Origin: Alphaproteobacteria bacterium
Lineage (GTDB): Bacteria; Pseudomonadota; Alphaproteobacteria; Micavibrionales; SZUA-601
Length of the DNA: 64,000 bases
Assembly: GCA_965216395.1 (NCBI GenBank)
Contig: OZ244156.1
Coordinates: 328,765-392,764 of the forward strand
Direction: 5' to 3'
Position 1 is the first letter of the stretch; each line of letters starts with the position of its first letter. Below are positions 1 through 64,000 of the stretch, piece after piece. The notes below the pieces were generated by a model. It was not told the DNA's origin and ran no database searches. It was given only the letters and a program-made list of their open reading frames with translations. The position numbers and the translations under genes are program-made.

Positions 1-1476
<1,476 letters not shown>

Positions 1477-1496
1477 TCATGGTTATTTAAAAGTGT

Positions 1497-1531
1497 AAAA
1501 AAAATAAAAAAGGGGCGATATGCACCCCTTT
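1497..1531 (-). terminator. Rho-independent terminator/attenuator between rpmA and obg
   Basis: Hairpin AAAGGGG-N9-CCCCTTT at 1509-1531. On the minus strand it is followed by a long T tract (the plus-strand A run 1497-1511). Confidence 0.5.
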
Positions 1532-1583
1532 AAAATATAGATCATTTTGCCATATACAAATGACGAAATATTGCAGCTTATTA

Positions 1584-1862
1584 CTAAGCCGCTGTTTTTG
1601 TGTTTTCTTCCAAAGCTTCCACAGAAACGAATGTACGGTTCTTGCGACCTTTGAAAAATTTAACATGCCCATCTTGCAATGCATATATGGTGTGATCTTT
1701 ACCAAGGCCAACATTGTCTGCTGGATGGTATTTTGTGCCGCGCTGACGGATAATAATATTACCGGCAATAACCTGTTCACCACCAAATTTCTTAACGCCA
1801 AGACGACGACCGGCCGAATCACGACCGTTTCTGGAACTACTTGCTGCTTTCTTATGAGCCAT
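1584..1862 (-). CDS. rpmA: 50S ribosomal protein L27
   Basis: [31 protein letters not shown] is the canonical L27 N-terminus. Located next to rplU. Confidence 0.95.
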
Positions 1863-1883
1863 AACTAAAAACCCTCAATTATT

Positions 1884-2168
1884 TTATTTGTTTGCAATAT
1901 CTGTGATTTCAAGAACTGTCACGTGTTGACGATGACCCTTCATACGGCGATAGCCTTGGCGACGTTTTTTCTTAAAAATAACAACCTTATCATCACGTTT
2001 TTGTTTGATGATTTTGGCCGAAGTCTTCCCTGTGTTGAGTTTATCACCCACCATCATGGTTTCTAATTCGATTTGATCACCCTCATTACCGACAAGTTTT
2101 TCAACTTCAATCTTGTCGCCTTTGGTAACGCGGTACTGCTTACCGCCTGTTTTGATTACTGCATACAT
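1884..2168 (-). CDS. rplU: 50S ribosomal protein L21
   Basis: MYAVIKTGGKQYRVTKGDKIEVEKL is the canonical L21 N-terminus. Confidence 0.95.
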   Translation of the reverse strand: MYAVIKTGGKQYRVTKGDKIEVEKLVGNEGDQIELETMMVGDKLNTGKTSAKIIKQKRDDKVVIFKKKRRQGYRRMKGHRQHVTVLEITDIANK

Positions 2169-2228
2169 GGATTTTCACCGTTTTCTTATTCAATTAATTA
2201 TTTACCCAAATAGGGCTTAGGCGAGTAA

Positions 2229-2256
2229 ACTATATGAATCGTGCCCAACTTGTCAA
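2229..2256 (-). promoter_or_regulatory. Candidate sigma70-type promoter for rplU-rpmA
   Basis: Minus strand reads TTGACA (2256-2251), a 16-nt spacer, then TATAGT (2234-2229). It lies about 60 nt upstream of the rplU start. Confidence 0.45.
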
Positions 2257-2265
2257 TTGTTAAAT

Positions 2266-3204
2266 TTAATTTTGCGGATTTGTCTGTGGTCCAATATGGT
2301 TAAAACCCCGCTGTCGTGCTAATTCAACCTGTTTTTGACGTTCACGCGCGCGTTTCTTTTTATCATCGGATAAACGGTCATAACATGTCGGGCATGTGAC
2401 TCCGGCTTCATATTTGTCTGATTGTTTATCTTGATCGGTAATGGGTTGGCGGCATCCATGACACATATCATAATCGCCCGGTGTCATATCATGTGTGACC
2501 GTGACACGGTCATCAAAAACAAAGCAATCGCCTTGCCATTTACTTTTATCCTGAGGGATGGTTTCTAAATATTTTAAAATACCACCATCCAATTGATAAA
2601 CCTGATCAAAACCTTGAGATTTCATATAAGCCGTTGCTTTTTCACAACGAATACCACCTGTACAGAACATGGCAATCTTTTTATCTTTTTTATCTTCTAG
2701 GTTTTGAGAAATATATTCGGGAAATTCTCGGAAATTGGTCGTTTTTGGATCAATCGCATTTTCAAAGGTACCAATGCTTGTTTCATAAGCATTACGCGTA
2801 TCAATGACAATTGTTTCTGGATCACTGATTAATTGGTTCCATTGATGTGCATCGACATGTTCACCTGTTTGGCCAATCACATCTACCTTACCCACACCCA
2901 AAGTAACAATTTCTTTTTTGAGGCGAACTTTCATACGAATAAAGGGATTAAAATCTGCATAGGATTCTTTATATTCCATATCTTTCATGCGTGGATCCGC
3001 CCAGATATGATTCATTACAGCATCAATACCGGTACGTGAACCAGCAATTGTGCCATTAATCCCCTCATGTGCGAGGAGTAACGTGCCTTTAACATCGTGT
3101 TGATTGCATAGTTCAAGCAAAGATGCTTGCCAATTTTTAAAATCGGGCAAATCAGCAAACTTGTAGAGCGCAGCAACGATAATATTTTTTTCATTCTTTG
3201 TCAT
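2266..3204 (-). CDS. trhO: Rhodanese-domain protein of the UPF0176/YceA family (tRNA U34 hydroxylase TrhO-like)
   Basis: 312 aa. It has the N-terminal YKF... region, a central rhodanese with the active-site loop FCTGGIRCEKA, and a C-terminal Cys cluster (CHGC...CPTC) typical of this family. Confidence 0.75.
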   Translation of the reverse strand: MTKNEKNIIVAALYKFADLPDFKNWQASLLELCNQHDVKGTLLLAHEGINGTIAGSRTGIDAVMNHIWADPRMKDMEYKESYADFNPFIRMKVRLKKEIVTLGVGKVDVIGQTGEHVDAHQWNQLISDPETIVIDTRNAYETSIGTFENAIDPKTTNFREFPEYISQNLEDKKDKKIAMFCTGGIRCEKATAYMKSQGFDQVYQLDGGILKYLETIPQDKSKWQGDCFVFDDRVTVTHDMTPGDYDMCHGCRQPITDQDKQSDKYEAGVTCPTCYDRLSDDKKKRARERQKQVELARQRGFNHIGPQTNPQN

Positions 3205-3324
3205 GGAAAGCTTTTTAGCACCGATTCACAATAAAAAAAAGTATTTTTACGTTGACTTTGCTCCTTTGGGCTGTTAGGTTCCCGTCTCAAAATAACGTAA
3301 AGATTAATTGTAAAGGTTTGAGTC

Positions 3325-3447
3325 ATGAAATCAAAACCATCATTAAAATCAAGAAAATTAGAGCCGGGCAGTAAAATTGTAAGACGTCGTGGTCGTCAAT
3401 ATGTCGTGAATAAAATTAACCCACGTGCAAAGACACGCCAAGCTTAA
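3325..3447 (+). CDS. rpmJ: 50S ribosomal protein L36 (alphaproteobacterial long type)
   Basis: Absent from the ORF track (40 aa). My translation is [40 protein letters not shown]. It matches the alpha-type L36 pattern (...[23 protein letters not shown]). A terminator hairpin follows. Confidence 0.85.
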
Positions 3448-3471
3448 TCATCTTTTAGCAAGAATTTATTG

Positions 3472-3501
3472 AAAAAAGGGCGATTTCTATCGCCCTTTTT
3501 T
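3472..3501. terminator. Bidirectional rho-independent terminator (rpmJ / rbsK)
   Basis: GGGCGAT-TTCT-ATCGCCC hairpin (3478-3495) flanked by an A run upstream and a T run downstream. It sits between convergent genes. Confidence 0.65.
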
Positions 3502-3557
3502 ATATCTATATTACCACCATTGGTAGATAACTTAGAGAATTTATGCGTTTAAATTTT

Positions 3558-4454
3558 TTAAGATTTGCTTTCAACTTCCGAAACTGTCGGCATAGACGGG
3601 CCAGCGCCAGGCCGAGTGACACATATCGAGGCTGCGATATTGGCAAATTGAACCGCGGCTTTTAAATTTTTACCTTGTGATAATTGCGCGGCAATAGCAC
3701 CAACAAAACAATCACCTGCGCCTGTTGTATCAACAGCACTGACCTCACATCCTTCAACATGAAAATGCTCATTATCTGTAAAGAGCGTGGCGCCTTTTGC
3801 ACCAAGTGTTACAATAATAGATTGCTTAGGTTTTTGGATTGCTGCCACTGCGTTAATAATAGATTCTTTACTGTTCACATCTTGTTTTGAGATAACCGCA
3901 AGTTCAGTTTCATTAACAACCAGAATATCAACTAGGTTAAAAAGATCGTCTGGTATAATTTTTGCGGGTGCTGGATTTAAAATGTTAATGCTACCATGGG
4001 GTTTGCCGTTTTTAAAAAAGGCTGTAATGGTTTCAACTGGGATCTCAAACTGTGAAACCAGAATATCTTTTTGATTTACGGGAATAGATTCAAGAGCTTC
4101 TGGTCGTAGTTCAAAATTAGCACCAGGTATCACAACAATTGTGTTATCTGATGTTTCTTTTGAAACGGTGATAATCGCCGTACCTGTTGGTTTATCACAT
4201 GTTTTGATCTGGTTTTCAATATTTTGTGACTCTAAAAACGTGACTAAATCTGTACCAAACCCATCTTGACCGACCATACCAATCATCACCGTATCTCCTC
4301 CGAGTTTTGCACTAGATACAGCTTGGTTGGCGCCTTTCCCACCAGGAAAATATTGTAAATTAGATCCAAAAACCGTTTCGCCAATTTTAGGATGGGTGTT
4401 TGATGTGGCAACGATGTCCATATTGATACTGCCTGCGATAATCACTTTACTCAT
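3558..4454 (-). CDS. rbsK: Ribokinase (PfkB family)
   Basis: GSINMDIV..., GGKGANQAV and C-terminal DTTGAGDCFVGA are the ribokinase/PfkB signatures. Confidence 0.85.
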   Translation of the reverse strand: MSKVIIAGSINMDIVATSNTHPKIGETVFGSNLQYFPGGKGANQAVSSAKLGGDTVMIGMVGQDGFGTDLVTFLESQNIENQIKTCDKPTGTAIITVSKETSDNTIVVIPGANFELRPEALESIPVNQKDILVSQFEIPVETITAFFKNGKPHGSINILNPAPAKIIPDDLFNLVDILVVNETELAVISKQDVNSKESIINAVAAIQKPKQSIIVTLGAKGATLFTDNEHFHVEGCEVSAVDTTGAGDCFVGAIAAQLSQGKNLKAAVQFANIAASICVTRPGAGPSMPTVSEVESKS

Positions 4455-4674
4455 GTTCTTTTTCTCCTTGTCTTGGCCATGGTGATAGGGCGAATGCCCA
4501 TATCATAATCAATTGTATAAATGGTATAAGTAATAAAAGTGACCAGGCTGGATGACGGCCTGCTTTGGCCAAAACAATACATGCCGCAACGATAAAATAA
4601 ACAAGTAATGGTCCAGCAATGGCCAATTCAAGCCATCGTGGAATAAATTCAAAAATAATACCACCTGTTTGCAT
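4447..4674 (-). CDS. Small membrane protein (2 predicted TM), paralogue of the next gene
   Basis: 75 aa and hydrophobic. Shares the core AG(R/L)xPxxxxxxLIPFIxLxxxxxxxxxxxW with the 71-aa neighbour. Its stop overlaps the rbsK start by 8 nt. Confidence 0.5.
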   Translation of the reverse strand: MQTGGIIFEFIPRWLELAIAGPLLVYFIVAACIVLAKAGRHPAWSLLLLIPFIQLIMIWAFALSPWPRQGEKEHE

Positions 4675-4677
4675 GGG

Positions 4678-4893
4678 TTACTTACTCTCTTTCTTTTTAA
4701 GGGGGGGAACCGTTGTCCAATGGCTATGGGCTAAAATAGATGTGGTAAGTAAAAGCCCAATAAATGGGATTAACACAAAAAAGGCGTAATAAGGTTTTAA
4801 ACCAGCTCTTACATATATTTTATAACAAGGATAGAGACATAATAGGCCAAATACTATGGCGGCAATAGCTGAGGGAAGGGTGTTGAAATTCAT
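4678..4893 (-). CDS. Small membrane protein (2 predicted TM), paralogue of the previous gene
   Basis: 71 aa: RAGLKPYYAFFVLIPFIGLLLTTSILAHSHW. It abuts the upstream gene's stop (4894). Confidence 0.5.
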   Translation of the reverse strand: MNFNTLPSAIAAIVFGLLCLYPCYKIYVRAGLKPYYAFFVLIPFIGLLLTTSILAHSHWTTVPPLKKKESK

Positions 4894-5424
4894 TTATCGG
4901 CATGCTCTCGTAATGGTTTTATAGGCTTGTGTTGTGCCCCGCAAACTGTAATGGTCAATTGTGGCGGTGCCACGATGGGATGTGCCCATAACGGTCATTT
5001 TTCGTCCCATGCGAAGAGCATTAACAAGTTTACGATCCGTGTCGCTATTTCGGCTCCAAGCGGTGTTCTTTTGAGTGAATAACTGAAAAGGCTTTTGATT
5101 GTCGATGGTTACATTGACATCGGTTTGTTCCATATGTTGATACCCTGAAATAAAACTGACTACATCATAGACTTTATCGGATTTTCGATGCGTGATAAAG
5201 GCATAAACGGGATCACGTCTTGAATAATTGCCTTCTGAAAGGGTGGGTTTTGACATCATAAAACACACTTTTTGACCATCTTCATAAGCAGAAAAGGCGC
5301 GCCAATCATGAAATTGTCCAATAAGGGTTGGTGAAATTGGGTTTGCATATGTATAGGATGGGGGTAATAAAACAGAAAAGATTAAATTGATAATGGCAAA
5401 CGCCGTTATTTGAAAATAAGACAT
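4894..5424 (-). CDS. Secreted protein, invasion-associated locus B (IalB)-like
   Basis: Has a signal peptide, then ...DWRAFSAYEDGQKVCFM... and a C-terminal RGTTQAYKTITRAC. Size and pattern resemble the IalB family. The call rests on pattern memory only. Confidence 0.45.
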   Translation of the reverse strand: MSYFQITAFAIINLIFSVLLPPSYTYANPISPTLIGQFHDWRAFSAYEDGQKVCFMMSKPTLSEGNYSRRDPVYAFITHRKSDKVYDVVSFISGYQHMEQTDVNVTIDNQKPFQLFTQKNTAWSRNSDTDRKLVNALRMGRKMTVMGTSHRGTATIDHYSLRGTTQAYKTITRACR

Positions 5425-5462
5425 GGTTTTATTTATAAGCCACTTGACCTGAACTTGAAAGA

Positions 5463-5972
5463 TTAAACGGCAAATCTGTTCATTTTTGCTGTTTTTGGTC
5501 CACCTGGCATCAGCGGGCGATCAGGAAAACGACCACGACTAATCAAGCGGTCATAGATAATTAAAGCACCGGCCACGCCAACATTGACACAAAATTTCAT
5601 CGGTATTTTGACGATAAAGTCACATCGTTTTTGTATGTCATCGGACAAATTACCCTTTTCGGGGCCTAAAATGTAAGCGGCAGCTTTAGGATGTCGAAAA
5701 CTGGGTAATTCAATGGCATCTTCGGTTAATTCAACCCCTACAAGGGCACATTTATTGGGTAAAATTAAATCTTGAGGCGTTGGGAAGTTATAAAGGGGCA
5801 TACTTGTTACCGCACGCGAAGTGTCAGAACTGCGTACAGCTTTTAAATCAACGGCGGGTTTGATAAAGAAGAAAAAACTTCCGCCAAAAGAATGGGTTGA
5901 ACGTATTAGATTTCCTGCATTGTTTTCCTTACTACTGCTTTCAACACCCATGGCAAAATATCCAGACATCAT
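5463..5972 (-). CDS. SpoU/TrmH-family RNA 2'-O-methyltransferase
   Basis: GYFAMGVESSSKENNAGNLIRSTHSFGGSFFF and C-terminal GPEKGNLS...IPM...NVGVAGALIIYD (the SPOUT knot motifs). Confidence 0.7.
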   Translation of the reverse strand: MMSGYFAMGVESSSKENNAGNLIRSTHSFGGSFFFFIKPAVDLKAVRSSDTSRAVTSMPLYNFPTPQDLILPNKCALVGVELTEDAIELPSFRHPKAAAYILGPEKGNLSDDIQKRCDFIVKIPMKFCVNVGVAGALIIYDRLISRGRFPDRPLMPGGPKTAKMNRFAV

Positions 5973-6059
5973 GGTTGATTTTTACCTCTCTATTAAATTT
6001 TAATTTTTAATATATAATAATTGTGTTCAAGCAAAATACCAGAGGTGGTTTTTTAAACT

Positions 6060-6608
6060 ATGAAAAAAAATATACGATTATTCCCAATTTGTTGTGTGGC
6101 TCTCTTAAATTTATACTTTGTATATCCAGCTTTGGTAATGGCGGATGATCACAATGATATGGTTTTAAAGGCGCAAGATAAAACGATTAAAACATCTGAA
6201 GAATCCGTTGATACACAAGAACAAGAAATGGAAATAAAGGAAGAGGTTATCAATTATCAAAAAATTCTTTCTTTCCCAATAGACAGAGAAAAGCTGATTT
6301 CTTTTGTTACATTGGCCGATAAAATTAATCGTGTGAATCGCAAATGGGATATGCTGATTAGTGGTGCTGAGACGGAAAGTCTGACTTTGGAGTATATCAC
6401 CTTATTGAACGAAGAAATGACGCAAGTTTTAAATAATGCTCCTATGATCACATTAGCAGAATATAACGAAATATTTGCACTGACCACGCGTGATGAAGAA
6501 TTTAAAACCATCGTGGATGCTTTTCATGATTATCATGTTGTGAGACCACGTTTAGAGGCCGAAATTGTGATTAATCAAGATGAAAGTTCAGCAATATCTG
6601 AAAATTGA
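6060..6608 (+). CDS. Hypothetical secreted protein
   Basis: N-terminal signal-like segment LFPICCVALLNLYFVYPALVMA. No recognisable domain. Its 3' end overlaps the convergent CoA-ligase gene by 34 nt. Confidence 0.4.
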   Translation: MKKNIRLFPICCVALLNLYFVYPALVMADDHNDMVLKAQDKTIKTSEESVDTQEQEMEIKEEVINYQKILSFPIDREKLISFVTLADKINRVNRKWDMLISGAETESLTLEYITLLNEEMTQVLNNAPMITLAEYNEIFALTTRDEEFKTIVDAFHDYHVVRPRLEAEIVINQDESSAISEN

Positions 6609-8554
6609 TCAAGACTTTCTGGATTAGCCAAAGCTTCACGGTTTTTAATTTTTTGCCCGTTGACCATGTTACGCACGGCGATCTCTGATATTTTACCACT
6701 TTTGGTTCTTGGGATATCAGAAACTTGAATAATTTTTGCGGGAACATGACGTGGTGAAGCCCCTTTTTTAATGGTTGTTTTAATCTTTAACTTTAATTCT
6801 TTATCAAGCGTATTTTTATCATTTAAAACAACAAACAGAACGATTCGTTCATCATCACGCCATTTCTGACCGATTGCGATGCTTTCTATGACTTCCTCTA
6901 ATTGTTCAACTTGGCGATAAATCTCTGCTGTACCAAGCCTGACACCCCCTGGGTTGAGGGTTGTATCGGATCGTCCATGAATAATAAATCCGTGACTGGG
7001 GGTTTTTTCTGCAAAATCACCATGCTGCCATATATTTTCATAGGTTGAAAAATAGGCGTTTTGGTAACGTTCACCTGTTTCATCGCCCCAAAAATTAATC
7101 GGCATAGACGGAAATGGTTTTGTGCATACCAATTCACCTTTTTCACCAATTTCGGCTGGTTTTCCGTCATCATTAAACACATCGACAGCCATGCCCAGCC
7201 CAGCTGTTTGTAATTCTCCACGCCAAACGGCACGTACGGGCACACCTAAAACAAAACAGGAAATAATATCCGTTCCCCCTGAAATAGAAGCTAAATGGAC
7301 ATCTTGTTTGATATTTGAATAGACATAGTCAAAACTTTCAGGTACCAGAGCCGATCCGGTAGAGGCAATTGTCTTGAGGTATTTCAAATCATGGCTGGTT
7401 TTGAAGTCATAATTTCGTTTTTTTAGTGCATCAATAAACTTCGCAGCTGTGCCAAAAAAGGTTGTTTTGGTTTTTTCAGCATAATCAAAAAGTACGTTAC
7501 CGTTTGGATAAAAAGGTGACCCATCATAAAGGATTAATGTGGCTTGGCTGGCCAAAGCGCCAACAAGCCAATTCCACATCATCCAGCCACAGGTTGTATA
7601 ATAAAAAACGCGATCTCCTGGCTTGATGTCACAATGTAATTGATGTTCTTTTAAATGTTGAATCAGCGTGCCACCAGCGCCATGGGTGATACATTTAGGC
7701 GCCCCAGTCGTACCCGATGAAAACATAATAAAGAGCGGATGATTGAATGGTAAATGCGTGTATTCGACGTCTTTGGTAGTAAAAGGATCTAAAAACATTT
7801 GCAATAGTGCCGTCTTTTCATTTTGCAAAAGCCGATGTTCTTCTATTTCCATTCCTTTTCTATATGGAATAATAATCAGTTTTTCTAAGCTGGGGATGAG
7901 TGGAATAAGTTTTTCAATTTTATCAAGGCATGAAATCCATTTACCATTATGATAATATCCATCTGTGGCAAAAAGTACCTTTGGATTGACTTGGCCAAAA
8001 CGATCAGCGATACCTTGGACGCCAAAATCAGGCGAAGTGGATGACCAAATTGCGCCAATACTTGTTGCTGCCAACATAGTAGCAATTGTTTCCGGCGTAT
8101 TGGGCAGTAATCCGGCTACACGGTCATTTGCGGTGATACCACTTTCTTTTAATGCTTGTTGAATAAGACTGACCTGTATGTGTAAATCTTGGTAACTCCA
8201 TTCATATTGAACTTTACCTTCTCCATTAAAAATTAGAGCGGTATCTTTATTTTTCTTGCGGAGTAAATTTTCTGCGTAATTGAGGCGTGCTTCTGAAAAA
8301 AAACGTGCGCCTGGCATTTGATTTATATCTTCAACTGTTTTTGTCCCCTTTTCTGGGGCGATAATTTTACAAAAATCCCAAATACACGTCCAAAATTCAC
8401 CAATATTGTCAACCGACCATTGATAAAGTTCTCGATAATTACTTAACTTCGTTTGATGTTTCTGGTTCAAATATTGACGAAAATCATTGATATTTGATTG
8501 CGTGATAAGGTCACCATTAGGTTCCCACATGATTTGATTTTGGTGTTTTGACAT
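6575..8554 (-). CDS. Acetoacetyl-CoA synthetase (acetoacetate-CoA ligase, AMP-forming)
   Basis: 659 aa. The N-terminus ...YRELYQWSVDNIGEFW is typical of acetoacetyl-CoA synthetases. AMP-binding motifs FSSGTTGAPK and IPRTKSGK are present. Confidence 0.8.
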   Translation of the reverse strand: MSKHQNQIMWEPNGDLITQSNINDFRQYLNQKHQTKLSNYRELYQWSVDNIGEFWTCIWDFCKIIAPEKGTKTVEDINQMPGARFFSEARLNYAENLLRKKNKDTALIFNGEGKVQYEWSYQDLHIQVSLIQQALKESGITANDRVAGLLPNTPETIATMLAATSIGAIWSSTSPDFGVQGIADRFGQVNPKVLFATDGYYHNGKWISCLDKIEKLIPLIPSLEKLIIIPYRKGMEIEEHRLLQNEKTALLQMFLDPFTTKDVEYTHLPFNHPLFIMFSSGTTGAPKCITHGAGGTLIQHLKEHQLHCDIKPGDRVFYYTTCGWMMWNWLVGALASQATLILYDGSPFYPNGNVLFDYAEKTKTTFFGTAAKFIDALKKRNYDFKTSHDLKYLKTIASTGSALVPESFDYVYSNIKQDVHLASISGGTDIISCFVLGVPVRAVWRGELQTAGLGMAVDVFNDDGKPAEIGEKGELVCTKPFPSMPINFWGDETGERYQNAYFSTYENIWQHGDFAEKTPSHGFIIHGRSDTTLNPGGVRLGTAEIYRQVEQLEEVIESIAIGQKWRDDERIVLFVVLNDKNTLDKELKLKIKTTIKKGASPRHVPAKIIQVSDIPRTKSGKISEIAVRNMVNGQKIKNREALANPESLDQFSDIAELSS

Positions 8555-8652
8555 TTTTTTCTATTTTTTATTAAAGACTGTCATTATTTATCAACTATTT
8601 TACTCGATAATCAATGGTTCAAATCTAAAAAATGAAAATTTAAGGAATAAAA

Positions 8653-9396
8653 GTGATTAAAGTAGTAGCATTCGATTGCGATGACACATTATGGCATGAT
8701 AGCCATCTTTTTGATGAAGGAAAAGATTATTTTAAGTCAATAATTATGAAATATTCTTCTCAAACAGGTGTTCGTGAAGCGTTGGCTCAAAGCCATATTA
8801 ATCATTTGGATACATATGGTTATGGCATAAAAAGTTTTACATTAACCATGGTTGAATTAGCCATTAAGATCACAGACAGCAAAATTAGTGCGCAAGATAT
8901 TCAAAAAATTATTGATATGGGGAAAAATATGCTCCATACACCCATTGTTCTGTGTGATGGCGTTGAAAAAACTCTCCAAAAGTTATCAAAAATGAAAGAA
9001 TATCAAATATTTGCAATCACCAAAGGCGATCTATTTGCCCAAGAAATTAAAATGGAGCGTTCAGGTCTAAAAAGTTTTTTTGATGTTATTGAAATTGTTT
9101 CTGAAAAAACTTCACAAACCTATCAAGATATATTTGCGTTGCATAATGTTAAGCCGAGTGAAGTTTTAATGATTGGCAATTCTTTGAAGTCAGATATTTT
9201 ACCTGTATTAAAAATTGGGGGACATGGGGCGCATATTCCAGCGCATAAAACCTGGCGCCATGAAATCGTTGAAGAGGCAAAAATCGCGGATACACAGTTT
9301 TTAATTTTTGATCATATCAGTGAAGTTTTTGATGTTTTAGAACGTGCTAAAACAATTAAAGATAATAATTTCGAAGCCTTATACGCAGTGGATTAA
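8653..9396 (+). CDS. HAD-superfamily hydrolase
   Basis: GTG start. VVAFDCDDTLW (DxDxT motif), ITKGD and GNSLKSD motifs. Confidence 0.65.
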   Translation: MIKVVAFDCDDTLWHDSHLFDEGKDYFKSIIMKYSSQTGVREALAQSHINHLDTYGYGIKSFTLTMVELAIKITDSKISAQDIQKIIDMGKNMLHTPIVLCDGVEKTLQKLSKMKEYQIFAITKGDLFAQEIKMERSGLKSFFDVIEIVSEKTSQTYQDIFALHNVKPSEVLMIGNSLKSDILPVLKIGGHGAHIPAHKTWRHEIVEEAKIADTQFLIFDHISEVFDVLERAKTIKDNNFEALYAVD

Positions 9397-9590
9397 TCAT
9401 TTATTTTCCGGGCATGATCAATCAGCATAATAGGGATATCATCATCTATAGGATAGGCTAGGCCCGCTTCTTTGCAAATGAGTTCACCGGTTTTTTTATT
9501 ATAACTCAGGGATGCTTTTGTCAGCGGACAGACAATTTTTTCTAAAATTTTTGGTGAAACTCCGCCCACTTCATGTTTGTTTTTTGTCAA
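9393..9590 (-). CDS. Trm112/YcaR-family small zinc-ribbon-like protein (UPF0434)
   Basis: 65 aa. LEKIVCPLTKASLSYNKKTGELICKEAGLAYPIDDDIPIMLIDHAR is the family pattern. Confidence 0.8.
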   Translation of the reverse strand: MTKNKHEVGGVSPKILEKIVCPLTKASLSYNKKTGELICKEAGLAYPIDDDIPIMLIDHARKIND

Positions 9591-10138
9591 TGATCATCTC
9601 CTTCGAATCTATCAAGTAGAAATCTTTGATAATGATATCCCAGTGAATCAATAAATTTTAAAAGATCGGTTGACTTAATCACGGTGCTTTTATCGTTCTT
9701 TAAAGGGTGGAAAACAACATAATCGCCTTTGAACAGATGCTCATCTAAAATGACGTTTAAGGCTTTGTTTGAATCATTGAGAAGCGCAAAAGGCGTAACA
9801 GAACCTGGTGTAACATCTAATAATTCTTGCATTTTTTCAGCTTTCCCAAATGAAAACCGTTTGGTGCCAATTTTCTTTCTTAATCCATTGAGATCAACAC
9901 GTGTATCATCCTTAGCGATCACCAACCAATAATTATCTGATTTATTCGTCAGAAAAAGTGATTTTCCTCCCGTACCGGGAATATCTTTTTTTAAATCTTT
10001 GCCTTCATCGACAGTCATGATGGGTGGATGTTGATAGGTTTCATGATGTATATCTTGTTTGTCAAAATATTTAAAAAGAGCTATTTGACTAGGCGATAAA
10101 TCTTCCTTTTGAATATTTCCTATCTTTATAGCGTGCAT
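9587..10138 (-). CDS. YbaK/ProX-type aminoacyl-tRNA editing (prolyl-tRNA synthetase associated) domain protein
   Basis: ...HETYQHPPIMTVDEGKDL...GGKSLFL... pattern. I prefer ATG 10138, which is preceded by AGGAG, over the TTG at 10171 used by the track. Confidence 0.65.
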   Translation of the reverse strand: MHAIKIGNIQKEDLSPSQIALFKYFDKQDIHHETYQHPPIMTVDEGKDLKKDIPGTGGKSLFLTNKSDNYWLVIAKDDTRVDLNGLRKKIGTKRFSFGKAEKMQELLDVTPGSVTPFALLNDSNKALNVILDEHLFKGDYVVFHPLKNDKSTVIKSTDLLKFIDSLGYHYQRFLLDRFEGDDH

Positions 10139-10231
10139 TTTTTTTAATCTCCTGATTTTTTTATCTTGCAAAGAATCGAATGATCATTATTATACGCATC
10201 CGCATCAGAATTTTAAATCTTTTGTTATGAT

Positions 10232-10306
10232 GCGAGTGTAGCTCAGCGGTAGAGCATCTCGTTGCCAACGAGAAGGTCGAGGGTTCGAACCCCTTCACTC
10301 GCTCCA
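10232..10306 (+). tRNA. tRNA-Gly (anticodon GCC), CCA encoded
   Basis: Manual cloverleaf: acceptor GCGAGTG/CACTCGC, anticodon stem TCTCG/CGAGA with loop TTGCCAA, T-loop TTCGAAC. Confidence 0.9.
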
Positions 10307-10400
10307 TTCTTTCTGATAAATTTCATCCTCTCTTAATGTTTTTGGTGCAGATTTCATAAAATAATATCTAACCATATACACTATTGAAGAAAGTTTTGTT

Positions 10401-11525
10401 ATGTCTGACAAGAAAAAGTCCAAAGAAAAATTTAAAAAAGAAAAGCCGATTAAATTTGATAAAAAATCAAATGATTTTCTTTATAAATATTTGAATACAG
10501 CTGCACCTGTCAGTTACGAAAAAGAAGGACAAAAGGTTTGGCTCGATTATATTAAACCCTATATTGATGATCAAATTATTGATACCTATGGCACGGCTGT
10601 TGGGGTTATCAATCCGGGTAAAAAATATAGTGTTGTGATTGAAGCACATTCAGATGAAATTTCATGGTATGTCAATTATATCACCGAAAATGGATATATC
10701 TATGTCACCCGTAATGGCGGTTCAGATCACCAAATTGCGCCATCCATGCGTGTTAATTTACACGGAGAAAAAGGTTTGGTACCCGGTGTCTTTGGTTGGC
10801 CAGCCATTCACACACGTTTGCCTGGTAAAGAACAGGCACCATCCATGGAAAATATCTGTATTGATGTTGGGGCTTCTAAAAAAGTAGAAGTCGAAGAAAT
10901 GGGGATTCATGTTGGTACGGTGGCTGTATTCCAAGATGGTCTGACAGAACTTAATAATAATTATCTTGTGGGGCGTGCTCTTGATAATCGTCTGGGCGGT
11001 TTTGTTATTGCCCAAGTGGCGCGACAAATCAAAGAGAAAAAAATCAAATTGCCCTATACGCTTTATGTCGTGAATTCTGTACAAGAAGAAATTGGTCTGC
11101 GCGGGGCTGAGATGATCTCACGTCGCTTAAAACCTAATTGTGCGATTGTTATTGATGTCACCCATGATACAAATTCACCGATGTATAATAAGAAAAAACA
11201 AGGGGATATTTCTTGTAATAAAGGGCCAACCATTACGTACGGGCCGGCGGTACAAAATAATCTGCGTGAATTATTGATTTCGACAGCGAAGAAGAAAAAA
11301 ATACCGTTCCAACGTGAGGCACGATCTCGCTCAACAGGCACAGATACGGATGCTTTTGCTTACTCTGCTGAAGGGATTGCCTCTGCCCTCATGTCTGTAC
11401 CTTTGAAATATATGCATACAACGGTTGAAATGGCACATAAAGCGGATGTCAACCATGCGGTTGATCTATATGTTGAAACTTTGAAAAATATCAAAGGAAA
11501 AGAAGATTTTTTATATTTTAAATAG
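10401..11525 (+). CDS. M42-family metallo-aminopeptidase (FrvX/glutamyl aminopeptidase-like), copy 1
   Basis: 374 aa. Has HSDEI..., ALDNRLG, QEEIGLRGA and ...YMHT..E motifs of the M42 family. Confidence 0.8.
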   Translation: MSDKKKSKEKFKKEKPIKFDKKSNDFLYKYLNTAAPVSYEKEGQKVWLDYIKPYIDDQIIDTYGTAVGVINPGKKYSVVIEAHSDEISWYVNYITENGYIYVTRNGGSDHQIAPSMRVNLHGEKGLVPGVFGWPAIHTRLPGKEQAPSMENICIDVGASKKVEVEEMGIHVGTVAVFQDGLTELNNNYLVGRALDNRLGGFVIAQVARQIKEKKIKLPYTLYVVNSVQEEIGLRGAEMISRRLKPNCAIVIDVTHDTNSPMYNKKKQGDISCNKGPTITYGPAVQNNLRELLISTAKKKKIPFQREARSRSTGTDTDAFAYSAEGIASALMSVPLKYMHTTVEMAHKADVNHAVDLYVETLKNIKGKEDFLYFK

Positions 11526-11564
11526 ACACAAGTCTTGAATAATTAAAATAAAAACCTTAGAAAT

Positions 11565-11598
11565 AAGAGCTGAACATGCCGTTCAGCTCTTTTATTTT
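11565..11598 (+). terminator. Rho-independent terminator
   Basis: AAGAGCTGAAC-ATGCC-GTTCAGCTCTT hairpin followed by TTATTTTG. It lies between the two M42 genes. Confidence 0.7.
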
Positions 11599-11615
11599 GT
11601 TATAAGGATTTTTTC

Positions 11616-12665
11616 ATGACTTTAAATATCAATCTCCTTAAGGAAATTTGTGTTACCCCGGGAACATCTGGTGATGAAGAACGTATTCGCAAGGTAATCT
11701 TGCGTGAGATCAAAGGATTGGTTGATAAGGTTGATATTGACCATATGGGTAATGTTATTGCTCTTAAAAAAGGCAAATCTTCAGAAAAAAAAGCTATGGC
11801 CGCTGCGCATATGGACGAAATTGGTTTTATGATCACGCATATTGATAAGATGGGGTTTGGGCATTTTAAACCTATTGGAGGTTTTGATCCAAAAACACTA
11901 ACCGCTCAACGTGTCATCATCCATGGTAAAAAAGATATTATTGGTGTGATGGGGTCAAAAGCCGTTCATGTCATGTCACCTGAAGAAAAGAAGAAATCTC
12001 CTGAATTAAAAGATTATTTTATTGATTTTGGTTTGCCTGAAAAAGAAGTTAAAAAACTAATTTCGGTTGGTGATTTTATCACACGTGATCGAGATCTAAT
12101 TGAAATGGGTGATAACGTCTGTACAAAGTCAATCGATAACCGTGTATCGGTTTTTATTCTAATTGAGACACTCCGTACCTTGAAGAAGAAAAAGCCAGCC
12201 TATGATTTTTATGCGACATTTACAGTGCAAGAAGAAGTAGGGATGCGTGGCGCTAAAACAGCAGCTTATAAAATAAACCCTGATTTTGCCTTTGGTTTAG
12301 ATGTAACAGCAGCAAGTGATACACCAGGAACAGCCGAAAAAGATTATTGTACAAAGTTAGGTGAGGGAACTGCGATTAAAGTTATGGATGGTGGTACGAT
12401 ATCTGATGTTCGTATGGTTAGATTTATGGAGAAAATAGCTAAAGCAAAAAAAATTAAATATCAAAAAGAGGTCATGCTTGCTGGGGGCACAGATACTTTT
12501 GCCATGCAATTGGCTGGTGACGGTTGTATAGCGGGGGCAATTTCAATCCCTAATCGTTACATGCATACTGTTGTTGAAATGAGTAATAAAAAAGATGTTG
12601 ATGGCGCTGTAAAACTTCTTACCGCTTGCCTTCAAGATCTCGATTCATTCAACATGAAATGGTAG
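11616..12665 (+). CDS. M42-family metallo-aminopeptidase, copy 2
   Basis: 349 aa. Has AAHMDEIGF, SIDNRV, QEEVGMRGA and RYMHTVVE motifs. Confidence 0.8.
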   Translation: MTLNINLLKEICVTPGTSGDEERIRKVILREIKGLVDKVDIDHMGNVIALKKGKSSEKKAMAAAHMDEIGFMITHIDKMGFGHFKPIGGFDPKTLTAQRVIIHGKKDIIGVMGSKAVHVMSPEEKKKSPELKDYFIDFGLPEKEVKKLISVGDFITRDRDLIEMGDNVCTKSIDNRVSVFILIETLRTLKKKKPAYDFYATFTVQEEVGMRGAKTAAYKINPDFAFGLDVTAASDTPGTAEKDYCTKLGEGTAIKVMDGGTISDVRMVRFMEKIAKAKKIKYQKEVMLAGGTDTFAMQLAGDGCIAGAISIPNRYMHTVVEMSNKKDVDGAVKLLTACLQDLDSFNMKW

Positions 12666-13402
12666 AACAAAATAAAGAACGCATTGCCAAAGTGATGGCG
12701 CGCGCAGGTTTGTGCTCGCGCCGTGATGCGGAACGATGGATTACCGATGGCCGTGTTGTTGTTAATGGTGAAAACTTGACCACGCCTGCGCATAAAGTAT
12801 CTGAAGAAGATGTTGTTCTTGTTGATGGTAAACCGTTACCGATGAAAGAAAAAACCCGCGTTTGGCTTTACTATAAACCGATTGGCTTGGTTACTTCAGC
12901 GCGTGATGAGCAAGGGCGGCGAACGGTTTTTGATGTGTTGCCGAAAAATATGCCCCGTGTTATTTCTGTGGGTCGTTTGGACTTAAATTCGGAAGGCTTA
13001 CTTATTTTAACCAATGATGGTGCTTTGGCCCGCATGTTAGAACTGCCTTCAAATAAATTTGAGCGTATCTATCGGGTACGTGTTTTAGGAGACTTGGATA
13101 TAAAGAAATTACATGCTCTTAAAAAAGGGATTACGGTCGATGGTGTGCGTTACGGCTCTATTAAGGTTAAGGTCGAAGACGCGCATCATAAAGGGGCTAA
13201 TCATTGGTTGCGTATTACCCTTCAAGAAGGAAAAAACCGCGAAATTCGTAAGGTTATGGAAGCTGTGGGTTTACATGTTAATCGCCTTATTCGTTTGTCA
13301 TATGGTCCTTTTAACATAGGACGCGTAAAGCGTGGCACTGTTCAGGAAATTCATAGTGATGTTATTGAGAAACTGTTGCAACAGGCTCAGGTTAAAAATT
13401 AG
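12659..13402 (+). CDS. RsuA/RluB-family rRNA pseudouridine synthase
   Basis: S4 domain (RIAKVMARAGLCSRRDAERWI) plus the catalytic GRLDLNSEGLLILTNDG motif. The start is taken at ATG 12659 (MVEQNK...). The track ORF begins at a TTG at 12626, inside the previous gene. Confidence 0.8.
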   Translation: MVEQNKERIAKVMARAGLCSRRDAERWITDGRVVVNGENLTTPAHKVSEEDVVLVDGKPLPMKEKTRVWLYYKPIGLVTSARDEQGRRTVFDVLPKNMPRVISVGRLDLNSEGLLILTNDGALARMLELPSNKFERIYRVRVLGDLDIKKLHALKKGITVDGVRYGSIKVKVEDAHHKGANHWLRITLQEGKNREIRKVMEAVGLHVNRLIRLSYGPFNIGRVKRGTVQEIHSDVIEKLLQQAQVKN

Positions 13403-13984
13403 ATGCGTATCGTTTCTGGAAAATTCCGTGGTCGAAAAATTTTTGTGCCTAATACCCATGCAACGCGCCCCACCATGGATCGAACGCGCGAGGCTGTTTT
13501 TAATATGTTGCTTAATGCCCCGTGGGCGCAACAATCCGATGGACGGTCTATTTTAAATGGTGCGGTTGTTTTAGATGTCTTTGCTGGTTCGGGAGCTTAT
13601 GGTTTGGAAGCATTATCGCATCGGGCGAAATGTGTCACATTTCTTGATCATGGTAAAGAAGCCATTCAAGCGATTAAACGAAATATTGAGACGTTTAATG
13701 TTCAAGAAATGACCCGTATTTTACGCCAATCACCACTCAAGATTTCTAATCGTAGAGAAGGGAATGTGGCCGATATTGCTTTCTTTGATCCGCCTTATGG
13801 GGAAGATTTGATTATTCCATCGGTTGAAGCTCTGCACGTTAAAAACTGGATCAACGAAAAAACTTATTTAGTCTTTGAAACTGAATCTAAAAAGAGCGAA
13901 ACTTTACCTGCTAATTTGGAAATTTTTTCACAGCGCGTTTATGGTAAAAGTAAAATATCAATAGGGTATTTGTTAAAAAGTTAA
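13403..13984 (+). CDS. rsmD: 16S rRNA (guanine966-N2)-methyltransferase RsmD
   Basis: MRIVSGKFRGRKIFVPNTHATRPTMDRTREAVFNML, VLDVFAGSGAYGLEALS and the DPPY motif. Confidence 0.85.
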   Translation: MRIVSGKFRGRKIFVPNTHATRPTMDRTREAVFNMLLNAPWAQQSDGRSILNGAVVLDVFAGSGAYGLEALSHRAKCVTFLDHGKEAIQAIKRNIETFNVQEMTRILRQSPLKISNRREGNVADIAFFDPPYGEDLIIPSVEALHVKNWINEKTYLVFETESKKSETLPANLEIFSQRVYGKSKISIGYLLKS

Positions 13985-14709
13985 GCTTTCTTACCAGAGT
14001 TATGACTGCCGCGAACGATGACATTAAGCGCGGCTATAACAGGATCCATGGGTTCTAAGGTTTTTTGCGCATCATCCAGCACCATCTCAACCATGCGAAT
14101 AGCACTGGGTCTTGGCATATCGGCTTCTAAATTGAAATATTCGGGGTCTTGACGCACGGCCGCATATACTTGTGCAATATCACCAGCCAATTTAGAACCA
14201 AATACTGATAATTTTTCAACATTCGCATCAAAGATAGAACGACTGAGCGGGGGGCGTTGATGGATAAAATCGCCCGCCTCTTCATATTGCGCTTTTTTAT
14301 CACTATCACGTAAATTACGGAGCAATTCATTATATATGGTGATGAACGCTTCGCATTTAATTTTATTCTCGGTCAATTCGCCCGCCAATGATGAGGCTAA
14401 AACGGCTTTTTCACGTTTTTGCACCGATTCTTCATTCATCATCATCTGTGAGATGTGTTTTTCTTGATTTTTAGAGATTTTTCTCAAACCCGAGTGGAGG
14501 AATAGCCCCACTAAAAACAAACCAATAATAGGACCGATCAGGCTGGCCAAAGGTGCAAACCACTCATTATTATTCACAAGCCATTGTTTCCATGACATCG
14601 TGTAAGTTGTATTATGAATGGCGTTTGTCAGATCCGGGAGTTGAGCCCATGCCCCTTTTACGCCGATGAATAAAAAGGCTGTTGCGGCACATATAAATTT
14701 TTTAACCAT
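13981..14709 (-). CDS. Hypothetical membrane-associated protein
   Basis: Signal-like N-terminus plus one TM (LIGPIIGLFLVGLFLH). No recognisable domain. Confidence 0.4.
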   Translation of the reverse strand: MVKKFICAATAFLFIGVKGAWAQLPDLTNAIHNTTYTMSWKQWLVNNNEWFAPLASLIGPIIGLFLVGLFLHSGLRKISKNQEKHISQMMMNEESVQKREKAVLASSLAGELTENKIKCEAFITIYNELLRNLRDSDKKAQYEEAGDFIHQRPPLSRSIFDANVEKLSVFGSKLAGDIAQVYAAVRQDPEYFNLEADMPRPSAIRMVEMVLDDAQKTLEPMDPVIAALNVIVRGSHNSGKKA

Positions 14710-14792
14710 AGAAAATCCAATTGATTACTTAATAAAAAATCAGTCTAATATGGATATATTACTGATTTGTTACCGCTTTTGCGACTTAAAAA

Positions 14793-14869
14793 TGGTCGGG
14801 GCGACTAGATTCGAACTAGCGACCTCTTGTACCCAAAACAAGCGCGCTACCAGGCTGCGCCACGCCCCG
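14793..14869 (-). tRNA. tRNA-Pro (anticodon UGG), CCA encoded
   Basis: The reverse complement folds as acceptor CGGGGCG/CGCCCCG, anticodon stem CTTGT/ACAAG with loop TTTGGGT, T-loop TTCGAAT. Confidence 0.9.
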
Positions 14870-14940
14870 ACACTAAGACAACGGTTTTTAACATCTCTTA
14901 GAACAAAAGAAAAGAGAAAATTAAATTCTTTGCATATTTT

Positions 14941-15768
14941 TTAAAGACTATGAGATACGACATAGTCTAAAATTGCGTTGAAACATTTTTGTCTTTTATC
15001 ATCATATTTTTCCAAGATTTCTGCACATTCTTCAAGATGTTTCTGTATAGACTTTATATTCTGATTAAATTTAGATTGATAGACCAGTTTGTTATCGAGT
15101 AAATCACGCCCTGATATTTCATAGTGAAGACTTGTAGATAACATGTGACCATTACCAATCTTTTTTTCAATAACAGCAGGAAAAACTAAGCCTTTACTAT
15201 TTGTCATATATCCTAAAACTTCAACATCTTCTTCTATGTCAATTACGGGGCCGGCATTGTAGACGGCGGGACAGTCCATTTTACTGTGGCCTGGTAAATA
15301 TAGCGATGACTTTAAAACCACCATATGCGAACTTGTTTGCTTTCTTATTGGATCGGTTAGTTTATTAATGGGGCCAGAGGAAGTGGCTGAATATAAACCT
15401 AATGGTTTTAAATGATTATCGGAAATTTTTGTGTTAATTTTTTCGTTTGTAAGATCATTATTAAATATGATCTCTTGCCCTGCCCAATATTTTCCTCTGC
15501 ATATACCTATATATTTTCCTCCATTTTTAATAAAGTCATGGATAAGATCTTGTCCGTTATTTTTGAGTTGTTTTGAGCAATGTTTTGATTCTCCGCCGGA
15601 GATGACAAGTACGCCATCGAAATTTTCTTTTAATATACCGTTCAAAATATCTGACGCGGTAATTTTAAAGTAATTTAGCTTATTTTTTGCAGCATAATTT
15701 TTCAAAGAGTGATCAATTGGATAATCAACAGTGATTTGATCATCAAATAACATGATTGTTTTAGACAT
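14941..15768 (-). CDS. Class-I glutamine-amidotransferase-like / biotin-protein-ligase N-terminal (BPL_N)-like protein
   Basis: VLVISGGES...FIKNGGKYIGICRGKYWAG resembles the BPL_N/GATase1-like GGxYxGxCAGAY segment. The gene is AT-rich. The call rests on pattern memory only. Confidence 0.4.
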   Translation of the reverse strand: MSKTIMLFDDQITVDYPIDHSLKNYAAKNKLNYFKITASDILNGILKENFDGVLVISGGESKHCSKQLKNNGQDLIHDFIKNGGKYIGICRGKYWAGQEIIFNNDLTNEKINTKISDNHLKPLGLYSATSSGPINKLTDPIRKQTSSHMVVLKSSLYLPGHSKMDCPAVYNAGPVIDIEEDVEVLGYMTNSKGLVFPAVIEKKIGNGHMLSTSLHYEISGRDLLDNKLVYQSKFNQNIKSIQKHLEECAEILEKYDDKRQKCFNAILDYVVSHSL

Positions 15769-15805
15769 GAAATTCAGACCCTTAAAACTCTTTAAAAAAG
15801 ATAAA

Positions 15806-16321
15806 TTACGATTTTAGATTGTTTCTTGTTTTCATGATTAAGCGACCAAGATGATTCTGTCCTTGACCTGTTTTAAGGCAAAAACCAAAAAAATTATCAT
15901 TCCAATCATTACCTTCAATCAAAAGAGCATCCTCTTTATTCAACAACATATTTTTTAATTCAAGGTTTTTATCGCTAAATTTTTGTTCAATAAGCATCCC
16001 CATTGCTTGAATACGCAGATTATCTGTTAAATCTTCACGTATTTGAAATTCATTTGTGCGACTAAAATCTTTTGCTTTCCCAGGTTTCATATTCTGAATC
16101 ATTTGCCTTTGTTTAAAAGATGAACTTTTCCATGCTTGATAGGCATTTTCAACAGTTTCAAAGACCATTTCCGGAAGTTCTTTTTTATTGATAATTTCAG
16201 CAGGCAATATCACGTTGCAAGGCCAAAAATTACTAAGAAAACGATTCTCTCCTTGAAACGCCATAACGATATTGAGTTGCTCTTTTTCTTTGCCGTGAAT
16301 AATTGAAACGGATGTATTCAT
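15806..16321 (-). CDS. NADAR (YbiA/DUF1768) family protein
   Basis: FLSNFWPC...F.TVENAYQAWK and a downstream GNDWNDNFFG-like segment match the NADAR pattern. Confidence 0.7.
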   Translation of the reverse strand: MNTSVSIIHGKEKEQLNIVMAFQGENRFLSNFWPCNVILPAEIINKKELPEMVFETVENAYQAWKSSSFKQRQMIQNMKPGKAKDFSRTNEFQIREDLTDNLRIQAMGMLIEQKFSDKNLELKNMLLNKEDALLIEGNDWNDNFFGFCLKTGQGQNHLGRLIMKTRNNLKS

Positions 16322-16330
16322 ATCAAACTC

Positions 16331-17998
16331 TTACGCAATTTTTTTATATTTGATGCGTGTGGGCATGGCTTCAGAACCGGTACGACGCATGCGATCGGCT
16401 TCATAATCTTCGAAGTTTCCTTCGAACCATTCAACATGACTATTGCCTTCAAAGGCCAAGATATGTGTGGCTAAACGATCTAAGAACCAGCGATCATGCG
16501 AAATCACCACGGCGCAACCTGGGAAGGTTTCTAATGCGTCTTCAAGTGCACGCAAAGTATCCACATCTAAGTCATTCGTGGGTTCATCAAGCAGGAGGAC
16601 ATTTGCGCCACTTTTAAGCATTTTGGCCAAATGAACACGGTTGCGCTCACCACCAGAAAGCTGACCCACCACTTTTTGTTGATCACCCCCTTTAAAATTA
16701 AAGGAAGAAACATAGGCGCGCGATTGCACGGATCGTCCGCCGAGATCAATCACTTCTTGTTTGCCCGAAATTTCTTCCCAAACTGTGGCTTTGGGATCCA
16801 AACTATCACGGGATTGATCAATATAGCCCAATTGCACAGTTTCTCCGACCGTAAATGTCCCGCTATCAGGGGTTTCTTCGCCAGTAATCATCCGGAATAA
16901 TGTGGTTTTACCGGCACCATTGGGGCCAATAATCCCGACAATACCCCCACGGGGGAGATTAAAGGACAGGTCATTAATCAGATATTTGTCTCCAAAAGCT
17001 TTGTTGATATTTTCTGCCTTGATGACAAGGTTGCCTAAACGCTCTGGATTAGGGATAACAATTTGCGCACTGCCTTTGGCGCGTTCTTTATTTTGTGCCG
17101 CCAAATTTTCAAAAGCTGTAATACGGGCCTTTGATTTGGCCTGTCTGGCTTTGGGCGATTGACGCACCCATTCCAATTCTTTTGCCAAGGTTTTTTGGCG
17201 GTCACCTTCTTCTTTTTCTTCCTGTTCAAGGCGTTTTTGCTTTTGTTCAAGCCATTTGGTGTAATTGCCTTCGTAAGGAATGCCTTCGCCACGATCCAGC
17301 TCCAAAATCCAACCCGTAACGTTATCAAGGAAGTAACGATCATGGGTAACCATGACAACCGTGCCAGGATAATCGGCTAAGAACCGTTGTAACCATGCTA
17401 CTGATTCGGCGTCCAAATGGTTGGTCGGTTCATCAAGCAGGAGCATATCAGGCTTTGCCAAGAGAAGTTTGGCCAAAGCGACACGGCGCTTTTCACCCCC
17501 TGATAAATTGGTAACGGGCGAATCACCCGGTGGACACCGCAGAGCATCCATCGCAATTTCAGCTGTCCGGTCAATTTCCCATCCGTCCGCGGCATCAATC
17601 GCTTCTTGCAGTTCGGTCATCTCATCCGTTAAACTTTCAAAATCAGCATCAGGCTCGGCCATGGCGGCCGCTACGGCGTTGTAACGCTCCACTTTGGTCT
17701 TAATTTCGCCTAAGGCATCCATGACATTCTCATGAACAGTTTTGCTTTCATCTAATTGGGGCTCTTGTTGCAAATAGCCGATTTTAATCCCATCGGCTGC
17801 CCATGCTTCGCCATCATAGGCTGTATCCACCCCAGCCATAATTTTAAGAAGCGTTGATTTACCCGCACCGTTATGCCCCAAAACGCCAATTTTGGCACCA
17901 GGATAGAAAGAAAGCCAAATATCATTCAAAACCTTTTTTCCACCAGGGTAAGATTTAGATACACCTTTCATTACATATGCATATTGATAGCTTGCCAT
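16331..17998 (-). CDS. ettA: Energy-dependent translational throttle protein EttA (ABC-F ATPase)
   Basis: 555 aa. N-terminus [31 protein letters not shown]. Two ABC cassettes ([18 protein letters not shown]; [16 protein letters not shown]) and no TM domain. Confidence 0.92.
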
Positions 17999-18092
17999 TA
18001 TTTGCCTCTTATCTTAGTATTTTAAAAATAGGATATATAACTTACAGTATATGTGATTGATCTCAACATGAAAACCATAGAAAGTGATAAAA

Positions 18093-18677
18093 ATGGTCCA
18101 AATCATTAAAACAGGTGAGAAGTTTTTTCTTAAAGATATAGCTGGTGGGGACGCCCCCATACTCGCTATTGGTTTGGGGTGGGATAACCGAAAGAAAAAG
18201 GGGCTCATTAATAAGTTCTTGAAAAAGGAATATGAGGTTGATCTCGATCTTTCGTGTGTTGTCTACAATAATGATGATATTCGCATGGATACCGTTTGGT
18301 ATGCACAATTAAATAGTAAAGATGGCGCCATCAAACATTCAGGCGATGATACACTGGGGAAAGAAGGGGGAGATGACGAAAATATCTCCGTTGATTTATT
18401 TAGGTTATCACCCGAAAGTAAAACAATCTTTTTCGCGATTAGTTCCTTTAGCGGCAACCGTCTCAAACGGATCAAAAATTGCTATATGCGTGTTTTTGAT
18501 GCGCGTTCTGGCAAAAATATTCTGCGCTATGATAAAGGCGGCGAAGAAAGCACAGCCAAGGTCATGTTGCGCCTGAAACGCGAAGAGGGCGGCTGGTCAG
18601 TCAAGGCATTGGGTATTGGCTGCAAGGGGCAAAATATCGAAGATGTTTATCCCGTGATGCGGCGTGAGGTTGAATAA
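18093..18677 (+). CDS. TerD-domain stress protein with canonical Ca2+-binding motifs
   Basis: DLDLSCVVY... and HSGDDTLGKEGGDDENISVDL (the GDD/GDDE TerD calcium sites). The track start is GTG 18084. ATG 18093 (MVQIIKTGEKFFL) fits TerD N-termini better. Confidence 0.85.
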   Translation: MVQIIKTGEKFFLKDIAGGDAPILAIGLGWDNRKKKGLINKFLKKEYEVDLDLSCVVYNNDDIRMDTVWYAQLNSKDGAIKHSGDDTLGKEGGDDENISVDLFRLSPESKTIFFAISSFSGNRLKRIKNCYMRVFDARSGKNILRYDKGGEESTAKVMLRLKREEGGWSVKALGIGCKGQNIEDVYPVMRREVE

Positions 18678-18684
18678 TCAATTA

Positions 18685-19323
18685 ATGCCACAAGATAAAA
18701 TAGAAAAAGAGTGCGTTGCCTTACACAATTCTGGTGATTGTCATGTCATTGATATTCCAGAAAATCAGGATTTTGGTCTTATTGGCGCCTTATTAACATG
18801 GACACAACCACCCGCTTCGCCACGTGCCACTGGTTTTTTGGGTCGGATATTGCCTAAAAGAAAAGAAAAAGTTGATTTGGATATTGGGTGTTTGTACGAA
18901 ACGCAATCAGGTACACGTGGCTGTGTTCAAAGTTTGGGTAATCTATTCGGCGCGATTGACCACGAACCCTATATCAAACTCAGTAAAGATGATGTCTCTG
19001 GTGTGAGTATAGGCGAAGAACTTGTTATTAATGGGCATCAATGGTCACAATTTAAACGGATTGTTATTTATGCTTATCTTTATGATGGTGTAACTGCGTG
19101 GGACCAAGTGGATGCGACGATCACAATGCGCGTTCCTCAATCGCCCGTTTTTCAGATCGCGCCCAGCAGTTATGAGCTGGGCAAGGGGATGTGTGCGTTG
19201 GCTGAGCTATCAAATCTGGATGGTCGGATGCAGATTAAAAATCTCACTGAATATTACCCCGGCCATAGTGAGCTTGATTATGCGCATGGATTCGGCCTGC
19301 GCTGGGTGATAAAGGATAAATAA
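18685..19323 (+). CDS. Divergent TerD/TerA-like domain protein
   Basis: VDLDIGCLYETQSGTRGCVQSLGNLFG..., PYIKLSKDDVSG..GEEL and C-terminal EYYPGHSELDYAHGFGLRW. The maximal ORF starts at GTG 18664; ATG 18685 lies 8 nt after the previous stop. Confidence 0.7.
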   Translation: MPQDKIEKECVALHNSGDCHVIDIPENQDFGLIGALLTWTQPPASPRATGFLGRILPKRKEKVDLDIGCLYETQSGTRGCVQSLGNLFGAIDHEPYIKLSKDDVSGVSIGEELVINGHQWSQFKRIVIYAYLYDGVTAWDQVDATITMRVPQSPVFQIAPSSYELGKGMCALAELSNLDGRMQIKNLTEYYPGHSELDYAHGFGLRWVIKDK

Positions 19324-19901
19324 TGAGGAAAGCAATTATTTTACACGGCGTCTGTGACGATCATGAATTTTTTGATGCAGAGACATCACCGTCAAATTCA
19401 CATTTTTATCCTTGGCTGCAAAAGAAATTTTTGTGTTCTGAGATTTTATGTCAAACCCCAGAAATGCCAACGCCATACAATCCAATATACAGGCAATGGG
19501 TTGAAACATTTGAACAGTTTACACTAGATGAAGAAACTATAATCATTGGGCATAGTGGTGGAGCCGGGTTTTTTCTTAAATGGCTACACCAGAATAATCA
19601 TAGGCATTTTAAGAAAGTAGTTTTTATCGCTCCATATCTAGACCCTTTTAAAAAATACGGTAATTTCTTAGAGTTAGAACTCAGCACAAATGTTGGAAAA
19701 CAATTAGATGAGATCCATTTGCTTCATTCAAAAGATGACCCCGTTATTGGTGTTAACGAGACAACAGAAGAAATTTTAAAAACCTATCCTAAGATAAAGT
19801 TTCATGAATACGAAGACAGAAGACATTTTCTTTTTGATGATATCGGTCTAACTTTCCCGGAACTTTGGGATATTGCCAAACCGAAAGAAAATAATCAATG
19901 A
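19323..19901 (+). CDS. YdeN/RBBP9-type serine hydrolase (alpha/beta fold)
   Basis: AIILHG..., nucleophile elbow GHSGGAG, later SKDDPV and RRHF (candidate Asp/His). The start overlaps the previous stop (TAATG). Confidence 0.6.
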   Translation: MRKAIILHGVCDDHEFFDAETSPSNSHFYPWLQKKFLCSEILCQTPEMPTPYNPIYRQWVETFEQFTLDEETIIIGHSGGAGFFLKWLHQNNHRHFKKVVFIAPYLDPFKKYGNFLELELSTNVGKQLDEIHLLHSKDDPVIGVNETTEEILKTYPKIKFHEYEDRRHFLFDDIGLTFPELWDIAKPKENNQ

Positions 19902-20863
19902 TACACCAACTTAATACAACTGAACTTTTTATGCTTTCTATGGGCGCGATGCTCACAGGACTTTATTTGCTTGTTAAAGGGGGTGAGTGGACGGTAGACT
20001 CATCTGTCTACATTGCGCGTAAGATGGGTATTCCAGCCGAATTTATTGGTTTTACGATTATTGCCTTTGGCACATCTCTGCCCGAGCTGATTGTTTCCAT
20101 TAACGCGAATTTAAGCGGTTTTCCAGGCTTATCAATTGGTAATGTTGTGGGATCCAATATTGCCAATATTCTCTTGATTTTTGGTGTTGCCATGGTGTTT
20201 GCGCCCCTTTCTTTTAAATCAAAGCCAGGACAGAGAGATTTGTTGGCGATGTTATTGGCGACATTTTTGCTTATTTTGGCCAATTATCATGGACTCATCG
20301 AACGGTGGCATGGGTTTGCAATGTTTGTTGCGTTGATTATTTATGTTGTTTACAAATTCAAAAGTAACAAAGGTCAAGCCGCACCTGTCGATGATGATGA
20401 AAAAGTTGTTTTTTCGCATCCCATTTTAGGATGGCTTTTCCTTTTAGGCGGTTTGATTGGCGTTTCTCTGGGGTCAGAGTTTTTGGTTCGTGGTGCGGTT
20501 GAAGTGGCAACGGTTTTAAACGTTCCTGAGGCGGTTATTGGCTTAACGATTGTGGCTTTTGGGACGTCTTTGCCTGAATTATCGGTGGCTATCCAAGCAG
20601 CGCGCCATGGACAAAATGATATTTTAATCGGGAATGTTGTGGGGTCGAATGTATTTAATATTCTCTCTATCCTGGGGATCACAGCATTTGTTAAACCCTT
20701 GGTTATTGAAAGCTCAGTTTTGGCGTTTGATATTGGTTTTATGGCGATAATCAGTGTCGCCTTAGTTTTCTTAGCCGTCTTATTTACGAATTTAAACCGA
20801 CGTGTCGGTGTGTTTGCATTGATTATGTATGTAGCTTATGTGGCGTTGCGCTATATTAGTTAA
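19898..20863 (+). CDS. Ca2+/cation antiporter, CaCA family (YrbG-like)
   Basis: Polytopic membrane protein with the duplicated alpha-repeat signature FGTSLPELIVSI / FGTSLPELSVAI and GNVVGSN repeated twice. ATGA overlap with the previous gene. Confidence 0.85.
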   Translation: MIHQLNTTELFMLSMGAMLTGLYLLVKGGEWTVDSSVYIARKMGIPAEFIGFTIIAFGTSLPELIVSINANLSGFPGLSIGNVVGSNIANILLIFGVAMVFAPLSFKSKPGQRDLLAMLLATFLLILANYHGLIERWHGFAMFVALIIYVVYKFKSNKGQAAPVDDDEKVVFSHPILGWLFLLGGLIGVSLGSEFLVRGAVEVATVLNVPEAVIGLTIVAFGTSLPELSVAIQAARHGQNDILIGNVVGSNVFNILSILGITAFVKPLVIESSVLAFDIGFMAIISVALVFLAVLFTNLNRRVGVFALIMYVAYVALRYIS

Positions 20864-20898
20864 TTATTTTTGATTGATCGCGTTTCGTTTATACTCAC

Positions 20899-21414
20899 CT
20901 AGAGCTTACCAGGCGGTTTAATACTGCTTTTATCATTTTTAAGATTACGAGAACTGCCACCGCCGAAATAAGAACTTCCATCGCCTTCTTTTTTCTTACC
21001 GAAACATGACTTATAAATCACATCGAAATCAGGGATCATTCCCTTTTTAATGTGGGAGATACACATTTTAAAAAAACGCGTGCCATTTTCAAACCAATCG
21101 CGCTCAACCCCTGAAAGCACTTTGCCCATGACTTTAAGGTAAATCGGCGAATAGTTTTTCTTTGTGTCTTGTTCGGCGCGTAATAATAAAATTTGTTTGA
21201 ATGATGGTTGATCTTCTTGGTTTTCTTGGCGGATCATCTGAATTTCACAATCAATGAATTTTTCATCCCCAGACATAGAAATACCAGCGGTGAAGTCTGT
21301 CCCTTTTTCAGCGTTGAAATAATCAAAGGGAATCATTTCATAGGCTTCGAGTGTTTCATCAACACCTAATTTTTTTAAAAAATCATCAACAGATAAAGCC
21401 ATAATTGAAACCAT
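20899..21414 (-). CDS. Hypothetical protein
   Basis: 171-aa ORF with a Gly/Ser/Lys-rich tail and no recognisable domain. An alternative start is at 21402 (MALSV...). Confidence 0.4.
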   Translation of the reverse strand: MVSIMALSVDDFLKKLGVDETLEAYEMIPFDYFNAEKGTDFTAGISMSGDEKFIDCEIQMIRQENQEDQPSFKQILLLRAEQDTKKNYSPIYLKVMGKVLSGVERDWFENGTRFFKMCISHIKKGMIPDFDVIYKSCFGKKKEGDGSSYFGGGSSRNLKNDKSSIKPPGKL

Positions 21415-21487
21415 AGCGTATCTTTTTCTATTTTTCTATGTTAATTTTTGCTTTGAAATTGAAACTGTCTAAAGGATTAAGTGAACC

Positions 21488-21982
21488 ATGAAACTTGTTG
21501 ATATTGTTGCTGTACTCAAAGAAGCAGAAACTCTTTCTTTTACTTTCCTCGATGGCCGTCAGGTTCCATCTCATTTCCATGTAACGGAAGTAGGCAAAAT
21601 ATCTAAGAAATTTATTGATTGTGGCGGTACAATTCGTCAAGAAAGCCGCATCAATTTTCAACTTTGGGATGCGGATGATTATGATCACCGTTTACACCCT
21701 GAGAAATTACTCAAGATCATCACATTGTCACAAGAAAAATTGCAAATCGACGATCAATTAGAGGTCGAGGTTGAATATCAAGATGAAACCATTGGTAAAT
21801 ATGATCTCTCCTATGATCAGGGGCATTTTGTCCTAATTCCACAAAGAACTGATTGTTTGGCCAAGGATAAATGCGGTATTGACCAAAACCCACTATCAAT
21901 GCCGATTAAAGTCGTTAGATCTAAAACACCAGCGGATCAAAAACAATCATCTTGTTGTTCTTCTGATTCCAATTGTTGTTAA
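21488..21982 (+). CDS. DUF6428-like protein with Cys-rich C-terminal tail
   Basis: VPSHFHVTEVGKISKKFIDCGG...QLWDADD resembles the DUF6428 family seen in arsenic-type loci. The C-terminus is SSCCSSDSNCC. Confidence 0.5.
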   Translation: MKLVDIVAVLKEAETLSFTFLDGRQVPSHFHVTEVGKISKKFIDCGGTIRQESRINFQLWDADDYDHRLHPEKLLKIITLSQEKLQIDDQLEVEVEYQDETIGKYDLSYDQGHFVLIPQRTDCLAKDKCGIDQNPLSMPIKVVRSKTPADQKQSSCCSSDSNCC

Positions 21983-22014
21983 TCTTTTAATTTGTTTTGG
22001 AGGATAAAAAAAGA

Positions 22015-22040
22015 CTGGGTGTGGGGCCCAGCCTTTTTCT
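22015..22040 (+). terminator. Weak candidate terminator after the DUF6428-like gene
   Basis: CTGGG-N7-CCCAG hairpin followed by CCTTTTTCT. The stem is only 5 bp. Confidence 0.3.
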
Positions 22041-22199
22041 ACCATTGCTTCCTCCATGTGTGTGTGGAGTGTGTGTCGGGGAAGAAGCAGATCTGTTGCT
22101 ATAATAATTGCAAAGACCGTGCCAAAATAATATTTCATTGATTTTATTTATTCTTCTACGGTTTTGTTTTACAATATAATCACAATTTAAGGAGAAAAT

Positions 22200-22937
22200 A
22201 TGGTGGAAACAAAATTTATTCTCGATACCGATGATGGCCATAAAATTCATGGTGTTTTGAATAAGGCAAAAGGGAAAAAGAATAAGAAAGCAGTCCTTTT
22301 TATTCATGGTCTGCCAGCTAATTGTCGTAGATATGTTCCTTCACTAATGGCACATAGCTTTCCTCAAAAAGGTTATGATATTATTCGTATTGACCTTTAT
22401 AGTTCAAGTTTGGGTGGGCGTAGTATCGTAGATGTAACATTAAAAATTCATGGTCAAGATATAGATACGGTAATAACTCATTTTTCTAAAAATTACGATA
22501 AAATATTTGGTTTGGGTCACAGCTATGGTGGGCCATCTTTAATACTGTCTGATCAAACCAAATTTACAGCTTTTTCGTTGTGGGACCCTACATACCGACC
22601 TTCTATTATTACAAAGCATTATAAGAAGCATGGAAAATTATTCATCTCAACCCGCGGTAGTGGGGCTGTAATAGGTCAATCTCTTTATAACGAAGCAAAA
22701 GATATGGATGAAAATTGGGCTAGAAAGCAATCTAATCAGGTTAAATGCCCTATACAGGTTATATATGCAGGACATAAGGATAACTCTTTTTGGGTGAATG
22801 AGGGCGAATCTTTCCATACCTATGCTTCCACCAAAACCGATGAAAAAATCATAAGAAAGGCTAGTCACTCATTTTATGAGGAAGGCGCATCAGAGATTTT
22901 GTTCAAACACACGCTGAACTGGTTTAATCAATTTTAA
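22200..22937 (+). CDS. Alpha/beta-fold hydrolase
   Basis: AVLFIHGL..., nucleophile elbow GHSYGG and a C-terminal ...ASHSF (candidate His). Confidence 0.6.
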   Translation: MVETKFILDTDDGHKIHGVLNKAKGKKNKKAVLFIHGLPANCRRYVPSLMAHSFPQKGYDIIRIDLYSSSLGGRSIVDVTLKIHGQDIDTVITHFSKNYDKIFGLGHSYGGPSLILSDQTKFTAFSLWDPTYRPSIITKHYKKHGKLFISTRGSGAVIGQSLYNEAKDMDENWARKQSNQVKCPIQVIYAGHKDNSFWVNEGESFHTYASTKTDEKIIRKASHSFYEEGASEILFKHTLNWFNQF

Positions 22938-23601
22938 AGTTTGTGGCGTTTATATCTGCTAATTCTTGTGTCGGCGTTGATAGTTTAAAAAGAGCATTTT
23001 TGTCACCACTAAACTGCAACCAAAGGGTTTTACTCGTTTGTTGCGTGTAGATCGTTCCAAAAGAAAAACTTTCAATATCCGTTATATGGTGCTTCATATC
23101 TCGGTATTTTTGCATATATTCGGATGGTTTTTGGTCTCTAAAAATTTTATCAAGTGGGGGAAATGCATAGCCTTGATAAGTTTTTTGGTTATTATCATTA
23201 ATATAAAAATCAAAGTCTCTATTTGCCTTAAATTTCTTTATTAACAGCGCATGACACTCTTTATCATAGGTTAATTCATACTCTATTTTATTTTGATTGT
23301 TTGGATCAAATTTGATGCCCCTCTTAAAGCGCCCAGTTTTATCAAATTCCCTTCTATAAATAACGGACCCTGTTTTATCAAATTGATCTTCTTGGGCGTA
23401 ATGGCTTTGTGCGTTATATAGACATCTTAGTAAGATAAGTTTATTAGTATTGGTATATATTTTTTCGTATTGTAGTCTTCCACTTGGAAAAAATGTTTTC
23501 TTGGATACCAAAGAATCCGGCTGTCGGTCGGCTCCGTTTAAATTCTGGTCTATATTCTGCAATAGTAAATTAATATCAGACACAATTTTGCTCTCCATCA
23601 T
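22924..23601 (-). CDS. Hypothetical protein
   Basis: 225-aa AT-rich ORF with no recognisable domain. It overlaps the convergent hydrolase gene by 14 nt. Confidence 0.4.
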   Translation of the reverse strand: MMESKIVSDINLLLQNIDQNLNGADRQPDSLVSKKTFFPSGRLQYEKIYTNTNKLILLRCLYNAQSHYAQEDQFDKTGSVIYRREFDKTGRFKRGIKFDPNNQNKIEYELTYDKECHALLIKKFKANRDFDFYINDNNQKTYQGYAFPPLDKIFRDQKPSEYMQKYRDMKHHITDIESFSFGTIYTQQTSKTLWLQFSGDKNALFKLSTPTQELADINATNFKID

Positions 23602-23910
23602 CTTATTTAAGACTATAAAGAGAATTTAAATTATGTCAATGGTGTTTGATTAAAGCTCTGATGCTTTAATAAGAAGAAAAAAGAATGCTGTGGCAAAGCC
23701 GACAAGAAATAAAAAGACCAAGCTTACGGAGGTAACGATTTCTAAAAGCATGATAAAAATACCTTATAATTTTTAATATTTAAAAGTTAGAAAAAAGCTT
23801 TGATGAGGGGATTTATAACGCTCAAATGAGCGGTTTGCAACCATAAAATAATAAAATTTTATTTTTTATATTATTGTTATTTATCAATAGGTTGATTATG
23901 TTTTTGTAAC

Positions 23911-23946
23911 AAAAAAATGATCCAAATTATTTAAATATTTGGATCA
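23911..23946 (-). terminator. Rho-independent terminator of clpX
   Basis: TGATCCAAAT...ATTTGGATCA hairpin (23918-23946). On the minus strand a T run follows it (plus-strand A run 23911-23917). Confidence 0.6.
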
Positions 23947-23980
23947 TTTTATAATTTTAATTTTCACTTAAAAATCTGTG

Positions 23981-25258
23981 TTATTTTTCTTTGCTCGCAA
24001 CTTTCTTTTTCGGTTTTTCAGTCTTTGCTTTAACAAATTTTGGCTTAGCGCCATCGGTTACACATTTTTTATCAAATATGACCTTTGTGACATCGTTCAT
24101 GCCGGGTAAATCATACATAGTTTCAAGCAGAAGACTTTCTAAAATGGAGCGTAATCCCCGGGCACCTGTTTTACGTTCCACGGCTTTATCGGCAATCGCA
24201 TGGAGAGCATCTTCAGTAAACTCTAGCTCAGCATCTTCCATTTCAAAAAGTGCGGCATATTGTTTCGTGAGGGCGTTTTTTGGTTCCGTTAAGATTTGCA
24301 CCAACGCGTCATGATCAAGATCTTCTAATGTCGCGATCACAGGTGTGCGACCAATAAATTCAGGGATTAAGCCGAATTTAACAAGATCCTCTGGTTGTAC
24401 TTCAGCCAAAACTTCACCAATGCGTCTGGCTTCTGGATCTTGGACATCTGCGCCGAAACCGATAGAGGTACCTTTATTACGTTCCGCAATAATTTTATCA
24501 AGCCCAGCGAAAGCGCCACCACAAATAAATAAGACATTGGTTGTGTCGACTTGTAAAAATTCTTGCTGTGGATGTTTGCGCCCGCCCTGCGGTGGTACAG
24601 AGGCCACTGTGCCTTCCATGAGTTTTAAGAGTGCCTGCTGCACCCCTTCGCCCGAAACGTCACGGGTAATGGATGGATTATCGCCTTTGCGACTAATTTT
24701 ATCGATTTCATCGATATAAACGATCCCCTTTTGCGCCGCTTCGACATTGTAATCACAGGCTTGTAAAAGCTTAAGCACAATATTTTCAACATCTTCACCA
24801 ACATATCCCGCTTCGGTCAAGGTGGTCGCATCTGCCATAGTAAAGGGAACGTCTAAAATACGCGCCAGTGTTTGTGCCAAGAGCGTTTTACCGCAACCTG
24901 TTGGCCCTAAAAGTAAGATATTCGATTTTGCTAATTCAATATCAGACGTACCAGAAGACTTGTGTTCCATGCGTTTGTAGTGGTTGTGAACCGCCACAGA
25001 CATAATCCGTTTTGCACGTGCTTGGCCAATCACATATTGATTGAGAAAATCATTGATCTCTTGCGGTGTGGCCACCGTTCCTGATTTGACCAACTCTGTC
25101 TTTTCTTCTTCGCGAATAATATCATTACACAGCTCAACACATTCATTACAGATGAATACGTTAGGGCCGGCGATTAATTTACGCACTTCGTGCTGGCTTT
25201 TCCCGCAGAAAGAACAGTAAAGGGTATTTTTCTCGTCTTTATCGTCTGATTTACTCAT
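23981..25258 (-). CDS. clpX: ATP-dependent Clp protease ATP-binding subunit ClpX
   Basis: Zinc-binding [11 protein letters not shown]...CNEC, Walker A GPTGCGKT and Walker [10 protein letters not shown]. The start is taken at MSKSDDKD (25258). The track ORF extends 10 codons further, to 25288. Confidence 0.95.
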
Positions 25259-25425
25259 TTTATCCTTATCCCATGATTGGGGAATCATTTGGTTTATTTC
25301 TTACTACTATCAAATCCTATCTTAGTAAAAGGGGCGTTAATTTTTTATTGTTTTACACGAATTTGATATCCTACTATAACTTGACTCCGATGAATGACAA
25401 GAGAATAAATACAGTGGTATCTAAA

Positions 25426-25836
25426 ATGCAATTAACGAAAGAAGATCTTCTTGAAAACTTTGAGTTTTTATCAGATTGGGAGGATCGTTATGCTTATTTG
25501 ATTGAATTGGGTAAAAACGTACAGCCTTTGGATGATCATCTAAAGAATGAAAACACATTGGTTAAAGGGTGCACCAGTCAAGTTTGGTTGGTGGCAGAAA
25601 CGGCACAATCAAAATCTGGATTTATTTCTTTTAAAGCGGATAGTGACGCCCATATTGTGCGTGGTTTAATTGCTATTTTAATGACTGTTTATAATGATCA
25701 ACCTGTTGAATTTATTAAAAACTTCCCCATAGATGATTTTTTCTCTCAGCTGGGGCTGGCTTCTCATCTCAGCCCTAATCGGCGCAACGGTTTTTTTGCC
25801 ATGGTCGGGCGCATTAAATCTCTTGCGGATTTGTAG
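25426..25836 (+). CDS. sufE: Cysteine desulfuration protein SufE
   Basis: MQLTKEDLLENFEFLSDWEDRYAYLIELGK and the GCTSQVW active-site Cys motif. The start was chosen by similarity to SufE N-termini. Upstream ATGs at 25390 and 25273 are possible. Confidence 0.8.
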   Translation: MQLTKEDLLENFEFLSDWEDRYAYLIELGKNVQPLDDHLKNENTLVKGCTSQVWLVAETAQSKSGFISFKADSDAHIVRGLIAILMTVYNDQPVEFIKNFPIDDFFSQLGLASHLSPNRRNGFFAMVGRIKSLADL

Positions 25837-26656
25837 ATTCTATACCAATCGTTTCAATAATTTCTTCAAGCAGTTGAGACGCACCAAAGCGCAGAGTGTA
25901 TGAATCAACCCATTCTTTACCCATGACCAGTTCGCTTAGTTTTAAGAATTGAGCGGCAATATTTGCCGTTTTTAAACCACCCGATATTTTTAGACCAATA
26001 TCCGTGTTCTGTTGATTTTTTTGCTGTCGTTCATGTAAGACTTCAAGAATATAAAAAGCCGTTTCAAGTGTTGCACCCGTATGGCCAAAACCAGTTGAAG
26101 TTTTAATAAAATCAGCCCCACAATCAATAGCCATACGCGTGGCGTTTTGAATGTTTTCCTTTGATATCAGCGCCCCTGTTTCTAAAATAACTTTCATGAT
26201 GACATGTTGTCCACATGCCTGACGACAGGCGCGTAGAGATTGAACAACATGGTCAAAATGACCATCAAGGAAAGCTTTGTATGGTAAAACAATGTCAATT
26301 TCTTGGGCGCCCGCATTGACAACATCCTCTGTCATATTGGCGATTTCATTAATATCGTCTTCGCCATGTGGAAAATTAATCACTGTCGCAATTTTAACCG
26401 TATTATGTCGCAAAGAATCAAAGGCGGTTTCAACAAATTTAGGAGATACACAAACAGCCGCCGTTTCGCCAACAGGTGTTGAAGCGCTAGCGCATAAATG
26501 GCGAATATCGTCAGCAGAAGCATCTTCGCTAAGGTTTGTGGGCTCAAGCATGGTCAAAATACGCAATGCTTTTTCGCGTGTGATGACTGTATTGCTGGCT
26601 TCAAAGATCAATGTTTGCGGATCTAAATTTTTATCATTTTCTGAAGGATGATCCAT
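25814..26656 (-). CDS. deoC: Deoxyribose-phosphate aldolase
   Basis: ...DFIKTSTGFGHTGATLE (the Schiff-base Lys motif) and GLKISGG. A TIM-barrel-sized protein. Confidence 0.8.
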   Translation of the reverse strand: MDHPSENDKNLDPQTLIFEASNTVITREKALRILTMLEPTNLSEDASADDIRHLCASASTPVGETAAVCVSPKFVETAFDSLRHNTVKIATVINFPHGEDDINEIANMTEDVVNAGAQEIDIVLPYKAFLDGHFDHVVQSLRACRQACGQHVIMKVILETGALISKENIQNATRMAIDCGADFIKTSTGFGHTGATLETAFYILEVLHERQQKNQQNTDIGLKISGGLKTANIAAQFLKLSELVMGKEWVDSYTLRFGASQLLEEIIETIGIESTNPQEI

Positions 26657-26669
26657 GGATAATTAGACC

Positions 26670-27323
26670 TTAGTGAGCAATTGTTACAATGGCGGGCAAT
26701 AAAACAGAGGAAGCAATTATAAAATAGATAACAGTTCGATAACGTATAAAAAAGCTCAGCTGTTGTGCAGTTAAAAATCGATCCATTTTTTCTTCAACAT
26801 AAAGCCAATCAGTGCAAATCAGCGATAAGCTTGTAACAATAAGAGCCATTTGTCCAAACAAAATTGCGACTATGACACTGAATGCGAGGGGGATATTAGC
26901 AATTTTTCTTGAATTTTCAACGGGATGATTACGCATCATATTCGTTTTTTGTAGATTCGGTATGACGGAAAAATGATTTTTATTGGCTGGATTTTGTTTT
27001 ATTTTGCGCAAAGCTTTTTTAACATCAACAGGGTGCATGACAATTTCTGTGCGAACGGGTAGGGCGCATTCAATGGCTTGCCAATTCAAACTATCAATGT
27101 CTTTGATTTCTCGGGCTTTATACAAAACAATCTCTGAAAATTTTTGTTCTTTTTGGGCTAAATACATGGCTTTGCGCGCATGGCGAATATCATCTGTTTT
27201 TGTGATGATATTGTGCCATCGGCCTTGTGATTTAGCCATAACTTTAAAAATATCACGTGTGAGAATTGTTTCACATGCTTGTTTTTCAATCGTTTGGTGA
27301 ATTATTTTTTGTAAAGGCGTCAT
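26670..27323 (-). CDS. Hypothetical membrane protein
   Basis: 217 aa with C-terminal TM segments (IPLAFSVIVAILFGQMALIVTSLSLI; VIYFIIASSVLLPAIVTIA). ATGA-type overlap with the hisS stop. Confidence 0.4.
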   Translation of the reverse strand: MTPLQKIIHQTIEKQACETILTRDIFKVMAKSQGRWHNIITKTDDIRHARKAMYLAQKEQKFSEIVLYKAREIKDIDSLNWQAIECALPVRTEIVMHPVDVKKALRKIKQNPANKNHFSVIPNLQKTNMMRNHPVENSRKIANIPLAFSVIVAILFGQMALIVTSLSLICTDWLYVEEKMDRFLTAQQLSFFIRYRTVIYFIIASSVLLPAIVTIAH

Positions 27324-28630
27324 GACAGATCATCATTCCAGTTTTTTGGATCCGCCACGACTTGTTGACGTGTCGCCATATTTTTCACTTCATGTTCTTG
27401 TTCATCACTTTGGGGAACGAACCAGACATAGTTAATGCCCTTTTTTTCAGCATAGCTGAGCTGTTTCTGTAATTTTTGCGGCGCGTGATATGTTTCAACA
27501 TTAAAGCCACGTTCACGCAAATCCCGTGCTGTTTGTTGGGCATTTTCGCGTAATTCTTCCGACGGTAACGTCACCAGAATATCGGTTGGTGATTTTTTAC
27601 TTGGTTTGAGATAGTTGTAGTGATGAAGAACTTCAAAAATACAAGTTAGGCCAATTGATATCCCAACACCAGGTAAATGGCGATTGATGTAATTACCCGC
27701 TAAATCGTCATATCGTCCACCGCTACCAATGCTTCTTTTAAATTCAGGAATTTCAGTAAGCTTTGCCTCATAGACTGTTCCTGTGTAATAGTCAAACCCT
27801 CGGATGATAGACAAATCAAATTTCACCGCCCAATCTGGTAAATGAGTTAATTGTTGCATCACAAACTGCAGTTCATTTAATCCTTGTTGCATTTGATCAT
27901 TTGCTGCTGTGATAGTCGATAGATCTGTTGATTCAACTAAGTCTAAGATGGTATTTGATTGTTCATCTGTAAGCTTTGCATTTTCTATAAGCATCTTATA
28001 CACACCATCGCGGTTAATCTTATCAATTTTATCAACAATCCGCGTGACTGCGTAAACGTCTTCTATTCCAAGTGAATCGATCAGACCAAGTAATATTTTT
28101 CGATTGGAGACAACAATTTGAAATTTACCAATATTTAGACCTTTTAAGACCTCGTACATAACCTCAATCATCTCTGAATCAAAGTGAATCGGCAGATGAT
28201 CTGGATTAACCACATCAATATCACATTGATAAAATTCCCTACTACGACCTAGTTGTGGGCGTTCACCACGCCAGACTTTTTGCATTTGATAACGTTTAAA
28301 CGGGAAATCGAGGCTATTGAAATGTTGTGCGGTATAGCGTGCAAAGGGTACAGTTTGATCAAAATGCAAACCAAGGCGCGCATCAGATGTGTCTTTTTCA
28401 TCGGCTTGCAGGCGGGTCAAAGTATAAATTTCCTTATCGGTTTCTCCTTTGGCCAATAAAACATCCAATTCTTCAACAACGGGTGTCTCAATATTCGTAT
28501 AGCCATAGGATTCAAAGACGCGCCGGATATGGTCCATCCATTCTTGCTCAACAGCACGAATTTCGGGAAGCCATTCGGGAAAACCACTGATCGGGCGTGG
28601 TTTATAGATTTTTTTCTTATTTTTACTCAT
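27320..28630 (-). CDS. hisS: Histidine--tRNA ligase
   Basis: PISGFPEWLPE..., class-II motifs (FRYQMQKVWRGERPQLGRSREFYQCDIDV, GSGGRYDDL) and a C-terminal anticodon-binding domain. The start is at MSKNKKK (28630). The track ORF runs 35 codons further, into the upstream gene. Confidence 0.9.
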   Translation of the reverse strand: MSKNKKKIYKPRPISGFPEWLPEIRAVEQEWMDHIRRVFESYGYTNIETPVVEELDVLLAKGETDKEIYTLTRLQADEKDTSDARLGLHFDQTVPFARYTAQHFNSLDFPFKRYQMQKVWRGERPQLGRSREFYQCDIDVVNPDHLPIHFDSEMIEVMYEVLKGLNIGKFQIVVSNRKILLGLIDSLGIEDVYAVTRIVDKIDKINRDGVYKMLIENAKLTDEQSNTILDLVESTDLSTITAANDQMQQGLNELQFVMQQLTHLPDWAVKFDLSIIRGFDYYTGTVYEAKLTEIPEFKRSIGSGGRYDDLAGNYINRHLPGVGISIGLTCIFEVLHHYNYLKPSKKSPTDILVTLPSEELRENAQQTARDLRERGFNVETYHAPQKLQKQLSYAEKKGINYVWFVPQSDEQEHEVKNMATRQQVVADPKNWNDDLS

Positions 28631-28682
28631 GAGTGATAGATTGCCTTTTTTAAGAGAAATGTCAATTAGACTCTTACAATTT

Positions 28683-29237
28683 TTACCCGTTTCGCTCTCT
28701 TTTTTGATGAATTTTTGACAAAATAATATAGGCATTGCTGATGATTTTAAATTTTTCTTCCGCCTTTTGATCGCCTTTATTTTTATCAGGGTGATATTTC
28801 TTAACCAGTTTTCGGTATTGCGCCTTGATCACGTCTAATGTGGCATCGGGCGGTAAACCCAATAATGAAAGGGATTCCATTTCTTCATTTGTGGTTTTGG
28901 GTCTTTTACTCTTTGGGGTGTCTTCATAGACAGCGCGCATTTTAAACGCCATTTGTAAAAGGCGTTGTTCTAATATCAATGGCGCGGTGGCCGGGCGTGT
29001 CGGTCTGTCCCAGCCTGCATCACGGTTATATTGTTCAAAAATATCTTTTTCAGAAAAATCAGCAAAATAATTCCATTGCGCATTATAGGCACGAATATGT
29101 TCAAGACAAAAATAATAATATTCACGCAAGTTTTTTCGTGATTTTGGCGCACGAAATTCGCCCGTTTGTTGGCACCCTTCATGATCGCAAGGGCGAACAG
29201 GCTTTTCTTCTTTATCTTTGTCACGAATATGAAACAT
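28683..29237 (-). CDS. J-domain (DnaJ-like) protein with N-terminal Cys/His cluster
   Basis: C-terminal J domain [37 protein letters not shown] (HPD motif). The N-terminus has CDHEGCQ...FCLEH. Confidence 0.75.
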
Positions 29238-29361
29238 GTCGGCTAATCTACAGAAAAACCAAAAATCATGCTAGGAAAACTCTTTTTCTATAATATATCT
29301 TGCCTTTATCCATAATATCTGTTTTTATTTTGTTTATTGATTCATTAAATAGAGCTTATTT

Positions 29362-29742
29362 TTGTCAGAACTTGTCGAATTTGAATATGAACAAAACTGT
29401 TTAAAGCTTTTGGATAAAAAGAAAACGCAACACAATGAAGCTGTTGCTATGCTTTTTATGAGGAATTCGCTACTCATATTAGGTGGTTTTTACTTTTTAA
29501 ATGAGCCCTTGTTAGAATTGTCGCAAGAGATTACGGATTATGTAGCGCCTAATTCAGGTTGGACCTATGGTTCTGTTCTCTGTGCAACAACAATGCTTTT
29601 AGTCACCGCTGTTAGCACAGTTTGTGCGTTTAAATACGGCCGAAAAATAGAAAATCAAGAATATCAAGAAAATATGCAAGCGCTTCATCACGCTTTCAAT
29701 AAAAATGACCACAAATCTAAAAATGGATGCTTACTAAAATGA
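29362..29742 (+). CDS. Hypothetical membrane protein
   Basis: 126 aa with a non-ATG (TTG) start. Two hydrophobic segments (LLILGGFYFL; VLCATTMLLVTAVSTVCAF). Overlaps the next gene by 16 nt. Confidence 0.35.
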   Translation: MSELVEFEYEQNCLKLLDKKKTQHNEAVAMLFMRNSLLILGGFYFLNEPLLELSQEITDYVAPNSGWTYGSVLCATTMLLVTAVSTVCAFKYGRKIENQEYQENMQALHHAFNKNDHKSKNGCLLK

Positions 29743-30587
29743 CAAATATAGAAATAAAGACGTTGAATGATGTAACAAGCTATATTGAAGGGATTCAAGA
29801 TCCACTTCGTGAATATATGGTTTTACAAGGTGAGTATCTTAGAGATGAAATAGAGAAGTATAAATCTCTGGCTAATAAAACAAGTGATACACCTCTTGAT
29901 CATATTGTCCGTAATAAACATAGCCATGCAACGCATGCTATCAGTTATGCTGAAACAACTAATATGAAACCGGAGATTCAATTTTTAGATGAGATACTAA
30001 AAAGTAAAGATTTTGTCGATGCGGTGCAATCGGCCTGTGCGTTTTATTTATGTGAAGAACCGATTGATATTGTTGAAATGAGTGATGATGAAAAAGGTAT
30101 TTATCAGGATTTAGTAAAAGACAAAGACAATTACCAAGAGTCTCTGCAGTATTTAGAAACGGTAAAACAAAATAAGAAAAAATTTATGCAGCGCACTGGG
30201 ACTACTATGTGTGTTTCTGTTCTTTTTACTGGTTTGGTTTTAGGTATTACCTATTTTAACGATATCATCGAAAATTTAAAAGAATCAGATAAGCCAGAAA
30301 ATGGACCTTTAGTATTAATGGTGGGAATGGTTTTTACAACGCTAGCTATTGTGGGAGTTTCTAAAGTTATATCTCATTTGGCTTATAAAGACAAAATTGC
30401 TGAGGCCAAAGAAAACAGCGCTGATTTAGGCCAAAAATGGCAACAAAGAGAACCAAAATATAATACCCTTCGTGATCAGGAAAAGTTTATTCAAAAACAG
30501 CATAAAGAAAATCAAAAGTTATTTGCAAGGCAGGAACGTGCTCAACAGGTTTCCTTAGCTTTGAACACGAATCCAAAAATTTCATAG
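29727..30587 (+). CDS. Hypothetical membrane protein
   Basis: 286 aa. Soluble N-terminal half, two TM segments (MCVSVLFTGLVLGITYF; LVLMVGMVFTTLAIVGV) and a K/Q/E-rich tail. Confidence 0.4.
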   Translation: MLTKMTNIEIKTLNDVTSYIEGIQDPLREYMVLQGEYLRDEIEKYKSLANKTSDTPLDHIVRNKHSHATHAISYAETTNMKPEIQFLDEILKSKDFVDAVQSACAFYLCEEPIDIVEMSDDEKGIYQDLVKDKDNYQESLQYLETVKQNKKKFMQRTGTTMCVSVLFTGLVLGITYFNDIIENLKESDKPENGPLVLMVGMVFTTLAIVGVSKVISHLAYKDKIAEAKENSADLGQKWQQREPKYNTLRDQEKFIQKQHKENQKLFARQERAQQVSLALNTNPKIS

Positions 30588-31580
30588 CAGACCAAAGATT
30601 TTCGGCATATAGGTCCCCGCATAGGTGATAATATGCCCGCCTGTTCCGATCTTAAAACGGGTCAGCCCGGGAAGATCTTTATTATTAATGCCCCCTAAAT
30701 CCAGATAGCGGATACCGCGTTCTTTAAGTGTTAACATCGCACGCCATAATAAAAGGTTATGCGCGTTATATTGGCGTCCCGTATCATTTGACCATCCGAT
30801 GTGATAGGTTGCGCTATTCCCATGGATGAGGAACATCATACCAGCGATCCGCTCTTTTTTGAGATCAGCGCCTAATGTAAGAATAGGCTGATTATTCGGG
30901 GCGTTTTTAATAAACTGTGTTACGAAATCACTGGGCAGGGACCAATAGCGTCTTTCACGCCGTTGTGTTTTTTCCGCGTCAATCAGCCACTGGTACTGAT
31001 CGGGGCTCTTACCGTATTTTTTGACAGTGATCGGGCTTTTTTCAGCCCGCACCAAAGCGTTGCGCCATTTGCCCTTTAATTGTTGGCGAAGTTTTTCTTG
31101 GGATAAGGATAAGTCAAGCCATATGGTAGAGGCACCGGTAATAACACGCCGATATTTTAGTATTTTATTATGGGGCAGATTGGTTAAATTTGATTCTAAA
31201 ATAAATAGATGTCGTTTGATTGGGTGATGATTTTTAATAAAATTAAGCACGGTTATTTTTTGATCATATGACAGATCTTTAAGCCATATTGGGCCTTTAA
31301 AACAGGCTAAAACCGGTATAAAATTTAGTAAACGATATTGAAAAAATTGGCATAGGGCGATGATATCGGTGTCTTTTTTTATAATGGCTTGGTATGTTGT
31401 GGCGTGGTAATCCATGAACGCCACACCATAAGCATGCGCTTGTTGCAAGGCGACGGGTTCAACGGATTTTTTAAGATCATCGTTCCAATTTTTACCTGTA
31501 ACAGGGTTGGTATCTATTTTATTCCATGTCATAGTAAATGTCATGAAAGTTAGAAAACAACAATCTGGTAAATCCGTCAA
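30582..31580 (-). CDS. FemAB-like / GNAT-fold (PF13480-type) acyltransferase
   Basis: ...ATYHIGWSNDTGRQYNAHNLLLWRAMLTLKERGIRYLDLGG is typical of FemX/BioF2-like acetyltransferase-domain proteins. The true start may be at internal Met 31544 or 31532. Confidence 0.5.
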   Translation of the reverse strand: MTDLPDCCFLTFMTFTMTWNKIDTNPVTGKNWNDDLKKSVEPVALQQAHAYGVAFMDYHATTYQAIIKKDTDIIALCQFFQYRLLNFIPVLACFKGPIWLKDLSYDQKITVLNFIKNHHPIKRHLFILESNLTNLPHNKILKYRRVITGASTIWLDLSLSQEKLRQQLKGKWRNALVRAEKSPITVKKYGKSPDQYQWLIDAEKTQRRERRYWSLPSDFVTQFIKNAPNNQPILTLGADLKKERIAGMMFLIHGNSATYHIGWSNDTGRQYNAHNLLLWRAMLTLKERGIRYLDLGGINNKDLPGLTRFKIGTGGHIITYAGTYMPKIFGLL

Positions 31581-31742
31581 GACACTTGATCTAACCCCCC
31601 CTCAATTAACAAAATGGGGGGCGATTTATGTATTGATATATGCTGGCTTACCGATTATCAGTATTTTACTTATAATCGATGTCGTGTTGTATTTGTATTT
31701 CAAATTTGTTCTGCATACATGTTACGGTATTTTGTGTTGGTT

Positions 31743-34070
31743 TTAATTGAACGTATTTTTCAAACGCTCTATTTCAGAGCCAATCGCAGCGTATTCTTCT
31801 AAGGTTTTTTCAATTAAATCTGTTGATACATCCCCCGCATGTGCCGCATCTTGAACATCCTCTGCGGCATTCCCTAAACGTGGACAACAGGCCGATCGTG
31901 CGCCCCCTTTAAGTGAATGTGCTAAACCATATAATTTTTTAATATCACCATTTTTATGAGCGTTCTCTAAATCATGGATCTGGTCTTTCGTCATATCAAT
32001 AAACATTTGAATCATTTCAAGTGCATTATGATCATATTGACCAATTTGTTGTTCAATCATTTGAGGGTCAATGATCAGGGTTTGATCATCATCTTTATGA
32101 TTTTGAACCGCTTGATTAGGATTGCCAGTGTTTACGTTGGCTTGATTTTTATTGTCTTTAAGCAAACCCCAACGAATAAGAAGCTGTCGCATTTGTCCTA
32201 AACTCACAGGTTTAAGTAAACATTCGTCAAAGCCATATTTTAGATAACTTTGTTGATGAACAAGTTGAACATCAGCCGTCATGGCAATAACGGGCATATG
32301 TTGATCTGTGTCTTTTTCTTTGTCACGGATGGCTTTCACCAAACCGTATCCATCCATTTCAGGCATGTGTAGATCGGTAATTAAAATACCATGTTCTTCT
32401 TTTTGTAAGATATCCCAGCCAATCTGGCCATTATTGGCAAAATCAGCCTCAATCCCAAGATTTTCTAACTGGCGTCTTACAACGTCTTGAACAGTTTCGT
32501 TATCTTCACAGACCAGTAAACGTTTTGGGCCCATAAGGTCAAAACTATCTGTTTGAATGGCTGCAGCCTTAACTGCTTCGCCCAAGCCCAAACGGCTGGC
32601 TGGTTTTGAGAGATATTTACCGCCTAAAAATTTACAAACCTGTTGAATGGAATAATCATCATGCACCGTATAGAGGATCAATCCCATAAAGGGGCGTGCC
32701 TTATTCATTTCCTTAAGCAGTTCAGCCCCCCAGCCATCGGGTAAACCGTGATCGACAATTGCGACATCAAAAGGGCGGGCTAAAAATAATTCTCGTGCGT
32801 CTTGGCATGTTTTAACACTGGTGACATGTGCGCCCATTGATTGGAGAGAAGATTGAATTTCTTTAGCACCACGAGGATGATCTTCAACACTTAAAATCGC
32901 TAAACCATGAAGATCAGGCAATTCGACATCTTGCTTTTCATTAGCTTCGGTTGTAGGAATTTCAAACCAGAATGTCGATCCAACCCCTTCTTGGCTTGTG
33001 ACACCAATTTTACCATGCATCAGCTCAATCAAGCGTTGTGCAATAGATAATCCTAAACCTGTGCCGCCAAAGCGCCGTGTGGTCGAGTTATCCGCTTGGG
33101 TAAAAGGCTTAAAAAGCTTAGTTGCGACAGAATCAGACATGCCAATACCTGTATCAGTGACTTCAAAGCGTAAAGCCAAACCATCATCGGGGACAGGGAT
33201 GTGTTGTGCATTAACACCAATTTTAACTGTGATTCCCCCCTTTTCAGTAAATTTAAGGCCATTACCGATTAAATTAATCAAGATTTGTCTTAAACGTTTG
33301 GGGTCACCCATGACCACAAAGGGCACATTGTCATCAATTTCCGCTTTTAAATAAAGGTCATTCTCAATTTTCTTGACCTCCATGGCTTCAATAATCCCAT
33401 AGGTTAATGTGCGCAAGGGTACTTCAAAATGATCTAATTCCATTTTTCCTGCATCGACTTTGGCTAGATCCAAAATATCATCAAGAATTTCTAACAAACC
33501 ATTGGCTGATCCTTTGGCGATATTGATCATTTCATTAAGTTTGTCAGAAGGGTTTTCTTCACTCATTAATTCCAGCATACCGAAGATGGATTGCATCGGC
33601 GTACGGATTTCATGGCTCATTGTTGCAAGGAATGATGACTTTGCCTCAGCCGCAGCATCGGCAAGCGCTGCTTCTTTTTGGGCGGCACGCTCACTTTTTT
33701 TACTATTTGTAACGTCATTAATCCATATGAAATGAGCCGTTTCATTGATAATTTCTGTCGGTTGTGCCCGAATTTCGAGCCAAGAATCCTCATCTTGATT
33801 AAGTCGCGTGACAATGCTTCTGCTTTCATGAGCTCTCTGAGGAAGGGGGATCAGCGTTTCACCTTCTTCATTGGTACATAAAATTTCAATCATCTGGAGC
33901 AAATCAGGTTGCCCACTGATGTCACTGGATAATAATTTGATCAAAGATGGATTAGCGTATACAAGAGATGCATTGGTAAATCGGCCATCTGCTGTGCCTA
34001 AGATAACAGCCACACCAATCGGGCTATTATTAAAAATAGTGTAAAAGCTTTCTGGTAGACTGGCTGACAC
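31743..34070 (-). CDS. Hybrid sensor histidine kinase (PAS-HisKA-HATPase-REC-REC-HPt)
   Basis: GTG start. H-box ATMSHEIRTPM, G-boxes DTGIGM and GGTGLGLSI, a receiver with ILITDLHMPEMDG, and C-terminal HPt (LAHSLKGGARS). Confidence 0.9.
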   Translation of the reverse strand: MSASLPESFYTIFNNSPIGVAVILGTADGRFTNASLVYANPSLIKLLSSDISGQPDLLQMIEILCTNEEGETLIPLPQRAHESRSIVTRLNQDEDSWLEIRAQPTEIINETAHFIWINDVTNSKKSERAAQKEAALADAAAEAKSSFLATMSHEIRTPMQSIFGMLELMSEENPSDKLNEMINIAKGSANGLLEILDDILDLAKVDAGKMELDHFEVPLRTLTYGIIEAMEVKKIENDLYLKAEIDDNVPFVVMGDPKRLRQILINLIGNGLKFTEKGGITVKIGVNAQHIPVPDDGLALRFEVTDTGIGMSDSVATKLFKPFTQADNSTTRRFGGTGLGLSIAQRLIELMHGKIGVTSQEGVGSTFWFEIPTTEANEKQDVELPDLHGLAILSVEDHPRGAKEIQSSLQSMGAHVTSVKTCQDARELFLARPFDVAIVDHGLPDGWGAELLKEMNKARPFMGLILYTVHDDYSIQQVCKFLGGKYLSKPASRLGLGEAVKAAAIQTDSFDLMGPKRLLVCEDNETVQDVVRRQLENLGIEADFANNGQIGWDILQKEEHGILITDLHMPEMDGYGLVKAIRDKEKDTDQHMPVIAMTADVQLVHQQSYLKYGFDECLLKPVSLGQMRQLLIRWGLLKDNKNQANVNTGNPNQAVQNHKDDDQTLIIDPQMIEQQIGQYDHNALEMIQMFIDMTKDQIHDLENAHKNGDIKKLYGLAHSLKGGARSACCPRLGNAAEDVQDAAHAGDVSTDLIEKTLEEYAAIGSEIERLKNTFN

Positions 34071-34194
34071 GAATTAAATCCAATCAATAACAATAATAAT
34101 TTATGATCTTATTTTGATGATATAAATAAAGCCTTAACCAATACTTAGGATAATATAGGGCGGTTGTTTTTTTACTATTTTGGTATGTTTTTTC

Positions 34195-34830
34195 ATGAAA
34201 ATAAGGTTTTGCTTTCTGGCGATTATGATGGCGTTTTTCGCACCTGTACAGATGTTAAATGCGCAACAAGCCATTCCACAAAGTGTTTCTGAAATGAATG
34301 CTTTGTCTAAGCCAAAATCTGAAAGAATATACGAACCTACAAAGTCCCTACAAGTACCGGCTGTAAAGCATAAAATTAAGGTTGAGACAAAGACGATCCG
34401 TGTTTCGCCGAGTGAATCAAAAACAGTGTCATTATCGCGTGATGCGTCAACGGTTATTGTAGCTAACCCGATGCATGCAACTGTTTTCTTAGATACGCCA
34501 CGTCAATTAGTCATCATGCCGCGCGCGCCTGGTGCTACCCAAGTTAAAGTTTTGGATGATAAAGGGCACGTAATATTTGATAAAGGCGTATTGGTTGATG
34601 GGGCTAGTGATAACCATTTACGCATTCGTCGTATTTGTCATGGTGGAGATGAATGTGAACCGCAAACAATTTATTATTGTCCAGAGGGCAATTGCGCTGC
34701 AATATCTGTGCAAGAGGCACGGGCTATGCCAACTTATTCAGCAGCGCCCACTATAGAGAGACAGCAAATCTCAAAAAATCCAGATGAAAAACTTGCGGAT
34801 CCAGATGAAACTTTGGGAGGGGATTCGTGA
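34195..34830 (+). CDS. Secreted protein with pilus-formation N-terminal (CpaC-N/T2SS-T3SS_pil_N-like) domain
   Basis: Signal peptide MKIRFCFLAIMMAFFAPVQMLNA, then ...IRVSPSESKTVSLSRDASTVIVANPMHATVFLDTPRQLVIMPRAPGATQVKVLD. The track ORF starts at TTG 34180. Confidence 0.55.
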   Translation: MKIRFCFLAIMMAFFAPVQMLNAQQAIPQSVSEMNALSKPKSERIYEPTKSLQVPAVKHKIKVETKTIRVSPSESKTVSLSRDASTVIVANPMHATVFLDTPRQLVIMPRAPGATQVKVLDDKGHVIFDKGVLVDGASDNHLRIRRICHGGDECEPQTIYYCPEGNCAAISVQEARAMPTYSAAPTIERQQISKNPDEKLADPDETLGGDS

Positions 34831-35597
34831 TCAAAAAATATAGTTTTCTCATAACTCTTTCTTTTTTAATCATGGGGTGCACGCCTCATGGTTTAACGAC
34901 ACCTTATTCGAAAAAAGACTCAGCACTTGCTTTAAAAGAGGCATCACGTCAAGCCAGCATTGCTAAAACACCACAACAGGCGCTTAGCTATTATGAAACA
35001 GTGTATAATAAAAATCGTGGTGATCAGATGGTGGCCTATTCTTATGCGAAAGCGCTCAGAGGGGCAGGTTTCTATGACCGTGCAGTGCGTGTTTTAGATT
35101 CTCATTACATGGCGCGTGATGTGTCACAGGAAACAATTTTTGAATATATTAAAAATCATATCGCTGCGGCACGTTTTCAAGAGGCACAGACATTGTTGCA
35201 AAAAAGAATCGATATAGAAACTTCTCAGCTGAAAAAACAAATTATGCAACAATATCTGCAAGATGTTAAACAAGCACGTCTTGAAAGAACGATTGAGCCG
35301 GATCGCCCTGATTTTTCACAGATTGTTGTACATCCGGAATATCATCACCTTTTAGGGGTTGTTTATGATGCGCAAGGGCGTTTCTCTGAAGCTGAGAGGC
35401 AATTTAGAAAAGCCTTATCTGTAAATATAGCAAATGAAGCGGTTGTGAAAAATAACCTTGCCCTATCTTTGGCTCATCAAGGCCAAATAAAAGAGGCGAT
35501 GCAACTGGTTTCACAGGCTTTTATTTTAAATCCAGAACGGCCAGAAATTGCCCAAAATCTTGAATTGATTACGCGCTTATACCAAGAAAAAACATAA
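34827..35597 (+). CDS. TPR-repeat lipoprotein (TadD-like)
   Basis: GTG start preceded by GGAGGGG. Lipobox LIMGC. TPR-like helical repeats (YYETVY..., HHLLGVVYDAQGRFSEAERQFRKAL). Confidence 0.55.
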   Translation: MIKKYSFLITLSFLIMGCTPHGLTTPYSKKDSALALKEASRQASIAKTPQQALSYYETVYNKNRGDQMVAYSYAKALRGAGFYDRAVRVLDSHYMARDVSQETIFEYIKNHIAAARFQEAQTLLQKRIDIETSQLKKQIMQQYLQDVKQARLERTIEPDRPDFSQIVVHPEYHHLLGVVYDAQGRFSEAERQFRKALSVNIANEAVVKNNLALSLAHQGQIKEAMQLVSQAFILNPERPEIAQNLELITRLYQEKT

Positions 35598-35709
35598 TTT
35601 TTATTTTTTGCTTATATCGATTCACTGAATCTTAAGGGGTATCAAGCGATGATGCTATATTCATTCGTTTATAAAAACTAAGTTAATCGAGATAAAGAGT
35701 TTATTTTTC

Positions 35710-36072
35710 ATGCCTAAGACCATATTGATCGTCGAAGATAACGAATTAAATATGAAATTATTTCAAGATTTGTTAGAAGCTCATGGTTATGAGACAATTC
35801 AAACGCGTAATGGTAAAGATGCTTTTGCCATGGCAAAACAGGAAAAACCAAATCTTATTTTGATGGATATTCAATTACCAGAAGTTTCCGGCTTGGAAGT
35901 GACAAAATGGATCAAAGATGATGAGAATATTAAACATATCCCTGTCATTGCTGTTACAGCTTTTGCGATGAAGGGGGATGAGCAAAAAATCCTTGATGGC
36001 GGATGTGAAGATTATATCGCCAAACCCATTTCAGTGGCTAATTTTTTAGATACGGTACAGAAATACCTGTAA
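35710..36072 (+). CDS. divK: Single-domain response regulator DivK
   Basis: 120-aa receiver: [13 protein letters not shown]...[13 protein letters not shown]...[10 protein letters not shown]...YIAKPI. It lies directly upstream of pleD, as in other alphaproteobacteria. Confidence 0.85.
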
Positions 36073-36111
36073 AGTAATCCAATATAATTAAAGACAATAA
36101 GGAGTGTCTCT

Positions 36112-37548
36112 ATGACAGCAAAAATTTTGGTGGTTGATGACATTGCCCCCAATGTGAAGCTTTTGGAGGCCAAATTAACACGTGAATTTTTTAATGTCAT
36201 CACGGCAATGAGTGGTGAAGAGGCCCTTGAAAAAACCCATGAACATAAACCAGATGTGATATTGCTGGATATTATGATGCCAGGTATGGATGGTTTTGAA
36301 GTATGTCGTCGATTAAAAGCAGACCCAGAAACCATGCATATCCCCGTCGTTATGGTGACGGCGTTAACAGATGTGACTGATCGTGTGCGTGGCTTAGAAG
36401 TTGGCGCGGATGATTTTTTAAGTAAACCTGTTAATGATATTGCGCTTATGTCGCGTATTCGTTCACTTGTGCGTTTGAAAATGACAATTGATGAATGGCG
36501 TTTGCGTGAGTCAACGGCTACATCTTTTGGTGTTTTACAGCCTGATTCGATGTTGATGGATGAAAAAACCAGTGATGCAGATATTTTGCTGATTGAAGAT
36601 AAAGCCCAAGAAGCACAAAAAATTATTGAAACATTACAAAGAGATAACCACCAAGTCACCGTTGTTCAAGATGGACAACATGCGCTCAAACTTTGCCAAC
36701 AAAAACAATATGAGTTGATTTTGGTTAATCTTAATCTTGAAAGCGAAGATGGTTTACGTCTTTGCTCACATTTGCGTTTAAACGGCATTACTAAACGGGT
36801 GCCCATCATCATGCTTTCACAACAAGAAGACATGACACGTATCGCTGCAGGGCTTGAATTTACTGGAGCGCATGATTATATTTTGCGCCCGATTGACCGC
36901 AATGAGTTGCGCGCCCGTGTTAAGACACAAATCCGTCGTCGGCGTTACCAAAAACGTTTGAAGAAAAATTACGAAGACAGCATATCTATGTCTTTAACAG
37001 ATCCGCTCACAGGATTGTTTAATCGTCGTTATTTGATGGCGCATATGCAAAAAATGTTGGATGAAGCCCGTGAAACAAAAAGGCCTTTATGTATTTTGAT
37101 GTTTGATATTGATCATTTTAAAAATGTGAATGACACTTATGGTCATGGTGTTGGCGATGAAGTGCTGATTGAGTTTTCAAAACGGTTGGGTGCTAATCTT
37201 CGTTCTTTTGATATGGCGGCGCGTTTGGGCGGGGAAGAATTTGTTATCTTACTTCCAAATGTTCATCGTGATGTTGCTTTTGAAATTGCATATCGTTTGC
37301 GTCGCTTAATCGCGGATGAGCCCTTCGCAGTTTCCGCACCAGAGGGACAAATATCCATTACAACCTCTATTGGGGGTTTGATTCTGGATGATGGTGAAGA
37401 TGATGCTGAGCGCGCCATTGATCGTGTTGATAAATGCCTCTATCAAGCAAAAGATTCAGGGCGTGATTGTATCTATTTTGAAAAACTCGGGCTTATTTCA
37501 CAAGCCAATGTTATGGCTGTCAGTAAAGAAAGTCCGCTTAAGGACTAG
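36112..37548 (+). CDS. pleD: Response regulator / diguanylate cyclase PleD (REC-REC-GGDEF)
   Basis: Two receiver domains followed by GGDEF (RLGGEEFVILLP). Confidence 0.88.
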   Translation: MTAKILVVDDIAPNVKLLEAKLTREFFNVITAMSGEEALEKTHEHKPDVILLDIMMPGMDGFEVCRRLKADPETMHIPVVMVTALTDVTDRVRGLEVGADDFLSKPVNDIALMSRIRSLVRLKMTIDEWRLRESTATSFGVLQPDSMLMDEKTSDADILLIEDKAQEAQKIIETLQRDNHQVTVVQDGQHALKLCQQKQYELILVNLNLESEDGLRLCSHLRLNGITKRVPIIMLSQQEDMTRIAAGLEFTGAHDYILRPIDRNELRARVKTQIRRRRYQKRLKKNYEDSISMSLTDPLTGLFNRRYLMAHMQKMLDEARETKRPLCILMFDIDHFKNVNDTYGHGVGDEVLIEFSKRLGANLRSFDMAARLGGEEFVILLPNVHRDVAFEIAYRLRRLIADEPFAVSAPEGQISITTSIGGLILDDGEDDAERAIDRVDKCLYQAKDSGRDCIYFEKLGLISQANVMAVSKESPLKD

Positions 37549-37552
37549 GCAA

Positions 37553-37582
37553 GAAAAAAGCTCCCAATAGGAGCTTTTTTTT
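37553..37582. terminator. Bidirectional rho-independent terminator (pleD / rpmG)
   Basis: AAAAAAGCTCC-CAATA-GGAGCTTTTTTTT sits between convergent genes. Confidence 0.7.
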
Positions 37583-37633
37583 AATCTTTTATGAACTTGT
37601 AGGACTAAAAGATTTATTCTAATTTTTTTAATC

Positions 37634-37831
37634 CTACTTAAATTTGTTCTTCTTTTCTTCGAAAAGGACATGCGCACCAGGTTTGCCCGTTTTTTCGTTG
37701 ATCGCACGTGGATCGTATTTTTTCTTTTTCAGTTTTTCAACTGTGTTGCGTGGGTTACGTTGGGTTAGGTAGTAATATCCAGTACCAGCACTGCTTTCAA
37801 GTTTAACAAGTGTTTGTGTTCTTTTAGCCAT
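37634..37831 (-). CDS. rpmG: 50S ribosomal protein L33 (with a roughly 10-residue internal insertion)
   Basis: [41 protein letters not shown]...HVLFEE.K matches L33. It is 65 aa, against the usual length of about 55. Confidence 0.85.
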
Positions 37832-37902
37832 TGTTATAATTCCATTTAAAAAATAAATCTGCAGAGCAAGAACATAGTCTTTTTTTTGTCTGAGTCAAGG
37901 AA

Positions 37903-40149
37903 TTAATGCTTTTTTCGTTGCGCTTTATATTTTTTACTACGGTTTTTACGTTTTTTACTTGGTTTATCGCGTTTATTATTGCGTGGTGGCCCTTTGCGCT
38001 GTTTTTGTGGCGCAATATCCGCACCTTTTTCGCCAACCAGTTCAAACACCGTTCTTCCCGTGGCCATATCTGTTTCGACCAATTGCACAATCACAGGCGC
38101 ACATAGGCGATAAACTCGTTTCGTGCGCCGGCCAATCAATGCATGTCTTGTTTCATCATGAATGTAATAATCATTAGGTAAGGTTCGTATTGGTACAAGA
38201 CCATCCGCGCCTGTTTCATTAAGGCGAATAAAAAGCCCAATATTGGTAACACCACTGATCCGACCTGCAAATTCTGCCGCACTATGTTCCGATAAATAGA
38301 GCGCCATATATCGGTCACTGGCGTCACGTTCGGCCAAAGTTGCGCGTCGCTCTGTATCCGATATTTGACCAGAAATCTCATTTAAATGAGCAATTTCATC
38401 ATCTGTGATCCCATCATCACCCAATTTAAAGGCACGAATAAGGGCACGGTGGACAATTAAGTCTGCATAACGGCGAATAGGGGAGGTAAAATGCGCATAA
38501 GAATCAAGGGCGAGACCAAAATGACCTTCGTTATCAGGGCTGTAAATAGCCTGTGACATAGATCGTAAAACCATTTCATGAATCAGTGGTTCTTCTGGCC
38601 GCCCATCAGCCTGTTTAAGAACTTGGTCAAATTCTTTGGGACCTACAGTCCCATTGGATAATTTATAACCCATTTCTTTTAAGAAAGTGCGCGTTGACGC
38701 CAGTCGCGCGGGGTCTGGTTTGGGATGGGTTCGATAAATGAGCGGATGCTCTACTTTTTCAAGTGTTTCTGCCACGGCGACATTGGCTAAAATCATAAAT
38801 TCTTCGATCAATTTATGACTATCAAACCGTTCACGTAGAGTAATTTTGGCGATGCGTCCTTTTTCAATGGTGACTTGTCGTTCTGGCATTTCTAATTCAA
38901 TCGTGCCGCGATTTTTCCTAGCCTTAGCGAGTGTTTTATAAGCACCGTAAAGTGGTTTTAACAAGGTATCAACAATCGGCGCCGTTGTATCATCTGGATT
39001 ACCATCAAGGGCCATTTGTACTTGTTCATAAGTTGTACGAGCGGCTGATTTCATCAGGCCACGAATAACTTTTTTCTTAATCAAATGACCCTTTTTATCA
39101 ATCGTCATCTTGACCGCCATACACGCGCGCACTTCGTTTGGTACCAACGAACATAGTCCATTCGATAATTTTTCAGGCAACATGGGGACAACTCGATCAG
39201 GGAAATACACTGAATTACCCCGTTCATAAGCTTCGCGATTAAGTGATGATCCATCGCGTACGTAATGCGCGACATCTGCAATTGCGACAATTAATTTCCA
39301 ACCGCCACTATTTTTAGGGCTTTGGTCAGGTTCAGCGTAAACCGCATCATCAAAATCGCGCGCATCAGCCCCATCAATGGTGATTAAGGGGATATCTCGC
39401 AAATCAGTTCTTTTTCCCAATTCAGGAACATCCATATTTTTTGTTTCATCTAATGTTTCTTGATCAAAGGATGTTGGAATTTCCCGACTATGGATGGCGA
39501 TCAGACTGATAATATCCGCATCATCATAATGTCCTAAAATTTGTGTGATTTTAGCGGATTTGTTTTCAACGGTAACCTGAACCAAGTCGCCATCACGTGC
39601 ATCCATATCATGACCTCGCATAATTTGGTATGTGCTACGATTTTTGCGGTCCGTGGGTGTAACAAGCCCGTGGTTCTTTCTACGTTCATAAAAACCAATA
39701 ACGTCTTCTACGGAACGTTCAATTTTGCGAATTGGTTTAGCCAAATATGTACCGCTGGGTAAGCGTTCGGTATGGCAAATAAAGGCATCGCCCTGTTTAA
39801 CCGACATAGTTTGTTTTTTGGGCGGTATCGTTAATAAAACCTCTGGCGGCGGACTGTTTTGATCCCATTTTTCTGGTTTTAATAAGATGTCACCATCACT
39901 ATCAATTTCACTGACAATCATTGTTGCGATCGGTGGGAGTGTTTTGGGTAGCTTAAGGGTTCGGTGTTTCCCCATTTCAAGCACATCATCTTCGACCATT
40001 TTTTTCAGGCGATGTTTTAACCCAATACGGTCATGCCCTTTTATTTTAAAGGCTTTGGCAATATCAGATTTCTTAGCTGTTCCGCCTTTTTTGTGTAAAA
40101 AGTCGAGGATATCTTGCTCAGAAGGAATGTGTTTTGGAATTTCTGTCAT
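37903..40149 (-). CDS. rnr: Ribonuclease R
   Basis: 748 aa. RNB-domain motifs (DGADARDFDDAVY, HFGLA...YAHFTSPIRRYADL), an S1 domain and a basic C-terminal tail. Confidence 0.92.
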   Translation of the reverse strand: MTEIPKHIPSEQDILDFLHKKGGTAKKSDIAKAFKIKGHDRIGLKHRLKKMVEDDVLEMGKHRTLKLPKTLPPIATMIVSEIDSDGDILLKPEKWDQNSPPPEVLLTIPPKKQTMSVKQGDAFICHTERLPSGTYLAKPIRKIERSVEDVIGFYERRKNHGLVTPTDRKNRSTYQIMRGHDMDARDGDLVQVTVENKSAKITQILGHYDDADIISLIAIHSREIPTSFDQETLDETKNMDVPELGKRTDLRDIPLITIDGADARDFDDAVYAEPDQSPKNSGGWKLIVAIADVAHYVRDGSSLNREAYERGNSVYFPDRVVPMLPEKLSNGLCSLVPNEVRACMAVKMTIDKKGHLIKKKVIRGLMKSAARTTYEQVQMALDGNPDDTTAPIVDTLLKPLYGAYKTLAKARKNRGTIELEMPERQVTIEKGRIAKITLRERFDSHKLIEEFMILANVAVAETLEKVEHPLIYRTHPKPDPARLASTRTFLKEMGYKLSNGTVGPKEFDQVLKQADGRPEEPLIHEMVLRSMSQAIYSPDNEGHFGLALDSYAHFTSPIRRYADLIVHRALIRAFKLGDDGITDDEIAHLNEISGQISDTERRATLAERDASDRYMALYLSEHSAAEFAGRISGVTNIGLFIRLNETGADGLVPIRTLPNDYYIHDETRHALIGRRTKRVYRLCAPVIVQLVETDMATGRTVFELVGEKGADIAPQKQRKGPPRNNKRDKPSKKRKNRSKKYKAQRKKH

Positions 40150-40207
40150 AGAGACTAAGACATTACCTTAGATTGCCCAGATATACCAGATGAATTTACA
40201 AAGATAA

Positions 40208-40663
40208 TTAGTCACGCAAAGATTTAGCAGCGTCATACACATATTCTAAATTGATTTGTCCCAATTCTGGGATTTGTGCGGTTTTTAATTTAACCCACTC
40301 TTTGACCGCAAAGCGAATGATCACATCCAACTCGCCTTCCATGGACATACCACTAATATCTTTAACATTAAGCCATGAAACCCGTGCATCGGTTAGTGAT
40401 TGTGCCTTGGCCTCTGGTTTGGCTAATCCCGTCCAGAATGAAACAAAAGAGGAGGGGCGCATAATACCGCCCAATTCATGAAATTCTGAGAGATCATTGG
40501 CTTGTAAGCCTGAAACACGGGCCAATTCGCGCAAAGCTACAATTTTATGATTCTCATCATCCTCGTTAAAGGAACCGCCAATACCGGCAATGGTTTTATC
40601 TTTAATAAGGAGTACTTTGGTCAAATCTTCACTAAAAATCAGGGAGGTCACAAATTCTTTCAT
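40208..40663 (-). CDS. NUDIX-like protein with degenerate Nudix box
   Basis: GGSFNEDDENHKIVALRELARVSGL approximates Gx5Ex7REUxEExGU, but the EE pair is replaced (ARV). Confidence 0.35.
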   Translation of the reverse strand: MKEFVTSLIFSEDLTKVLLIKDKTIAGIGGSFNEDDENHKIVALRELARVSGLQANDLSEFHELGGIMRPSSFVSFWTGLAKPEAKAQSLTDARVSWLNVKDISGMSMEGELDVIIRFAVKEWVKLKTAQIPELGQINLEYVYDAAKSLRD

Positions 40664-40679
40664 ATTTTCTACTTCTTTT

Positions 40680-41252
40680 TTATTTCAAGTGTTGGGCAAT
40701 TTTTTCTGCAATTATTTTATAGCCATTTTCAGTGAAATGTACACCGTCTATAATTTCTGAACGAAGTTTTTCTGTCAAGTTTTTATCGCTCAGATCAATT
40801 ATTGGAATAGAAATTCTTTTTGCAACACTAATAGCTATATTATTGTATCTAATTAAATCTTTTTCAAATCTTTGGTAAGGGGAGCTGTCTTTACGAAGAG
40901 AATTATATTGTTCTTGATTAATTGGTGTAATAGTCTTCCAAAATACATTTGTATTTTGGAGTTTTTTTAGTTTAAAAAAAATTTCTTCCAAGTTTTTTTC
41001 AAAAACCTTTGGATTAGTTTGAAGTTTCTTTTCATTAGGACAAAAACGAATATCGTGAAGACCACAATTGACAAGCAAATAATCTGGCTCCTTATCACCA
41101 ACCCAATGATCTAAACTTTCGAGTATATTTTCGCTATCTTTACAGTTTTCATCCGGTCCATCAACAGTCCAGCCTTCTGGTAAAAACTCCAGTAAGAACC
41201 TTTGATACCATATACGGATTGAGTCTCCTATTAGAAAAACATTTTTACTCAT
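40680..41252 (-). CDS. SGNH/GDSL-family hydrolase
   Basis: Block I FLIGDSI, block III ...NCGLHD and block V DGVHFT. The gene is AT-rich. Confidence 0.65.
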   Translation of the reverse strand: MSKNVFLIGDSIRIWYQRFLLEFLPEGWTVDGPDENCKDSENILESLDHWVGDKEPDYLLVNCGLHDIRFCPNEKKLQTNPKVFEKNLEEIFFKLKKLQNTNVFWKTITPINQEQYNSLRKDSSPYQRFEKDLIRYNNIAISVAKRISIPIIDLSDKNLTEKLRSEIIDGVHFTENGYKIIAEKIAQHLK

Positions 41253-43709
41253 TTACTTCTTCTTATTAGGCGTTTTTTTCTTTTTCGTCGTGGCTTTTTT
41301 CTTCTTAGTCGTGGTCTTCTTCTTACCGTATCGGCCGACACCACTGGCAATTTTTTCCTGTTTTTCTTTAATCAATTCAAGTGCGCGGGGCAATTCAATC
41401 GTCAAGACATCTTCATCTTTGGGGATAGAGGCGTAAATTTTATCATATTTGACAAAAGGGCCAAATCGGCCAAGGCCAGCCGTGATTTTATGGTCGGTTT
41501 CTGGGTGTCTGCCAAGGTCACGCGGTAAGCGTAGTAATTCAATCGCTTCTTCCAAAGTGACACTATCAAGGGTCATATGTTTAGGGAGACCGGCACGTTT
41601 TGGTTTTGGTTTTTTCTTCCCCTTAAGCGCTTCTTCCTCTGCTGTGAGGTCTTTTTGCACATAAGGGCCATAGGGGCCAGGGCGCGCTGAAATCATGCGA
41701 CCTGTTTCTGGGTCTTTACCTAATTCACGTGGGCCTTTGGCCGCTTGCATGGCTTCTTCTTCTTGTTCGGCATCAACAACCAGTGGCCGTGTATATTTAC
41801 AATCGGGATGATTAGAACACCCAATAAAGCCACCAAAACGACCTAGTTTTAAACTGAGGCGTCCATCATCGCATGATGGACAGGCGCGGCGATCCGTTCC
41901 GTCTTCCCGCGGCGGATAGAGCATATCTTCCAGTTCTTTATTAAGAACCTTGATTACATCTTGAATACGTAATTCTTTGGTTTCGTCAATTTTGGCAATA
42001 AACGGTTTCCAGAAATTATCCAGCATTTTACGCCAATCCAGCTTTCCGTCAGAGATTGTATCCAATTCTTCTTCTAAATTCGCGGTAAAATCATATTCTA
42101 CATATTGTGCAAAAAAATTCTCTAAAAATGCAGTCACAACACGGCCACGATCTTCGGGAAAGAATCGTTTTTGTTCAAGGCGGACATAATTGCGTGCTTG
42201 AAGAACACTCAAGATACTGGCATAAGTCGATGGACGACCAATCCCCAATTCTTCTAATTTTTTAACCAGTGAGGCTTCGGTAAAACGGGGCGGCGGTTGG
42301 GTGAAGTGTTGATTCGGCGTTACTGTTTTGAGATCAGGTTTATCCCCTTCATTCATCGGGGGTAAAATTTTATCGTTATTATCGTCATCTTTTTCATCAT
42401 CTGTATCGTCACGACCTTCCATATAGACTTTGAAAAAACCATCAAAGGCAACGATAGATCCATTGGCGCGGAATGTAATTTGTTGATCATCGCTGATCAT
42501 GTCCACGGCCACCTGATCCAATAATGCTGTGGCCATTTGACAAGCGATGGTTCGCTTCCATATGAGGGTGTAAAGTTTGAGCTGATCCGCTTCCAGATAT
42601 TTGGCGACATCCTCAGGTTTGCGCGACAGATCCGTTGGACGAATGGCTTCGTGTGCTTCTTGGGCATTTTTCGCCTTTGATTTATATTGTCGTGGACTAT
42701 CAGGGACATATTTTTTGCCATATATGTCTTCAATAACTTGGCGGGCGCTGGCGATGGCTTGGCCACTTAAGGTGACACCATCGGTACGCATATAGGTGAT
42801 CAAACCAACAGTTTCGCCACCGATGTTTGCACCTTCATAAAGACGTTGTGCCGTGCGCATCGTCCGGCTGGCACCAAAGCCAAGTTTACGGGCGGCTTCT
42901 TGTTGCAAAGTCGAAGTGATAAAAGGAGCAGCCGGATTGCGTTTCACCTGTTTCTTTTCGATTTTGGCAATGGTGTACTCTTGACCCTTAATTTTTGAGA
43001 GCGCTGTTTGTGCAGCAGCTTCATTACCAATATCGAATTTTTTAAGTTTTTGACTATCGAGATGTGTCAAACGTCCTTTGAAATTTTTACCTTTTGGTGT
43101 TTTGAAATCGGCTTCGATGGACCAATATTCTTGCGGGTCAAATTTTTCAATTTCTCTCTCTCGTTCACAAATCAAGCGCAAAGCAACAGATTGAACACGC
43201 CCTGCCGAACGCGAGCCAGGCAATTTGCGCCATAAAATAGGTGAGAGGTTAAAGCCAACCAAATAATCGAGCGCGCGACGGGCAAGATAAGCATCCACCA
43301 GTGATTGATCGACATCGCGTGCTTTTTCAAATGCTTTTTGGACAGCCGTTTTGGTAATTTCATTGAACGTCACGCGCCGAACATTCTTAGATTTCAAAAG
43401 CCCTTTTTCAGCAAACATATCGTGAATATGCCATGAAATCGCTTCCCCTTCGCGGTCGGGGTCGGTTGCTAGATAGAGCGTATCGGCCGTTTTGAGCGCT
43501 TTTTTTATTTCAGCCATATGTTTTTTAGACTGTGAGGATTCTTCCCACACCATCGCATAATCTTTATCAGGATCCACTGAGCCATTTTTTGACGGCAGAT
43601 CACGCACATGTCCCATACTGGCCAGTACTTTATAATCAGAACCAAGATATTTGTTAATCGTTTTGGCTTTGGATGGGGACTCAACAATAACGACATTTGA
43701 TGCGGGCAT
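41253..43709 (-). CDS. topA: DNA topoisomerase I
   Basis: TOPRIM N-terminus (VIVESPSKAKTINKYLG), active-site region ITYMRTDG, C-terminal zinc-ribbon (CPSCDDG...C) and a Lys-rich tail. Confidence 0.95.
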   Translation of the reverse strand: MPASNVVIVESPSKAKTINKYLGSDYKVLASMGHVRDLPSKNGSVDPDKDYAMVWEESSQSKKHMAEIKKALKTADTLYLATDPDREGEAISWHIHDMFAEKGLLKSKNVRRVTFNEITKTAVQKAFEKARDVDQSLVDAYLARRALDYLVGFNLSPILWRKLPGSRSAGRVQSVALRLICEREREIEKFDPQEYWSIEADFKTPKGKNFKGRLTHLDSQKLKKFDIGNEAAAQTALSKIKGQEYTIAKIEKKQVKRNPAAPFITSTLQQEAARKLGFGASRTMRTAQRLYEGANIGGETVGLITYMRTDGVTLSGQAIASARQVIEDIYGKKYVPDSPRQYKSKAKNAQEAHEAIRPTDLSRKPEDVAKYLEADQLKLYTLIWKRTIACQMATALLDQVAVDMISDDQQITFRANGSIVAFDGFFKVYMEGRDDTDDEKDDDNNDKILPPMNEGDKPDLKTVTPNQHFTQPPPRFTEASLVKKLEELGIGRPSTYASILSVLQARNYVRLEQKRFFPEDRGRVVTAFLENFFAQYVEYDFTANLEEELDTISDGKLDWRKMLDNFWKPFIAKIDETKELRIQDVIKVLNKELEDMLYPPREDGTDRRACPSCDDGRLSLKLGRFGGFIGCSNHPDCKYTRPLVVDAEQEEEAMQAAKGPRELGKDPETGRMISARPGPYGPYVQKDLTAEEEALKGKKKPKPKRAGLPKHMTLDSVTLEEAIELLRLPRDLGRHPETDHKITAGLGRFGPFVKYDKIYASIPKDEDVLTIELPRALELIKEKQEKIASGVGRYGKKKTTTKKKKATTKKKKTPNKKK

Positions 43710-43735
43710 AATTTATTATTCTCTCAATATCTATC

Positions 43736-44914
43736 TCAGGCTGTTTTGATCAGGCTCACTTTATTGCCTGCATGTCGTTGTATACGCCCTTCGATCTCTA
43801 ATTCAAGTAAAAATGTTAAAATAGTGTCAATTGATTGTCCTGATTCATGAACTAAATCGTCAATTTCTATCGGTGTTGTGCTTAAATAATCGGTCAGAGA
43901 AACAGGTTGTACGATGGGTAAATCAATATCTTCTTTTTCTACTTTTTCGGGTGTTTCGTGTTCATCTTCAAAAATAAAATCGAGTGGTTCTTCCCATAGA
44001 TTCGGTCGTTTAACGGGTTCGATTTGTTGCGGAACCATATCTTTAATTATCTGGATCACATCATGAGCAGATGTAATAAGTTGCGCTTGCTGTCGTTTAA
44101 TTAATTGGTTGGGGCCACCAGCACGAGGATCAGAGGGGTTACCCGGCACCGCAAAAACTTCGCGCCCTTGTTCAAAAGCAAGGCGCGCTGTGATGAGAGA
44201 GCCTGATTTTGTGGTGGCCTCAACAACAATTGTCGCAACACTGATTCCAGAAACAATACGATTACGTCTGGGGAAATGTTGCGCTTTGGGCACCATGCCA
44301 AAGGCATTTTCACTGACGATGATCCCATTTTCGCCAATGGATTGATAAAGTTCTTTATTCTGTGGTGGGTAAATATTATCCACGCCACCGGCCAATACGG
44401 CGATTGTCCCGGTATCAAGGGCGCCTTCATGAACAGCTGTATCAATCCCACGTGCGAGCCCAGAAATAACGGTATATCCAGCCTCACCAAATTCCATAGC
44501 CATTTTTTTGGCCAAATTTTTACCATTAATGGATGCATTACGCGCGCCTACAATTGCAATATTGGGTGTATTCAAAAGTTCAATTTTTCCAATCACACTT
44601 ATGACAGGTGGGGCATCTTCAATCATTTTTAAGCTTTGCGGATACTCGCTTTCGCAAGCCATAATCATCCGCCCGCCATAGTTGTTCAGGCGCTCTAACT
44701 CATTTTCAGCGCGTGAAAGGGGAAAGATACTATATTTTTTACGCCCTGCCTTAGCGGCCAATTCTGGCAAAGCTTCAAGTGCCACGGCTGCATCACCATT
44801 AAAACGTTCCATGATACGATAAAAAGTGAGGGGGCCGATATTGGGCGTGCGAATCAAACGAAGCCAATCAAGACGTTGTTGATCATTAAGCACTTGCGGT
44901 TCAAAAACGGGCAT
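43736..44914 (-). CDS. dprA: DNA-processing protein DprA
   Basis: ...IAIVGARNAS..G...A......G..VISGLARGIDTAVHEGAL... Rossmann-like DprA core plus a C-terminal winged-helix region. Confidence 0.9.
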   Translation of the reverse strand: MPVFEPQVLNDQQRLDWLRLIRTPNIGPLTFYRIMERFNGDAAVALEALPELAAKAGRKKYSIFPLSRAENELERLNNYGGRMIMACESEYPQSLKMIEDAPPVISVIGKIELLNTPNIAIVGARNASINGKNLAKKMAMEFGEAGYTVISGLARGIDTAVHEGALDTGTIAVLAGGVDNIYPPQNKELYQSIGENGIIVSENAFGMVPKAQHFPRRNRIVSGISVATIVVEATTKSGSLITARLAFEQGREVFAVPGNPSDPRAGGPNQLIKRQQAQLITSAHDVIQIIKDMVPQQIEPVKRPNLWEEPLDFIFEDEHETPEKVEKEDIDLPIVQPVSLTDYLSTTPIEIDDLVHESGQSIDTILTFLLELEIEGRIQRHAGNKVSLIKTA

Positions 44915-44916
44915 TC

Positions 44917-45504
44917 TTAGTTTTTCTTTTCACCAATTTTACTCTCTATACCCTTAAGAAGGCGTTTGATATTGCCACGGTGAGTGAACCATATCAACGC
45001 TGCGACACAGTATAAAAAAAGAATTAAATTAGGGTGACCTGCTGCCAAAGCATATAAGGGGGCTTGTAATGTTGCAATTAATGCTGCAAGAGATGAAATA
45101 CGCGATAAAACAGCAACAACAAGCCAAGTAGCAATTAAAAGTCCAGCAATAAATGGATTAATTGCAAGTATAACACCAAAAGCTGTCGCAACACCTTTTC
45201 CGCCTTTAAAGCCAAGCCATATTGGGAAAATATGTCCTATTAATGCAGTAAATCCAGAGATATAGACGCTATTTTCTCCTAACGAAAAATAATGCTGTGC
45301 AATGAAAATAGTGAGAGAACCTTTTGCAATATCTCCTATTAAGGTAAGAATGGCCAAAATTTTATTGCCCGTGCGCAAAACATTCGTGGCGCCAATATTG
45401 CCTGAACCAATTTTTCGAATATCGCCATACCCAAAAAGTTTTGCAAAAATAAGGCCAAAGGGAATAGAGCCAATCAAATAAGAAATAAGAATAAGATATA
45501 TCAT
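44917..45504 (-). CDS. plsY: Glycerol-3-phosphate acyltransferase PlsY
   Basis: YLIGSIPFGLIFAK...DIRKIGSGNIGATNVLRTG and GFKGGKGVAT motifs. Confidence 0.92.
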   Translation of the reverse strand: MIYLILISYLIGSIPFGLIFAKLFGYGDIRKIGSGNIGATNVLRTGNKILAILTLIGDIAKGSLTIFIAQHYFSLGENSVYISGFTALIGHIFPIWLGFKGGKGVATAFGVILAINPFIAGLLIATWLVVAVLSRISSLAALIATLQAPLYALAAGHPNLILFLYCVAALIWFTHRGNIKRLLKGIESKIGEKKN

Positions 45505-45656
45505 GACTAGTATTATTTAAGAGAAATAGAATTCATGCAATAGTTTAATTTCGTGAATGCAAATAATGTGTAATATTTATTTGACATATATTTTTATTTC
45601 GTGCTATCAACCTTGTAATAACGCATTAATCAAAGACCAAATACGGAATAAAAATA

Positions 45657-46070
45657 ATGAAAAATATTACAAAACTTTTCTTGATGACAGCAGTAGCAAT
45701 AACAACATCTTGTTCTTCTTACAAACATGTCAATGATATTTCATGCAGTGAAATGGCTTCTAAAATGGCTTGGGCTGTGCAAAAGAAAGTCGATGAAAAC
45801 CGTAAAAAGGGTATTCCCATGGAAAAGCCAGAAAGAAAGTCTCTTAGAGGTTATAAAGGATTTTCAAGAGATTCGGTGCAAATTCAATATTTTTTGGATA
45901 ATGCAATTCGCTTAACAAATGAAGGGCATGAAGGGCGTGCTTATAATCTGAACATCTTAAATGCATCCGAACTGGCTTCCAGAAATGAACATGTTTATCT
46001 TACTGAAACAGAAAGTGGTGCATTGACTGTTGCTCAAAGAAAGACATTTCCGGCAGCCCTTAAAAACTAG
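45657..46070 (+). CDS. Hypothetical lipoprotein
   Basis: Signal peptide with lipobox AITTSC. No recognisable domain. Confidence 0.45.
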   Translation: MKNITKLFLMTAVAITTSCSSYKHVNDISCSEMASKMAWAVQKKVDENRKKGIPMEKPERKSLRGYKGFSRDSVQIQYFLDNAIRLTNEGHEGRAYNLNILNASELASRNEHVYLTETESGALTVAQRKTFPAALKN

Positions 46071-46543
46071 TTTATTTTTTCGAGAACAGATTTAAGGATT
46101 TGCACAGCGGCCATTTGATCAATGACCGCTTTTCTTTTTTTGCGTCGCATATCTAAATCTTTGATCAACATATTTTCCGCGGCAAAGGTGGAGAGCCGTT
46201 CATCTTGAAAACCAATAATGGGTTTCTCATGAAATAAATCCTGATGTTTGAGTATATTATCGGCAAAGGCTCGTGTGGATTGACATCTGGGTCCCTCAGT
46301 ACCATCCATGTTGAGTGGTAACCCCAAAACAAAGATATTGAGATCCCATTCTTTGGCCAGAGTGGCAATACGTGTTAAATCGGGTATTAATTTGGTGCGT
46401 TTAATGGTTTCAATGGGAAAACCCATCGTTTGTTCGGGGTTGGAAATGGCAATACCAATGGTTTTGCTGCCTAAGTCTAGCGCCATGATTCGACATAAGC
46501 GATATGGTTTTTCTTCTAATTCTTCAAGCTTTATGATTGACAT
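46067..46543 (-). CDS. ruvX: Holliday-junction-resolvase-like nuclease RuvX (YqgF)
   Basis: IMALDLGSKTIGIAIS...GLPLNMDGTEG...DERLST pattern of YqgF. Confidence 0.88.
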   Translation of the reverse strand: MSIIKLEELEEKPYRLCRIMALDLGSKTIGIAISNPEQTMGFPIETIKRTKLIPDLTRIATLAKEWDLNIFVLGLPLNMDGTEGPRCQSTRAFADNILKHQDLFHEKPIIGFQDERLSTFAAENMLIKDLDMRRKKRKAVIDQMAAVQILKSVLEKIN

Positions 46544-46611
46544 TTATCGTGGTTCGTTTTCTATTATGGGCTCTAACTTTTCGATTAAAAATTTAAAGGA
46601 TTTCATATCAT

Positions 46612-46899
46612 ATGTCGATGAATAAAGAAACGGTTGCTAAAGTGTCGCGTTTATCACGTTTGAAAATGACCGATGCAGAGAGTGAAAAAATCGCCGGAGA
46701 ATTGGAAACAATTTTGGGATGGATTGAACAATTAAACGAGGTAAATGTGGATGGCGTTAAGCCTATGGTCAGCGCCGTGCCCCACAAACCGTATCGCCGC
46801 CCTGATGAAGTGACCGATGGTCAAATTGTGGATAAAGTTCTGGCTAATGCGCCTGAAACGGCTGAAGATTTCTTTGTTGTCCCGAAAGTGGTGGAATAA
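46612..46899 (+). CDS. gatC: Asp/Glu-tRNA(Asn/Gln) amidotransferase subunit C
   Basis: 95 aa. [37 protein letters not shown]. Directly upstream of gatA. Confidence 0.9.
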
Positions 46900-46903
46900 G
46901 ATC

Positions 46904-48391
46904 ATGACAGATTTAACCAATTTAACAATGACTCAAGCGCTCGATTTACTCGAAAAAGGTGAGGTGAGTGCCCTAGAATTAACCCAAGCACATATTGATG
47001 GTTGTCAACACGTGAAAGGTTTAAACGCTTTTGTCACAGAAACCTTTGATAAAGCCATTGAAATGGCCAAAGAATCTGATCAGCGTCGCCAAAAAGGTGA
47101 GGTGGGTTTGATGGAAGGTATGCCTGTTGCCGTAAAAGATCTGTTTTGTACCGATGGTGTACGCACGACCGCTTCAAGTAAAATCCTTGATAATTTTGTT
47201 CCCCCTTACGAATCAACGGTCACAGAAAAACTCTGGCAAAATGGGGCTGTGATGTTGGGTAAGGTGGGTATGGATGAATTTGCTATGGGGTCTTCCTCGG
47301 AAACCAATGCATATGGTGAAATTATCAACCCATGGAAAGCCAAAGACAGCGATGCAGATTTGGTCGCTGGTGGTTCTTCGGGTGGTTCTACGGCGATTGT
47401 GGCGGCGCGCGGTGCGATTGCGGCCACGGGTTCAGACACGAATGGTTCCATTCGTTACCCTTCATCCCTTTGTGGTATTGTTGGGTTTAAACCCACTTAT
47501 GGGCGTTGTTCTCGTTATGGGATGATTGCCTTTGCATCATCCCTTGATCAGGCGGGGACAATCACGCGCTCTGTACCAGATGCGGCGATTATGATGCGTT
47601 CCATGGCTGGATATGACCCAAAAGATACGACATCCGTTAATGTAGATGTACCGGATTACATGGCACAAATCCGCGATGGGGTTAAGGGTTTAAAAATTGG
47701 AATTCCAAAAGAATATCGTGAAGTTGACGGACTTTCAGAAGATGTGAATACTTATTGGAATGAAACCGCAACCCTTTTGAAAGAGGCGGGCGCCGAAATT
47801 GTTGACATTACGATGCCTCATGCGAAATATTCTGTGCCGGCTTATTATATTATCGCGCCAGCGGAAGCGTCATCCAATTTGTCTCGTTATGATGGGATGC
47901 GTTATGGTTTGCGCGTTGAAGGCGAGGATTTAACCGATACCTATGAAAAAACCCGCGCGGCTGGCTTTGGATCAGAGGTGAAACGCCGTATTATGATTGG
48001 CACATATGCACTTTCTTCGGGATATTACGATGCATATTATCTCAAAGCACAGAAAGTACGCACATTAGTGGCACAAGATTTTGTAAATGCTTATAAAGAA
48101 TGTGATGTGATTTTAACCCCTACCAGTGCCAGTTCTGCCTTTCCTATTGGGGATAAGATTAATGATCCAGTGGCCATGTATTTAACGGATATTTTTACCA
48201 GCCCAACGTCATTGGCCGGATTGCCTGGAATTTCTGTTCCTGTTGGTTTAGATCAACGTGGATTACCGCTGGGGATGCAAATTATTGGTCGTGCCTTTGA
48301 CGAAGAAACGGTTTTACGCGTGGCGCAGACGATTGAAGAGGGCGTGAACTTTGTTGCAAAGCCACAAATCATCGCAAAAAAGGCGGTATAA
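46904..48391 (+). CDS. gatA: Asp/Glu-tRNA(Asn/Gln) amidotransferase subunit A
   Basis: Amidase signature [13 protein letters not shown]...[16 protein letters not shown]. The start is at MTDLTNLTM (46904). The track ORF begins inside gatC. Confidence 0.93.
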
Positions 48392-48397
48392 TTTTTT

Positions 48398-48868
48398 ATG
48401 TCTGATCTGCGTAAACAATATCGAGACTATATTGCCAATATTCATCTCATGCAATTAGCGACGGCTGATCCGGAAACGGGGCGGCCATGGCTTTGTTCTG
48501 TGTGGTATGTGATGGATGCCGATGATACGGTTTATTGGTGTTCACGTAAAACACGGCGCCACTCTCAAGAAATTACTAAATCTGGTTATGCTACATGTAC
48601 TATGATTGAAAATTATCAAGAAGGTTTGGGTCAAAAGGGACGTTCTCTTGTTTTATCGGGGCGTTCAAACTTGGTACCACGTGAGAAAATTTCTAAAGTT
48701 TATGCGCTTTATTCTAAAAAATATAAAAATACACCTGATTTTTTTCAAGATTTAGAAAGTTTTTTACAAGGCGATAGTCAACAGGCATTTTATCAAATCA
48801 TTCCTGATCAGATTATTTGGTGGGACGAAATTGAACCGGGTGATAACCCAAGAAAAGTGATTAAATAA
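48398..48868 (+). CDS. Pyridoxamine 5'-phosphate oxidase-like (FMN-binding split-barrel) protein
   Basis: 156 aa. ...[21 protein letters not shown]... is typical of the PNPOx-like family. It is inserted between gatA and gatB. Confidence 0.55.
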
Positions 48869-48879
48869 AGAGGGAAAAT

Positions 48880-50334
48880 ATGACACACTATATTCAAGGT
48901 GAAACAGGTCAATGGGAAATTGTCATTGGGTTAGAAGTACACGCCCAAGTGATTTCTAATTCAAAATTATTTTCTGGCTCATCAACAAAATTCGGTGCCG
49001 CGCCTAATAGTCATGTTTCATTGGTGGATGCGGCCATGCCCGGCATGTTGCCTGTGGTGAATGATTATTGCATAGAACAAGCCGTGCGCACGGGTCTCGG
49101 CTTAAATGCGGCGATTAACAGTTATTCTGTTTTTGAACGTAAAAACTATTTTTATCCCGATTTACCCCAAGGATATCAGATTTCCCAATTTCAACATCCC
49201 ATTGTGGGTGAGGGAGAGATTGAAATTGATTTAGATGATGGGACAACGAAGACGATCCGTATTGAACGTCTTCATCTTGAACAAGATGCGGGTAAATCGC
49301 TTCATGATCAACATCCCAAAAAAACCTATGTTGATCTTAATCGTTCAGGCGTGTGTTTAATGGAAATTGTTTCACGTCCTGATATGAATTCAGCCGAAGA
49401 AGCCGGCGCCTATGTTAAAAAACTCCGCTCTATTTTGCGTTACCTTGAAACCTGTGATGGAAACATGGAAAAGGGAAATATGCGCGCGGATGTCAATTTA
49501 TCGGTTCGTCGTCCCGGTGAAGAATTAGGTACGCGTACAGAAACAAAAAATGTGAATTCAATCCGCAACATTATGGCCGCAATTGATTATGAAACCGATC
49601 GTCAAATTGAAATACTTGAATCCGGTGGCACTATTGTCCAAGAAACCAGACTTTGGGATCCTGATAAAGGGGAGACACGCTCCATGCGCTCTAAAGAAGA
49701 AGCCCATGATTATCGCTATTTTCCATGTCCTGACCTTTTACCCATCGAATTGGAAGAAGGCTATGTTGAACGCATTCAAAAAACACTCCCCGAGCTCCCT
49801 GGGCCGAAGAAAAAGCGTTTTCAAGAGAATTATGGTTTAAGCGCTTATGACGCCAGTGTTTTGATCTCTGATAAATCCTTGGCAGATTACTATGAAGTGG
49901 TTGTTGACGGGAAACGCGATGCGAAGAAGGCGGCCAATTGGGTGATTAATGAATTGTTGGGTGGTTTGAATAAGGAAGGAAAATCTATTGAGGATAGTCC
50001 CGTTAAGGCGGAACAGCTTGGGCAACTTCTTGATCTGATGGCTGATGGTGTTATTTCTGGAAAAATCGCTAAGGATGTTTTTGTTGATATGGTTGAAACC
50101 GGCCAAGACCCAGCAGAGATTGTTGACAAAAAAGGTTTGAAACAGGTTACAGACACCGGTGCGATTGAAACCGTAATTGACGAAGTTTTAAGCAGTAATC
50201 CAAACCAAGTGGAACAATATAAAGCGGGTAAAGAGCAATTGCTTGGATTCTTTGTTGGTCAAGTGATGAAGGCAACACAAGGGAAAGCCAATCCGGGCAT
50301 GGTCAATAAAATTTTGAAAGAAAAATTGAATTAA
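48880..50334 (+). CDS. gatB: Asp/Glu-tRNA(Asn/Gln) amidotransferase subunit B
   Basis: [13 protein letters not shown]...[27 protein letters not shown] and a C-terminal YqeY-like tail. Confidence 0.95.
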
Positions 50335-50355
50335 TTTTTAATCCGTTGATTAAAG

Positions 50356-51267
50356 CTATATCTTTAGTGTCGTATTCTTTTTTGCTGAAGAATAAGAGTT
50401 TTCTTTATGATCATCTATCTTCCAATAGGTTGGGTCGTTTTTACGAAAAAGAACTTTTCTTCTGGCTAAACGGAGTTTTCTATCCTTCATTTCTTGATTC
50501 TGTTTTTTGCGATATTCATTTGCACCATAGGTAAACCCTAAACCGCCCGTAATTTCGCAGATACCCGTTACGACTTTTCCTTGAACGATATTGATCACGC
50601 CTGAACCTATTTGAAATAGCGCACGACCAATGATCGTATATCCAGTCCCTTGTTTGATACGATAAAGGAGATTAATTTCTTCCTCCTTTTGAGCAGTAAT
50701 ATCTGAAACGACGTTGATATAGCCTTCTTTTTGTTTAATTTGATCTGTTATTTGTGGATTTTTCTGATTATCGTTTGAGACTTGTTCTTGCAAAGACACC
50801 AGATCAACTTGTGCATCATATATTTTCTTGCTCAACGGCACTGTGATTTGCTTTTTGTTATCCATCAAAAGAGACGTGATCCCCAGCCCAAGATAGGTTA
50901 AAAACGCCAAACCTCCCGCGATTTGTCCCCATTTTGTTGTCGCATCAAACATTTGAAAAGCATTTGTGCCTGCACCCATAAACATAAATCCGGCACGAAA
51001 ACCATTCGCCTGGGCTGTATTAACCGGTTTTTTCTTTTTCTCACGTTTTTTTATATATTCTTCACCGCCAATATAAATAACTGATCGACCAATATTGAGC
51101 AGAGATGTTTTGGTTTGTTCAAATTCACCAATCAGTGCTGACCCTATGCCGACCACAGCATTGGCACCAATATTCCACAGAAATAACTTACCCACCGATT
51201 TTGCATCGGGGGTCAGCTTATACCACTGGTTTACAGAGCTGTTTTTATCATCATAATTGGTTTGCAT
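50356..51267 (-). CDS. Hypothetical membrane protein
   Basis: 303 aa with Gly-rich hydrophobic segments and no recognisable domain. Confidence 0.4.
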   Translation of the reverse strand: MQTNYDDKNSSVNQWYKLTPDAKSVGKLFLWNIGANAVVGIGSALIGEFEQTKTSLLNIGRSVIYIGGEEYIKKREKKKKPVNTAQANGFRAGFMFMGAGTNAFQMFDATTKWGQIAGGLAFLTYLGLGITSLLMDNKKQITVPLSKKIYDAQVDLVSLQEQVSNDNQKNPQITDQIKQKEGYINVVSDITAQKEEEINLLYRIKQGTGYTIIGRALFQIGSGVINIVQGKVVTGICEITGGLGFTYGANEYRKKQNQEMKDRKLRLARRKVLFRKNDPTYWKIDDHKENSYSSAKKNTTLKI

Positions 51268-51394
51268 GAAGACCTCATAAAGTCACAGATTAAATTTAAC
51301 ATAATTTAATTTTTTGAGAAAGTAATTTTTGTGTTTTCTTCTTATTGCGCTCAACACAATGTCATGCTAAAACATGTCACAGTCTTTGTAAGAC

Positions 51395-51486
51395 GGAGAG
51401 GTGGCCGAGTGGCTTAAGGCGACGGTTTGCTAAATCGTTGTACGTGGAAACGCGTACCGTGGGTTCGAATCCCATCCTCTCCTCCA
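51395..51486 (+). tRNA. tRNA-Ser (anticodon GCU), long variable arm, CCA encoded
   Basis: Acceptor GGAGAGG/CCTCTCC, anticodon loop TTGCTAA, long extra arm (GTACGTGGAAACGCGTAC), T-loop TTCGAAT. Confidence 0.9.
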
Positions 51487-51607
51487 GTTTTGCACAATTT
51501 CTTGTGCGTAAACCATTGAAAAGATTTCATTTATAATTCATTTGATTTCATCCTATTGCATGTTGCGCTGCAATGTGTACCACAATGAGAACCATGAGGT
51601 GAACCAA

Positions 51608-52915
51608 ATGAAATATTTAACACTACGAAACGGATGGTATATTTATAATCGTCGTGTCCCAAATTGTTATAAAGAATTTGACACACGACAACGAATTAGA
51701 ATTGCGCTGAATACCAAATGTGAAAAAGTTGCCATGAAACAACTTCTCATCGTTAATGATGAAGTTGAAAATTATTGGAAACTGCTTGTTAAAGAACAAG
51801 AGACGCATTCTATTGATAAATATAAAAGATTGGTCACAACTGCCAAACAATTGGGCTTTACTTATGTCCCATCAAGTAAATTAACTGAAATCCCTTGGGA
51901 AGATTTCTTATCACGCTTTTTATCTCTTAAAAATCATATTCATCAAAAGGAATTGGTTGAAGTTGTTGCAGGAACAGACGACCAAAGGCAATTGCCGTTG
52001 TCCGAAGCTTTAGAGCGTTTTTGGCAATATTCCAAACCATTATTAATTACTAAAACACCCAATCAACAGCGAATTTGGAAAAATCCACGTAAAAAAGCAG
52101 TTCATAACTTTATCAAGCAAGTTGGTGACAAAAATATCTTTGAGATTACCAATCTTGATATGATTGCTTTGCGTGATTGGTGGCTAGAGCGTGTACAGAG
52201 TGACAATATTAAAGCTGATACGGTCAATAAAGACTTTACGCATTTAAAGGGCATTCTTGAAACGGTGAATACTCATGAACAGCTTAATATGGATATTGAT
52301 GTGATTTTCAAAAATATCTATCTCAAAGAAGATAGCACATCAACACGATTGCCATTTGAAACTGATTTTATCATCAATGAACTTTTAAACGATGATAATC
52401 TTACAGGAATTGAAGATGAAGCAAAATATATTCTTTATGCAATGGCTGAAACTGGCGCAAGACCGATTGAATTGCTCAATCTCAATGGCGAAGATATCTT
52501 TTTAAATGAAGATATTCCCCATATTTATATTCGTCCAAGAAAAGGATATTCTCTCAAAACTAAGGATAGTCAACGTAAAATTCCGCTTATTGGCTATGCT
52601 TTGAAAGCATTCAGAAAATATCCCAATGGGTTTTCAAGATATAGAGATAAATCAAGTCAGTTTTCACATTATATCAATGCGTTCTTGCGTGAAAAGAAAT
52701 TAAGACCCACCTTAGATCATACGCTTTACTCACTACGCCATAGTTTTCAAGATAGGCTTACAGAACATGAAATTCCCGATCGTATTCAGTGTCAATTGAT
52801 GGGGCATTCATTCAAAGCGAAAGGGCGTGTCACTTATGGTAAGGGTGCTAGTTTAAAGCATTTGAATGAAGTTATGAAGCGGATTAGTTTGTATGATAAA
52901 ATATTTTCACATTAA
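51608..52915 (+). CDS. Tyrosine-type site-specific integrase
   Basis: N-terminus MKYLTLRNGWYIYNRRVP... (an arm-type N-domain common in alphaproteobacterial island integrases). The catalytic region has ETGARPIEL, LYSLRHSF, LMGHS and ...TYG. The start is at internal Met 51608; the track ORF starts at 51542. Confidence 0.85.
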   Translation: MKYLTLRNGWYIYNRRVPNCYKEFDTRQRIRIALNTKCEKVAMKQLLIVNDEVENYWKLLVKEQETHSIDKYKRLVTTAKQLGFTYVPSSKLTEIPWEDFLSRFLSLKNHIHQKELVEVVAGTDDQRQLPLSEALERFWQYSKPLLITKTPNQQRIWKNPRKKAVHNFIKQVGDKNIFEITNLDMIALRDWWLERVQSDNIKADTVNKDFTHLKGILETVNTHEQLNMDIDVIFKNIYLKEDSTSTRLPFETDFIINELLNDDNLTGIEDEAKYILYAMAETGARPIELLNLNGEDIFLNEDIPHIYIRPRKGYSLKTKDSQRKIPLIGYALKAFRKYPNGFSRYRDKSSQFSHYINAFLREKKLRPTLDHTLYSLRHSFQDRLTEHEIPDRIQCQLMGHSFKAKGRVTYGKGASLKHLNEVMKRISLYDKIFSH

Positions 52916-52918
52916 AAT

Positions 52919-53821
52919 TTATCTCAAATGATTATCAAACATAAAGAAATACCATTTATTTTCTAATATTCTAACACACCCGTACTTTGAATTATTAGAA
53001 AGAAATTCAGCAAAGTAGTCTTCCAAACTAATTTGTTTATTTTTAAGATTGATTTCGATATCTTCATCTAACACAAACCACTTTTTTTCTTTTAAATAAT
53101 TAATCATCAAACTCCTATCTTCTCTCATTTCATCGAATTCTTTTGAAAAGTATTCCAATTCATTTGCTAATACTAATCTAACTTTTTTTAATTCATTTAG
53201 ATAATTTGAATGTGGATAAATACTATGAGCTATGAATAAATTTAAGAGATGTTTCTTACTAACTTTATAGTTATTAATAGGGTCTTTTATTAAAACTTTT
53301 TCATCTGTAACCTTATAAATTTTTTGAGAATATTTTGACTTACTGGTTAACTCCTTTTTTAAATAGCCAAAAAATTGATTTTCGTCAGGATAAATATCAA
53401 TTAGCCTATCTATACGCTCAACTGCGGAAAAGTACTCCGCGCTTTTTAAGTCTTTAGATATTTTAGAATATATATGCTTTTTGTGAGCATCTTCAATGTG
53501 AGTATAATGAAAATATCTAGCTCTTAAAATATTCCTGAAATTATTATAATTGACTAAAGTAAATATTAAAACCAAGATTAATAAAATTCGTTTGTATTTG
53601 TAATTAGTTAACTTTTGTTTTAGAACATCTAACTTATAAAATATTAACCCTAACACAAATAGTAAGATCAATTCAGGAATTGCATTTTTTAATACTGTAA
53701 TTATAAAATCATAATTGTTACTCTTAATAGCATCTGGGGCTAAAGCTTGAATTACTAATAATAAACCAGAAATAAATGAGAATAAAATACCTGCACGCTT
53801 AATTACAATATCAAAATTCAT
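52919..53821 (-). CDS. Hypothetical protein, 3 N-terminal TM segments plus a soluble domain of about 200 aa (island cargo)
   Basis: 300 aa. TM candidates are GILFSFISGLLLVIQALA, IPELILLFVLGLIFY and ILLILVLIFTLV. The rest is Y/K/N/F-rich with no motif I recognise. The DNA is very AT-rich. Confidence 0.5.
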   Translation of the reverse strand: MNFDIVIKRAGILFSFISGLLLVIQALAPDAIKSNNYDFIITVLKNAIPELILLFVLGLIFYKLDVLKQKLTNYKYKRILLILVLIFTLVNYNNFRNILRARYFHYTHIEDAHKKHIYSKISKDLKSAEYFSAVERIDRLIDIYPDENQFFGYLKKELTSKSKYSQKIYKVTDEKVLIKDPINNYKVSKKHLLNLFIAHSIYPHSNYLNELKKVRLVLANELEYFSKEFDEMREDRSLMINYLKEKKWFVLDEDIEINLKNKQISLEDYFAEFLSNNSKYGCVRILENKWYFFMFDNHLR

Positions 53822-53825
53822 AATT

Positions 53826-54941
53826 TCAAAATTTTATTTTATCTATTGTTTTTGTAATATCTCTGCTATTATCTTTTATCGAATTGTCTGTATCATTAAA
53901 ATAAGCTTTAGGCGGATTTTTCAAAAAATCAATATAATGTTTGATATCTGTTGATAAATTAGAATTTTTTGTTTTGTTTAAAATCAATGTAAGTTGTTTA
54001 ATCCTAATATTTTTATTCTTTAACTTTCCATTGTGACAGTCCCAAAATAGGCATCTAGCTAGCAAATGCATATTTAACTGTTTAAGAAATTTATTATTTT
54101 TGTTAACGCTATTTACTTTTTTAAATACAGTGAAAGCATCTTCTATTTTATTTTCTTTTAGCAAAGAAACTCCTTTTAAATACAAGGAGATTGGATAAAA
54201 TTTAGATTTTTCTGTTATTTCTATTTTATCAATATTCCTTTTAGATATTATTTTATAACCGTTATTATATTCAAAAATATCTAGTATTTGTTCTCCATCT
54301 TTAAAATGGGTATCAAAATATTCTTGATTTTCTAGAATACATTTTAAAATCATACATTCATCAACAGTGTGTAATCTTCTTAAGGGATCAGTATCATCGA
54401 GTAAAATCCTATCAAAAGCTTTATTAATAAACCATTTTGCTCTTGAAAATTGATGTACTCTTATCAAATTCCAAGCTGGTCTTAAATAAAAATTTCTTAT
54501 ATATCTCTCAAAATCTATGAAATTAGATGTAAATAATTCATAATCAGAAACTATATAATTAAGGATTTTTTCTTCGGCATCATACTCAGCCTTTGACAAT
54601 AAAAAAGACGTCATTTCAAAAATATCACTGAATTTATTCTTTTCATAAAACCTCTCAAGCTCTGGAAACTTTTTTCTAATCTTTAAAACCTCATCGGGTT
54701 CAATAAAATTCTGCTCATATAAGTAGTAATCATTCTCCTCTAAATAGTATGCTATCGAGCTAAAACCTAAATCATTTCTGAAGTATTTTGGTCTTTGTAT
54801 TGAGTAGCTTAAATTTTCAAGGTTTTCACTTCGTAAATAATCTATAAGCTTTTTCAAGACATTATCTGAAATATAGAATACACCATAAAGTGCAATGAAA
54901 ATGGGAATTACTTTTTTAAGTAATAAATTAGAATATTTCAT
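53826..54941 (-). CDS. Hypothetical protein, N-terminal membrane anchor plus a soluble, partly TPR-like domain (island cargo)
   Basis: 371 aa with anchor VIPIFIALYGVFYI. The C-terminal third is helical-repeat-like (ISLYLKGVSLLKENKIEDAFTVFKKV). A 4-nt gap separates it from the downstream gene. Confidence 0.5.
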   Translation of the reverse strand: MKYSNLLLKKVIPIFIALYGVFYISDNVLKKLIDYLRSENLENLSYSIQRPKYFRNDLGFSSIAYYLEENDYYLYEQNFIEPDEVLKIRKKFPELERFYEKNKFSDIFEMTSFLLSKAEYDAEEKILNYIVSDYELFTSNFIDFERYIRNFYLRPAWNLIRVHQFSRAKWFINKAFDRILLDDTDPLRRLHTVDECMILKCILENQEYFDTHFKDGEQILDIFEYNNGYKIISKRNIDKIEITEKSKFYPISLYLKGVSLLKENKIEDAFTVFKKVNSVNKNNKFLKQLNMHLLARCLFWDCHNGKLKNKNIRIKQLTLILNKTKNSNLSTDIKHYIDFLKNPPKAYFNDTDNSIKDNSRDITKTIDKIKF

Positions 54942-54990
54942 TCATTATAAATTTTACTTTTTTTGATTTAAATAGAAACTAAATTATTAA

Positions 54991-55024
54991 TTAAAACAAA
55001 ACAAGCATTACGGTTTACCGTAAT
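54991..55024 (-). terminator. Rho-independent terminator after the TrwC-type relaxase gene
   Basis: Hairpin ATTACGG-TTTA-CCGTAAT (55007-55024). On the minus strand GCTTGTTTTGTTTT follows it. Confidence 0.55.
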
Positions 55025-55058
55025 AAATAAATGTTTTCTATTAAAGTTAAAAAATATA

Positions 55059-57668
55059 TCATCTCCTCATCAACTCCAAAGCACCTATTCTGTCACCTGA
55101 TTGTTTGGTGGCATTGAGGAGTTCTTGCTTATCGTCGGTATAGATTGTCACGGCTTCACGTCCTCGTGAAACACTGACGTAAAATTGTTTTTGGTTTGAA
55201 GCGTTGAATGTTACGGTAGGTTGATTAATGAGAACATGGTCAACGGTTTTACCCTGTGCGCTGTAAGATGTATTAGCATAAGCATAGTCAAAATTCCCAT
55301 GTCTTTTATTTAAGATTATTGGACTGGTTTTATGGCTTGTTTCTTTAGTAGTTTTAATATTTCCATCTTTGGTAAAGCCAACCACTTTAAGAACTGTACC
55401 ATTATCAAGACGCTTGCCTTTCATATCATAACTGTTTTTGGTTATTCTGATTTCATCACCACGACTTAAATCAATTGGGCATGGTCGATACAAATCAAAA
55501 TAACGTGTCTTATTAAGTGGTAATTCGTGATTATTTCCTTGAATATCTGTGACAATTACACGTCCTTGATGATTATCCACAATTTGTAAAACACTGCCTC
55601 TTTTGATATTTTTTAGGTTTTGATGTGCTTGAATAATCAACCCCTTTTGATAATGACGCACATCTTGCTTATCCCCATCTGTTAAATACAGGCTTTGATA
55701 AGTAGTAAAATTCTTTTGCCTTTTACCGATGTAGTTCAGAGTTTTAAGCTTTTCACGAATACCTAAATTAAGTTCTCTGACATGATTGCGTGTTGGCGAT
55801 ATCACGAGAACAGATTTTTTCTGACCTTTCAGATCAATATAATCACTTATCAAGCTTTCAGATATTTTATCAATAGGAAGCTCAATGATTGAATTGTTTT
55901 CATCCAGTTGCGTAAAACCTTGCTCAATATTGCCCTGACTAATGGCATAAACTGCTTGTTTATAGCTTTCTTGTTTCTGTCTGAATATTTCATTGAGTGA
56001 AACATATGGAATTTGTCCAATCGTTTGTAAAATCCGCATAGCATCGCCTCTTTGTACGGCGCTATGTTGTCTTGGATCACCAACAAAAATAACACGCGCT
56101 TGTTTTTCTTCCGCCAGTTCCAAAATCAGATTTGCATCTTGCGCGCCAAGCATACCCGCCTCATCAATCAAAATAACTTGTCCTTGGATGTCGTGTTGGA
56201 TTGTCTCATTATTAAGCAGTTGAAACACCGTATCAGCATGTTCAAATCCCTCATGGCGTAAAACATCACGTGACGCTGTCGCAGTCGGCGCAAAAATGGA
56301 AACTTTAAAACCTTGATATTCAATAAAAGGGATGAGGGTTTTAAACAGCGTGGTTTTACCTGTTCCTGCGCCACCGCGCACCATTGTCAGAAAATCTTTT
56401 GAACGCATGATATGTTTAAGAGCTTTTTGTTGTTCATTTCCAAGATGTAATTCTAGGGTTTCATCAAAACGCTCATCAAAGGCAGGGTATTTACCAATCC
56501 CGCGACGGGCAATATCAATCATCTGTTTTTCTTCATCATGGACTTTATGGCTTGTGTAGAGATATTGTGTCCCAGATTTAACCTTAAAGAGTTTAGTATT
56601 ATTGGCAAACTTTTCGTCAATTGCCGCTAATGTGACATCCTTATTATCTATCGCATAATAATAGGCATGGGTTAAAATCTGTGTTTTACGCCTTACAGAA
56701 TTACGGGTAAAAGATTTTTCAATAGCAAAATTAACCGTTTTATGTGCGTTCAAATCAAGATTTTGTGTGGGTTGTTCTTCGGGTTCATCATCAATGCCAT
56801 ATTCGGTTAGTTGGTCTTGCCATTGTTCTTTTAATTGTGGAAGCGTTAGCGTATTATTCTTGCGCTGTCTAGTTTGTGCGCCAAGTTGGTCTAGAGCTTT
56901 AGCATTGGTAATATTCTTAGACTTGGCGACTTCGCCAATCAAATTGGTGCGTTTTGAAAAAAGCGCGATGGCATTTTTGGGAACAACCGATAGTTCAAAA
57001 CCATTACTGGTTTTTCGAATACCATAGCCCAATTCACTGTAACGGTCGGCTAAACGCTTTAAAAATCGAGCTTGGTAATAAGGCATATCTTTTTTAATCT
57101 GATAAAATTGTCCTGCTTTAAAGCGTTGTTCAACCTCATCATAGGTAGTATTAAAGACAAAAATATGCTGATGAACGTGGCAATCGGGCGCAAAATTTTC
57201 AACAGGGCGGGCGGTCAAATGAGTAAAGTCACACCAAATCATTTCGCCTGTGACACGATCATCATTTTTACCATGTTTGCGGATGCGTGTTTGGGTTGCA
57301 GTTTCGATTTCCAACATGGTTTCATAAACACAAGTTTGAAAGGCTTGTAAGATAGTTTTATCAAGTGTTATCCCATAAAGAATAGACACAGATTTAGGAC
57401 AATGGAAACTTATATCATAACCAACGCGTCGATAATCAAATGTTCTTGGTGTTAAGGCTTGTCCAGTTTGGGGATTGATATTATCGCACAATAAATCAAA
57501 AGTTGATTTTATGATGGGCTTATCCTTTAAATCAAGTCGTTCGGCAATTTTACCGTAAAAATGACCGCTTGATTCTTGCCCCTCAATATAATAATCCGCC
57601 TTTGATAAAGAGGAAGCAAAATAAGTTTTTGTTTGGACAATATTACTTGATTGGTGCATACGTATCAT
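55059..57668 (-). CDS. TrwC/TraA-type (MOBF-like) conjugative relaxase fused to a RecD-like helicase
   Basis: N-terminal TrwC relaxase pattern (...ADYYIEGQESSGHFYGK...; THLTARPVENFAPDCHVHQHIFVFN histidine triad). Helicase Walker A GGAGTGKTT and Walker B ILIDEAGML. ATG 57668 is preceded by AAGGAG with an 8-nt spacer. The track's GTG at 57677 overlaps that SD. Confidence 0.85.
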   Translation of the reverse strand: MIRMHQSSNIVQTKTYFASSLSKADYYIEGQESSGHFYGKIAERLDLKDKPIIKSTFDLLCDNINPQTGQALTPRTFDYRRVGYDISFHCPKSVSILYGITLDKTILQAFQTCVYETMLEIETATQTRIRKHGKNDDRVTGEMIWCDFTHLTARPVENFAPDCHVHQHIFVFNTTYDEVEQRFKAGQFYQIKKDMPYYQARFLKRLADRYSELGYGIRKTSNGFELSVVPKNAIALFSKRTNLIGEVAKSKNITNAKALDQLGAQTRQRKNNTLTLPQLKEQWQDQLTEYGIDDEPEEQPTQNLDLNAHKTVNFAIEKSFTRNSVRRKTQILTHAYYYAIDNKDVTLAAIDEKFANNTKLFKVKSGTQYLYTSHKVHDEEKQMIDIARRGIGKYPAFDERFDETLELHLGNEQQKALKHIMRSKDFLTMVRGGAGTGKTTLFKTLIPFIEYQGFKVSIFAPTATASRDVLRHEGFEHADTVFQLLNNETIQHDIQGQVILIDEAGMLGAQDANLILELAEEKQARVIFVGDPRQHSAVQRGDAMRILQTIGQIPYVSLNEIFRQKQESYKQAVYAISQGNIEQGFTQLDENNSIIELPIDKISESLISDYIDLKGQKKSVLVISPTRNHVRELNLGIREKLKTLNYIGKRQKNFTTYQSLYLTDGDKQDVRHYQKGLIIQAHQNLKNIKRGSVLQIVDNHQGRVIVTDIQGNNHELPLNKTRYFDLYRPCPIDLSRGDEIRITKNSYDMKGKRLDNGTVLKVVGFTKDGNIKTTKETSHKTSPIILNKRHGNFDYAYANTSYSAQGKTVDHVLINQPTVTFNASNQKQFYVSVSRGREAVTIYTDDKQELLNATKQSGDRIGALELMRR

Positions 57669-57839
57669 AGAAATCACTCCTTAAATTAATCATGAAGTGA
57701 TTATTTACCCTATCTATAATGAGGGTGGTACGCACAGTCTGTACTCATAAATAAGGTTAATGTAATTTTTAACGCAGTGCTTTTATTTCTTTATGAATGA
57801 GTATGCAAAGTAAAATTTTAGGGGGATTTAAATTTCTTG

Positions 57840-57868
57840 CACTGCAAAATTTAAGAATTTTTGCAGTG
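57840..57868. repeat. Perfect 10-bp inverted repeat upstream of the TrwC-type relaxase gene (candidate oriT/operator element)
   Basis: CACTGCAAAA (57840-57849), a 9-nt spacer, then TTTTGCAGTG (57859-57868). It lies in the 284-bp non-coding gap 57669-57952. Confidence 0.6.
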
Positions 57869-57952
57869 TTATGATATGTCAGACATCTCCCCGCGTTTTT
57901 TAGCGGGCGTGATTTTCAAAATAAACCTAACGTTTTTTCGAATAAAGAAACT

Positions 57953-59653
57953 CTATTTTATGTTCTTCTCAATTTCTAGAACATCGAATATTTTTTTAAG
58001 AGGGTATTTATCTTTATTATTAGGATAAATATTGCTAACATAACGTTCAAATGGTAAATTCATTTTAGCCATATCATTCTCATCGTATTTTTTATTGAAT
58101 TTTCTTTCAAAACGCTTCAAATATTGAAAATAACCATCCGCTAGTTCTCTTATATCAAAATGTGGCAGTTGATGAATTTTTTCTATTAAAAAAGATATGT
58201 TCATGAAAAGTAAATTCTCTATCTTTTTAAAAGTATTAGTCAAATCTTTCTCTAAGTTTAATCTTGCTTTGAATTCACCATTCAGATAACGATTAACTCC
58301 TGGCATACTAAAGAAATTATCTGTATAGATTATTATTGGATATATTATAAGATTTCTTTGCTTCAACTTTAATTCTTTATAGCTTTTGTCCTCAAATGGC
58401 TTATCCATAAGTTTTTTTAATTGCTTAACAATCTGTCCTGTTCCTTTTGATTTTGTATTATATTTGGTATCGATGGCACTTTTAATTTTTTCATAATCTA
58501 AAGAATTAATTGCCTTAGCAGGAAAATAGGCATCTTTGATTTCGAAAAGAAAAATAAATTTCCCAAATCTGTAATATGCATCGGGGAAACCATCATTTTT
58601 GTAATCATCAAATTTTAAGATTGAATGTTTCTTATTCAAATAATGAGAAAGGACTTTTTTAAAAATATGATCTTCAGTTACTTCTTGACCTAAAAAATTT
58701 TTAAAATCCGGAAAATTTTTAAATTTTGGATTATCAGCAATTCCGGAGCTTGCATAAAAATCAAAAACTAATCCCTCATAAGTTTTATTAATAATAAAAT
58801 TCCAATTAAAGACAAAAAACTTATTCGGTTGTATTTCAATTAAAGGTGATTGTTTTAGACCATTGAAATTCTTTTTATCTTTTACATACTCTTTTTGATA
58901 TTCATCAAGTTTTAAAGTGAAATTTTCGAGTATTCTCTCTGTAATATCTCCTTTTTTGATTACAAAGGGTGTTGAGTCTTTATCTGAAATATCTTTTGAC
59001 CAACTCGCTTGCAATGTATTTGTTATTGTCATTATATAATGCCAATAACTTTCTTTTTGATTATATCTCGTAAATGCATCAACATAGCCGTCAAATTCTG
59101 GATGTTTTTTTAGAACATTAAAAAACACAAGCGAGCGAATAAGATTATGCATTGGTCTAATATGATGATTAACCTCATATTGATCTATAAAAGTAGGCCA
59201 TGTTTTTACTTGAAAAAATTCGCCATTATCGTCATTTGAATTAAATGAATGCTCATATCTTTTATTTATCGTACTGGTAATTACTAAATATGCTTTAAAA
59301 AAATTCAATTCTTGTTCTGGTGTAGTGTCTACAATTGAAAAATCACGATAATTTATTAATTCATAATGAATGAATTCTAAGCTATATCTAATACTAAAAA
59401 TATCAACTCTTTGTTCAGTTTCATATTTTGAAAGTCGATCTAAAATTCGATTTCTTAAAACACTATCAAATCGTCTAGAAATTAAATCAAAAAGTTTTCT
59501 TTGAGTTGCTCTTTTACCCAAAAACAACTCAGCATTAATAAGGCAAAGCATACTAAGTGTCACATTCGATGGAATATCTTTTAGTAAATCTGTTAATTTT
59601 GGTATCTCATCATCGAAAATATCTGAGTAGGTAGGTGTAATAATAAATTCCAA
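57953..59653 (-). CDS. Hypothetical protein with C-terminal PD-(D/E)xK nuclease-like motif (island cargo)
   Basis: 566 aa. Residues 355-373 read GFPD-AYYRFGKFIFLF-EIK (D358/E371/K373, nt 58535-58582), followed by GQIVKQL. The N-terminal 340 aa or so are unassigned. Confidence 0.55.
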   Translation of the reverse strand: MEFIITPTYSDIFDDEIPKLTDLLKDIPSNVTLSMLCLINAELFLGKRATQRKLFDLISRRFDSVLRNRILDRLSKYETEQRVDIFSIRYSLEFIHYELINYRDFSIVDTTPEQELNFFKAYLVITSTINKRYEHSFNSNDDNGEFFQVKTWPTFIDQYEVNHHIRPMHNLIRSLVFFNVLKKHPEFDGYVDAFTRYNQKESYWHYIMTITNTLQASWSKDISDKDSTPFVIKKGDITERILENFTLKLDEYQKEYVKDKKNFNGLKQSPLIEIQPNKFFVFNWNFIINKTYEGLVFDFYASSGIADNPKFKNFPDFKNFLGQEVTEDHIFKKVLSHYLNKKHSILKFDDYKNDGFPDAYYRFGKFIFLFEIKDAYFPAKAINSLDYEKIKSAIDTKYNTKSKGTGQIVKQLKKLMDKPFEDKSYKELKLKQRNLIIYPIIIYTDNFFSMPGVNRYLNGEFKARLNLEKDLTNTFKKIENLLFMNISFLIEKIHQLPHFDIRELADGYFQYLKRFERKFNKKYDENDMAKMNLPFERYVSNIYPNNKDKYPLKKIFDVLEIEKNIK

Positions 59654-59664
59654 ATTATATATTT

Positions 59665-60429
59665 TTAACGTTTAAAACCACGATCACGTTTTTGTTCAAT
59701 CTCATTTTGGTTCTCTTTGAACTGGCTTTCTCTTAGCTTTTCGTAGGCTTGGTCAAGCTTATTATTTGTCATTTCAAGCTTATGTTCTTCAAAATCCTTC
59801 AATTTTTCATTCGGTATTTCTTGTGATTGATCAAACTTATTATTTTGCTCTTGAAGCTTTTCTTGATTTTGTAATTGATCAATTGGACTGTTTGTTTTTT
59901 TTATCCTTTCTTCGCTACTATTTCTTTCTTTATGATATTCTAGTGAGTCATTTGCTACTTCTTGTGATTGATCGAGAGTTTTATTTTGTTTTATTCGTTT
60001 ATCATATCTGACAATGTCATTTTTGTTTTCTCTAAATGGCTGTAGTTTTCGATTGTTTATAACTTCGTCACGCCCTTTTTCAATAAAGGTTGGTAATTCA
60101 TTCGTAGAAAATTCTTTTAACTTATCTACTAATTCATCGCCACCCATTTCCTTACAGTGGTCATGAGCAACTTTTTCTATCTTTTTAGCATTCTGATCTA
60201 ACTGTTCTTTGAAGCGTTTCTCTCTACTCTTTTTATCCTTTGATTTGTCAAGTTTATAGGTTCTTGGCGGTAATTTTTTAGCCCAACTAGGCTTTGGCGT
60301 ATAGTCTAGCTTATTATAAGTCGTGTCCTTATGATAATCCGCTTCAATTTGTTTTCTCTCATCTAAAAGCTCTTTAATTTCAATAAGATTTCTTAGAACA
60401 TCCCTTAATTCATTATAGTTTGTTGACAC
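59665..60429 (-). CDS. K/E/Q-rich protein with internal repeats, likely coiled-coil (island cargo)
   Basis: 254 aa with a GTG start and no obvious SD. Repeated peptide K(L/F)DQSQE(V/I), encoded by the 15-nt direct repeat TTCTTGTGATTGATC at 59818 and 59959. An 11-nt gap separates it from the downstream 566-aa gene. Confidence 0.45.
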   Translation of the reverse strand: MSTNYNELRDVLRNLIEIKELLDERKQIEADYHKDTTYNKLDYTPKPSWAKKLPPRTYKLDKSKDKKSREKRFKEQLDQNAKKIEKVAHDHCKEMGGDELVDKLKEFSTNELPTFIEKGRDEVINNRKLQPFRENKNDIVRYDKRIKQNKTLDQSQEVANDSLEYHKERNSSEERIKKTNSPIDQLQNQEKLQEQNNKFDQSQEIPNEKLKDFEEHKLEMTNNKLDQAYEKLRESQFKENQNEIEQKRDRGFKR

Positions 60430-60475
60430 TTGATAAGTTTTATGTTAAGTTACAATAATTAATTGAGGTGCAAAA

Positions 60476-60847
60476 ATGAGCGAGTTTGTGGAAACACCAG
60501 AAAGATTAAAAGCCTACAATACAGAAAATATCGAGTTTAAAGACAAGGCTCGAAGACTTATCATTAAAGAATTAGGATTTGAACCGAACCTTAGAGCTTC
60601 TTTAGGATTTGAATTACTGATAAGACATATGTTAAAAAATGTTTACATAGGTAAGCTTTCGAAAAAAAAGCTTAGACAGCATTTATTAGTTTTGTGTAAT
60701 GCCACACGAGATAGTATTAGACGAGAATGCCCCGAACAAGTTTATCTCTTAGAGAAAAAACGTCCTAGCGTTTCTTACCTCTATCTTGGGCTTGGTTTTC
60801 TCGGGCTTTGTCTTCTTGGTGTTCTAGCATTTTTTTGGTTTGGCTAA
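60476..60847 (+). CDS. Small basic protein, possible DNA-binding regulator, hydrophobic C-terminus (island cargo)
   Basis: Strong SD (GAGGTG) 7 nt before the ATG. 123 aa. The last 28 codons or so are antisense to the K/E-rich 3' end of the relaxase gene, which mechanically yields a Leu/Phe-rich tail. Confidence 0.45.
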   Translation: MSEFVETPERLKAYNTENIEFKDKARRLIIKELGFEPNLRASLGFELLIRHMLKNVYIGKLSKKKLRQHLLVLCNATRDSIRRECPEQVYLLEKKRPSVSYLYLGLGFLGLCLLGVLAFFWFG

Positions 60848-61838
60848 AGGCATCTTCGAGTGTTCGTGAACGCGTTATACCATCGCCATTATCGCTAAAT
60901 TCGCTTTTTTTCTTTTCCCATCGTTCCTCTTTAAAATCTTTAATCAGTTTTTCAAAGCGTGCGCTGGCTTGTCCGATTTCATCTTTAGTGACCATGTTAA
61001 AAGCATTTTCAACTATCACTTTTTTCTTATATTGGATATCTTGTTTTTTCTCAGCTTTCTTTTCTTTACTCTGTGATCGCTCTTTTTTTAAATCCTCAAC
61101 TTTGGGGAGTTGCTTTATGATCGGTTGCAGTTTTTGCTCAACGTGTTTTTTCTTCTCACCCGTAAAGCGCATCAGGGAATGAACTTGGTTTTTATCACTA
61201 ACCAGAACGACACCACGCCTGCCAATCGCTAAATTGAAGCCTGCCTTTTTTAAGGCGGTTTGTAATTCTTGCGGGTTTGAGTGTTGTTGATAGAGTTTCT
61301 TTATGCGCGCTTTCAATTGTTTGGGCGTATAGCCATCACGAATAGTTTGTTGGCGTTCATTCATTGTGTCCCAATTGGAACCAAACTCAGCTTTGAGCGT
61401 TTTATGTTTAAAACGTTGTTCTAAATCACGCCCAAGTTTTTTATGAATGTAATAGTCATTTTTTGTGTCAATGACTTTACCTTGTTCTACATCCGTGCGT
61501 TGCCAGACAACATGAATATGGGGACGTCCGCCTTTTTCATGATAGACAACCGCGCGCGGTTGATTGGTTAACCCTAAGCGGTTTTCCATTTCATTGACAC
61601 TATATTGCCATTGTTGGGGTGTCATGGTTTCACCGATGGCAGGATTAATCTGTGCGTGATAAAGCCCTGTCTTGGCTTTGGTCATCTTTGCGGTCAGTTC
61701 CATGTCTTTCAAGGCTTGGGTGAGGTCTTGTGTCGCTGTACCCGTAATCTCAACCACGACAATACGCTCATTATCATCTTTAAGGAGATGTTGAGCTAAA
61801 CTCGCGCCATTGGAACGTTTCCCCCCTTTACAGATCAT
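60765..61838 (-). CDS. MobA/VirD2-family relaxase (mobilization nuclease domain)
   Basis: N-terminus MICKGGKRSNGASLAQHLLKDDNERIVVVEITG and YHEKGGRPHIHVVWQRTD (HxE...HxH metal triad). These match the alphaproteobacterial MILKGSQRGG...AAHLL...FHEKEGRRHAHCVW relaxase family as I recall it. Confidence 0.8.
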   Translation of the reverse strand: MICKGGKRSNGASLAQHLLKDDNERIVVVEITGTATQDLTQALKDMELTAKMTKAKTGLYHAQINPAIGETMTPQQWQYSVNEMENRLGLTNQPRAVVYHEKGGRPHIHVVWQRTDVEQGKVIDTKNDYYIHKKLGRDLEQRFKHKTLKAEFGSNWDTMNERQQTIRDGYTPKQLKARIKKLYQQHSNPQELQTALKKAGFNLAIGRRGVVLVSDKNQVHSLMRFTGEKKKHVEQKLQPIIKQLPKVEDLKKERSQSKEKKAEKKQDIQYKKKVIVENAFNMVTKDEIGQASARFEKLIKDFKEERWEKKKSEFSDNGDGITRSRTLEDAFSQTKKMLEHQEDKARENQAQDRGKKR

Positions 61839-62175
61839 ATCCTAGAGCTTGACGGAGATCTGTACGCATGGCTTCAATTTGTTTCAATAAAGATTGCCCT
61901 AATGCAACATCCGTTGGATTGCCACTATTGTAATGTTTGGCGATTTGATTGATATTCCCGCCAATCTTACCCCAAGAAGCCAAAAGCTTAATCAACAGGG
62001 CTGTTTCAGCGCCTGATTTCAGCGGTTTGGATTTCAGCGCGGTTTTGCGAAAATAATCCGCGCCACTTAACCCCGCTTGTTCACAGCGCGCCAGAAAGTT
62101 TTGTTTTTCCTGTGCTGTCAGGCGAAATTGCACCAATTCATTGCGCTGTCGCTTTTCACTTCTTTTTTTCTTCAT
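61828..62175 (-). CDS. mobC: MobC-family relaxosome accessory protein
   Basis: RNELVQFRLTAQEKQNFLARCEQAGLSGADYFRKTAL plus ...GGNINQIAKHYN is the MobC pattern. Overlaps the relaxase start by 11 nt. Confidence 0.8.
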   Translation of the reverse strand: MKKKRSEKRQRNELVQFRLTAQEKQNFLARCEQAGLSGADYFRKTALKSKPLKSGAETALLIKLLASWGKIGGNINQIAKHYNSGNPTDVALGQSLLKQIEAMRTDLRQALGYDL

Positions 62176-62204
62176 AACTCAAAAAAAAATAACTCAACCC
62201 TTAT

Positions 62205-62290
62205 CGGGGAGGATTAAACGGACGGGGAGTTTCCCCTCCTTTACAAGGGTGGCGGTATGACCGCCCCATACCTTGCATCTGCCACTCAAT
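62205..62290. other. Candidate oriT of the MobC/MobA module
   Basis: GC-rich structured patch directly upstream of mobC. Hairpins GGGG-AGTTT-CCCC (62224-62236) and GGCGG-TATGA-CCGCC (62251-62265), followed by CCTTGCATCTGCCA (62271-62284). Confidence 0.45.
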
Positions 62291-62438
62291 AGAAGTTTTT
62301 TCTTAAATAAAGATAAGGATTTATTTGTAAAAACGATGCGCTTATCACTTTAAAAATATTCACCAAACACACGAAATAGGATGTATTCTGGTAAGATTTT
62401 GGGGGCAATGCCCCGCATTTTAGGGCTTTAAGATTTTC

Positions 62439-62466
62439 TTGACTCTTGTTCGATAATATGTATAAT
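62439..62466 (+). promoter_or_regulatory. Near-consensus sigma70-type promoter for the 337-aa gene
   Basis: TTGACT (62439-62444), a 16-nt spacer, then TATAAT (62461-62466). It lies 30 nt upstream of ATG 62497. Confidence 0.5.
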
Positions 62467-62496
62467 AATTAGGAACTGTAATAACAGAGAATTGTC

Positions 62497-63510
62497 ATGG
62501 ACGCGTTTTCATTTCGGATAAGTTTAATCGAGTTAACAAAGCCTGTATTAAATAATGCGCATGACGCTGTTCAAGGATTAAACGCCATCAAACAAGCAAT
62601 TGACTTTCTTCTACTTAGTAACGATGAAATAGATCATCAAGAAAGACAAGAACTCATCAATAAGAGTTTTGATATTATCGGTGGTCAATATGATTTACCC
62701 GAAACAAAACAGGAATTTTTGCAAACAAACCCTGATAAAGTGATTTATGGTTTGACACAGCACTTAAAAAGTCAAAATCCATTATCAACGCTTTATAATT
62801 ATGACATTCCGTCCAATCTTCCCAAGAATGCACAATCTGATTATGTGGAACGTTTGAGAACTTGTGCAAAAGACTCAGCCTTTTATGATTGTTATTTACG
62901 AGATACCAGTCGGCTTGACAATTTAGAGGGGATTAGTTCATCACCCGCAGAACCGAATTCCGATGAATTGGGGTATATCCATCCAAGAGAACGTGAATAT
63001 AAAGCCTATAAAGCAAGACAAAGAGAAATTGAATTAGAAGAAGCTAGAGAAGCATATGAAGCACTCAACCGTTCATTTCTTCGTGATGAGAATGGTAAAG
63101 TCAATCTTAATGAATACAAAGGTGGCGAAGATTTTTTGGAAAAGATACATTTTCTCAAACACAGCTTTTGGTCGCTAAGAGATGCGGGTAAGATTCCTAG
63201 TAATAGTGATTTCGCAACCTTTAGAACGCTTGATTATGATTTCATCATGGGAAAGCTTATAGAAAATCAAATTGTGGTAGATTATCCTGAATATCGATCC
63301 CTTGAAGATGAAAATGTCAGACAAGCCCATTATGAGCAGAAAGCACAAGAATTTGGTGTCAGTGTTGAACTCCTAACAATGGATATTCGTGATGTACCTA
63401 ATCAAGATGATAGCCTCAATGCTTTTAGGGAAAATGCCCAAGAAGTTTCATTAGGTCAACGGCTTGTCAATGGCGTCAAAAAAGCGGTTGATTTTGTTAA
63501 ATCCCTTTAA
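62497..63510 (+). CDS. Hypothetical protein (island cargo)
   Basis: 337-aa acidic, helical-looking ORF with no recognisable motif. A promoter-like element lies upstream. Confidence 0.5.
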   Translation: MDAFSFRISLIELTKPVLNNAHDAVQGLNAIKQAIDFLLLSNDEIDHQERQELINKSFDIIGGQYDLPETKQEFLQTNPDKVIYGLTQHLKSQNPLSTLYNYDIPSNLPKNAQSDYVERLRTCAKDSAFYDCYLRDTSRLDNLEGISSSPAEPNSDELGYIHPREREYKAYKARQREIELEEAREAYEALNRSFLRDENGKVNLNEYKGGEDFLEKIHFLKHSFWSLRDAGKIPSNSDFATFRTLDYDFIMGKLIENQIVVDYPEYRSLEDENVRQAHYEQKAQEFGVSVELLTMDIRDVPNQDDSLNAFRENAQEVSLGQRLVNGVKKAVDFVKSL

Positions 63511-63563
63511 TTGAATTGATTAATTTATCAAAATATTATTTTTCTTACTTAACATATAAATTT

Positions 63564-63607
63564 TTATTGTATTTTCATGGTTGAATAACCGTAAAAAAAT
63601 ACAATAA
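63564..63607. repeat. Long imperfect inverted repeat / stem-loop abutting the next start codon
   Basis: TTATTGTATTTT (63564-63575) pairs with AAAATACAATAA (63596-63607). There is an inner GGTT-GAAT-AACC stem. The 3' arm ends 1 nt before ATG 63608. Confidence 0.55.
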
Positions 63608-64000
63608 ATGAGATTTATTAATCTTGGTAAAAAACGTCGTTCAAAAAATAGACTTAGAAATACCAATCCTATGATTGTTAATATCTTATGGTATGCATTG
63701 GTAATTTATTCAATTATATCTGCATTTGACAAGAAATCCTACCTTGGTCCTTGGCTTTTGGTTTTAATAATCTTCTTGGTTGCTATTTCTTTTATCCACA
63801 GTTACAAATTTATTAAGTTTCATAAATATGCTGATAAATTTGAAAATAATGATCCTTGGTTACCGAAAAACTTTGAGATTAAACTTCCACCAACTTTACA
63901 AAAAATTGTAGATCGTAATGCTGATGATGTTCGTAAAGAAATGGGCGTTGAAAAATATATTGAAGCCCTTGAAGCCGAATTAGAATTTCTTCATGAACAT
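63608..64000 (+). CDS. Hypothetical membrane protein, N-terminal part (continues beyond the window)
   Basis: Not in the ORF track because it is truncated. My translation is MRFINLGKKRRSKNRLRNTNPMIVNILWYALVIYSIISAFDKKSYLGPWLLVLIIFLVAISFIHSYKF... It has two TM segments and stays open to the window edge (131 codons). Confidence 0.45.
   Translation, partial: MRFINLGKKRRSKNRLRNTNPMIVNILWYALVIYSIISAFDKKSYLGPWLLVLIIFLVAISFIHSYKFIKFHKYADKFENNDPWLPKNFEIKLPPTLQKIVDRNADDVRKEMGVEKYIEALEAELEFLHEH

Follow-up and report, generated by a model that had tools for sequence, protein, structure and literature searches.

Four tightly joined, co-directional genes lie on the plus strand between positions 18093 and 20863 of the window, that is, the whole 64-kb stretch of DNA that was analysed (Table 1), and the ORF list and the sequence place them where the preliminary description had put them. 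Gene 1 ends with the stop codon TAA at 18675–18677 and the next ATG lies at 18685, leaving a gap of 7 nt to gene 2 rather than the 8 nt first given; an alternative in-frame GTG at 18664 would make gene 2 overlap gene 1. The junction between genes 2 and 3 reads TAATG (19321–19325, with the TAA at 19321–19323 and the ATG at 19323–19325) and that between genes 3 and 4 reads ATGA (19898–19901), both exactly as originally reported. Start and stop codons that overlap by 1 or 4 nt are frequent in bacterial operons; such junctions are compatible with co-transcription and not special by themselves. The start of gene 1 had been placed at 18084, an upstream in-frame GTG; the ATG at 18093 is the more probable start because the 194-aa form that it yields is present in public collections and aligns flush with its homologues.

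Table 1. Genes and other features at the locus, in window coordinates
Feature	Position	Strand	Basis or remark
ettA (ABC-F), divergent upstream neighbour	16331..17998	-	ORF and orthologue domains; synteny marker, no functional part proposed
Sigma-70-like promoter candidate TTGCCA-17-TAGTAT	17992..18020	+	Consensus scan
Gene 1, TerZ-like TerD-family protein, 194 aa	18093..18677	+	Pfam TerD
Gene 2, standalone TerA-C-terminal-domain-like protein, TerD fold, 212 aa	18685..19323	+	Homology, profile, AF2 model
Gene 3, YdeN/RBBP9-type alpha/beta serine hydrolase, 192 aa	19323..19901	+	Pfam PF06821; accessory, lineage-specific
Gene 4, YrbG/NCX-type CaCA Ca2+/Na+ antiporter (predicted), 321 aa	19898..20863	+	Pfam, TIGR00367
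Gene 5, 171 aa, convergent, unassigned to family	20899..21414	-	Recurrent syntenic neighbour

A divergent intergenic region of 94 nt, partly conserved in the closely related loci L001 and L002, separates gene 1 from the upstream neighbour, which we take to be ettA from its domain pattern; the orthologues in L001 and L002 have the Pfam architecture ABC_tran–ABC_tran_Xtn–ABC_tran. The promoter candidate in this region is weak (9/12 positions), and the number of promoter-like matches there is about that expected from shuffled sequence. Downstream, gene 5 gave no match in Pfam, NCBIfam or PADLOC. In 11 loci a homologue lies close to the module, at distances and in orientations that vary, and whether gene 5 belongs to the module is uncertain.

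Gene 1 matches Pfam TerD (PF02342) with 103.5 bits (cut-off 25.3; E 1.2e-29; model positions 5–179 of 187), and the profile of its family finds the TerD structures 3ibz (7e-42) and 2kxt (3e-36). Its closest relative among the Klebsiella Ter proteins is TerZ (34% identity, 103 bits, against 67 bits for TerD). The protein contains SGDDTLGKEGGDDE, as had been pointed out, and carries VDLDLS together with the motif GDDTLGKEGGDDE. The canonical Ca2+-binding motif of TerD is reported by Pan et al. 2011 to be the 13-residue GDN(R/L)TG(E/A)GDGDDE, accompanied by an upstream DxD; measured against this motif, GDDTLGKEGGDDE is identical at 7 of 13 positions, with the terminal DDE intact and Gly in place of the first Asp of GDGDDE. 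The proposal that gene 1 retains both canonical calcium sites was thus overstated, and from the sequence we infer that it keeps most of the putative Ca2+ ligands.

Gene 2 has no Pfam or NCBIfam match and falls below the Pfam TerD cut-off, its relatives reaching 24.7–24.8 bits against the required 25.3. It aligns with residues 195–378 of the annotated Klebsiella TerA (33% identity over 188 residues, E 1e-40), and the profile of its family also finds a protein of 385 aa (P0012) whose whole length can be aligned with annotated terA. This family comprises 566 representatives (clusters at 50% identity), many of which consist of an N-terminal Pfam TerD domain followed by a gene-2-type domain. Compared by hhalign, the gene-2 and TerD families match with 95.9% probability (E 6.5e-9), and the AF2 model of gene 2 (pLDDT 91.3) retrieves 2kxt (E 3.7e-6) and 3ibz (E 1.5e-5) in Foldseek, both at probability 1.00 and within the top three matches. 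TerA homology, hhalign and Foldseek therefore agree with the initial view of gene 2 as a divergent TerD/TerA-like paralogue. These results define the C-terminal domain of TerA as a TerD-fold family of its own, one that escapes the present Pfam and NCBIfam models. We also considered gene 2 as an orthologue of TerA and rejected this, since the 212-aa protein corresponds to the C-terminal domain only and lacks the two-domain architecture of ~385 aa.

The identification of gene 4 as a CaCA exchanger with two GTSLPEL repeats (residues 58 and 222) is upheld by three comparisons. It matches Pfam Na_Ca_ex (PF01699) in two stretches (223.5 bits, 1.5e-66) and the calcium/sodium antiporter model TIGR00367 (234.5 bits, cut-off 179.65), and its residues 12–316 align with residues 3–297 of NCX_Mj, a full-length alignment (E 5e-40) in which both GTSLPE and both GS...N/D motifs are conserved. 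One position of this alignment, D240 in the numbering of NCX_Mj, is Asn in gene 4. From the translation, the central loop is ~25 residues long.

Gene 3 passes the Pfam Ser_hydrolase model (PF06821; 29.9 bits, cut-off 22) and matches YdeN (1uxo, E 4.5e-10) and RBBP9 (8e-5), in keeping with the YdeN/RBBP9-type hydrolase with a GHSGG motif first proposed. In the alignment with YdeN, GHSGG falls on AHSLG, SKDD on SKDD and RRHF on GGHF, which in this fold we take to be the catalytic Ser, Asp and His positions. Gene 3 thus shares the fold family of B. subtilis YdeN and human RBBP9, with aligned Ser/Asp/His positions, but is very divergent, as its Pfam score indicates. To our knowledge the YdeN/RBBP9 family has no tie to Ter proteins or Ca2+ transport.

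The association of the two TerD-fold genes with a CaCA gene extends beyond the genome of the window, so that the refuting condition first named, adjacency confined to one genome, does not apply; we found it both in close relatives and in distant lineages with other flanks and gene order in a survey of 80 metagenomic loci with a gene-2 relative (g2), in which counts were limited to copies with enough flank. The order is TerD–g2–hydrolase–CaCA in L001 and TerD–g2–CaCA in L002, with abutting or overlapping junctions in both. Among 32 assessable loci with a standalone g2, 10 (L019, L026, L027, L044, L047, L049, L052, L071, L075 and L077) carry CaCA as the next gene in the same direction, 29–167 nt after g2, while a CaCA gene was found in none of the 33 assessable loci with a fused TerA-like gene; in all, 12 loci besides the window have an orthologue of gene 4 following the gene-2 relative. 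In the distant loci a canonical TerD/TerE-like gene (Pfam 160–218 bits for full-length copies) lies 3–37 nt after the CaCA gene, with a HAD gene intervening in L077. This distant cassette resembles that of the window in that the same three families share a strand, separated by short gaps, and in many cases are bounded by ettA and a homologue of gene 5, but its order is g2–CaCA–TerD rather than TerD–g2–(hydrolase)–CaCA, the TerD gene in it is of the canonical TerD/TerE-like type (GDNRTGAGDGDDE) and not TerZ-like, and it lacks the YdeN-type hydrolase. The CaCA proteins of the window clade are only 42–46% identical to the others, and the identity between two g2 proteins rises and falls with that between their CaCA partners (Pearson r 0.87). 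The trio of two TerD-fold proteins and a CaCA exchanger is therefore conserved across divergent lineages. We found no description of such a module in the searchable literature.

The hydrolase, by comparison, was seen only in the window and in L001 (55% identity) and is absent from L002 and all 10 distant CaCA-linked loci, and no close homologue beyond the L001 copy was found among 5.8 billion proteins. It had been counted as a member of the unit, and in this respect the idea of a compact unit free of the usual Ter partners has to be narrowed to the TerD-fold pair and the exchanger. The distribution of gene 3 suggests that it is a late, lineage-specific insertion, probably co-expressed with the module and outside its core mechanism. 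Base composition had also been read as a sign of mosaic assembly. The two TerD-fold genes are indeed richer in GC (gene 1, 0.431; gene 2, 0.437) and the hydrolase richer in AT (GC 0.351, GC3 0.285) than the window ORFs as a whole (mean 0.382, sd 0.048), with gene 4 at 0.414, but these differences are modest and do not by themselves establish a mosaic. It is the comparative data that point to mixing of a TerZ-like gene with the gene 2–CaCA pair and to late insertion of the hydrolase.

We propose, at a probability of roughly 0.55, that the locus is a single operon for a compact Ca2+-handling module with gene 4 and genes 1 and 2 as its core. Its gene content suggests that it may sense or buffer Ca2+ or regulate the efflux of this ion. 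The core would consist of an NCX/YrbG-type Ca2+/Na+ exchanger and two soluble TerD-fold beta-sandwich proteins, TerZ-like and TerA-C-like, which may bind cytosolic Ca2+ through their DxD and GDD...(D)E acidic loops and, as sensors or buffers, adjust the exchanger or deliver Ca2+ to it; the exchanger would extrude Ca2+ against a gradient of Na+ (or H+). PMC8123226 cites Pan 2011 for the binding of Ca2+ by TerD and Daigle 2015 for an effect on Ca2+ homeostasis of a TerD-domain protein from Streptomyces. Klebsiella TerD and Streptomyces coelicolor Tdd8 (SCO2368) are TerD-domain proteins for which Ca2+ binding and an influence on Ca2+ homeostasis are reported (cited in PMC8123226), and we found no description in the searchable literature of either being encoded with a Ca2+ exchanger.

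Several points weigh against a Ca2+-handling module, among them the single clade formed by most CaCA-linked g2 proteins and the related loci that lack part of the trio, both taken up below. In the window clade, gene 2 keeps the putative ligands D64, D66, D102, D103 and E111 and has lost the GDDE cluster, so that its Ca2+ motif is degenerate. In favour of the module, the g2 proteins of the distant CaCA-linked loci have a motif close to the canonical one, SGDERTGDAEGDDE; these proteins keep the GDDE acidic cluster and have a conserved N-terminal extension of ~45 aa. On the opposing side, we know of no clear Ca2+ phenotype of E. coli yrbG.

The module is a Ter-like variant with an NCX-type exchanger in the usual place of TerC. 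It shares with the classical terZABCDE(F) operons (IncHI plasmids of Klebsiella and E. coli; locus L091) a TerZ-like gene directly ahead of a TerA-related one, after which comes a polytopic membrane protein for cation transport, as well as TerD-fold proteins with DxD and GDD acidic loops. The classical operons encode TerB and TerC, whereas the window has no TerB and TerC is replaced by an unrelated CaCA protein, which would take the position of the metal-transport membrane protein; TerC-family proteins are described as such in PMC12096827. The classical TerA has 383–385 aa, of which gene 2 represents the C-terminal domain only, and the TerD/TerE genes and the vWA/TerY, ATP-grasp, PRTase, HpcH and StiP modules are missing from the window. 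The window locus is also chromosomal, lying beside ettA in an AT-rich genome (1.65-Mb contig), unlike the plasmid-borne ter operons.

The most serious alternative, though clearly a less probable one, is that the locus serves stress response or defence as a pared-down module of the Ter type, rather than housekeeping Ca2+ homeostasis. The TerZ-like and TerA-C-like proteins would then respond to envelope damage, phage, oxidants or tellurite, like the classical ter operons, and the exchanger would merely substitute for TerC as membrane effector or reset a Ca2+ signal. TerZ and TerA are indeed the best matches of genes 1 and 2, in terZ–terA order; in Nocardioides the g2 relative is embedded in a Ter biosynthetic cluster of the classical type (TerD, C-C_Bond_Lyase, PRTase_2-TRSP-StiP-PELOTA); and the L077 cassette holds, between its CaCA and TerD/TerE-like genes, a gene for a HAD hydrolase, a usual partner in Ter clusters. 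However, none of the Ter partners covered by a tblastn search of the whole 64-kb window with Klebsiella proteins was found, in agreement with the absence first noted: TerB and TerC gave no match at E <= 1, and vWA/TerY, ATP-grasp, PRTase, HpcH, StiP and HAD gave only short, chance-level matches (E >= 0.009). The window also has no PADLOC matches, the site is a conserved chromosomal one beside the housekeeping gene ettA and not an island, and genes 1, 2 and 4 are core-like in composition.

It is unlikely, in our estimation, that the arrangement reflects inherited synteny without functional coupling, the genes having simply remained neighbours at an old ettA–gene 5 locus through phylogenetic inertia. 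Most CaCA-linked g2 proteins do form one clade, to which all the distant ones except that of L077 belong together with gene 2, and much of the conservation of the trio could therefore come from vertical descent in a single proteobacterial lineage; the linkage has few independent origins, L077 being the sole outlier. Both flanking genes are also kept nearby in many loci, with ettA divergently adjoining TerD-type genes in L001, L002, L007–L009, L019, L031, L049, L052, L071 and L081, ~1.5 kb away in L044 and present as a cut-off copy in L010. The CaCA, g2 or TerD gene is each absent from some related loci, and since L031, L072 and L081 keep g2 and TerD without CaCA and L007–L010 have the TerZ-like gene alone beside ettA, the partnership of TerD-fold and CaCA proteins is dispensable. 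Against mere inertia, the trio survives with other flanks (no ettA in L026, L027 and L047, and neither ettA nor gene 5 in L075 and L077), after reordering from TerD–g2–CaCA to g2–CaCA–TerD, and after local inversion, the window block being inverted relative to its flanks in comparison with L001 and L002 and still intact. Its genes are on the same strand throughout, with short or overlapping junctions, at identities down to 32–46%, and the insertion of the hydrolase left the frame-tight junctions unbroken.

Finally, it seems very improbable that the module handles another divalent cation (Mn2+, Cd2+ or Sr2+) or the metalation of exported proteins, with the TerD-fold proteins as metal chaperones: the TerC family, usual partners of TerD, works in Mn2+ transport and metalation according to PMC12096827 and the acidic loops of TerD could bind other hard cations, but gene 4 shows the GTSLPE signature of NCX/YrbG proteins, the full-length alignment with NCX_Mj and a score above the TIGR00367 cut-off, and the metal reported to be bound by TerD is Ca2+ (PMC8123226).

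A wider but doubtful reading is that TerD-fold proteins regulate prokaryotic NCX-type exchangers in trans, as subunits that sense Ca2+, and that TerZ, TerA, TerD and TerE of the classical ter operons, which have long lacked an explanation, similarly gate or feed a divalent-cation transporter (TerC) according to cytosolic Ca2+. The TerD-fold proteins would then be a split, non-homologous counterpart of CBD1/CBD2 in eukaryotic NCX, the Calx-beta domains that act as allosteric regulators of NCX1. NCX1, which matched gene 4 weakly, likewise combines an NCX-type exchanger with two Ca2+-binding beta-sandwich modules (Ca2+ binding being putative at the locus described here, and the likeness a functional analogy only), but its modules lie in cis in the large TM5–TM6 loop and belong to the Calx-beta family, whereas the putative sensors of the window are separate TerD-family proteins. 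The biochemical role of Ter proteins is described as unclear since the first description of ter operons (PMC8123226). Made up of only three small genes, two for TerD-fold proteins and one for a Ca2+ exchanger of a well-understood type, and free of the accessory genes, ten or more, that come with classical ter clusters, the cassette offers a minimal system for testing whether TerD-fold proteins sense or buffer Ca2+ and control cation efflux.

The two closest relatives of the window, loci L001 and L002 (both ~70% protein identity), share its gene layout. In L001 ettA diverges from a run of TerD, gene 2, hydrolase and Ca2+/cation antiporter (CaCA) genes on which gene 5 converges, and L002 has the same layout without the hydrolase. 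More distant TerD genes resembling gene 1 (42–50% identity; L007–L010) are solitary and adjoin ettA, and the two of these loci that have downstream flank (L008, L009) carry a gene 5 homologue directly after TerD. A metagenome scan for the gene 2 family yielded 80 loci, 42 with a fused TerA-like gene and 38 with a standalone gene 2 homologue, of which 33 and 32 respectively had enough downstream flank to be checked for CaCA. No CaCA gene was found in the 33 fused loci, and 10 of the 32 standalone loci have one directly downstream on the same strand. In all ten of these a canonical TerD/TerE-like gene follows CaCA (Pfam TerD 160–218 bits for full-length copies), and a pattern search caught a GDNRTGAGDGDDE-type motif in three copies (L019, L026 and L077). 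The constant presence of this last gene argues that the recurring unit combines a CaCA gene with two genes of the TerD fold. The preliminary description had staked its proposal on adjacency beyond this genome, and in L001, L002 and these ten loci the adjacency is kept.

Gene order differs between the distant loci (gene 2, CaCA, TerD) and the window clade (TerZ-like gene 1, gene 2, hydrolase where present, CaCA). Upstream of the distant cassettes lies ettA in L019, L049, L052 and L071, with a copy ~1.5 kb off in L044; in L026/L027, L047, L075 and L077 that place is taken by other genes, and gene 5 too is absent from L075 and L077. Pairwise identities of the gene 2 and CaCA proteins co-vary (r = 0.87), those between the window clade and the other loci being 34–40% for gene 2 and 42–46% for CaCA. 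In a neighbour-joining tree the CaCA-linked gene 2 proteins form one clade, with L077 outside, which also includes the CaCA-less L031, L081 and L072. From these comparisons we read the partnership between TerD-fold and CaCA genes as probably long-maintained and largely vertical within one broad lineage, with occasional losses and few independent origins at most.

Gene 2 has no Pfam or NCBIfam match, even at E ≤ 1, and PDB sequence searches with the protein and its family profile returned noise only. A word-indexed search found only five 90% clusters, and an exhaustive profile search 566 representative clusters. Many members of the family are ~400 aa long, with a Pfam TerD domain at the N-terminus and the gene 2 domain at the C-terminus; in one of these, P0012, the match to annotated terA of Enterobacteriaceae plasmids extends along the whole protein. 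For gene 2 itself, the alignment covers residues 195–378 of Klebsiella TerA (33% identity, E 1e-40). Direct BLASTP against gene 1 gave a marginal match (E 0.015, 34 residues), and profile–profile comparison of the gene 2 and TerD families gave 95.9% probability (E 6.5e-9) over a region spanning the DLD and GDD motifs. Two of the top three PDB matches of the AF2 model from a 50-sequence alignment (pLDDT 91.3) are solved TerD proteins, 2kxt of Klebsiella and 3ibz of Streptomyces, each at probability 1.00; this model superseded one from a 5-sequence alignment (pLDDT 66) whose Foldseek list was mostly noise. The best Foldseek match, 9a6r_B ('GLPD-SCP2'), was not among the matches of the sequence-based PDB search; it is probably B. 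subtilis YceC, a TerD-family protein. The TerA alignment, TerD profile match and structural matches together identify gene 2 as a standalone TerA C-terminal-domain (TerA-C) protein with a predicted TerD fold, in agreement with its earlier assignment as a divergent TerD/TerA-like paralogue. Distant CaCA-linked gene 2 proteins retain a GDDE cluster (SGDERTGDAEGDDE); in the window clade it is lost, and D64, D66, D102, D103 and E111 are kept. The gene 2 protein of the window clade may be a weaker Ca2+ binder, or an adaptor.

Gene 1 scores 103.5 bits against Pfam TerD, its family profile matches the solved TerD structures 3ibz (E 7e-42) and 2kxt (E 3e-36), and its best match among the Ter proteins of Klebsiella is TerZ (103 bits, followed by TerE at 82 and TerD at 67). 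Its acidic loop, GDDTLGKEGGDDE, is present as described; 7 of 13 positions are as in the canonical TerD Ca2+ motif, GDN(R/L)TG(E/A)GDGDDE, reported by Pan et al. 2011, so that to call both canonical sites kept was an overstatement. Gene 4 is a YrbG/NCX-type CaCA exchanger, which scores above the TIGR00367 cut-off; its alignment with NCX_Mj spans the full length and preserves the two GTSLPE and the two GS...N/D motifs. Its central loop, read from the translation, is ~25 residues long and thus has none of the regulatory domains built into eukaryotic NCX; any likeness of the module to NCX with CBD1/CBD2 would be at most one of analogy.

The four open reading frames form a compact run (Table). The gap after gene 1 is 7 nt rather than 8, since its TAA (18675–18677) is followed by an ATG at 18685; the TAATG and ATGA overlaps are present as described, as is every quoted motif string in the window translations. 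The start of gene 1 is most likely ATG 18093 and not GTG 18084; the resulting 194-aa form is that of public collections and aligns flush with homologues. Overlaps of 1 and 4 nt are commonplace in bacterial operons, and these fit co-transcription and are unremarkable by themselves. Pattern scans, whose counts are close to background and do not mark the ends of the transcript, found a single weak promoter-like site and no convincing internal terminator. Rfam placed no regulatory RNA in the operon or its vicinity and no riboswitch upstream, the window total being three tRNAs.

Gene 3 is a divergent YdeN/RBBP9-type serine hydrolase in which the Ser, Asp and His positions align. It had been counted as part of the unit, but it was found only in the window and L001 (55% identity, compared to 68–76% for the other three genes) and is absent from L002 and every distant cassette; a homologue search returned no other close homologue, only the query itself. 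We therefore rejected it as a core component, and this phyletic pattern indicates a late insertion. Mosaic assembly had also been proposed from base composition. The GC content of the hydrolase (0.351, GC3 0.285) is typical of the less conserved genes of the window, and genes 1, 2 and 4 (0.41–0.44) are close in composition to core genes, for example ettA and clpX. The operon genes lie within ~1 sd of the ORF mean (0.382, sd 0.048), except for GC3 in gene 1, which no other ORF in the window exceeds; composition alone is thus no proof of horizontal mosaicism, and that idea was rejected. The window-clade operon itself joins a TerZ-like gene to a gene 2–CaCA pair. Elsewhere the TerZ-like gene is solitary beside ettA, and the pair is partnered with a TerD/TerE-like gene. 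Either recombination or the loss of different genes from a four-gene ancestor could account for this mix.

According to work cited within PMC8123226, TerD binds Ca2+ and a TerD-domain protein from Streptomyces affects Ca2+ homeostasis. The usual membrane partner is TerC. Members of the TerC family are metal-transport proteins (PMC12096827). The simplest reading of the locus is a Ca2+-handling module, in which gene 4 would extrude Ca2+ and the two soluble TerD-fold proteins would sense, buffer or deliver it, possibly as regulators of the exchanger. Alternatively, this may be a reduced Ter stress or defence module with CaCA substituting for TerC. The module is related to the classical Ter system and does not qualify as one: tblastn with Klebsiella ter cluster queries found no TerB, TerC, vWA, ATP-grasp, PRTase, HpcH or StiP in the 64-kb window, bearing out the reported absence of the usual partners, and gene 2 lacks the TerA N-terminal domain. 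PADLOC matched none of the proteins of genes 1–5 and no defence system. Plain synteny, with functional coupling absent, is a second alternative, to be set beside the recurrence of the unit in two gene orders. A module specific for another cation is the third, to be set beside the NCX-type features of gene 4. Full-text literature searches turned up no description of a TerD–antiporter, TerD–exchanger or TerD–YrbG neighbourhood; an earlier mention in Anantharaman, Iyer and Aravind 2012 or Daigle 2015 is possible. A Ca2+-handling module will be unsurprising to specialists aware that TerD binds Ca2+, and it offers a system that is clean, minimal and conserved in which to approach what the Ter family does.

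Positions of features in the window and in comparison loci
Sequence	Feature	Positions	Strand	Remarks
Window	Region compared with L001 and L002	13981–25288		
Window	AT-rich stretch	14796–16321		Gene GC 0.32–0.33; between 242-aa gene and ettA
Window	tRNA	14796–14869	minus	In AT-rich stretch
Window	BPL_N-like gene	14941–15768		In AT-rich stretch
Window	NADAR gene	15806–16321		In AT-rich stretch
Window	ettA	16331–17998	minus	
Window	Promoter-like site	17992–18020		
Window	Genes 1–4	18084–20863	plus	
Window	TAATG overlap	19321–19325		
Window	ATGA overlap	19898–19901		
Window	Gene 5	20899–21414	minus	171 aa
Window	DUF6428 protein	21488–21982		1.7e-57
Window	Three long low-GC ORFs	52919–54941, 57953–59653	minus	GC 0.25–0.27
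L004 (Sporomusa sp. KB1)	LPP20-like/TerA-C-like fusion	7569–8591		
L005 (Nocardioides caeni)	Gene 2 relative and neighbours	7161–12140		
L019	Long TerD gene	9768–10997		After CaCA
L049	Long TerD gene	9753–10982		After CaCA
L052	Long TerD gene	9829–11016		After CaCA
L072	Long TerD gene	1152–2294		Directly after gene 2
L077	HAD-family hydrolase gene	9595–10182		PF12710, 7.7e-25; between CaCA and TerD

Gene 5 is without a family match; homologues lie near the TerD/CaCA module in 11 loci, distant ones included, in varying orientation, and it may be a synteny marker or an unrecognised partner. Four TerD genes encode proteins of 380–409 aa, in which a ~200-residue N-terminal extension with no Pfam match precedes the canonical TerD domain. 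In the TARA loci (L019, L049, L052) the next gene downstream is YceI-like, as shown for L019 and inferred by family clustering for L049 and L052. The sole CaCA-linked cassette with gene 2 outside the main clade, L077, has recruited a second, unrelated small hydrolase of the HAD family into the module. In L004 a hydrophobic N-terminal leader, judged by eye in the translated sequence, and an LPP20 lipoprotein-like domain precede a TerA-C-like domain within one protein. Another LPP20-like protein comes next and there is no TerD gene nearby, which suggests an extracytoplasmic version of the domain. The gene 2 relative in L005 has a Pro-rich N-terminus and is flanked by canonical TerD and by C-C_Bond_Lyase and PRTase_2-TRSP-StiP-PELOTA genes; classical Ter biosynthetic clusters can thus contain the standalone TerA-C-like domain as well.

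Compared with L001 and L002, the block from ettA through genes 1–4 to gene 5 is inverted relative to its flanks, yet intact. In both relatives the ettA side has clpX and a second alpha/beta hydrolase gene, and the gene 5 side has the gene for a 242-aa protein followed by two more genes (Pfam Cons_hypoth95 and S4-PseudoU_synth_2); the window has each group on the opposite side. The BPL_N-like and NADAR genes have no counterpart in the L001/L002 stretches compared, and the AT-rich stretch that holds them may be an insertion beside the tRNA. The DUF6428 protein, which ends in a Cys-rich tail (SSCCSSDSNCC), likewise has no counterpart in those stretches. Farther along the window, the three long minus-strand ORFs, whose GC of 0.25–0.27 compares with 0.38 for the window mean and whose GC3 is 0.19–0.21, may represent a region of the surface-polysaccharide type or one gained by horizontal transfer.

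Follow-up and report, generated by a model that had tools for sequence, protein, structure and literature searches.

A tRNA-Ser-anchored island with two relaxase modules

The window, which is the whole stretch of DNA analysed here (64,000 nt), contains at its right end an island that begins at a tRNA-Ser(GCU) gene (anticodon GCT in the gene; 51395..51486, plus strand), identified with both ARAGORN and Rfam. The features of the island were read among its ten ORFs with Pfam, NCBIfam and PADLOC searches, and tRNAs were located with ARAGORN and Rfam. The island has a GC content of 32.7% compared to 39.2% for the core (positions 1-51394), which bears out the sharp drop described in the first-pass annotation (row 53581 has 11 G+C per 60 nt). 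The drop is centred on orphan cargo (24.6% at 52919-54941 and 26.5% at 57953-59653). The backbone genes of the island have 34-44% GC, and the minimum for the core over 2-kb windows is 32%.

The last 19 nt of the tRNA gene (AATCCCATCCTCTCCTCCA; 51468-51486, plus strand) represent the crossover core of attL, since similarity to a sibling element in Kordia sp. TARA_039_SRF starts exactly at 51468. The gene int1 (51608..52915, plus strand) encodes a DUF6538-type tyrosine integrase targeting tRNA-Ser, with matches to PF20172 and PF00589 above the Pfam cut-offs. Its ATG is 122 nt past the last tRNA base (121 nt between), as first reported. A first cargo slot (52919..54941, minus strand) holds orf300 and orf371, window-specific orphans that match no family and are found in no related locus; the sibling has two different ORFs there. 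Next is a gene for a MOBF relaxase with a TrwC domain fused to an SF1B helicase (55059..57677, minus strand; PF08751, AAA_30, TraI_2B, UvrD_C_2 and NF041492). A candidate origin of transfer, oriT-F (57872..57922, minus strand), is marked by a conserved motif and a covarying stem: a CCCGC/GCGGG hairpin and then the invariant GGAGATGTCTG (57880-57890). The second cargo slot (57953..59653, minus strand) is occupied by orf566, another window-specific orphan that matches no family, was not found in the relatives compared and gave an unusable AlphaFold model (pLDDT 34).

The second module is preceded by two backbone ORFs. The K/E/Q-rich, repetitive product of orf254 (59665..60429, minus strand; internal repeats spaced 78 nt) has homologues at the same position in the related loci L001, L002 and L004, and the small product of orf123 (60476..60847, plus strand), which has a hydrophobic C-terminus, has homologues in the same three loci, with two copies in L004. 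The second relaxase (60765..61838, minus strand) is a MobA/VirD2-type HUH protein of the MOBP/MOBQ superfamily (PF03432), and beside it is a NikA-like/MobC relaxosome accessory protein (61828..62175, minus strand). A second candidate origin, oriT-P (62206..62278, minus strand), is a 73-nt near-invariant block composed of two inverted repeats and then GTTTAATCCTCCCC. In the locus comparison, orf337 (62497..63510, plus strand) is common only to the window and two Kordia loci (97% identical in L001 and 77% in L002), with only a 29-residue trace in L003. The tRNA, the integrase, the MOBF relaxase-helicase, the NikA/MobC and PF03432 pair and the AT-rich orphan cargo all lie where the first-pass annotation had placed them. 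Its description of the cargo as entirely orphan was right in that Pfam, NCBIfam and PADLOC returned no matches, but orf254 and orf123 are conserved backbone and orf337 is common to the Kordia loci.

None of the ten island ORFs matched T4SS, coupling-protein or replication families in Pfam or NCBIfam, in line with the initial statement that no such gene is visible. However, the last ORF (63608..64000, plus strand), a two-transmembrane 5' part cut by the window end, corresponds to the N-terminal membrane domain of coupling proteins and supplies the transmembrane portion of one that is split in two. It is 76% identical to a 224-aa ORF of the sibling, paralogous to a 225-aa ORF that precedes a 457-aa VirD4-type ATPase, and homologous to residues ~43-228 of the fused 681-aa coupling protein of L003. 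In the sibling, the ATPase part of the coupling protein is ~1.3 kb further on from the counterpart of this ORF. Thus, the coupling protein is apparently absent because the window ends there.

Each relaxase is paired with a candidate oriT

The TrwC/MobF relaxase matches PF08751 with 180 bits and the MobF model NF041492 with 157 bits (cut-off 100). Its His triad and DYY tyrosines align with those of R388 TrwC (PDB 1OMH), and at the level of sequence the catalytic motifs of a TrwC-type relaxase are intact. Among plasmid relaxases, the nearest is encoded by a plasmid of MOBF type. In the family, oriT-F consists of a hairpin and then GGAGATGTCT. Exact copies of the 14-mer GGGGAGATGTCTGA are present in the window, in L001 and L008 (the same sibling site), and in L002, L003, L004 and L009, and the 11-mer of the window candidate is additionally present in L095 and, on Runella pSP2_3, ~100 nt ahead of mobF. 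Hairpin and 11-mer likewise precede mobF together on a Runella plasmid that is MOBF-only, and the stem covaries by paired substitutions (CCTAT/ATAGG, CCCTAA/TTAGGG and CCTTAG/CTAAGG). This geometry is similar to that of the R388 nic region, where IR2 is followed by TATTGTCT and the nick.

The second relaxase matches PF03432 with 72 bits (cut-off 24.6) and falls under the cut-offs of the NCBIfam TraI_MobP and Bacteroid_MobB models. It has no sequence match among solved structures, and its LYH and HxxxxxPHxH motifs were read by eye only. Its best plasmid match is on pTF4.1, which is typed MOBP. The accessory protein matches PF21983 with 54 bits as well as PF05713, and is 65-96% identical to those of related loci. 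The oriT-P block is near-invariant in five elements, with the remaining intergenic region diverged; its DNA fold has an energy of -18.5 kcal/mol (z = -2.9), and the same two-hairpin layout is present upstream of mobC in pTF4.1.

A fully delimited sibling in Kordia

From 51468 to 64000, the window runs colinear with the Kordia sp. TARA_039_SRF sequence, and nucleotide identity is 92-95%; the exceptions are the two cargo replacements and a stretch of 71% that spans orf123 together with the 5' half of orf254. The sibling element is 26,045 bp long and extends from tRNA-Met(CAT) to a perfect 44-nt repeat of the 3' part of tRNA-Met, which is adjoined by a second, Bacteroidota-type integrase, int2 (Arm-DNA-bind_5, SAM_5 and Phage_integrase). 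Its neighbors are ordinary housekeeping genes at one end and, at the opposite end, a RiPP-type peptide cluster. It carries both relaxases, a VirD4/TraG-type ATPase and the second integrase, and none of its 31 genes is VirB4 or another mating-pore gene; L002-L004 have the same backbone, likewise without pore genes. A tRNA-Met-like 3' fragment also adjoins int2 in Dokdonia. Arm-like repeats (GTACAAC-N4-GTACAAC) are present at the tRNA-proximal and int2-proximal ends.

The int1 proteins of the window and the Kordia sibling are 94% identical, and all of the 417 homologues (E≤1e-10) that have a source name are from Bacteroidota. Within the sibling, the 19-nt 3' end of tRNA-Ser has a single copy, 55 nt before the start called for int1, and homology to the window begins exactly at this internal core, which is placed as a putative attP would be. 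A 19-20-mer of tRNA-Ser is present ~55-150 nt upstream of int1 in four elements that have no tRNA there. In Flavivirga abyssicola, Flavobacteriaceae MHTCC 0001 and GCA_947488435, where int1 is 56-62% identical and internal, the sequence preceding this gene includes the 20-mer or a two-mismatch variant. A genuine tRNA-Ser abuts int1 only in the window, and int1 is internal in 4/4 Flavobacteriaceae elements examined; the use of int1 therefore rests on one junction.

All five loci with coverage of both regions (two Kordia loci, Dokdonia, Cellulophaga and the window) have both relaxase genes. Across L001-L004, the second relaxase is 65-94% and TrwC 53-95% identical to the window proteins, and in Cellulophaga TrwC is shifted to the opposite side of the element. 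Within the 21 kb fetched for L092, L009 and L095, only int1, TrwC and DUF3768 were present. A MOBF-only sub-family in addition to the composite one is possible, and the composite element may have arisen by fusion.

The favored reading of the island and its alternatives

We favor the reading that the region is the left end (12.5 kb) of a single composite integrative mobilizable element of ~26 kb, from a family resident in marine Flavobacteriaceae (probability about 0.7). The first-pass annotation had offered, as one of two options, a tandem accretion of two elements at one tRNA. These would be independent elements, int1 with TrwC and NikA with the second relaxase, each able to excise. The two modules are indeed unrelated and have one oriT each, the family has two integrases, and the relatives with int1, TrwC and DUF3768 in the 21 kb fetched are compatible with a past fusion. 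However, the tRNA-Ser 3' end is not repeated between the modules, either in the window (51487-64000, up to 3 mismatches in 25 nt) or in the sibling, which has only its outer tRNA-Met repeats and one tRNA-Ser core and thus no att-bracketed sub-element. In addition, the relaxase pairing is kept down to 53-69% protein identity in three further genera and despite a different gene order in one element, making the tandem arrangement very unlikely. A full integrative conjugative element with mating-pore genes past the window end is more improbable still: the window does stop inside the element with the coupling protein just outside, but the 92%-identical sibling is delimited and, like the backbone of L002-L004, has no pore genes.

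The relaxases might also divide the labour. The TrwC relaxase-helicase would then mainly act from oriT-F to replicate the excised circle by the rolling-circle mode or to maintain it, or would serve in relaxase-mediated recombination, leaving transfer to the second relaxase, NikA and the coupling protein alone. Neither the window nor the precomputed Pfam matches of the sibling include a replication gene, the TrwC-type protein has its own helicase, and both replication of excised ICEs by the relaxase and site-specific recombination by TrwC are established (PMC4176350). On the other hand, this relaxase and motif recur on a Runella plasmid that is typed mobilizable and encodes a RepA of its own; there, the protein is most simply read as a transfer relaxase. 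Replication and transfer roles are also not mutually exclusive, and we regard a strict division as unlikely, albeit the least unlikely of the alternatives considered here.

The core genes of the window are not Kordia-like and are probably not of Bacteroidota origin, and the genome does not resemble that of a Flavobacterium. The junction therefore stems either from transfer between phyla or from chimeric assembly. Chimeric joins in metagenome assemblies are known to occur at tRNA genes, and here, at a single int1 junction, the element meets a core genome from another lineage. The tRNA-Ser sequence that they have in common could thus have led to the merging of a Flavobacteriaceae island with an unrelated genome during assembly. 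For nine core proteins of the window, the 90%-identity cluster has no other member. The best representative for TopA is 58% identical, the named members of the second-best cluster (54%) being Rickettsiaceae, and the best GatB match in JGI metagenomes is 70% identical. SD-like motifs precede 13/48 core ORFs compared to 0/15 ORFs of Flavobacteriaceae flanks (p=0.03), and TAnnTTTG is upstream of 2/48 and 5/12, respectively (p=0.002), yet the island is 92% nucleotide-identical to the Kordia element. Against an artefact, similarity ends precisely at the 19-nt core, the position expected of site-specific recombination, and the known common sequence is only these 19 nt, below usual assembly k-mers. 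In distant host relatives, a tRNA-Ser(GCU) follows gatB, and the 5' half of the tRNA in the window resembles it; the T-stem and acceptor stem of the tRNA in the window, by reading, pair correctly with the core, so the host tRNA is a genuine attB. The contig on which the nine core proteins are recorded is 1.65 Mb long, a length that suggests an assembly of high quality. Finally, there are documented cases in which IncP plasmids transfer Bacteroides IMEs and in which NBU1 integrates in E. coli (PMC5704250). We consider an assembly artefact quite unlikely.

A probable composite mobilizable element and its proposed life cycle

The composite element fits the description of a tRNA-associated integrative mobilizable element that has two unrelated relaxase systems: both systems are apparently intact and the sibling is without mating-pore genes. 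The gene content, both ends of the sibling, its single internal tRNA-Ser core, and the co-conserved relaxases and oriT candidates are observed. Past coordinate 64000, where attR and all further element sequence lie outside the window, the presence of int2, attP2 and the left arm, the genes NA37 to o76 that separate tRNA-Met from the core in the sibling, is extrapolated from the sibling. In line with a single element, int1 (100%) and a homologue (86%) of o494, which the sibling has at its far end, are both recorded on a contig of 1,649,955 nt, and nine core proteins of the window are recorded on a contig of identical length. The family backbone comprises int1 with an attP core equal to the tRNA-Ser(GCU) 3' end; a MOBF TrwC-type relaxase-helicase with its own oriT; NikA/MobC and a MOBP/Q-type relaxase with a second oriT; a VirD4/TraG-type coupling protein, DUF3768, an excisionase-like HTH_17 gene and RadC; and int2, the Bacteroidota-type integrase, with an attP equal to the 3' half of tRNA-Met(CAU), all without mating-pore genes.

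In the proposed life cycle, the element would leave the chromosome as a circle, and each relaxase may nick its own oriT. The coupling protein of the element would then dock the relaxosome on the mating pore of a co-resident conjugative element, and in the recipient either integrase could insert the circle into its tRNA target. The window appears to be the sibling's circle opened at the other attachment site: int1 would have opened it at attP1 for insertion into tRNA-Ser, and in Kordia sp. TARA_039_SRF the same circle would have been opened at attP2 and seated in tRNA-Met. With two relaxases, it is plausible that elements of this family use two different conjugative machineries.

A tRNA-Ser(GCU) island with relaxases of two classes

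The island begins at a tRNA-Ser(GCU) gene (51395-51486; ARAGORN and Rfam), one of three tRNAs that alone reached threshold when the window was scanned with Rfam. The first plausible start of int1, an integrase with DUF6538 and Phage_integrase domains, is the ATG at 51608, exactly 122 nt past the last tRNA base, as the first-pass annotation had placed it. That annotation had also described a sharp drop in GC content. We measured 39.2% over the 51 kb of core and 32.7% in the island, and a recount of the row at 53581 again gave 11 G+C per 60 nt. The drop is due to three orphan ORFs (24.6% and 26.5% GC), with backbone genes at 34-44%.

Two relaxase genes lie on the minus strand, and both had been recognized at first reading. 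The first encodes an 872-aa TrwC-like protein, a MOBF-like relaxase-helicase that matches PF08751 at 180 bits and the NCBIfam MobF model NF041492 at 157 bits (cut-off 100), with further matches to AAA_30, TraI_2B and UvrD_C_2. Alignment to PDB 1OMH showed that the DYY tyrosines and the His triad H..HxH are retained, so that the protein has the features of its class: N-terminal tyrosines and His triad in the relaxase domain, and an SF1B helicase fused behind it. The second relaxase is a 357-aa MobA/VirD2-type protein (PF03432, 72 bits against a cut-off of 24.6). Directly upstream of its gene, on the same strand, is the gene for a 115-aa NikA-like/MobC protein (54 bits against a cut-off of 27). 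A PF03432 domain with an upstream RHH/MobC accessory gene is the arrangement of MOBP/MOBQ systems, and the nearest plasmid is typed MOBP. Its candidate oriT is a conserved 73-nt block (see below). Families of T4SS, coupling-protein and replication functions had zero matches among the visible island ORFs, in agreement with the first reading.

Megablast of the island against plasmids gave zero matches, and scans of viral contigs with int1 and the second relaxase gave no informative match. The genes of the second relaxase and of the backbone protein orf123 overlap convergently at their 3' ends by 83 nt (60765-60847), and the Cellulophaga element described below has two copies of the orf123 homologue. 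Within a second backbone gene, orf254, positions 59729-59988 hold direct repeats, imperfect and 41-48 nt long, that are spaced 78 and 141 nt apart and encode a K/E/Q-rich repetitive protein; its position is kept among family members at a sequence identity of just 31-51%.

A complete sibling element in Kordia

When species-representative genomes were searched with the PF03432 relaxase, four loci were found: two in Kordia, namely Kordia sp. TARA_039_SRF and an uncultured Kordia (protein identity 94% and 88%), and one each in a Dokdonia MAG (69%) and a Cellulophaga MAG (65%). Window positions 51468-64000 are colinear with the TARA_039 locus at 92-95% nucleotide identity. Exceptions are two places where the cargo has been replaced, one additional insertion in the sibling, and a stretch across orf123 and the 5' half of orf254 in which identity is 71%. 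The sibling is 26,045 bp long and extends from a complete tRNA-Met(CAT) to a perfect 44-nt copy of the 3' part of that tRNA, so both of its ends are visible. In the window, attL and int1 are clear and attR lies beyond 64000.

Starting from tRNA-Met, the sibling carries NA37, a 405-aa and a 140-aa protein, HTH_3, o92, o76, a 19-nt tRNA-Ser core and int1. These are followed by cargo, TrwC, more cargo, the orf254 homologue, the PF03432 relaxase with NikA, and oriT. Next come the orf337 homologue, two paralogous two-transmembrane ORFs and a 457-aa VirD4/TraG-type ATPase, and finally DUF3768, o89, HTH_17, two ORFs, RadC, o494, DUF6705, a second integrase (int2) and the tRNA-Met fragment. Int2 combines Arm-DNA-bind_5, SAM_5 and Phage_integrase domains, a set we take to be typical for Bacteroidota integrases. 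The sibling lies between ordinary housekeeping genes and, at its right flank, a RiPP-type peptide cluster (locus L005, 13641-18725). Five genes of the cluster stand in tandem, each 114-116 codons long, and four of these match NHase_alpha faintly or weakly (leader-type peptides); the cluster also encodes a DUF4135 (LanM-like) protein and a glycosyltransferase.

No VirB4 or other mating-pore gene was found among the sibling's 31 genes or in the window. An ICE would have a complete mating pore, with a VirB4-type ATPase and its partners; we therefore rejected a full ICE. Since the sibling has a VirD4-type ATPase and no pore gene, the element is, judged by its gene content, an IME that brings its own coupling protein. 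Its own DNA-processing genes fit that class, with two relaxases above the Pfam cut-offs and two conserved oriT candidates.

The coupling protein appears in two forms. In Dokdonia it is a fused 681-aa protein (L003, 6464-8509). In the window and both Kordia elements it is split into the two paralogous two-transmembrane ORFs and the soluble 457-aa ATPase (L005, 3461-4135, 4161-4838 and 4835-6208). The window ends inside the first of the two membrane ORFs (63608-64000), and both of these ORFs match the N-terminal domain of the fused Dokdonia protein. One could speculate that two alternative membrane adaptors might dock different mating pores.

The first-pass annotation had considered that two elements accreted in tandem at one tRNA. 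There is no second tRNA-Ser 3' end in 51487-64000 and no att-bracketed sub-element in the sibling. We rejected tandem accretion because the tRNA 3' 25-mer matched once in the whole window and because the sibling has one tRNA-Ser core and, apart from that, no repeats but the outer ones of tRNA-Met. The two relaxase genes occur together in all loci that cover both regions, also at identities of 53-57% for TrwC and 65-69% for the second relaxase; in Cellulophaga, TrwC is on the opposite side of the element, beside DUF3768. An older event is possible, in which an element with int1 and TrwC fused with one that carried int2, the second relaxase and the coupling protein. Compatible with such an ancient fusion, three relatives show just the int1-TrwC-DUF3768 part within the 21 kb examined.

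Two integrases and two probable attachment sites

The last 19 nt of the window tRNA-Ser, AATCCCATCCTCTCCTCCA, occur as a single copy in TARA_039, 55 nt upstream of the called int1 start. There is no tRNA at this position, and similarity to the window begins exactly at the 19-mer. This copy looks like the attP of int1 (attP1). The same core, as a 20-mer or as a variant with two mismatches, is present upstream of int1 in three further elements whose int1 is 56-62% identical: those of Flavivirga abyssicola, where the element adjoins tRNA-Leu(CAA), of Flavobacteriaceae MHTCC 0001 and of GCA_947488435, a diverged member located at a RecQ-fmt-HU-START_2-tRNA-Met site as in TARA_039. In all three, it is the flanks of the core and not the core itself that have diverged.

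At the other integrase, a tRNA-Met-like 3' fragment also adjoins int2 in Dokdonia, and Rfam detected no complete tRNA in the fragment beside int2. GTACAAC-N4-GTACAAC repeats are found at the tRNA-proximal and the int2-proximal ends. The same element is at tRNA-Ser in the window and at tRNA-Met in Kordia TARA_039, and the diverged member is at tRNA-Met in GCA_947488435. In the simplest reading, the excised circle would have two attP sites. In Flavobacteriaceae it would usually be opened at attP2, the site of int2, with insertion into tRNA-Met presumably the work of int2; insertion into tRNA-Leu may be the work of a related integrase, none of which was seen in the sequence examined. In the window, the circle would have been opened at attP1 by int1 and inserted into tRNA-Ser. 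This model predicts that the right part of the island past 64000 carries int2 and an intact attP2, and also the sibling's genes from tRNA-Met to the core, followed by a second copy of the 19-mer. As indirect support for the predicted right part, a contig of 1,649,955 nt is the recorded location of int1 (100% identical), of a homologue of o494 (86%) and of nine core proteins. A joined query of NA37, the 405-aa protein and int2 as one concatenated sequence returned no match.

A RecQ-fmt-HU-DUF179-START_2-tRNA-Met locus is common to two related genomes, each with a family member there (L095, ~4470-4545; TARA_039 locus L008, 5135-5209). The T-arm of tRNA-Met reads GGGGGATCGTGCCCCC in the former and TCGGGTTCAATTCCCGA in the latter, and this difference suggests that the element supplies a different tRNA-Met 3' half in each genome.

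Candidate transfer origins

Each relaxase appears to have its own conserved candidate oriT. The candidate for TrwC, oriT-F (57872-57922, minus strand), consists of a hairpin followed by GGAGATGTCTG; in a substrate of hairpin and GGAGATGTCTGA, a cut would be expected after TGTCT. An exact copy of the 14-mer GGGGAGATGTCTGA is shared by the window and five others, namely the TARA_039 sibling, the uncultured Kordia, Dokdonia and Cellulophaga elements and the relative L009, and the 11-mer of oriT-F is also present in L095. The hairpin covaries, with paired stem substitutions CCCGC/GCGGG, CCTAT/ATAGG and CCCTAA/TTAGGG, and GGAGATGTCTG is invariant in eight independent elements, a MOBF-only plasmid included. 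In the Runella plasmid pSP2_3, the GGAGATGTCTG motif is behind a CCTTAG/CTAAGG hairpin ~100 nt upstream of mobF. The position of oriT-F relative to the orf254 gene is kept, with cargo inserted on either side. As judged from sequence, oriT-F would have the inverted repeat beside a nic site that is expected of a cognate MOBF origin.

The candidate for the second relaxase, oriT-P (62206-62278, minus strand), is the 73-nt block, which contains two inverted repeats and ends in GTTTAATCCTCCCC. The block is almost invariant in five elements and the remaining intergenic sequence diverges. Its two-hairpin layout upstream of mobC resembles that of plasmid pTF4.1. The ATCCTC of oriT-P resembles YATCCTG, the nic consensus of MOBP systems.

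Cargo

Cargo slots flank TrwC on both sides, and another slot is located upstream of the HTH_3-o92-o76-int1 block (window 52919-54941 and 57953-59653; L008 11379-12541 and 15444-16716; L092 1-3781; L095 5718-7614). Cargo genes differ in every family member. The window carries AT-rich orphans, and what is found elsewhere in the family includes a DUF6879 pair, a Gabija-like pair of OLD-TOPRIM and UvrD, and a CBASS-like pair of SMODS and S_4TM. The cargo ORFs had no PADLOC, Pfam or NCBIfam match, and a single-sequence AlphaFold model of orf566 (pLDDT 34) was discarded. Given the gene pairs in the slots of other members, the window orphans may be undescribed defence genes.

The host genome and the junction

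Nine core proteins of the window, ClpX and TopA among them, are each the sole member of a 90%-identity cluster in a set of ~15 billion proteins. The best representative for TopA is 58% identical and the second-best 54%, the latter from a cluster in which the named members are Rickettsiaceae, Ca. Megaera included. For GatB, the best match (JGI metagenomes) is 70% identical. The core belongs to a poorly sampled lineage. It is not Kordia, and it is probably not Bacteroidota. SD-like motifs precede 13/48 core ORFs and 0/15 ORFs in the Flavobacteriaceae flanks (p=0.03), and the Bacteroidota -7 motif TAnnTTTG is found upstream of 2/48 core ORFs versus 5/12 Flavobacteriaceae-flank ORFs (p=0.002). CCA is encoded in all three window tRNA genes. 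Scores against solved structures of ClpX, TopA, HisRS and GatB gave no clear placement of the host: ClpX slightly favored gammaproteobacterial entries, and HisRS matched best a 465-aa bacterial HisRS (PDB 3net) together with cytoplasmic HisRS chains, with no E. coli entry recognized among its PDB matches. A close E. coli relative as host was dropped because TopA scores only ~508 bits over 590 residues.

A metagenome scan with the 303-aa neighbor of the tRNA gave no match. The GatB metagenome scan returned relatives of at most 70% identity and no empty attB; synteny from gatB to tRNA-Ser(GCU) was seen in these relatives, and the contigs checked for the tRNA have 46-67% GC. In six of these loci (L031, L046, L017, L033, L045 and L034; GatB 65-70%, contigs 58-67% GC), tRNA-Ser(GCU) is 3-7 kb downstream of gatB and ends in CTCCGCCA, with discriminator G. 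The window tRNA-Ser ends in CTCCTCCA with discriminator T, the same as the element core.

The island, at 92% identity to a Kordia element, is joined to a core that does not come from Kordia. There are two explanations for this contrast. The contig could be chimeric, joined at the tRNA, which we consider unlikely. Three observations argue against a chimera: similarity breaks off precisely at the core; the tRNA is alike in its 5' part to the tRNA-Ser(GCU) that distant host relatives have downstream of gatB; and the 5' strands of its T-stem and acceptor stem, which derive from the host, form correct pairs with the core. Alternatively, the element would have crossed a deep taxonomic boundary, with int1 using a matching tRNA-Ser. 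The latter is also part of a more far-reaching reading, to which we assign a probability of roughly 0.3 as a whole: the insertion would be a real inter-phylum event, and the two attP/integrase pairs (for different conserved tRNA targets), the two relaxase/oriT pairs and the two membrane adaptors of the coupling protein (for different helper pores) would serve a wide range of hosts and helpers.

Comparison with known mobilizable elements

The IMEs of Bacteroides and Prevotella encode a MOBP-type relaxase and an oriT of their own, lack a mating pore and rely on a helper ICE; NBU1 and MTnPi4 integrate in tRNA-Leu and NBU2 in tRNA-Ser, at the 3' end, by a tyrosine integrase (PMC5704250). Like NBU1, NBU2, Tn4555 and MTnPi4, the island family integrates at a tRNA 3' end, has relaxase and oriT and would borrow the pore. 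NBU1-type IMEs have a single relaxase and a single att system and lack a coupling protein, whereas the island family has two relaxases of different class with two candidate oriTs, a VirD4-type coupling protein of its own and two integrases that target different tRNAs. Its mobilization proteins are also far under the cut-offs for a CTnDOT-type MobA/MobB/MobC module, the second relaxase scoring 45 bits with the Bacteroid_MobB model (cut-off 400) and the coupling protein 30 bits with Bacteroid_MobC (cut-off 900).

As of a 2017 review, no canonical IME with a MobF relaxase was known (PMC5704250). The island TrwC resembles that of R388 in its N-terminal HUH relaxase with paired tyrosines and His triad and in its SF1B helicase fusion, and oriT-F resembles the R388 nic region, a hairpin and then 8-9 nt ending in TGTCT. 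The R388 layout is IR2, TATTGTCT and nick, with TATTGTCT confirmed to be present in IncW plasmids; a hairpin-plus-single-strand layout has been described, with substrates named by the 25 nt before the cleavage site (PMC4176350). The two TrwC proteins are only ~25-30% identical, however, and no TrwA-type accessory gene was recognized in the island. R388 is a conjugative IncW plasmid, whereas the window TrwC belongs to a Bacteroidota-type element that is integrated and lacks a pore. Among plasmid proteins, the one closest to the window TrwC (39% over 99% of the query) is encoded by Runella sp. SP2 pSP2_3, which differs in being an 11-kb replicating mobilizable plasmid with RepA, a single relaxase (typed MOBF) and no gene annotated as integrase. 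Among the closest plasmid relatives of the second relaxase is that of Acidithiobacillus ferrooxidans pTF4.1 (38% over the nuclease domain), which shares the mobC-relaxase gene order and the two-hairpin oriT architecture; pTF4.1, however, is a 4-kb proteobacterial plasmid typed MOBP with one relaxase and neither coupling protein nor integrase.

Plasmids with two relaxases number 258 of 11,386, are mostly same-class pairs and were read by the authors as transient co-integration with little selection for both (PMC9185392). In the island family, by contrast, a MOBF relaxase and a MOBP/Q relaxase have been retained together in several genera, and the element is integrated. The 'Tyr duo' elements MTnPi1-3 have more than one tyrosine recombinase per element (PMC5704250). 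Tripartite ICEs also carry several recombinases. In elements of these two kinds the recombinases act jointly at the same ends or assemble the element from several parts. Unlike in Tyr duo elements and tripartite ICEs, the two integrases of the island appear to provide a single circle with alternative attP sites, and insertions into targets of either kind, tRNA-Ser and tRNA-Met, occur in nature. No description of this two-relaxase island family was found in the literature searched.

Among conjugative hitch-hikers, mobilizable islands are both the most numerous and the least understood. Because this family keeps two relaxase/oriT pairs and two integrases with occupied sites, it can serve to test directly whether redundant DNA processing and integration broaden the range of helpers and hosts. 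Should the junction be real, the element has moved between a marine Flavobacterium and a poorly sampled lineage unrelated to it. If the inter-phylum reading is true, the family would be built for a broad range of hosts and helpers, and the window would record a natural transfer between phyla.

Follow-up and report, generated by a model that had tools for sequence, protein, structure and literature searches.

Two adjacent minus-strand genes, here called A and B, belong to the cargo of an island that lies beside a tRNA-Ser gene in the window (the whole 64,000-nt stretch of DNA that was analysed), and are flanked there by the island's integrase and MobF relaxase genes. Gene A (nt 53826–54941) is an ORF of 371 aa and gene B (nt 52919–53821) one of 300 aa. 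The junction reads TGA-AATT-ATG on the minus strand, with a spacer of 4 nt (nt 53822–53825), and the B ORF ends, stop codon included, at nt 52919, which leaves 3 nt to the end of the convergent integrase ORF at nt 52915. These coordinates confirm the layout given in the original prediction, and the tRNA-Ser, integrase and relaxase genes on either side bear out its description of the pair as integrase-proximal cargo.

The tRNA-Ser(GCT) gene (nt 51395–51486, plus strand) is presumed to be where the island integrated and where its left boundary lies. It is followed by a tyrosine integrase gene (nt 51542–52915, plus strand; DUF6538 and Phage_integrase domains), for which the listed ORF start is a TTG at nt 51542; judging from the ORF translation, the true start is likely to be the ATG at about nt 51608. 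Upstream of the pair, and on the same strand, is a gene for a MobF-type relaxase-helicase (nt 55059–57677, minus strand; TrwC, AAA_30, TraI 2B and UvrD_C domains), the closest plasmid relative of which is found in Runella sp. SP2 (39% identity). The integrase and the MobF relaxase together identify the island as an integrative mobilizable element, i.e. one with a recombinase at a tRNA gene and a relaxase but no full conjugation apparatus; no T4SS or mating-pair genes were found in the 12.5 kb of island inside the window. A second relaxase system, of MobA/VirD2-like and NikA/MobC-like proteins, is also present in the window, and the co-occurrence of two unlike systems points to a composite or tandem element. 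In its tRNA-Ser gene, tyrosine integrase, relaxases and AT-rich cargo the island (as distinct from the A-B pair) resembles other integrative mobilizable elements at tRNA genes, but differs in that neither its right end nor an att repeat was detected in the window: no second copy of the tRNA 3' end occurs between nt 51300 and nt 64000, and the island extends past the window.

Both genes are extremely AT-rich, as originally claimed, with a G+C content of 0.247 (A) and 0.245 (B), or about 24.6% for the pair, compared with 0.392 in the chromosomal DNA that precedes the tRNA gene. The residues K, N, F, Y, I and L are over-represented in both products, which agrees with (and extends) the richness in Y, F, N and K noted earlier. 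At this composition stop codons are expected at 9.7% of codons, and stop-free runs of 371 and 300 codons would arise by chance with probabilities of 4e-17 and 5e-14, respectively, while the longest open run in the four non-coding frames across A and B is 67 codons. In alignments with their homologues both ORFs are full length.

A terminator-like hairpin with a T-rich run (nt 54991–55025, minus strand; 8-bp stem, 4-nt loop) follows the relaxase gene and precedes the start codon of A by 50 nt. The hairpin itself (nt 55025–55006) is followed by CTTGTTTTGTTTT and has a folding energy of -11.1 kcal/mol (z = -2.6), consistent with the terminator initially described at this position; in the region as a whole, three terminator-like sites were observed where 0.7 were expected. 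The AT-rich A leader (nt 54942–54990, minus strand) has no recognisable Shine-Dalgarno sequence and could contain a promoter. A promoter scan around the pair gave 21 promoter-like matches against 18.5 expected, which is chance level, and the best of them ends 3 nt before the A ATG, too near to serve that start. For these reasons the proposal that the pair is a stand-alone transcription unit is plausible only. The tight A-B junction, common to the relatives described below, suggests co-translation as one unit.

Protein A has a single hydrophobic segment (residues about 6–29, from hydropathy), an N-terminal membrane anchor followed by a large soluble region, just as predicted. The charges flanking the anchor show an ambiguous pattern and, in the family alignment, the anchor carries no conserved charged residue. 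In an AF2 model (pLDDT 69, pTM 0.66) some 16 helices are stacked over residues of about 80–345; so modelled, all of the soluble part is an alpha-solenoid that is TPR-like in a generic sense only. The earlier view that the last third of A looks TPR-like was therefore too narrow, since the helical repeat takes in the entire soluble part (80–345), and it does not reach significance with TPR models. No Pfam TPR model matched A significantly, one relative of A matched TPR_2 at E = 0.038, and the matches of A to Cohesin_load (14.5 bits, cut-off 25.8) and HEAT_Nup120 (15.7 bits, cut-off 29) were below threshold. The best neighbours among PDB folds (Foldseek) are TPR proteins at E = 0.15 or worse and a TM-score of about 0.2. 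The RRNPP-type receptors NprR, Rap and PlcR, which are peptide-binding TPR proteins, rank high in the list of folds close to the solenoid, at non-significant E-values (0.46–1.0), which fits a ligand-binding role; they differ from A in being cytoplasmic and in having HTH or phosphatase modules, whereas A is membrane-anchored and has no such modules. The best-conserved motifs in a nine-sequence alignment of the A family are AKW (168–170), DTxP (183–186), YPxxLY (249–254) and LLARCxFW (293–300).

Protein B was described from the outset as having three N-terminal TM helices and a soluble domain of about 200 aa, and this description largely holds. Hydropathy gives two strong segments (about 9–32 and 38–69) and a shorter third (79–92), which spans 14–22 residues in relatives; the helices are placed at about 12–27, 39–62 and 79–92, after which come about 200 aa of helical structure. 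This part includes one TPR-like hairpin at about 118–150, detected through weak matches, and then a C-terminal helical domain. The AF2 model of B is confident for residues 175–300 only, and pLDDT is below 55 in the membrane part. Charge counts place the N-terminus inside, loop 1 outside and loop 2 inside, yet the segment after TM3 is rich in K and R (77 K/R versus 15 D/E), and applied to the C-terminal domain the positive-inside rule is internally inconsistent. In an alignment of 23 sequences R102, just after TM3, is invariant, and P29, E50 (inside TM2), P203, W248 and W290 are nearly so. A and B are not paralogues (hhalign probability 0.8%); the TPR-like hairpin is the sole element they have in common.

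Neither protein matches a named system, as had been anticipated: no match to A or B was found in Pfam, NCBIfam, PADLOC or PHROGs, and PDB sequence and profile searches and fold searches gave nothing significant for either. With PDB sequences and profiles A had no match at all, and B had a single weak, BamD/YfiO-like match of its TPR hairpin. Foldseek returned no match at E <= 0.001 for A or B against PDB, or for A against BFVD. The PADLOC search (PADLOC-DB v2.0.0), which had been expected to be negative, was so for A, for B and for their homologues on a Bacteroidota contig (locus L012), none of which was assigned a family at E <= 1 or 0.001; the search itself is sound, since neighbouring genes on that contig match strongly in the same run. 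Extending the Pfam search to 23 members of the B family and 9 of the A family gave nothing consistent, with weak matches to YfiO and TPR_6 in 2 of the 23 B members. An effector-associated N-terminal domain that seemed recognisable in the A homologue of locus L008 had no Pfam support and was dropped. No enzymatic or known effector domain is recognisable in A or B, and a literature search for a two-gene TPR/TM defence system of this kind found nothing specific.

Relatives of the pair are rare. An exhaustive profile search of 1.84 billion representative proteins recovered 23 clusters of the B family (E <= 1e-3). Nine independent loci other than that of the window (L001, L003-5, L006, L008, L010, L011, L012, L013-18 and the P0002/P0011 contig) keep the order and the common strand, with a homologue of A immediately before B and hmmsearch E-values of 1e-188 to 4e-22. 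To these can be added L007, in which the upstream gene is represented by just a 58-aa end (2e-7); L009 is a C-terminal fragment and is uninformative on pairing. The junctions vary from 4- or 11-nt overlaps to gaps of 2, 4, 14, 16 or 40 nt, and in L013 the A gene is split. As every readable locus has an A homologue upstream of B, the pair is a real, self-contained two-gene module, and the idea that the two genes form a unit is upheld. A and B represent two undescribed protein families in one conserved, tightly coupled two-gene module. A further candidate relative from the metagenome scan (L002) was a spurious high-GC match and was discarded.

The hosts identified, other than that of the window, are Bacteroidota; they include a Bacteroidetes MAG (P0027, MBS1683235.1), and genes near the relatives encode Por_Secre_tail and CarboxypepD_reg/TonB-receptor domains. 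In every locus with substantial flanking DNA the G+C content of the pair is below that of its flanks: 0.246 versus 0.384 in the window, 0.249 versus 0.388 in L014, 0.280 versus 0.335 in L003, 0.361 versus 0.394 in L012 and 0.406 versus 0.459 in L011. No relatives were found in a collection of 72,556 plasmids, or in phage and viral-contig collections and PHROGs. Scans of species-representative genomes were likewise without relatives, and did not recover the window's own genome either.

Outside the window, the tie of the pair to mobile or defence islands is mixed. In L012 the pair is located between a Septu-like PDC-M01A/B system (PtuA-like ATPase, 2e-201; partner, 2e-111) and a cluster comprising an E1/JAB fusion, an MBL protein and a Csx27-like protein, and a TraG/TrwB coupling protein is encoded 4 kb upstream. 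A PDC-S13 candidate is found 5 kb upstream of the pair in L014. Four of the contexts longer than 4 kb are chromosomal, without adjacent mobile or defence genes. Their neighbours are purC, a methyltransferase, DinB and AraC (L003), AraC, an SDR and a cupin protein (L011), ceramidase, DegT and a peptidase M55 (a 15-kb JGI contig), and a TonB receptor, a kinase and deo genes (L013-18, with the PDC-S13 candidate 5 kb off). The association of homologues with mobile or defence islands that the original prediction implied is accordingly seen in L012 and, as a candidate, in L014, but not on the 19-kb, 5-kb and 15-kb contigs, where the pair has ordinary chromosomal neighbours.

The most likely role of the pair would be in conflict with invading phage or foreign DNA, that is, defence or exclusion, a best guess to which we assign a probability of roughly 0.35. 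Its more specific form, put forward tentatively, is an enzyme-free, two-protein membrane system of immunity or exclusion, with a tethered solenoid as sensor and a three-helix protein as effector, which would have moved from Bacteroidota to the window's host on mobilizable islands and defence hot spots. On this proposal the module would have been acquired horizontally on the present island from an unsampled, AT-rich donor, probably one of the Bacteroidota. A and B would assemble into one membrane complex, in which, to judge from its architecture, the alpha-solenoid of A may be the protein- or peptide-binding part (sensor or scaffold), while the three-helix bundle of B, with its intramembrane Glu50 and juxtamembrane Arg102, may transduce a signal or act on the membrane. 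The mode could be exclusion, or abortive infection via membrane perturbation, and is proposed because motifs of nucleases, NTPases and proteases are absent from both proteins. Among two-gene, membrane-based anti-phage modules, A-B resembles RexA/RexB of phage lambda and KwaA/KwaB of Kiwa as a two-gene operon in mobile DNA with one multi-pass membrane partner, and in the proposed logic of a sensor plus a membrane actor, for which a nuclease or NTPase domain is not required. The sequences are unrelated, the PADLOC models (covering Kiwa and many other systems) are without match, and A-B differs in that both proteins are membrane-anchored and the candidate sensor is a helical-repeat solenoid. In favour of this explanation are the constant pairing of the genes, their rarity and probable Bacteroidota origin, their foreign-looking composition, the mobile or defence surroundings in the window, L012 and L014, and the architecture of the two proteins. 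On the other side of the ledger for a defence role are the negative PADLOC result, the lack of an effector domain, the four chromosomal contexts, the lack of phage, plasmid or viral relatives, the ambiguous charge patterns and the low-confidence model of the membrane part of B.

A possible, if doubtful, alternative is that A-B is an accessory module of the cell envelope, with no part in defence, acting as an inner-membrane scaffold or chaperone for envelope or surface components, native to some Bacteroidota and merely carried by the island here. Both proteins are membrane-anchored and purely helical, without a catalytic motif, and their weak similarities point to TPR scaffolds including BamD/YfiO; most of the Bacteroidota contexts are chromosomal, with metabolic genes and genes for a TonB-dependent receptor and a sensor kinase next to the pair. 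Like LapB/YciM, YfgM and BamD/YfiO, A consists of a single anchor and then an alpha-alpha repeat solenoid, and the TPR-like hairpin of B matches BamD/YfiO weakly. However, no TPR, LapB or YfiO model exceeds threshold for A or B, and the family is rare and horizontally mobile rather than housekeeping. Its extreme rarity and patchiness (23 clusters in 1.84 billion proteins) and a G+C content below that of the flanks wherever these are substantial also argue against an envelope function, as do the passage of the pair to a different genome by way of a mobilizable element and its position in L012, where it is enclosed by a defence cluster that is part of a conjugative-type element. An envelope partner specific to Bacteroidota would, in addition, be missing in the window's host.

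It is unlikely that the pair serves the mobile element itself, by entry or surface exclusion or as a membrane aid to mobilisation via a helper's conjugation channel. Entry-exclusion proteins are typically small, fast-evolving and located in the inner membrane, in the window the pair comes immediately after the MobF relaxase gene in the same orientation, and the TraG/TrwB coupling protein of L012 is 4 kb away. Against this, four other contexts lack transfer genes, none of the 72,556 plasmids carries a relative, and the terminator-like hairpin stands between the relaxase gene and the pair.

Rather less probable still is decay, i.e. that these are passenger sequences no longer functional in the window's host. 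While the unameliorated G+C content (0.246), the lack of an evident promoter and Shine-Dalgarno sequence, and the split A gene of L013 would agree with it, both ORFs are intact and full length in spite of the 9.7% per-codon stop expectation, and the conservation of motifs and gene order across the family indicates selection. A role as secreted or surface (effector-like) proteins of a host-associated bacterium is the least probable of all. The AT-richness of the genes, their repeats and their location on an island would agree with it, and the original prediction gives host interaction as an option, but the relatives occur on environmental Bacteroidota contigs and all keep their N-terminal membrane anchors, and neither secretion-system genes nor eukaryote-like domains were observed around the pair in the window.

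If the defence or exclusion reading is correct, A-B would represent a new, very small and purely membrane-based mechanism without an enzymatic domain, and would also illustrate how a mobilizable island can carry a module from one phylum to another; an accessory envelope scaffold would be of limited general interest. Independently of function, two orphan ORFs have become a defined pair of protein families with motifs, a fixed gene order and about 20 relatives, which makes a direct experimental test cheap.

The combination of a multi-TM protein (B) and a single-TM protein (A) is shared with the 5:2 stators (MotAB, ExbBD, TolQR, GldLM, ZorAB). A TolQ/GldL-like stator was considered and rejected as unsupported, the TolQ fold matches of B being noise (E = 4.5–6.2, probability <= 0.07). 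In Pfam searches A and B have no MotA/ExbB, ExbD or OmpA-like domains, and A-B differs from the stators in its reversed gene order, in having all TM segments of B at the N-terminus, and in the A anchor, which has no conserved charge. The conserved acidic TM residue of B, E50, recalls GldL.

The two genes, here called A and B, lie in an island of the window that presumably begins at a tRNA-Ser(GCT) gene (nt 51395–51486), continues with a tyrosine integrase gene (DUF6538 and Phage_integrase domains), and then carries the A-B pair followed by a MobF/TrwC relaxase-helicase gene (nt 55059–57677, minus strand). Since the pair is surrounded by a tRNA-Ser gene, an integrase and relaxases, it is the integrase-proximal cargo of an integrative mobilizable element. 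The left flank of the island consists of ordinary housekeeping genes (gatA/gatB, topA, dprA, rnr, clpX, hisS, ettA). No att repeat was found inside the window, so the island runs on past nt 64000. The proteins of this genome are singletons.

Gene A (nt 54941..53826, minus strand, 371 aa) and gene B (nt 53821..52919, minus strand, 300 aa) are separated by 4 nt. At the composition of this DNA a stop is expected in 9.7% of codons, and the chance of an open stretch is 4e-17 for 371 codons and 5e-14 for 300, while the longest open run in the four non-coding frames is 67 codons. The G+C content is 0.247 (A) and 0.245 (B), compared with 0.392 in the chromosome to the left of the tRNA gene. The relaxase gene is followed by an 8-bp hairpin (nt 55025..55006) and then CTTGTTTTGTTTT, with a folding energy of -11.1 kcal/mol (z = -2.6). 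A search for a promoter belonging to the pair gave no more promoter-like matches than chance would (21, with 18.5 expected); in the best of them the -10 element ends 3 nt before the ATG of A. No Shine-Dalgarno sequence was visible. Between the ends of B and of the convergent integrase ORF lie just three nucleotides (nt 52916–52918) with no terminator-like structure, and the integrase and B transcripts would overlap at their 3' ends.

Word-indexed searches returned a single relative of A (P0002, 32% identity) and, for B, the query alone. A pattern scan of metagenomes recovered a contig (L001) that carries an A homologue and, again 4 nt further on, a B homologue (39% identity), and a profile from two B proteins recovered a further relative, P0005. 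When 1.84 billion representative proteins were searched exhaustively with the B profile (HMMER), only 23 reached E <= 1e-3, of 298–363 aa apart from one fragment (P0012, 194 aa). In the alignment of these 23 sequences R102 (numbered as in B of the window) is invariant, and P29, E50 (inside TM2), P203, W248 and W290 are nearly so. At the family level, A and B are undescribed.

Every B homologue with a readable locus has an A homologue directly upstream on the same strand (hmmsearch 1e-105 at L001, 1e-188 at L003–5, 3e-106 at L006, 2e-42 at L008, 6e-42 at L011, 2e-37 at L012, and 9e-34 at L014, which stands for L013–18). At L010 the match covers only the C-terminal part of A (4e-22) and at L007 only a 58-aa end (2e-7); on a 15,116-bp JGI contig the B homologue P0011 lies 14 nt downstream of the A homologue P0002. 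At L009 only the C-terminal 142 aa of the upstream gene are present, and their comparison with A (E 0.02) is uninformative. Between A and B there is anything from an 11-nt overlap to a 40-nt gap, and no conservation between loci was found beyond the pair. Given this constant order, with nothing else conserved, A-B is a self-contained two-gene module. The two-gene unit of the original prediction, which had staked its reading on synteny of the homologues, is confirmed as real and extended to about 20 relatives.

In L013 (nt 8817–9984) the A homologue is split into ORFs of 345 and 61 aa, while in L014 (nt 8866–9984), as in the other near-identical contigs, it is intact (372 aa); the split, perhaps a frameshift or perhaps an artefact of assembly, hints that the module is able to decay. 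In L001, a 2.2-kb metagenome contig whose 5' end (nt 1–200) is much higher in G+C content, the A homologue lacks the N-terminal anchor region; this may reflect a chimeric contig or a truncated gene.

The comparative and structural data show that A and B, both helical and anchored in the membrane, make up a conserved and tightly coupled module with no recognisable catalytic domain. Protein A has a single hydrophobic anchor (residues 6–29), and its AF2 model (pLDDT 69, pTM 0.66) confidently places some 16 stacked helices in residues ~80–345. The nearest folds are TPR proteins (APC6, kinesin light chain, NprR, Rap), all non-significant (E >= 0.15, TM-score ~0.2); a fold search against BFVD gave no match. 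Protein B has three hydrophobic segments, two of them strong and the third shorter; its AF2 model, all helical, is confident for residues 175–300 only, and a Foldseek search gave no match. A likeness of B to TolQ was rejected, the fold matches (E 4.5) being noise. Sequence and profile searches of the PDB gave only a TPR-hairpin match for B and none for A, and paralogy of A and B was ruled out (hhalign probability 0.8%). In agreement with the earlier statement that the pair belongs to no named system, neither protein matched a family in Pfam, NCBIfam, PADLOC or PHROGs.

Charge counts (K/R vs D/E) for B would place the N-terminus (60 vs 22) inside, loop 1 (30 vs 47) outside and loop 2 (113 vs 28) inside, but the segment after TM3 is basic too (77 vs 15), at odds with three full spans. 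The charge pattern around the anchor of A is ambiguous as to topology. The A homologue of L008 (nt 146–1513, 455 aa) carries an extra soluble helical domain of ~100 aa, without a Pfam match, before the anchor; by implication the N-terminus of this homologue is cytoplasmic.

The family looks predominantly Bacteroidota, since P0027 (MBS1683235.1) is from a Bacteroidetes MAG with a Por_Secre_tail gene at the locus, and L013–18, which include NCBI MAG GCA_043772905.1, carry CarboxypepD_reg/TonB-receptor genes. Among plasmids, the protein closest to the MobF relaxase of the island comes from Runella sp. SP2 (Bacteroidota; 39% identity), which is consistent with exchange with this phylum but no proof of it. 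Wherever a locus includes substantial flanks, the pair is lower in G+C than its surroundings (0.246 vs 0.384 in the window, 0.249 vs 0.388 in L014, 0.280 vs 0.335 in L003, 0.361 vs 0.394 in L012, 0.406 vs 0.459 in L011). Taken with how rare the family is and with its occurrence on the island, this low G+C suggests an accessory module that moves horizontally.

Evidence for an association with defence is mixed. The strongest case is the Bacteroidota contig L012, where a compact defence cluster (nt 6389–15999) comprises PDC-M01A/B upstream of the pair (PtuA-like ATPase, E 2e-201; partner, 2e-111) and, downstream, first an orphan of 281 aa whose N-terminus resembles a signal peptide and then an E1(ThiF)/JAB fusion, a protein with an MBL fold and a membrane protein similar to Csx27. 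Upstream of this cluster are the gene of a TraG/TrwB coupling protein, 4 kb from the pair, and a DUF4238 gene. A weaker case is L014, with a Bro-N protein matching PDC-S13 (E 1e-114) 5 kb upstream of the pair; the mobilizable island of the window was also counted in favour. Against this, no mobile or defence genes adjoin the pair at L003 (purC, methyltransferase, DinB_2, DUF1706, AraC), at L011 (AraC, SDR, cupin) or on the JGI contig (ceramidase, DegT, peptidase M55), where PADLOC matched none of the tested neighbours, and phage, plasmid and viral collections held no A-B relatives. The proposal of an abortive-infection, exclusion or host-interaction module stays plausible for its defence part, with a probability of about 0.35 for defence or exclusion. 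A and B would then form one membrane complex, the solenoid of A providing a binding surface and the three-helix bundle of B, with its intramembrane Glu and juxtamembrane Arg, being the putative membrane-acting or transducing part, and would act through the membrane to bring about exclusion or abortive infection.

An unrelated accessory role in the envelope is an alternative only slightly less probable than defence or exclusion. Decay or an effector role, even taken together, is unlikely. A role serving the element, such as entry exclusion, would suit the mobilizable island but not the loci devoid of mobile genes, and is improbable. The two-gene membrane logic of A-B resembles RexAB and Kiwa, and the modelled fold of A recalls membrane-tethered TPR scaffolds; in the sequence searches neither protein fell into any of these families. 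As a system, A-B is at most one more version of the small membrane modules that mobile or defence hot spots carry, and it offers a clean and inexpensive subject for experiments rather than a demonstrated novelty.

Just outside the island, between gatB and the tRNA-Ser gene, is a 303-aa predicted membrane protein (nt 50356–51267, minus strand) with no significant Pfam match. Beyond the MobF relaxase gene follow, all on the minus strand, a 566-aa orphan (nt 57953–59653, G+C 0.265), a 254-aa low-complexity, K/E/Q-rich protein (nt 59665–60429) and a second relaxase module (nt 60765–62175). The orphan matched nothing in Pfam, NCBIfam, PADLOC, PHROGs or the PDB; a motif seen by eye, GFPDAYY...(12 aa)...FEIKD, resembles that of PD-(D/E)xK nucleases, and the gene is another candidate for a cargo or defence function. 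The 254-aa protein matched no family, and its gene contains imperfect repeats of ~41 nt (nt 59729–59988). The second module encodes a MobA/VirD2-like relaxase and a NikA/MobC-like partner, and the presence of two different relaxase systems, this and MobF/TrwC, suggests that the mobilizable element is composite or a tandem.
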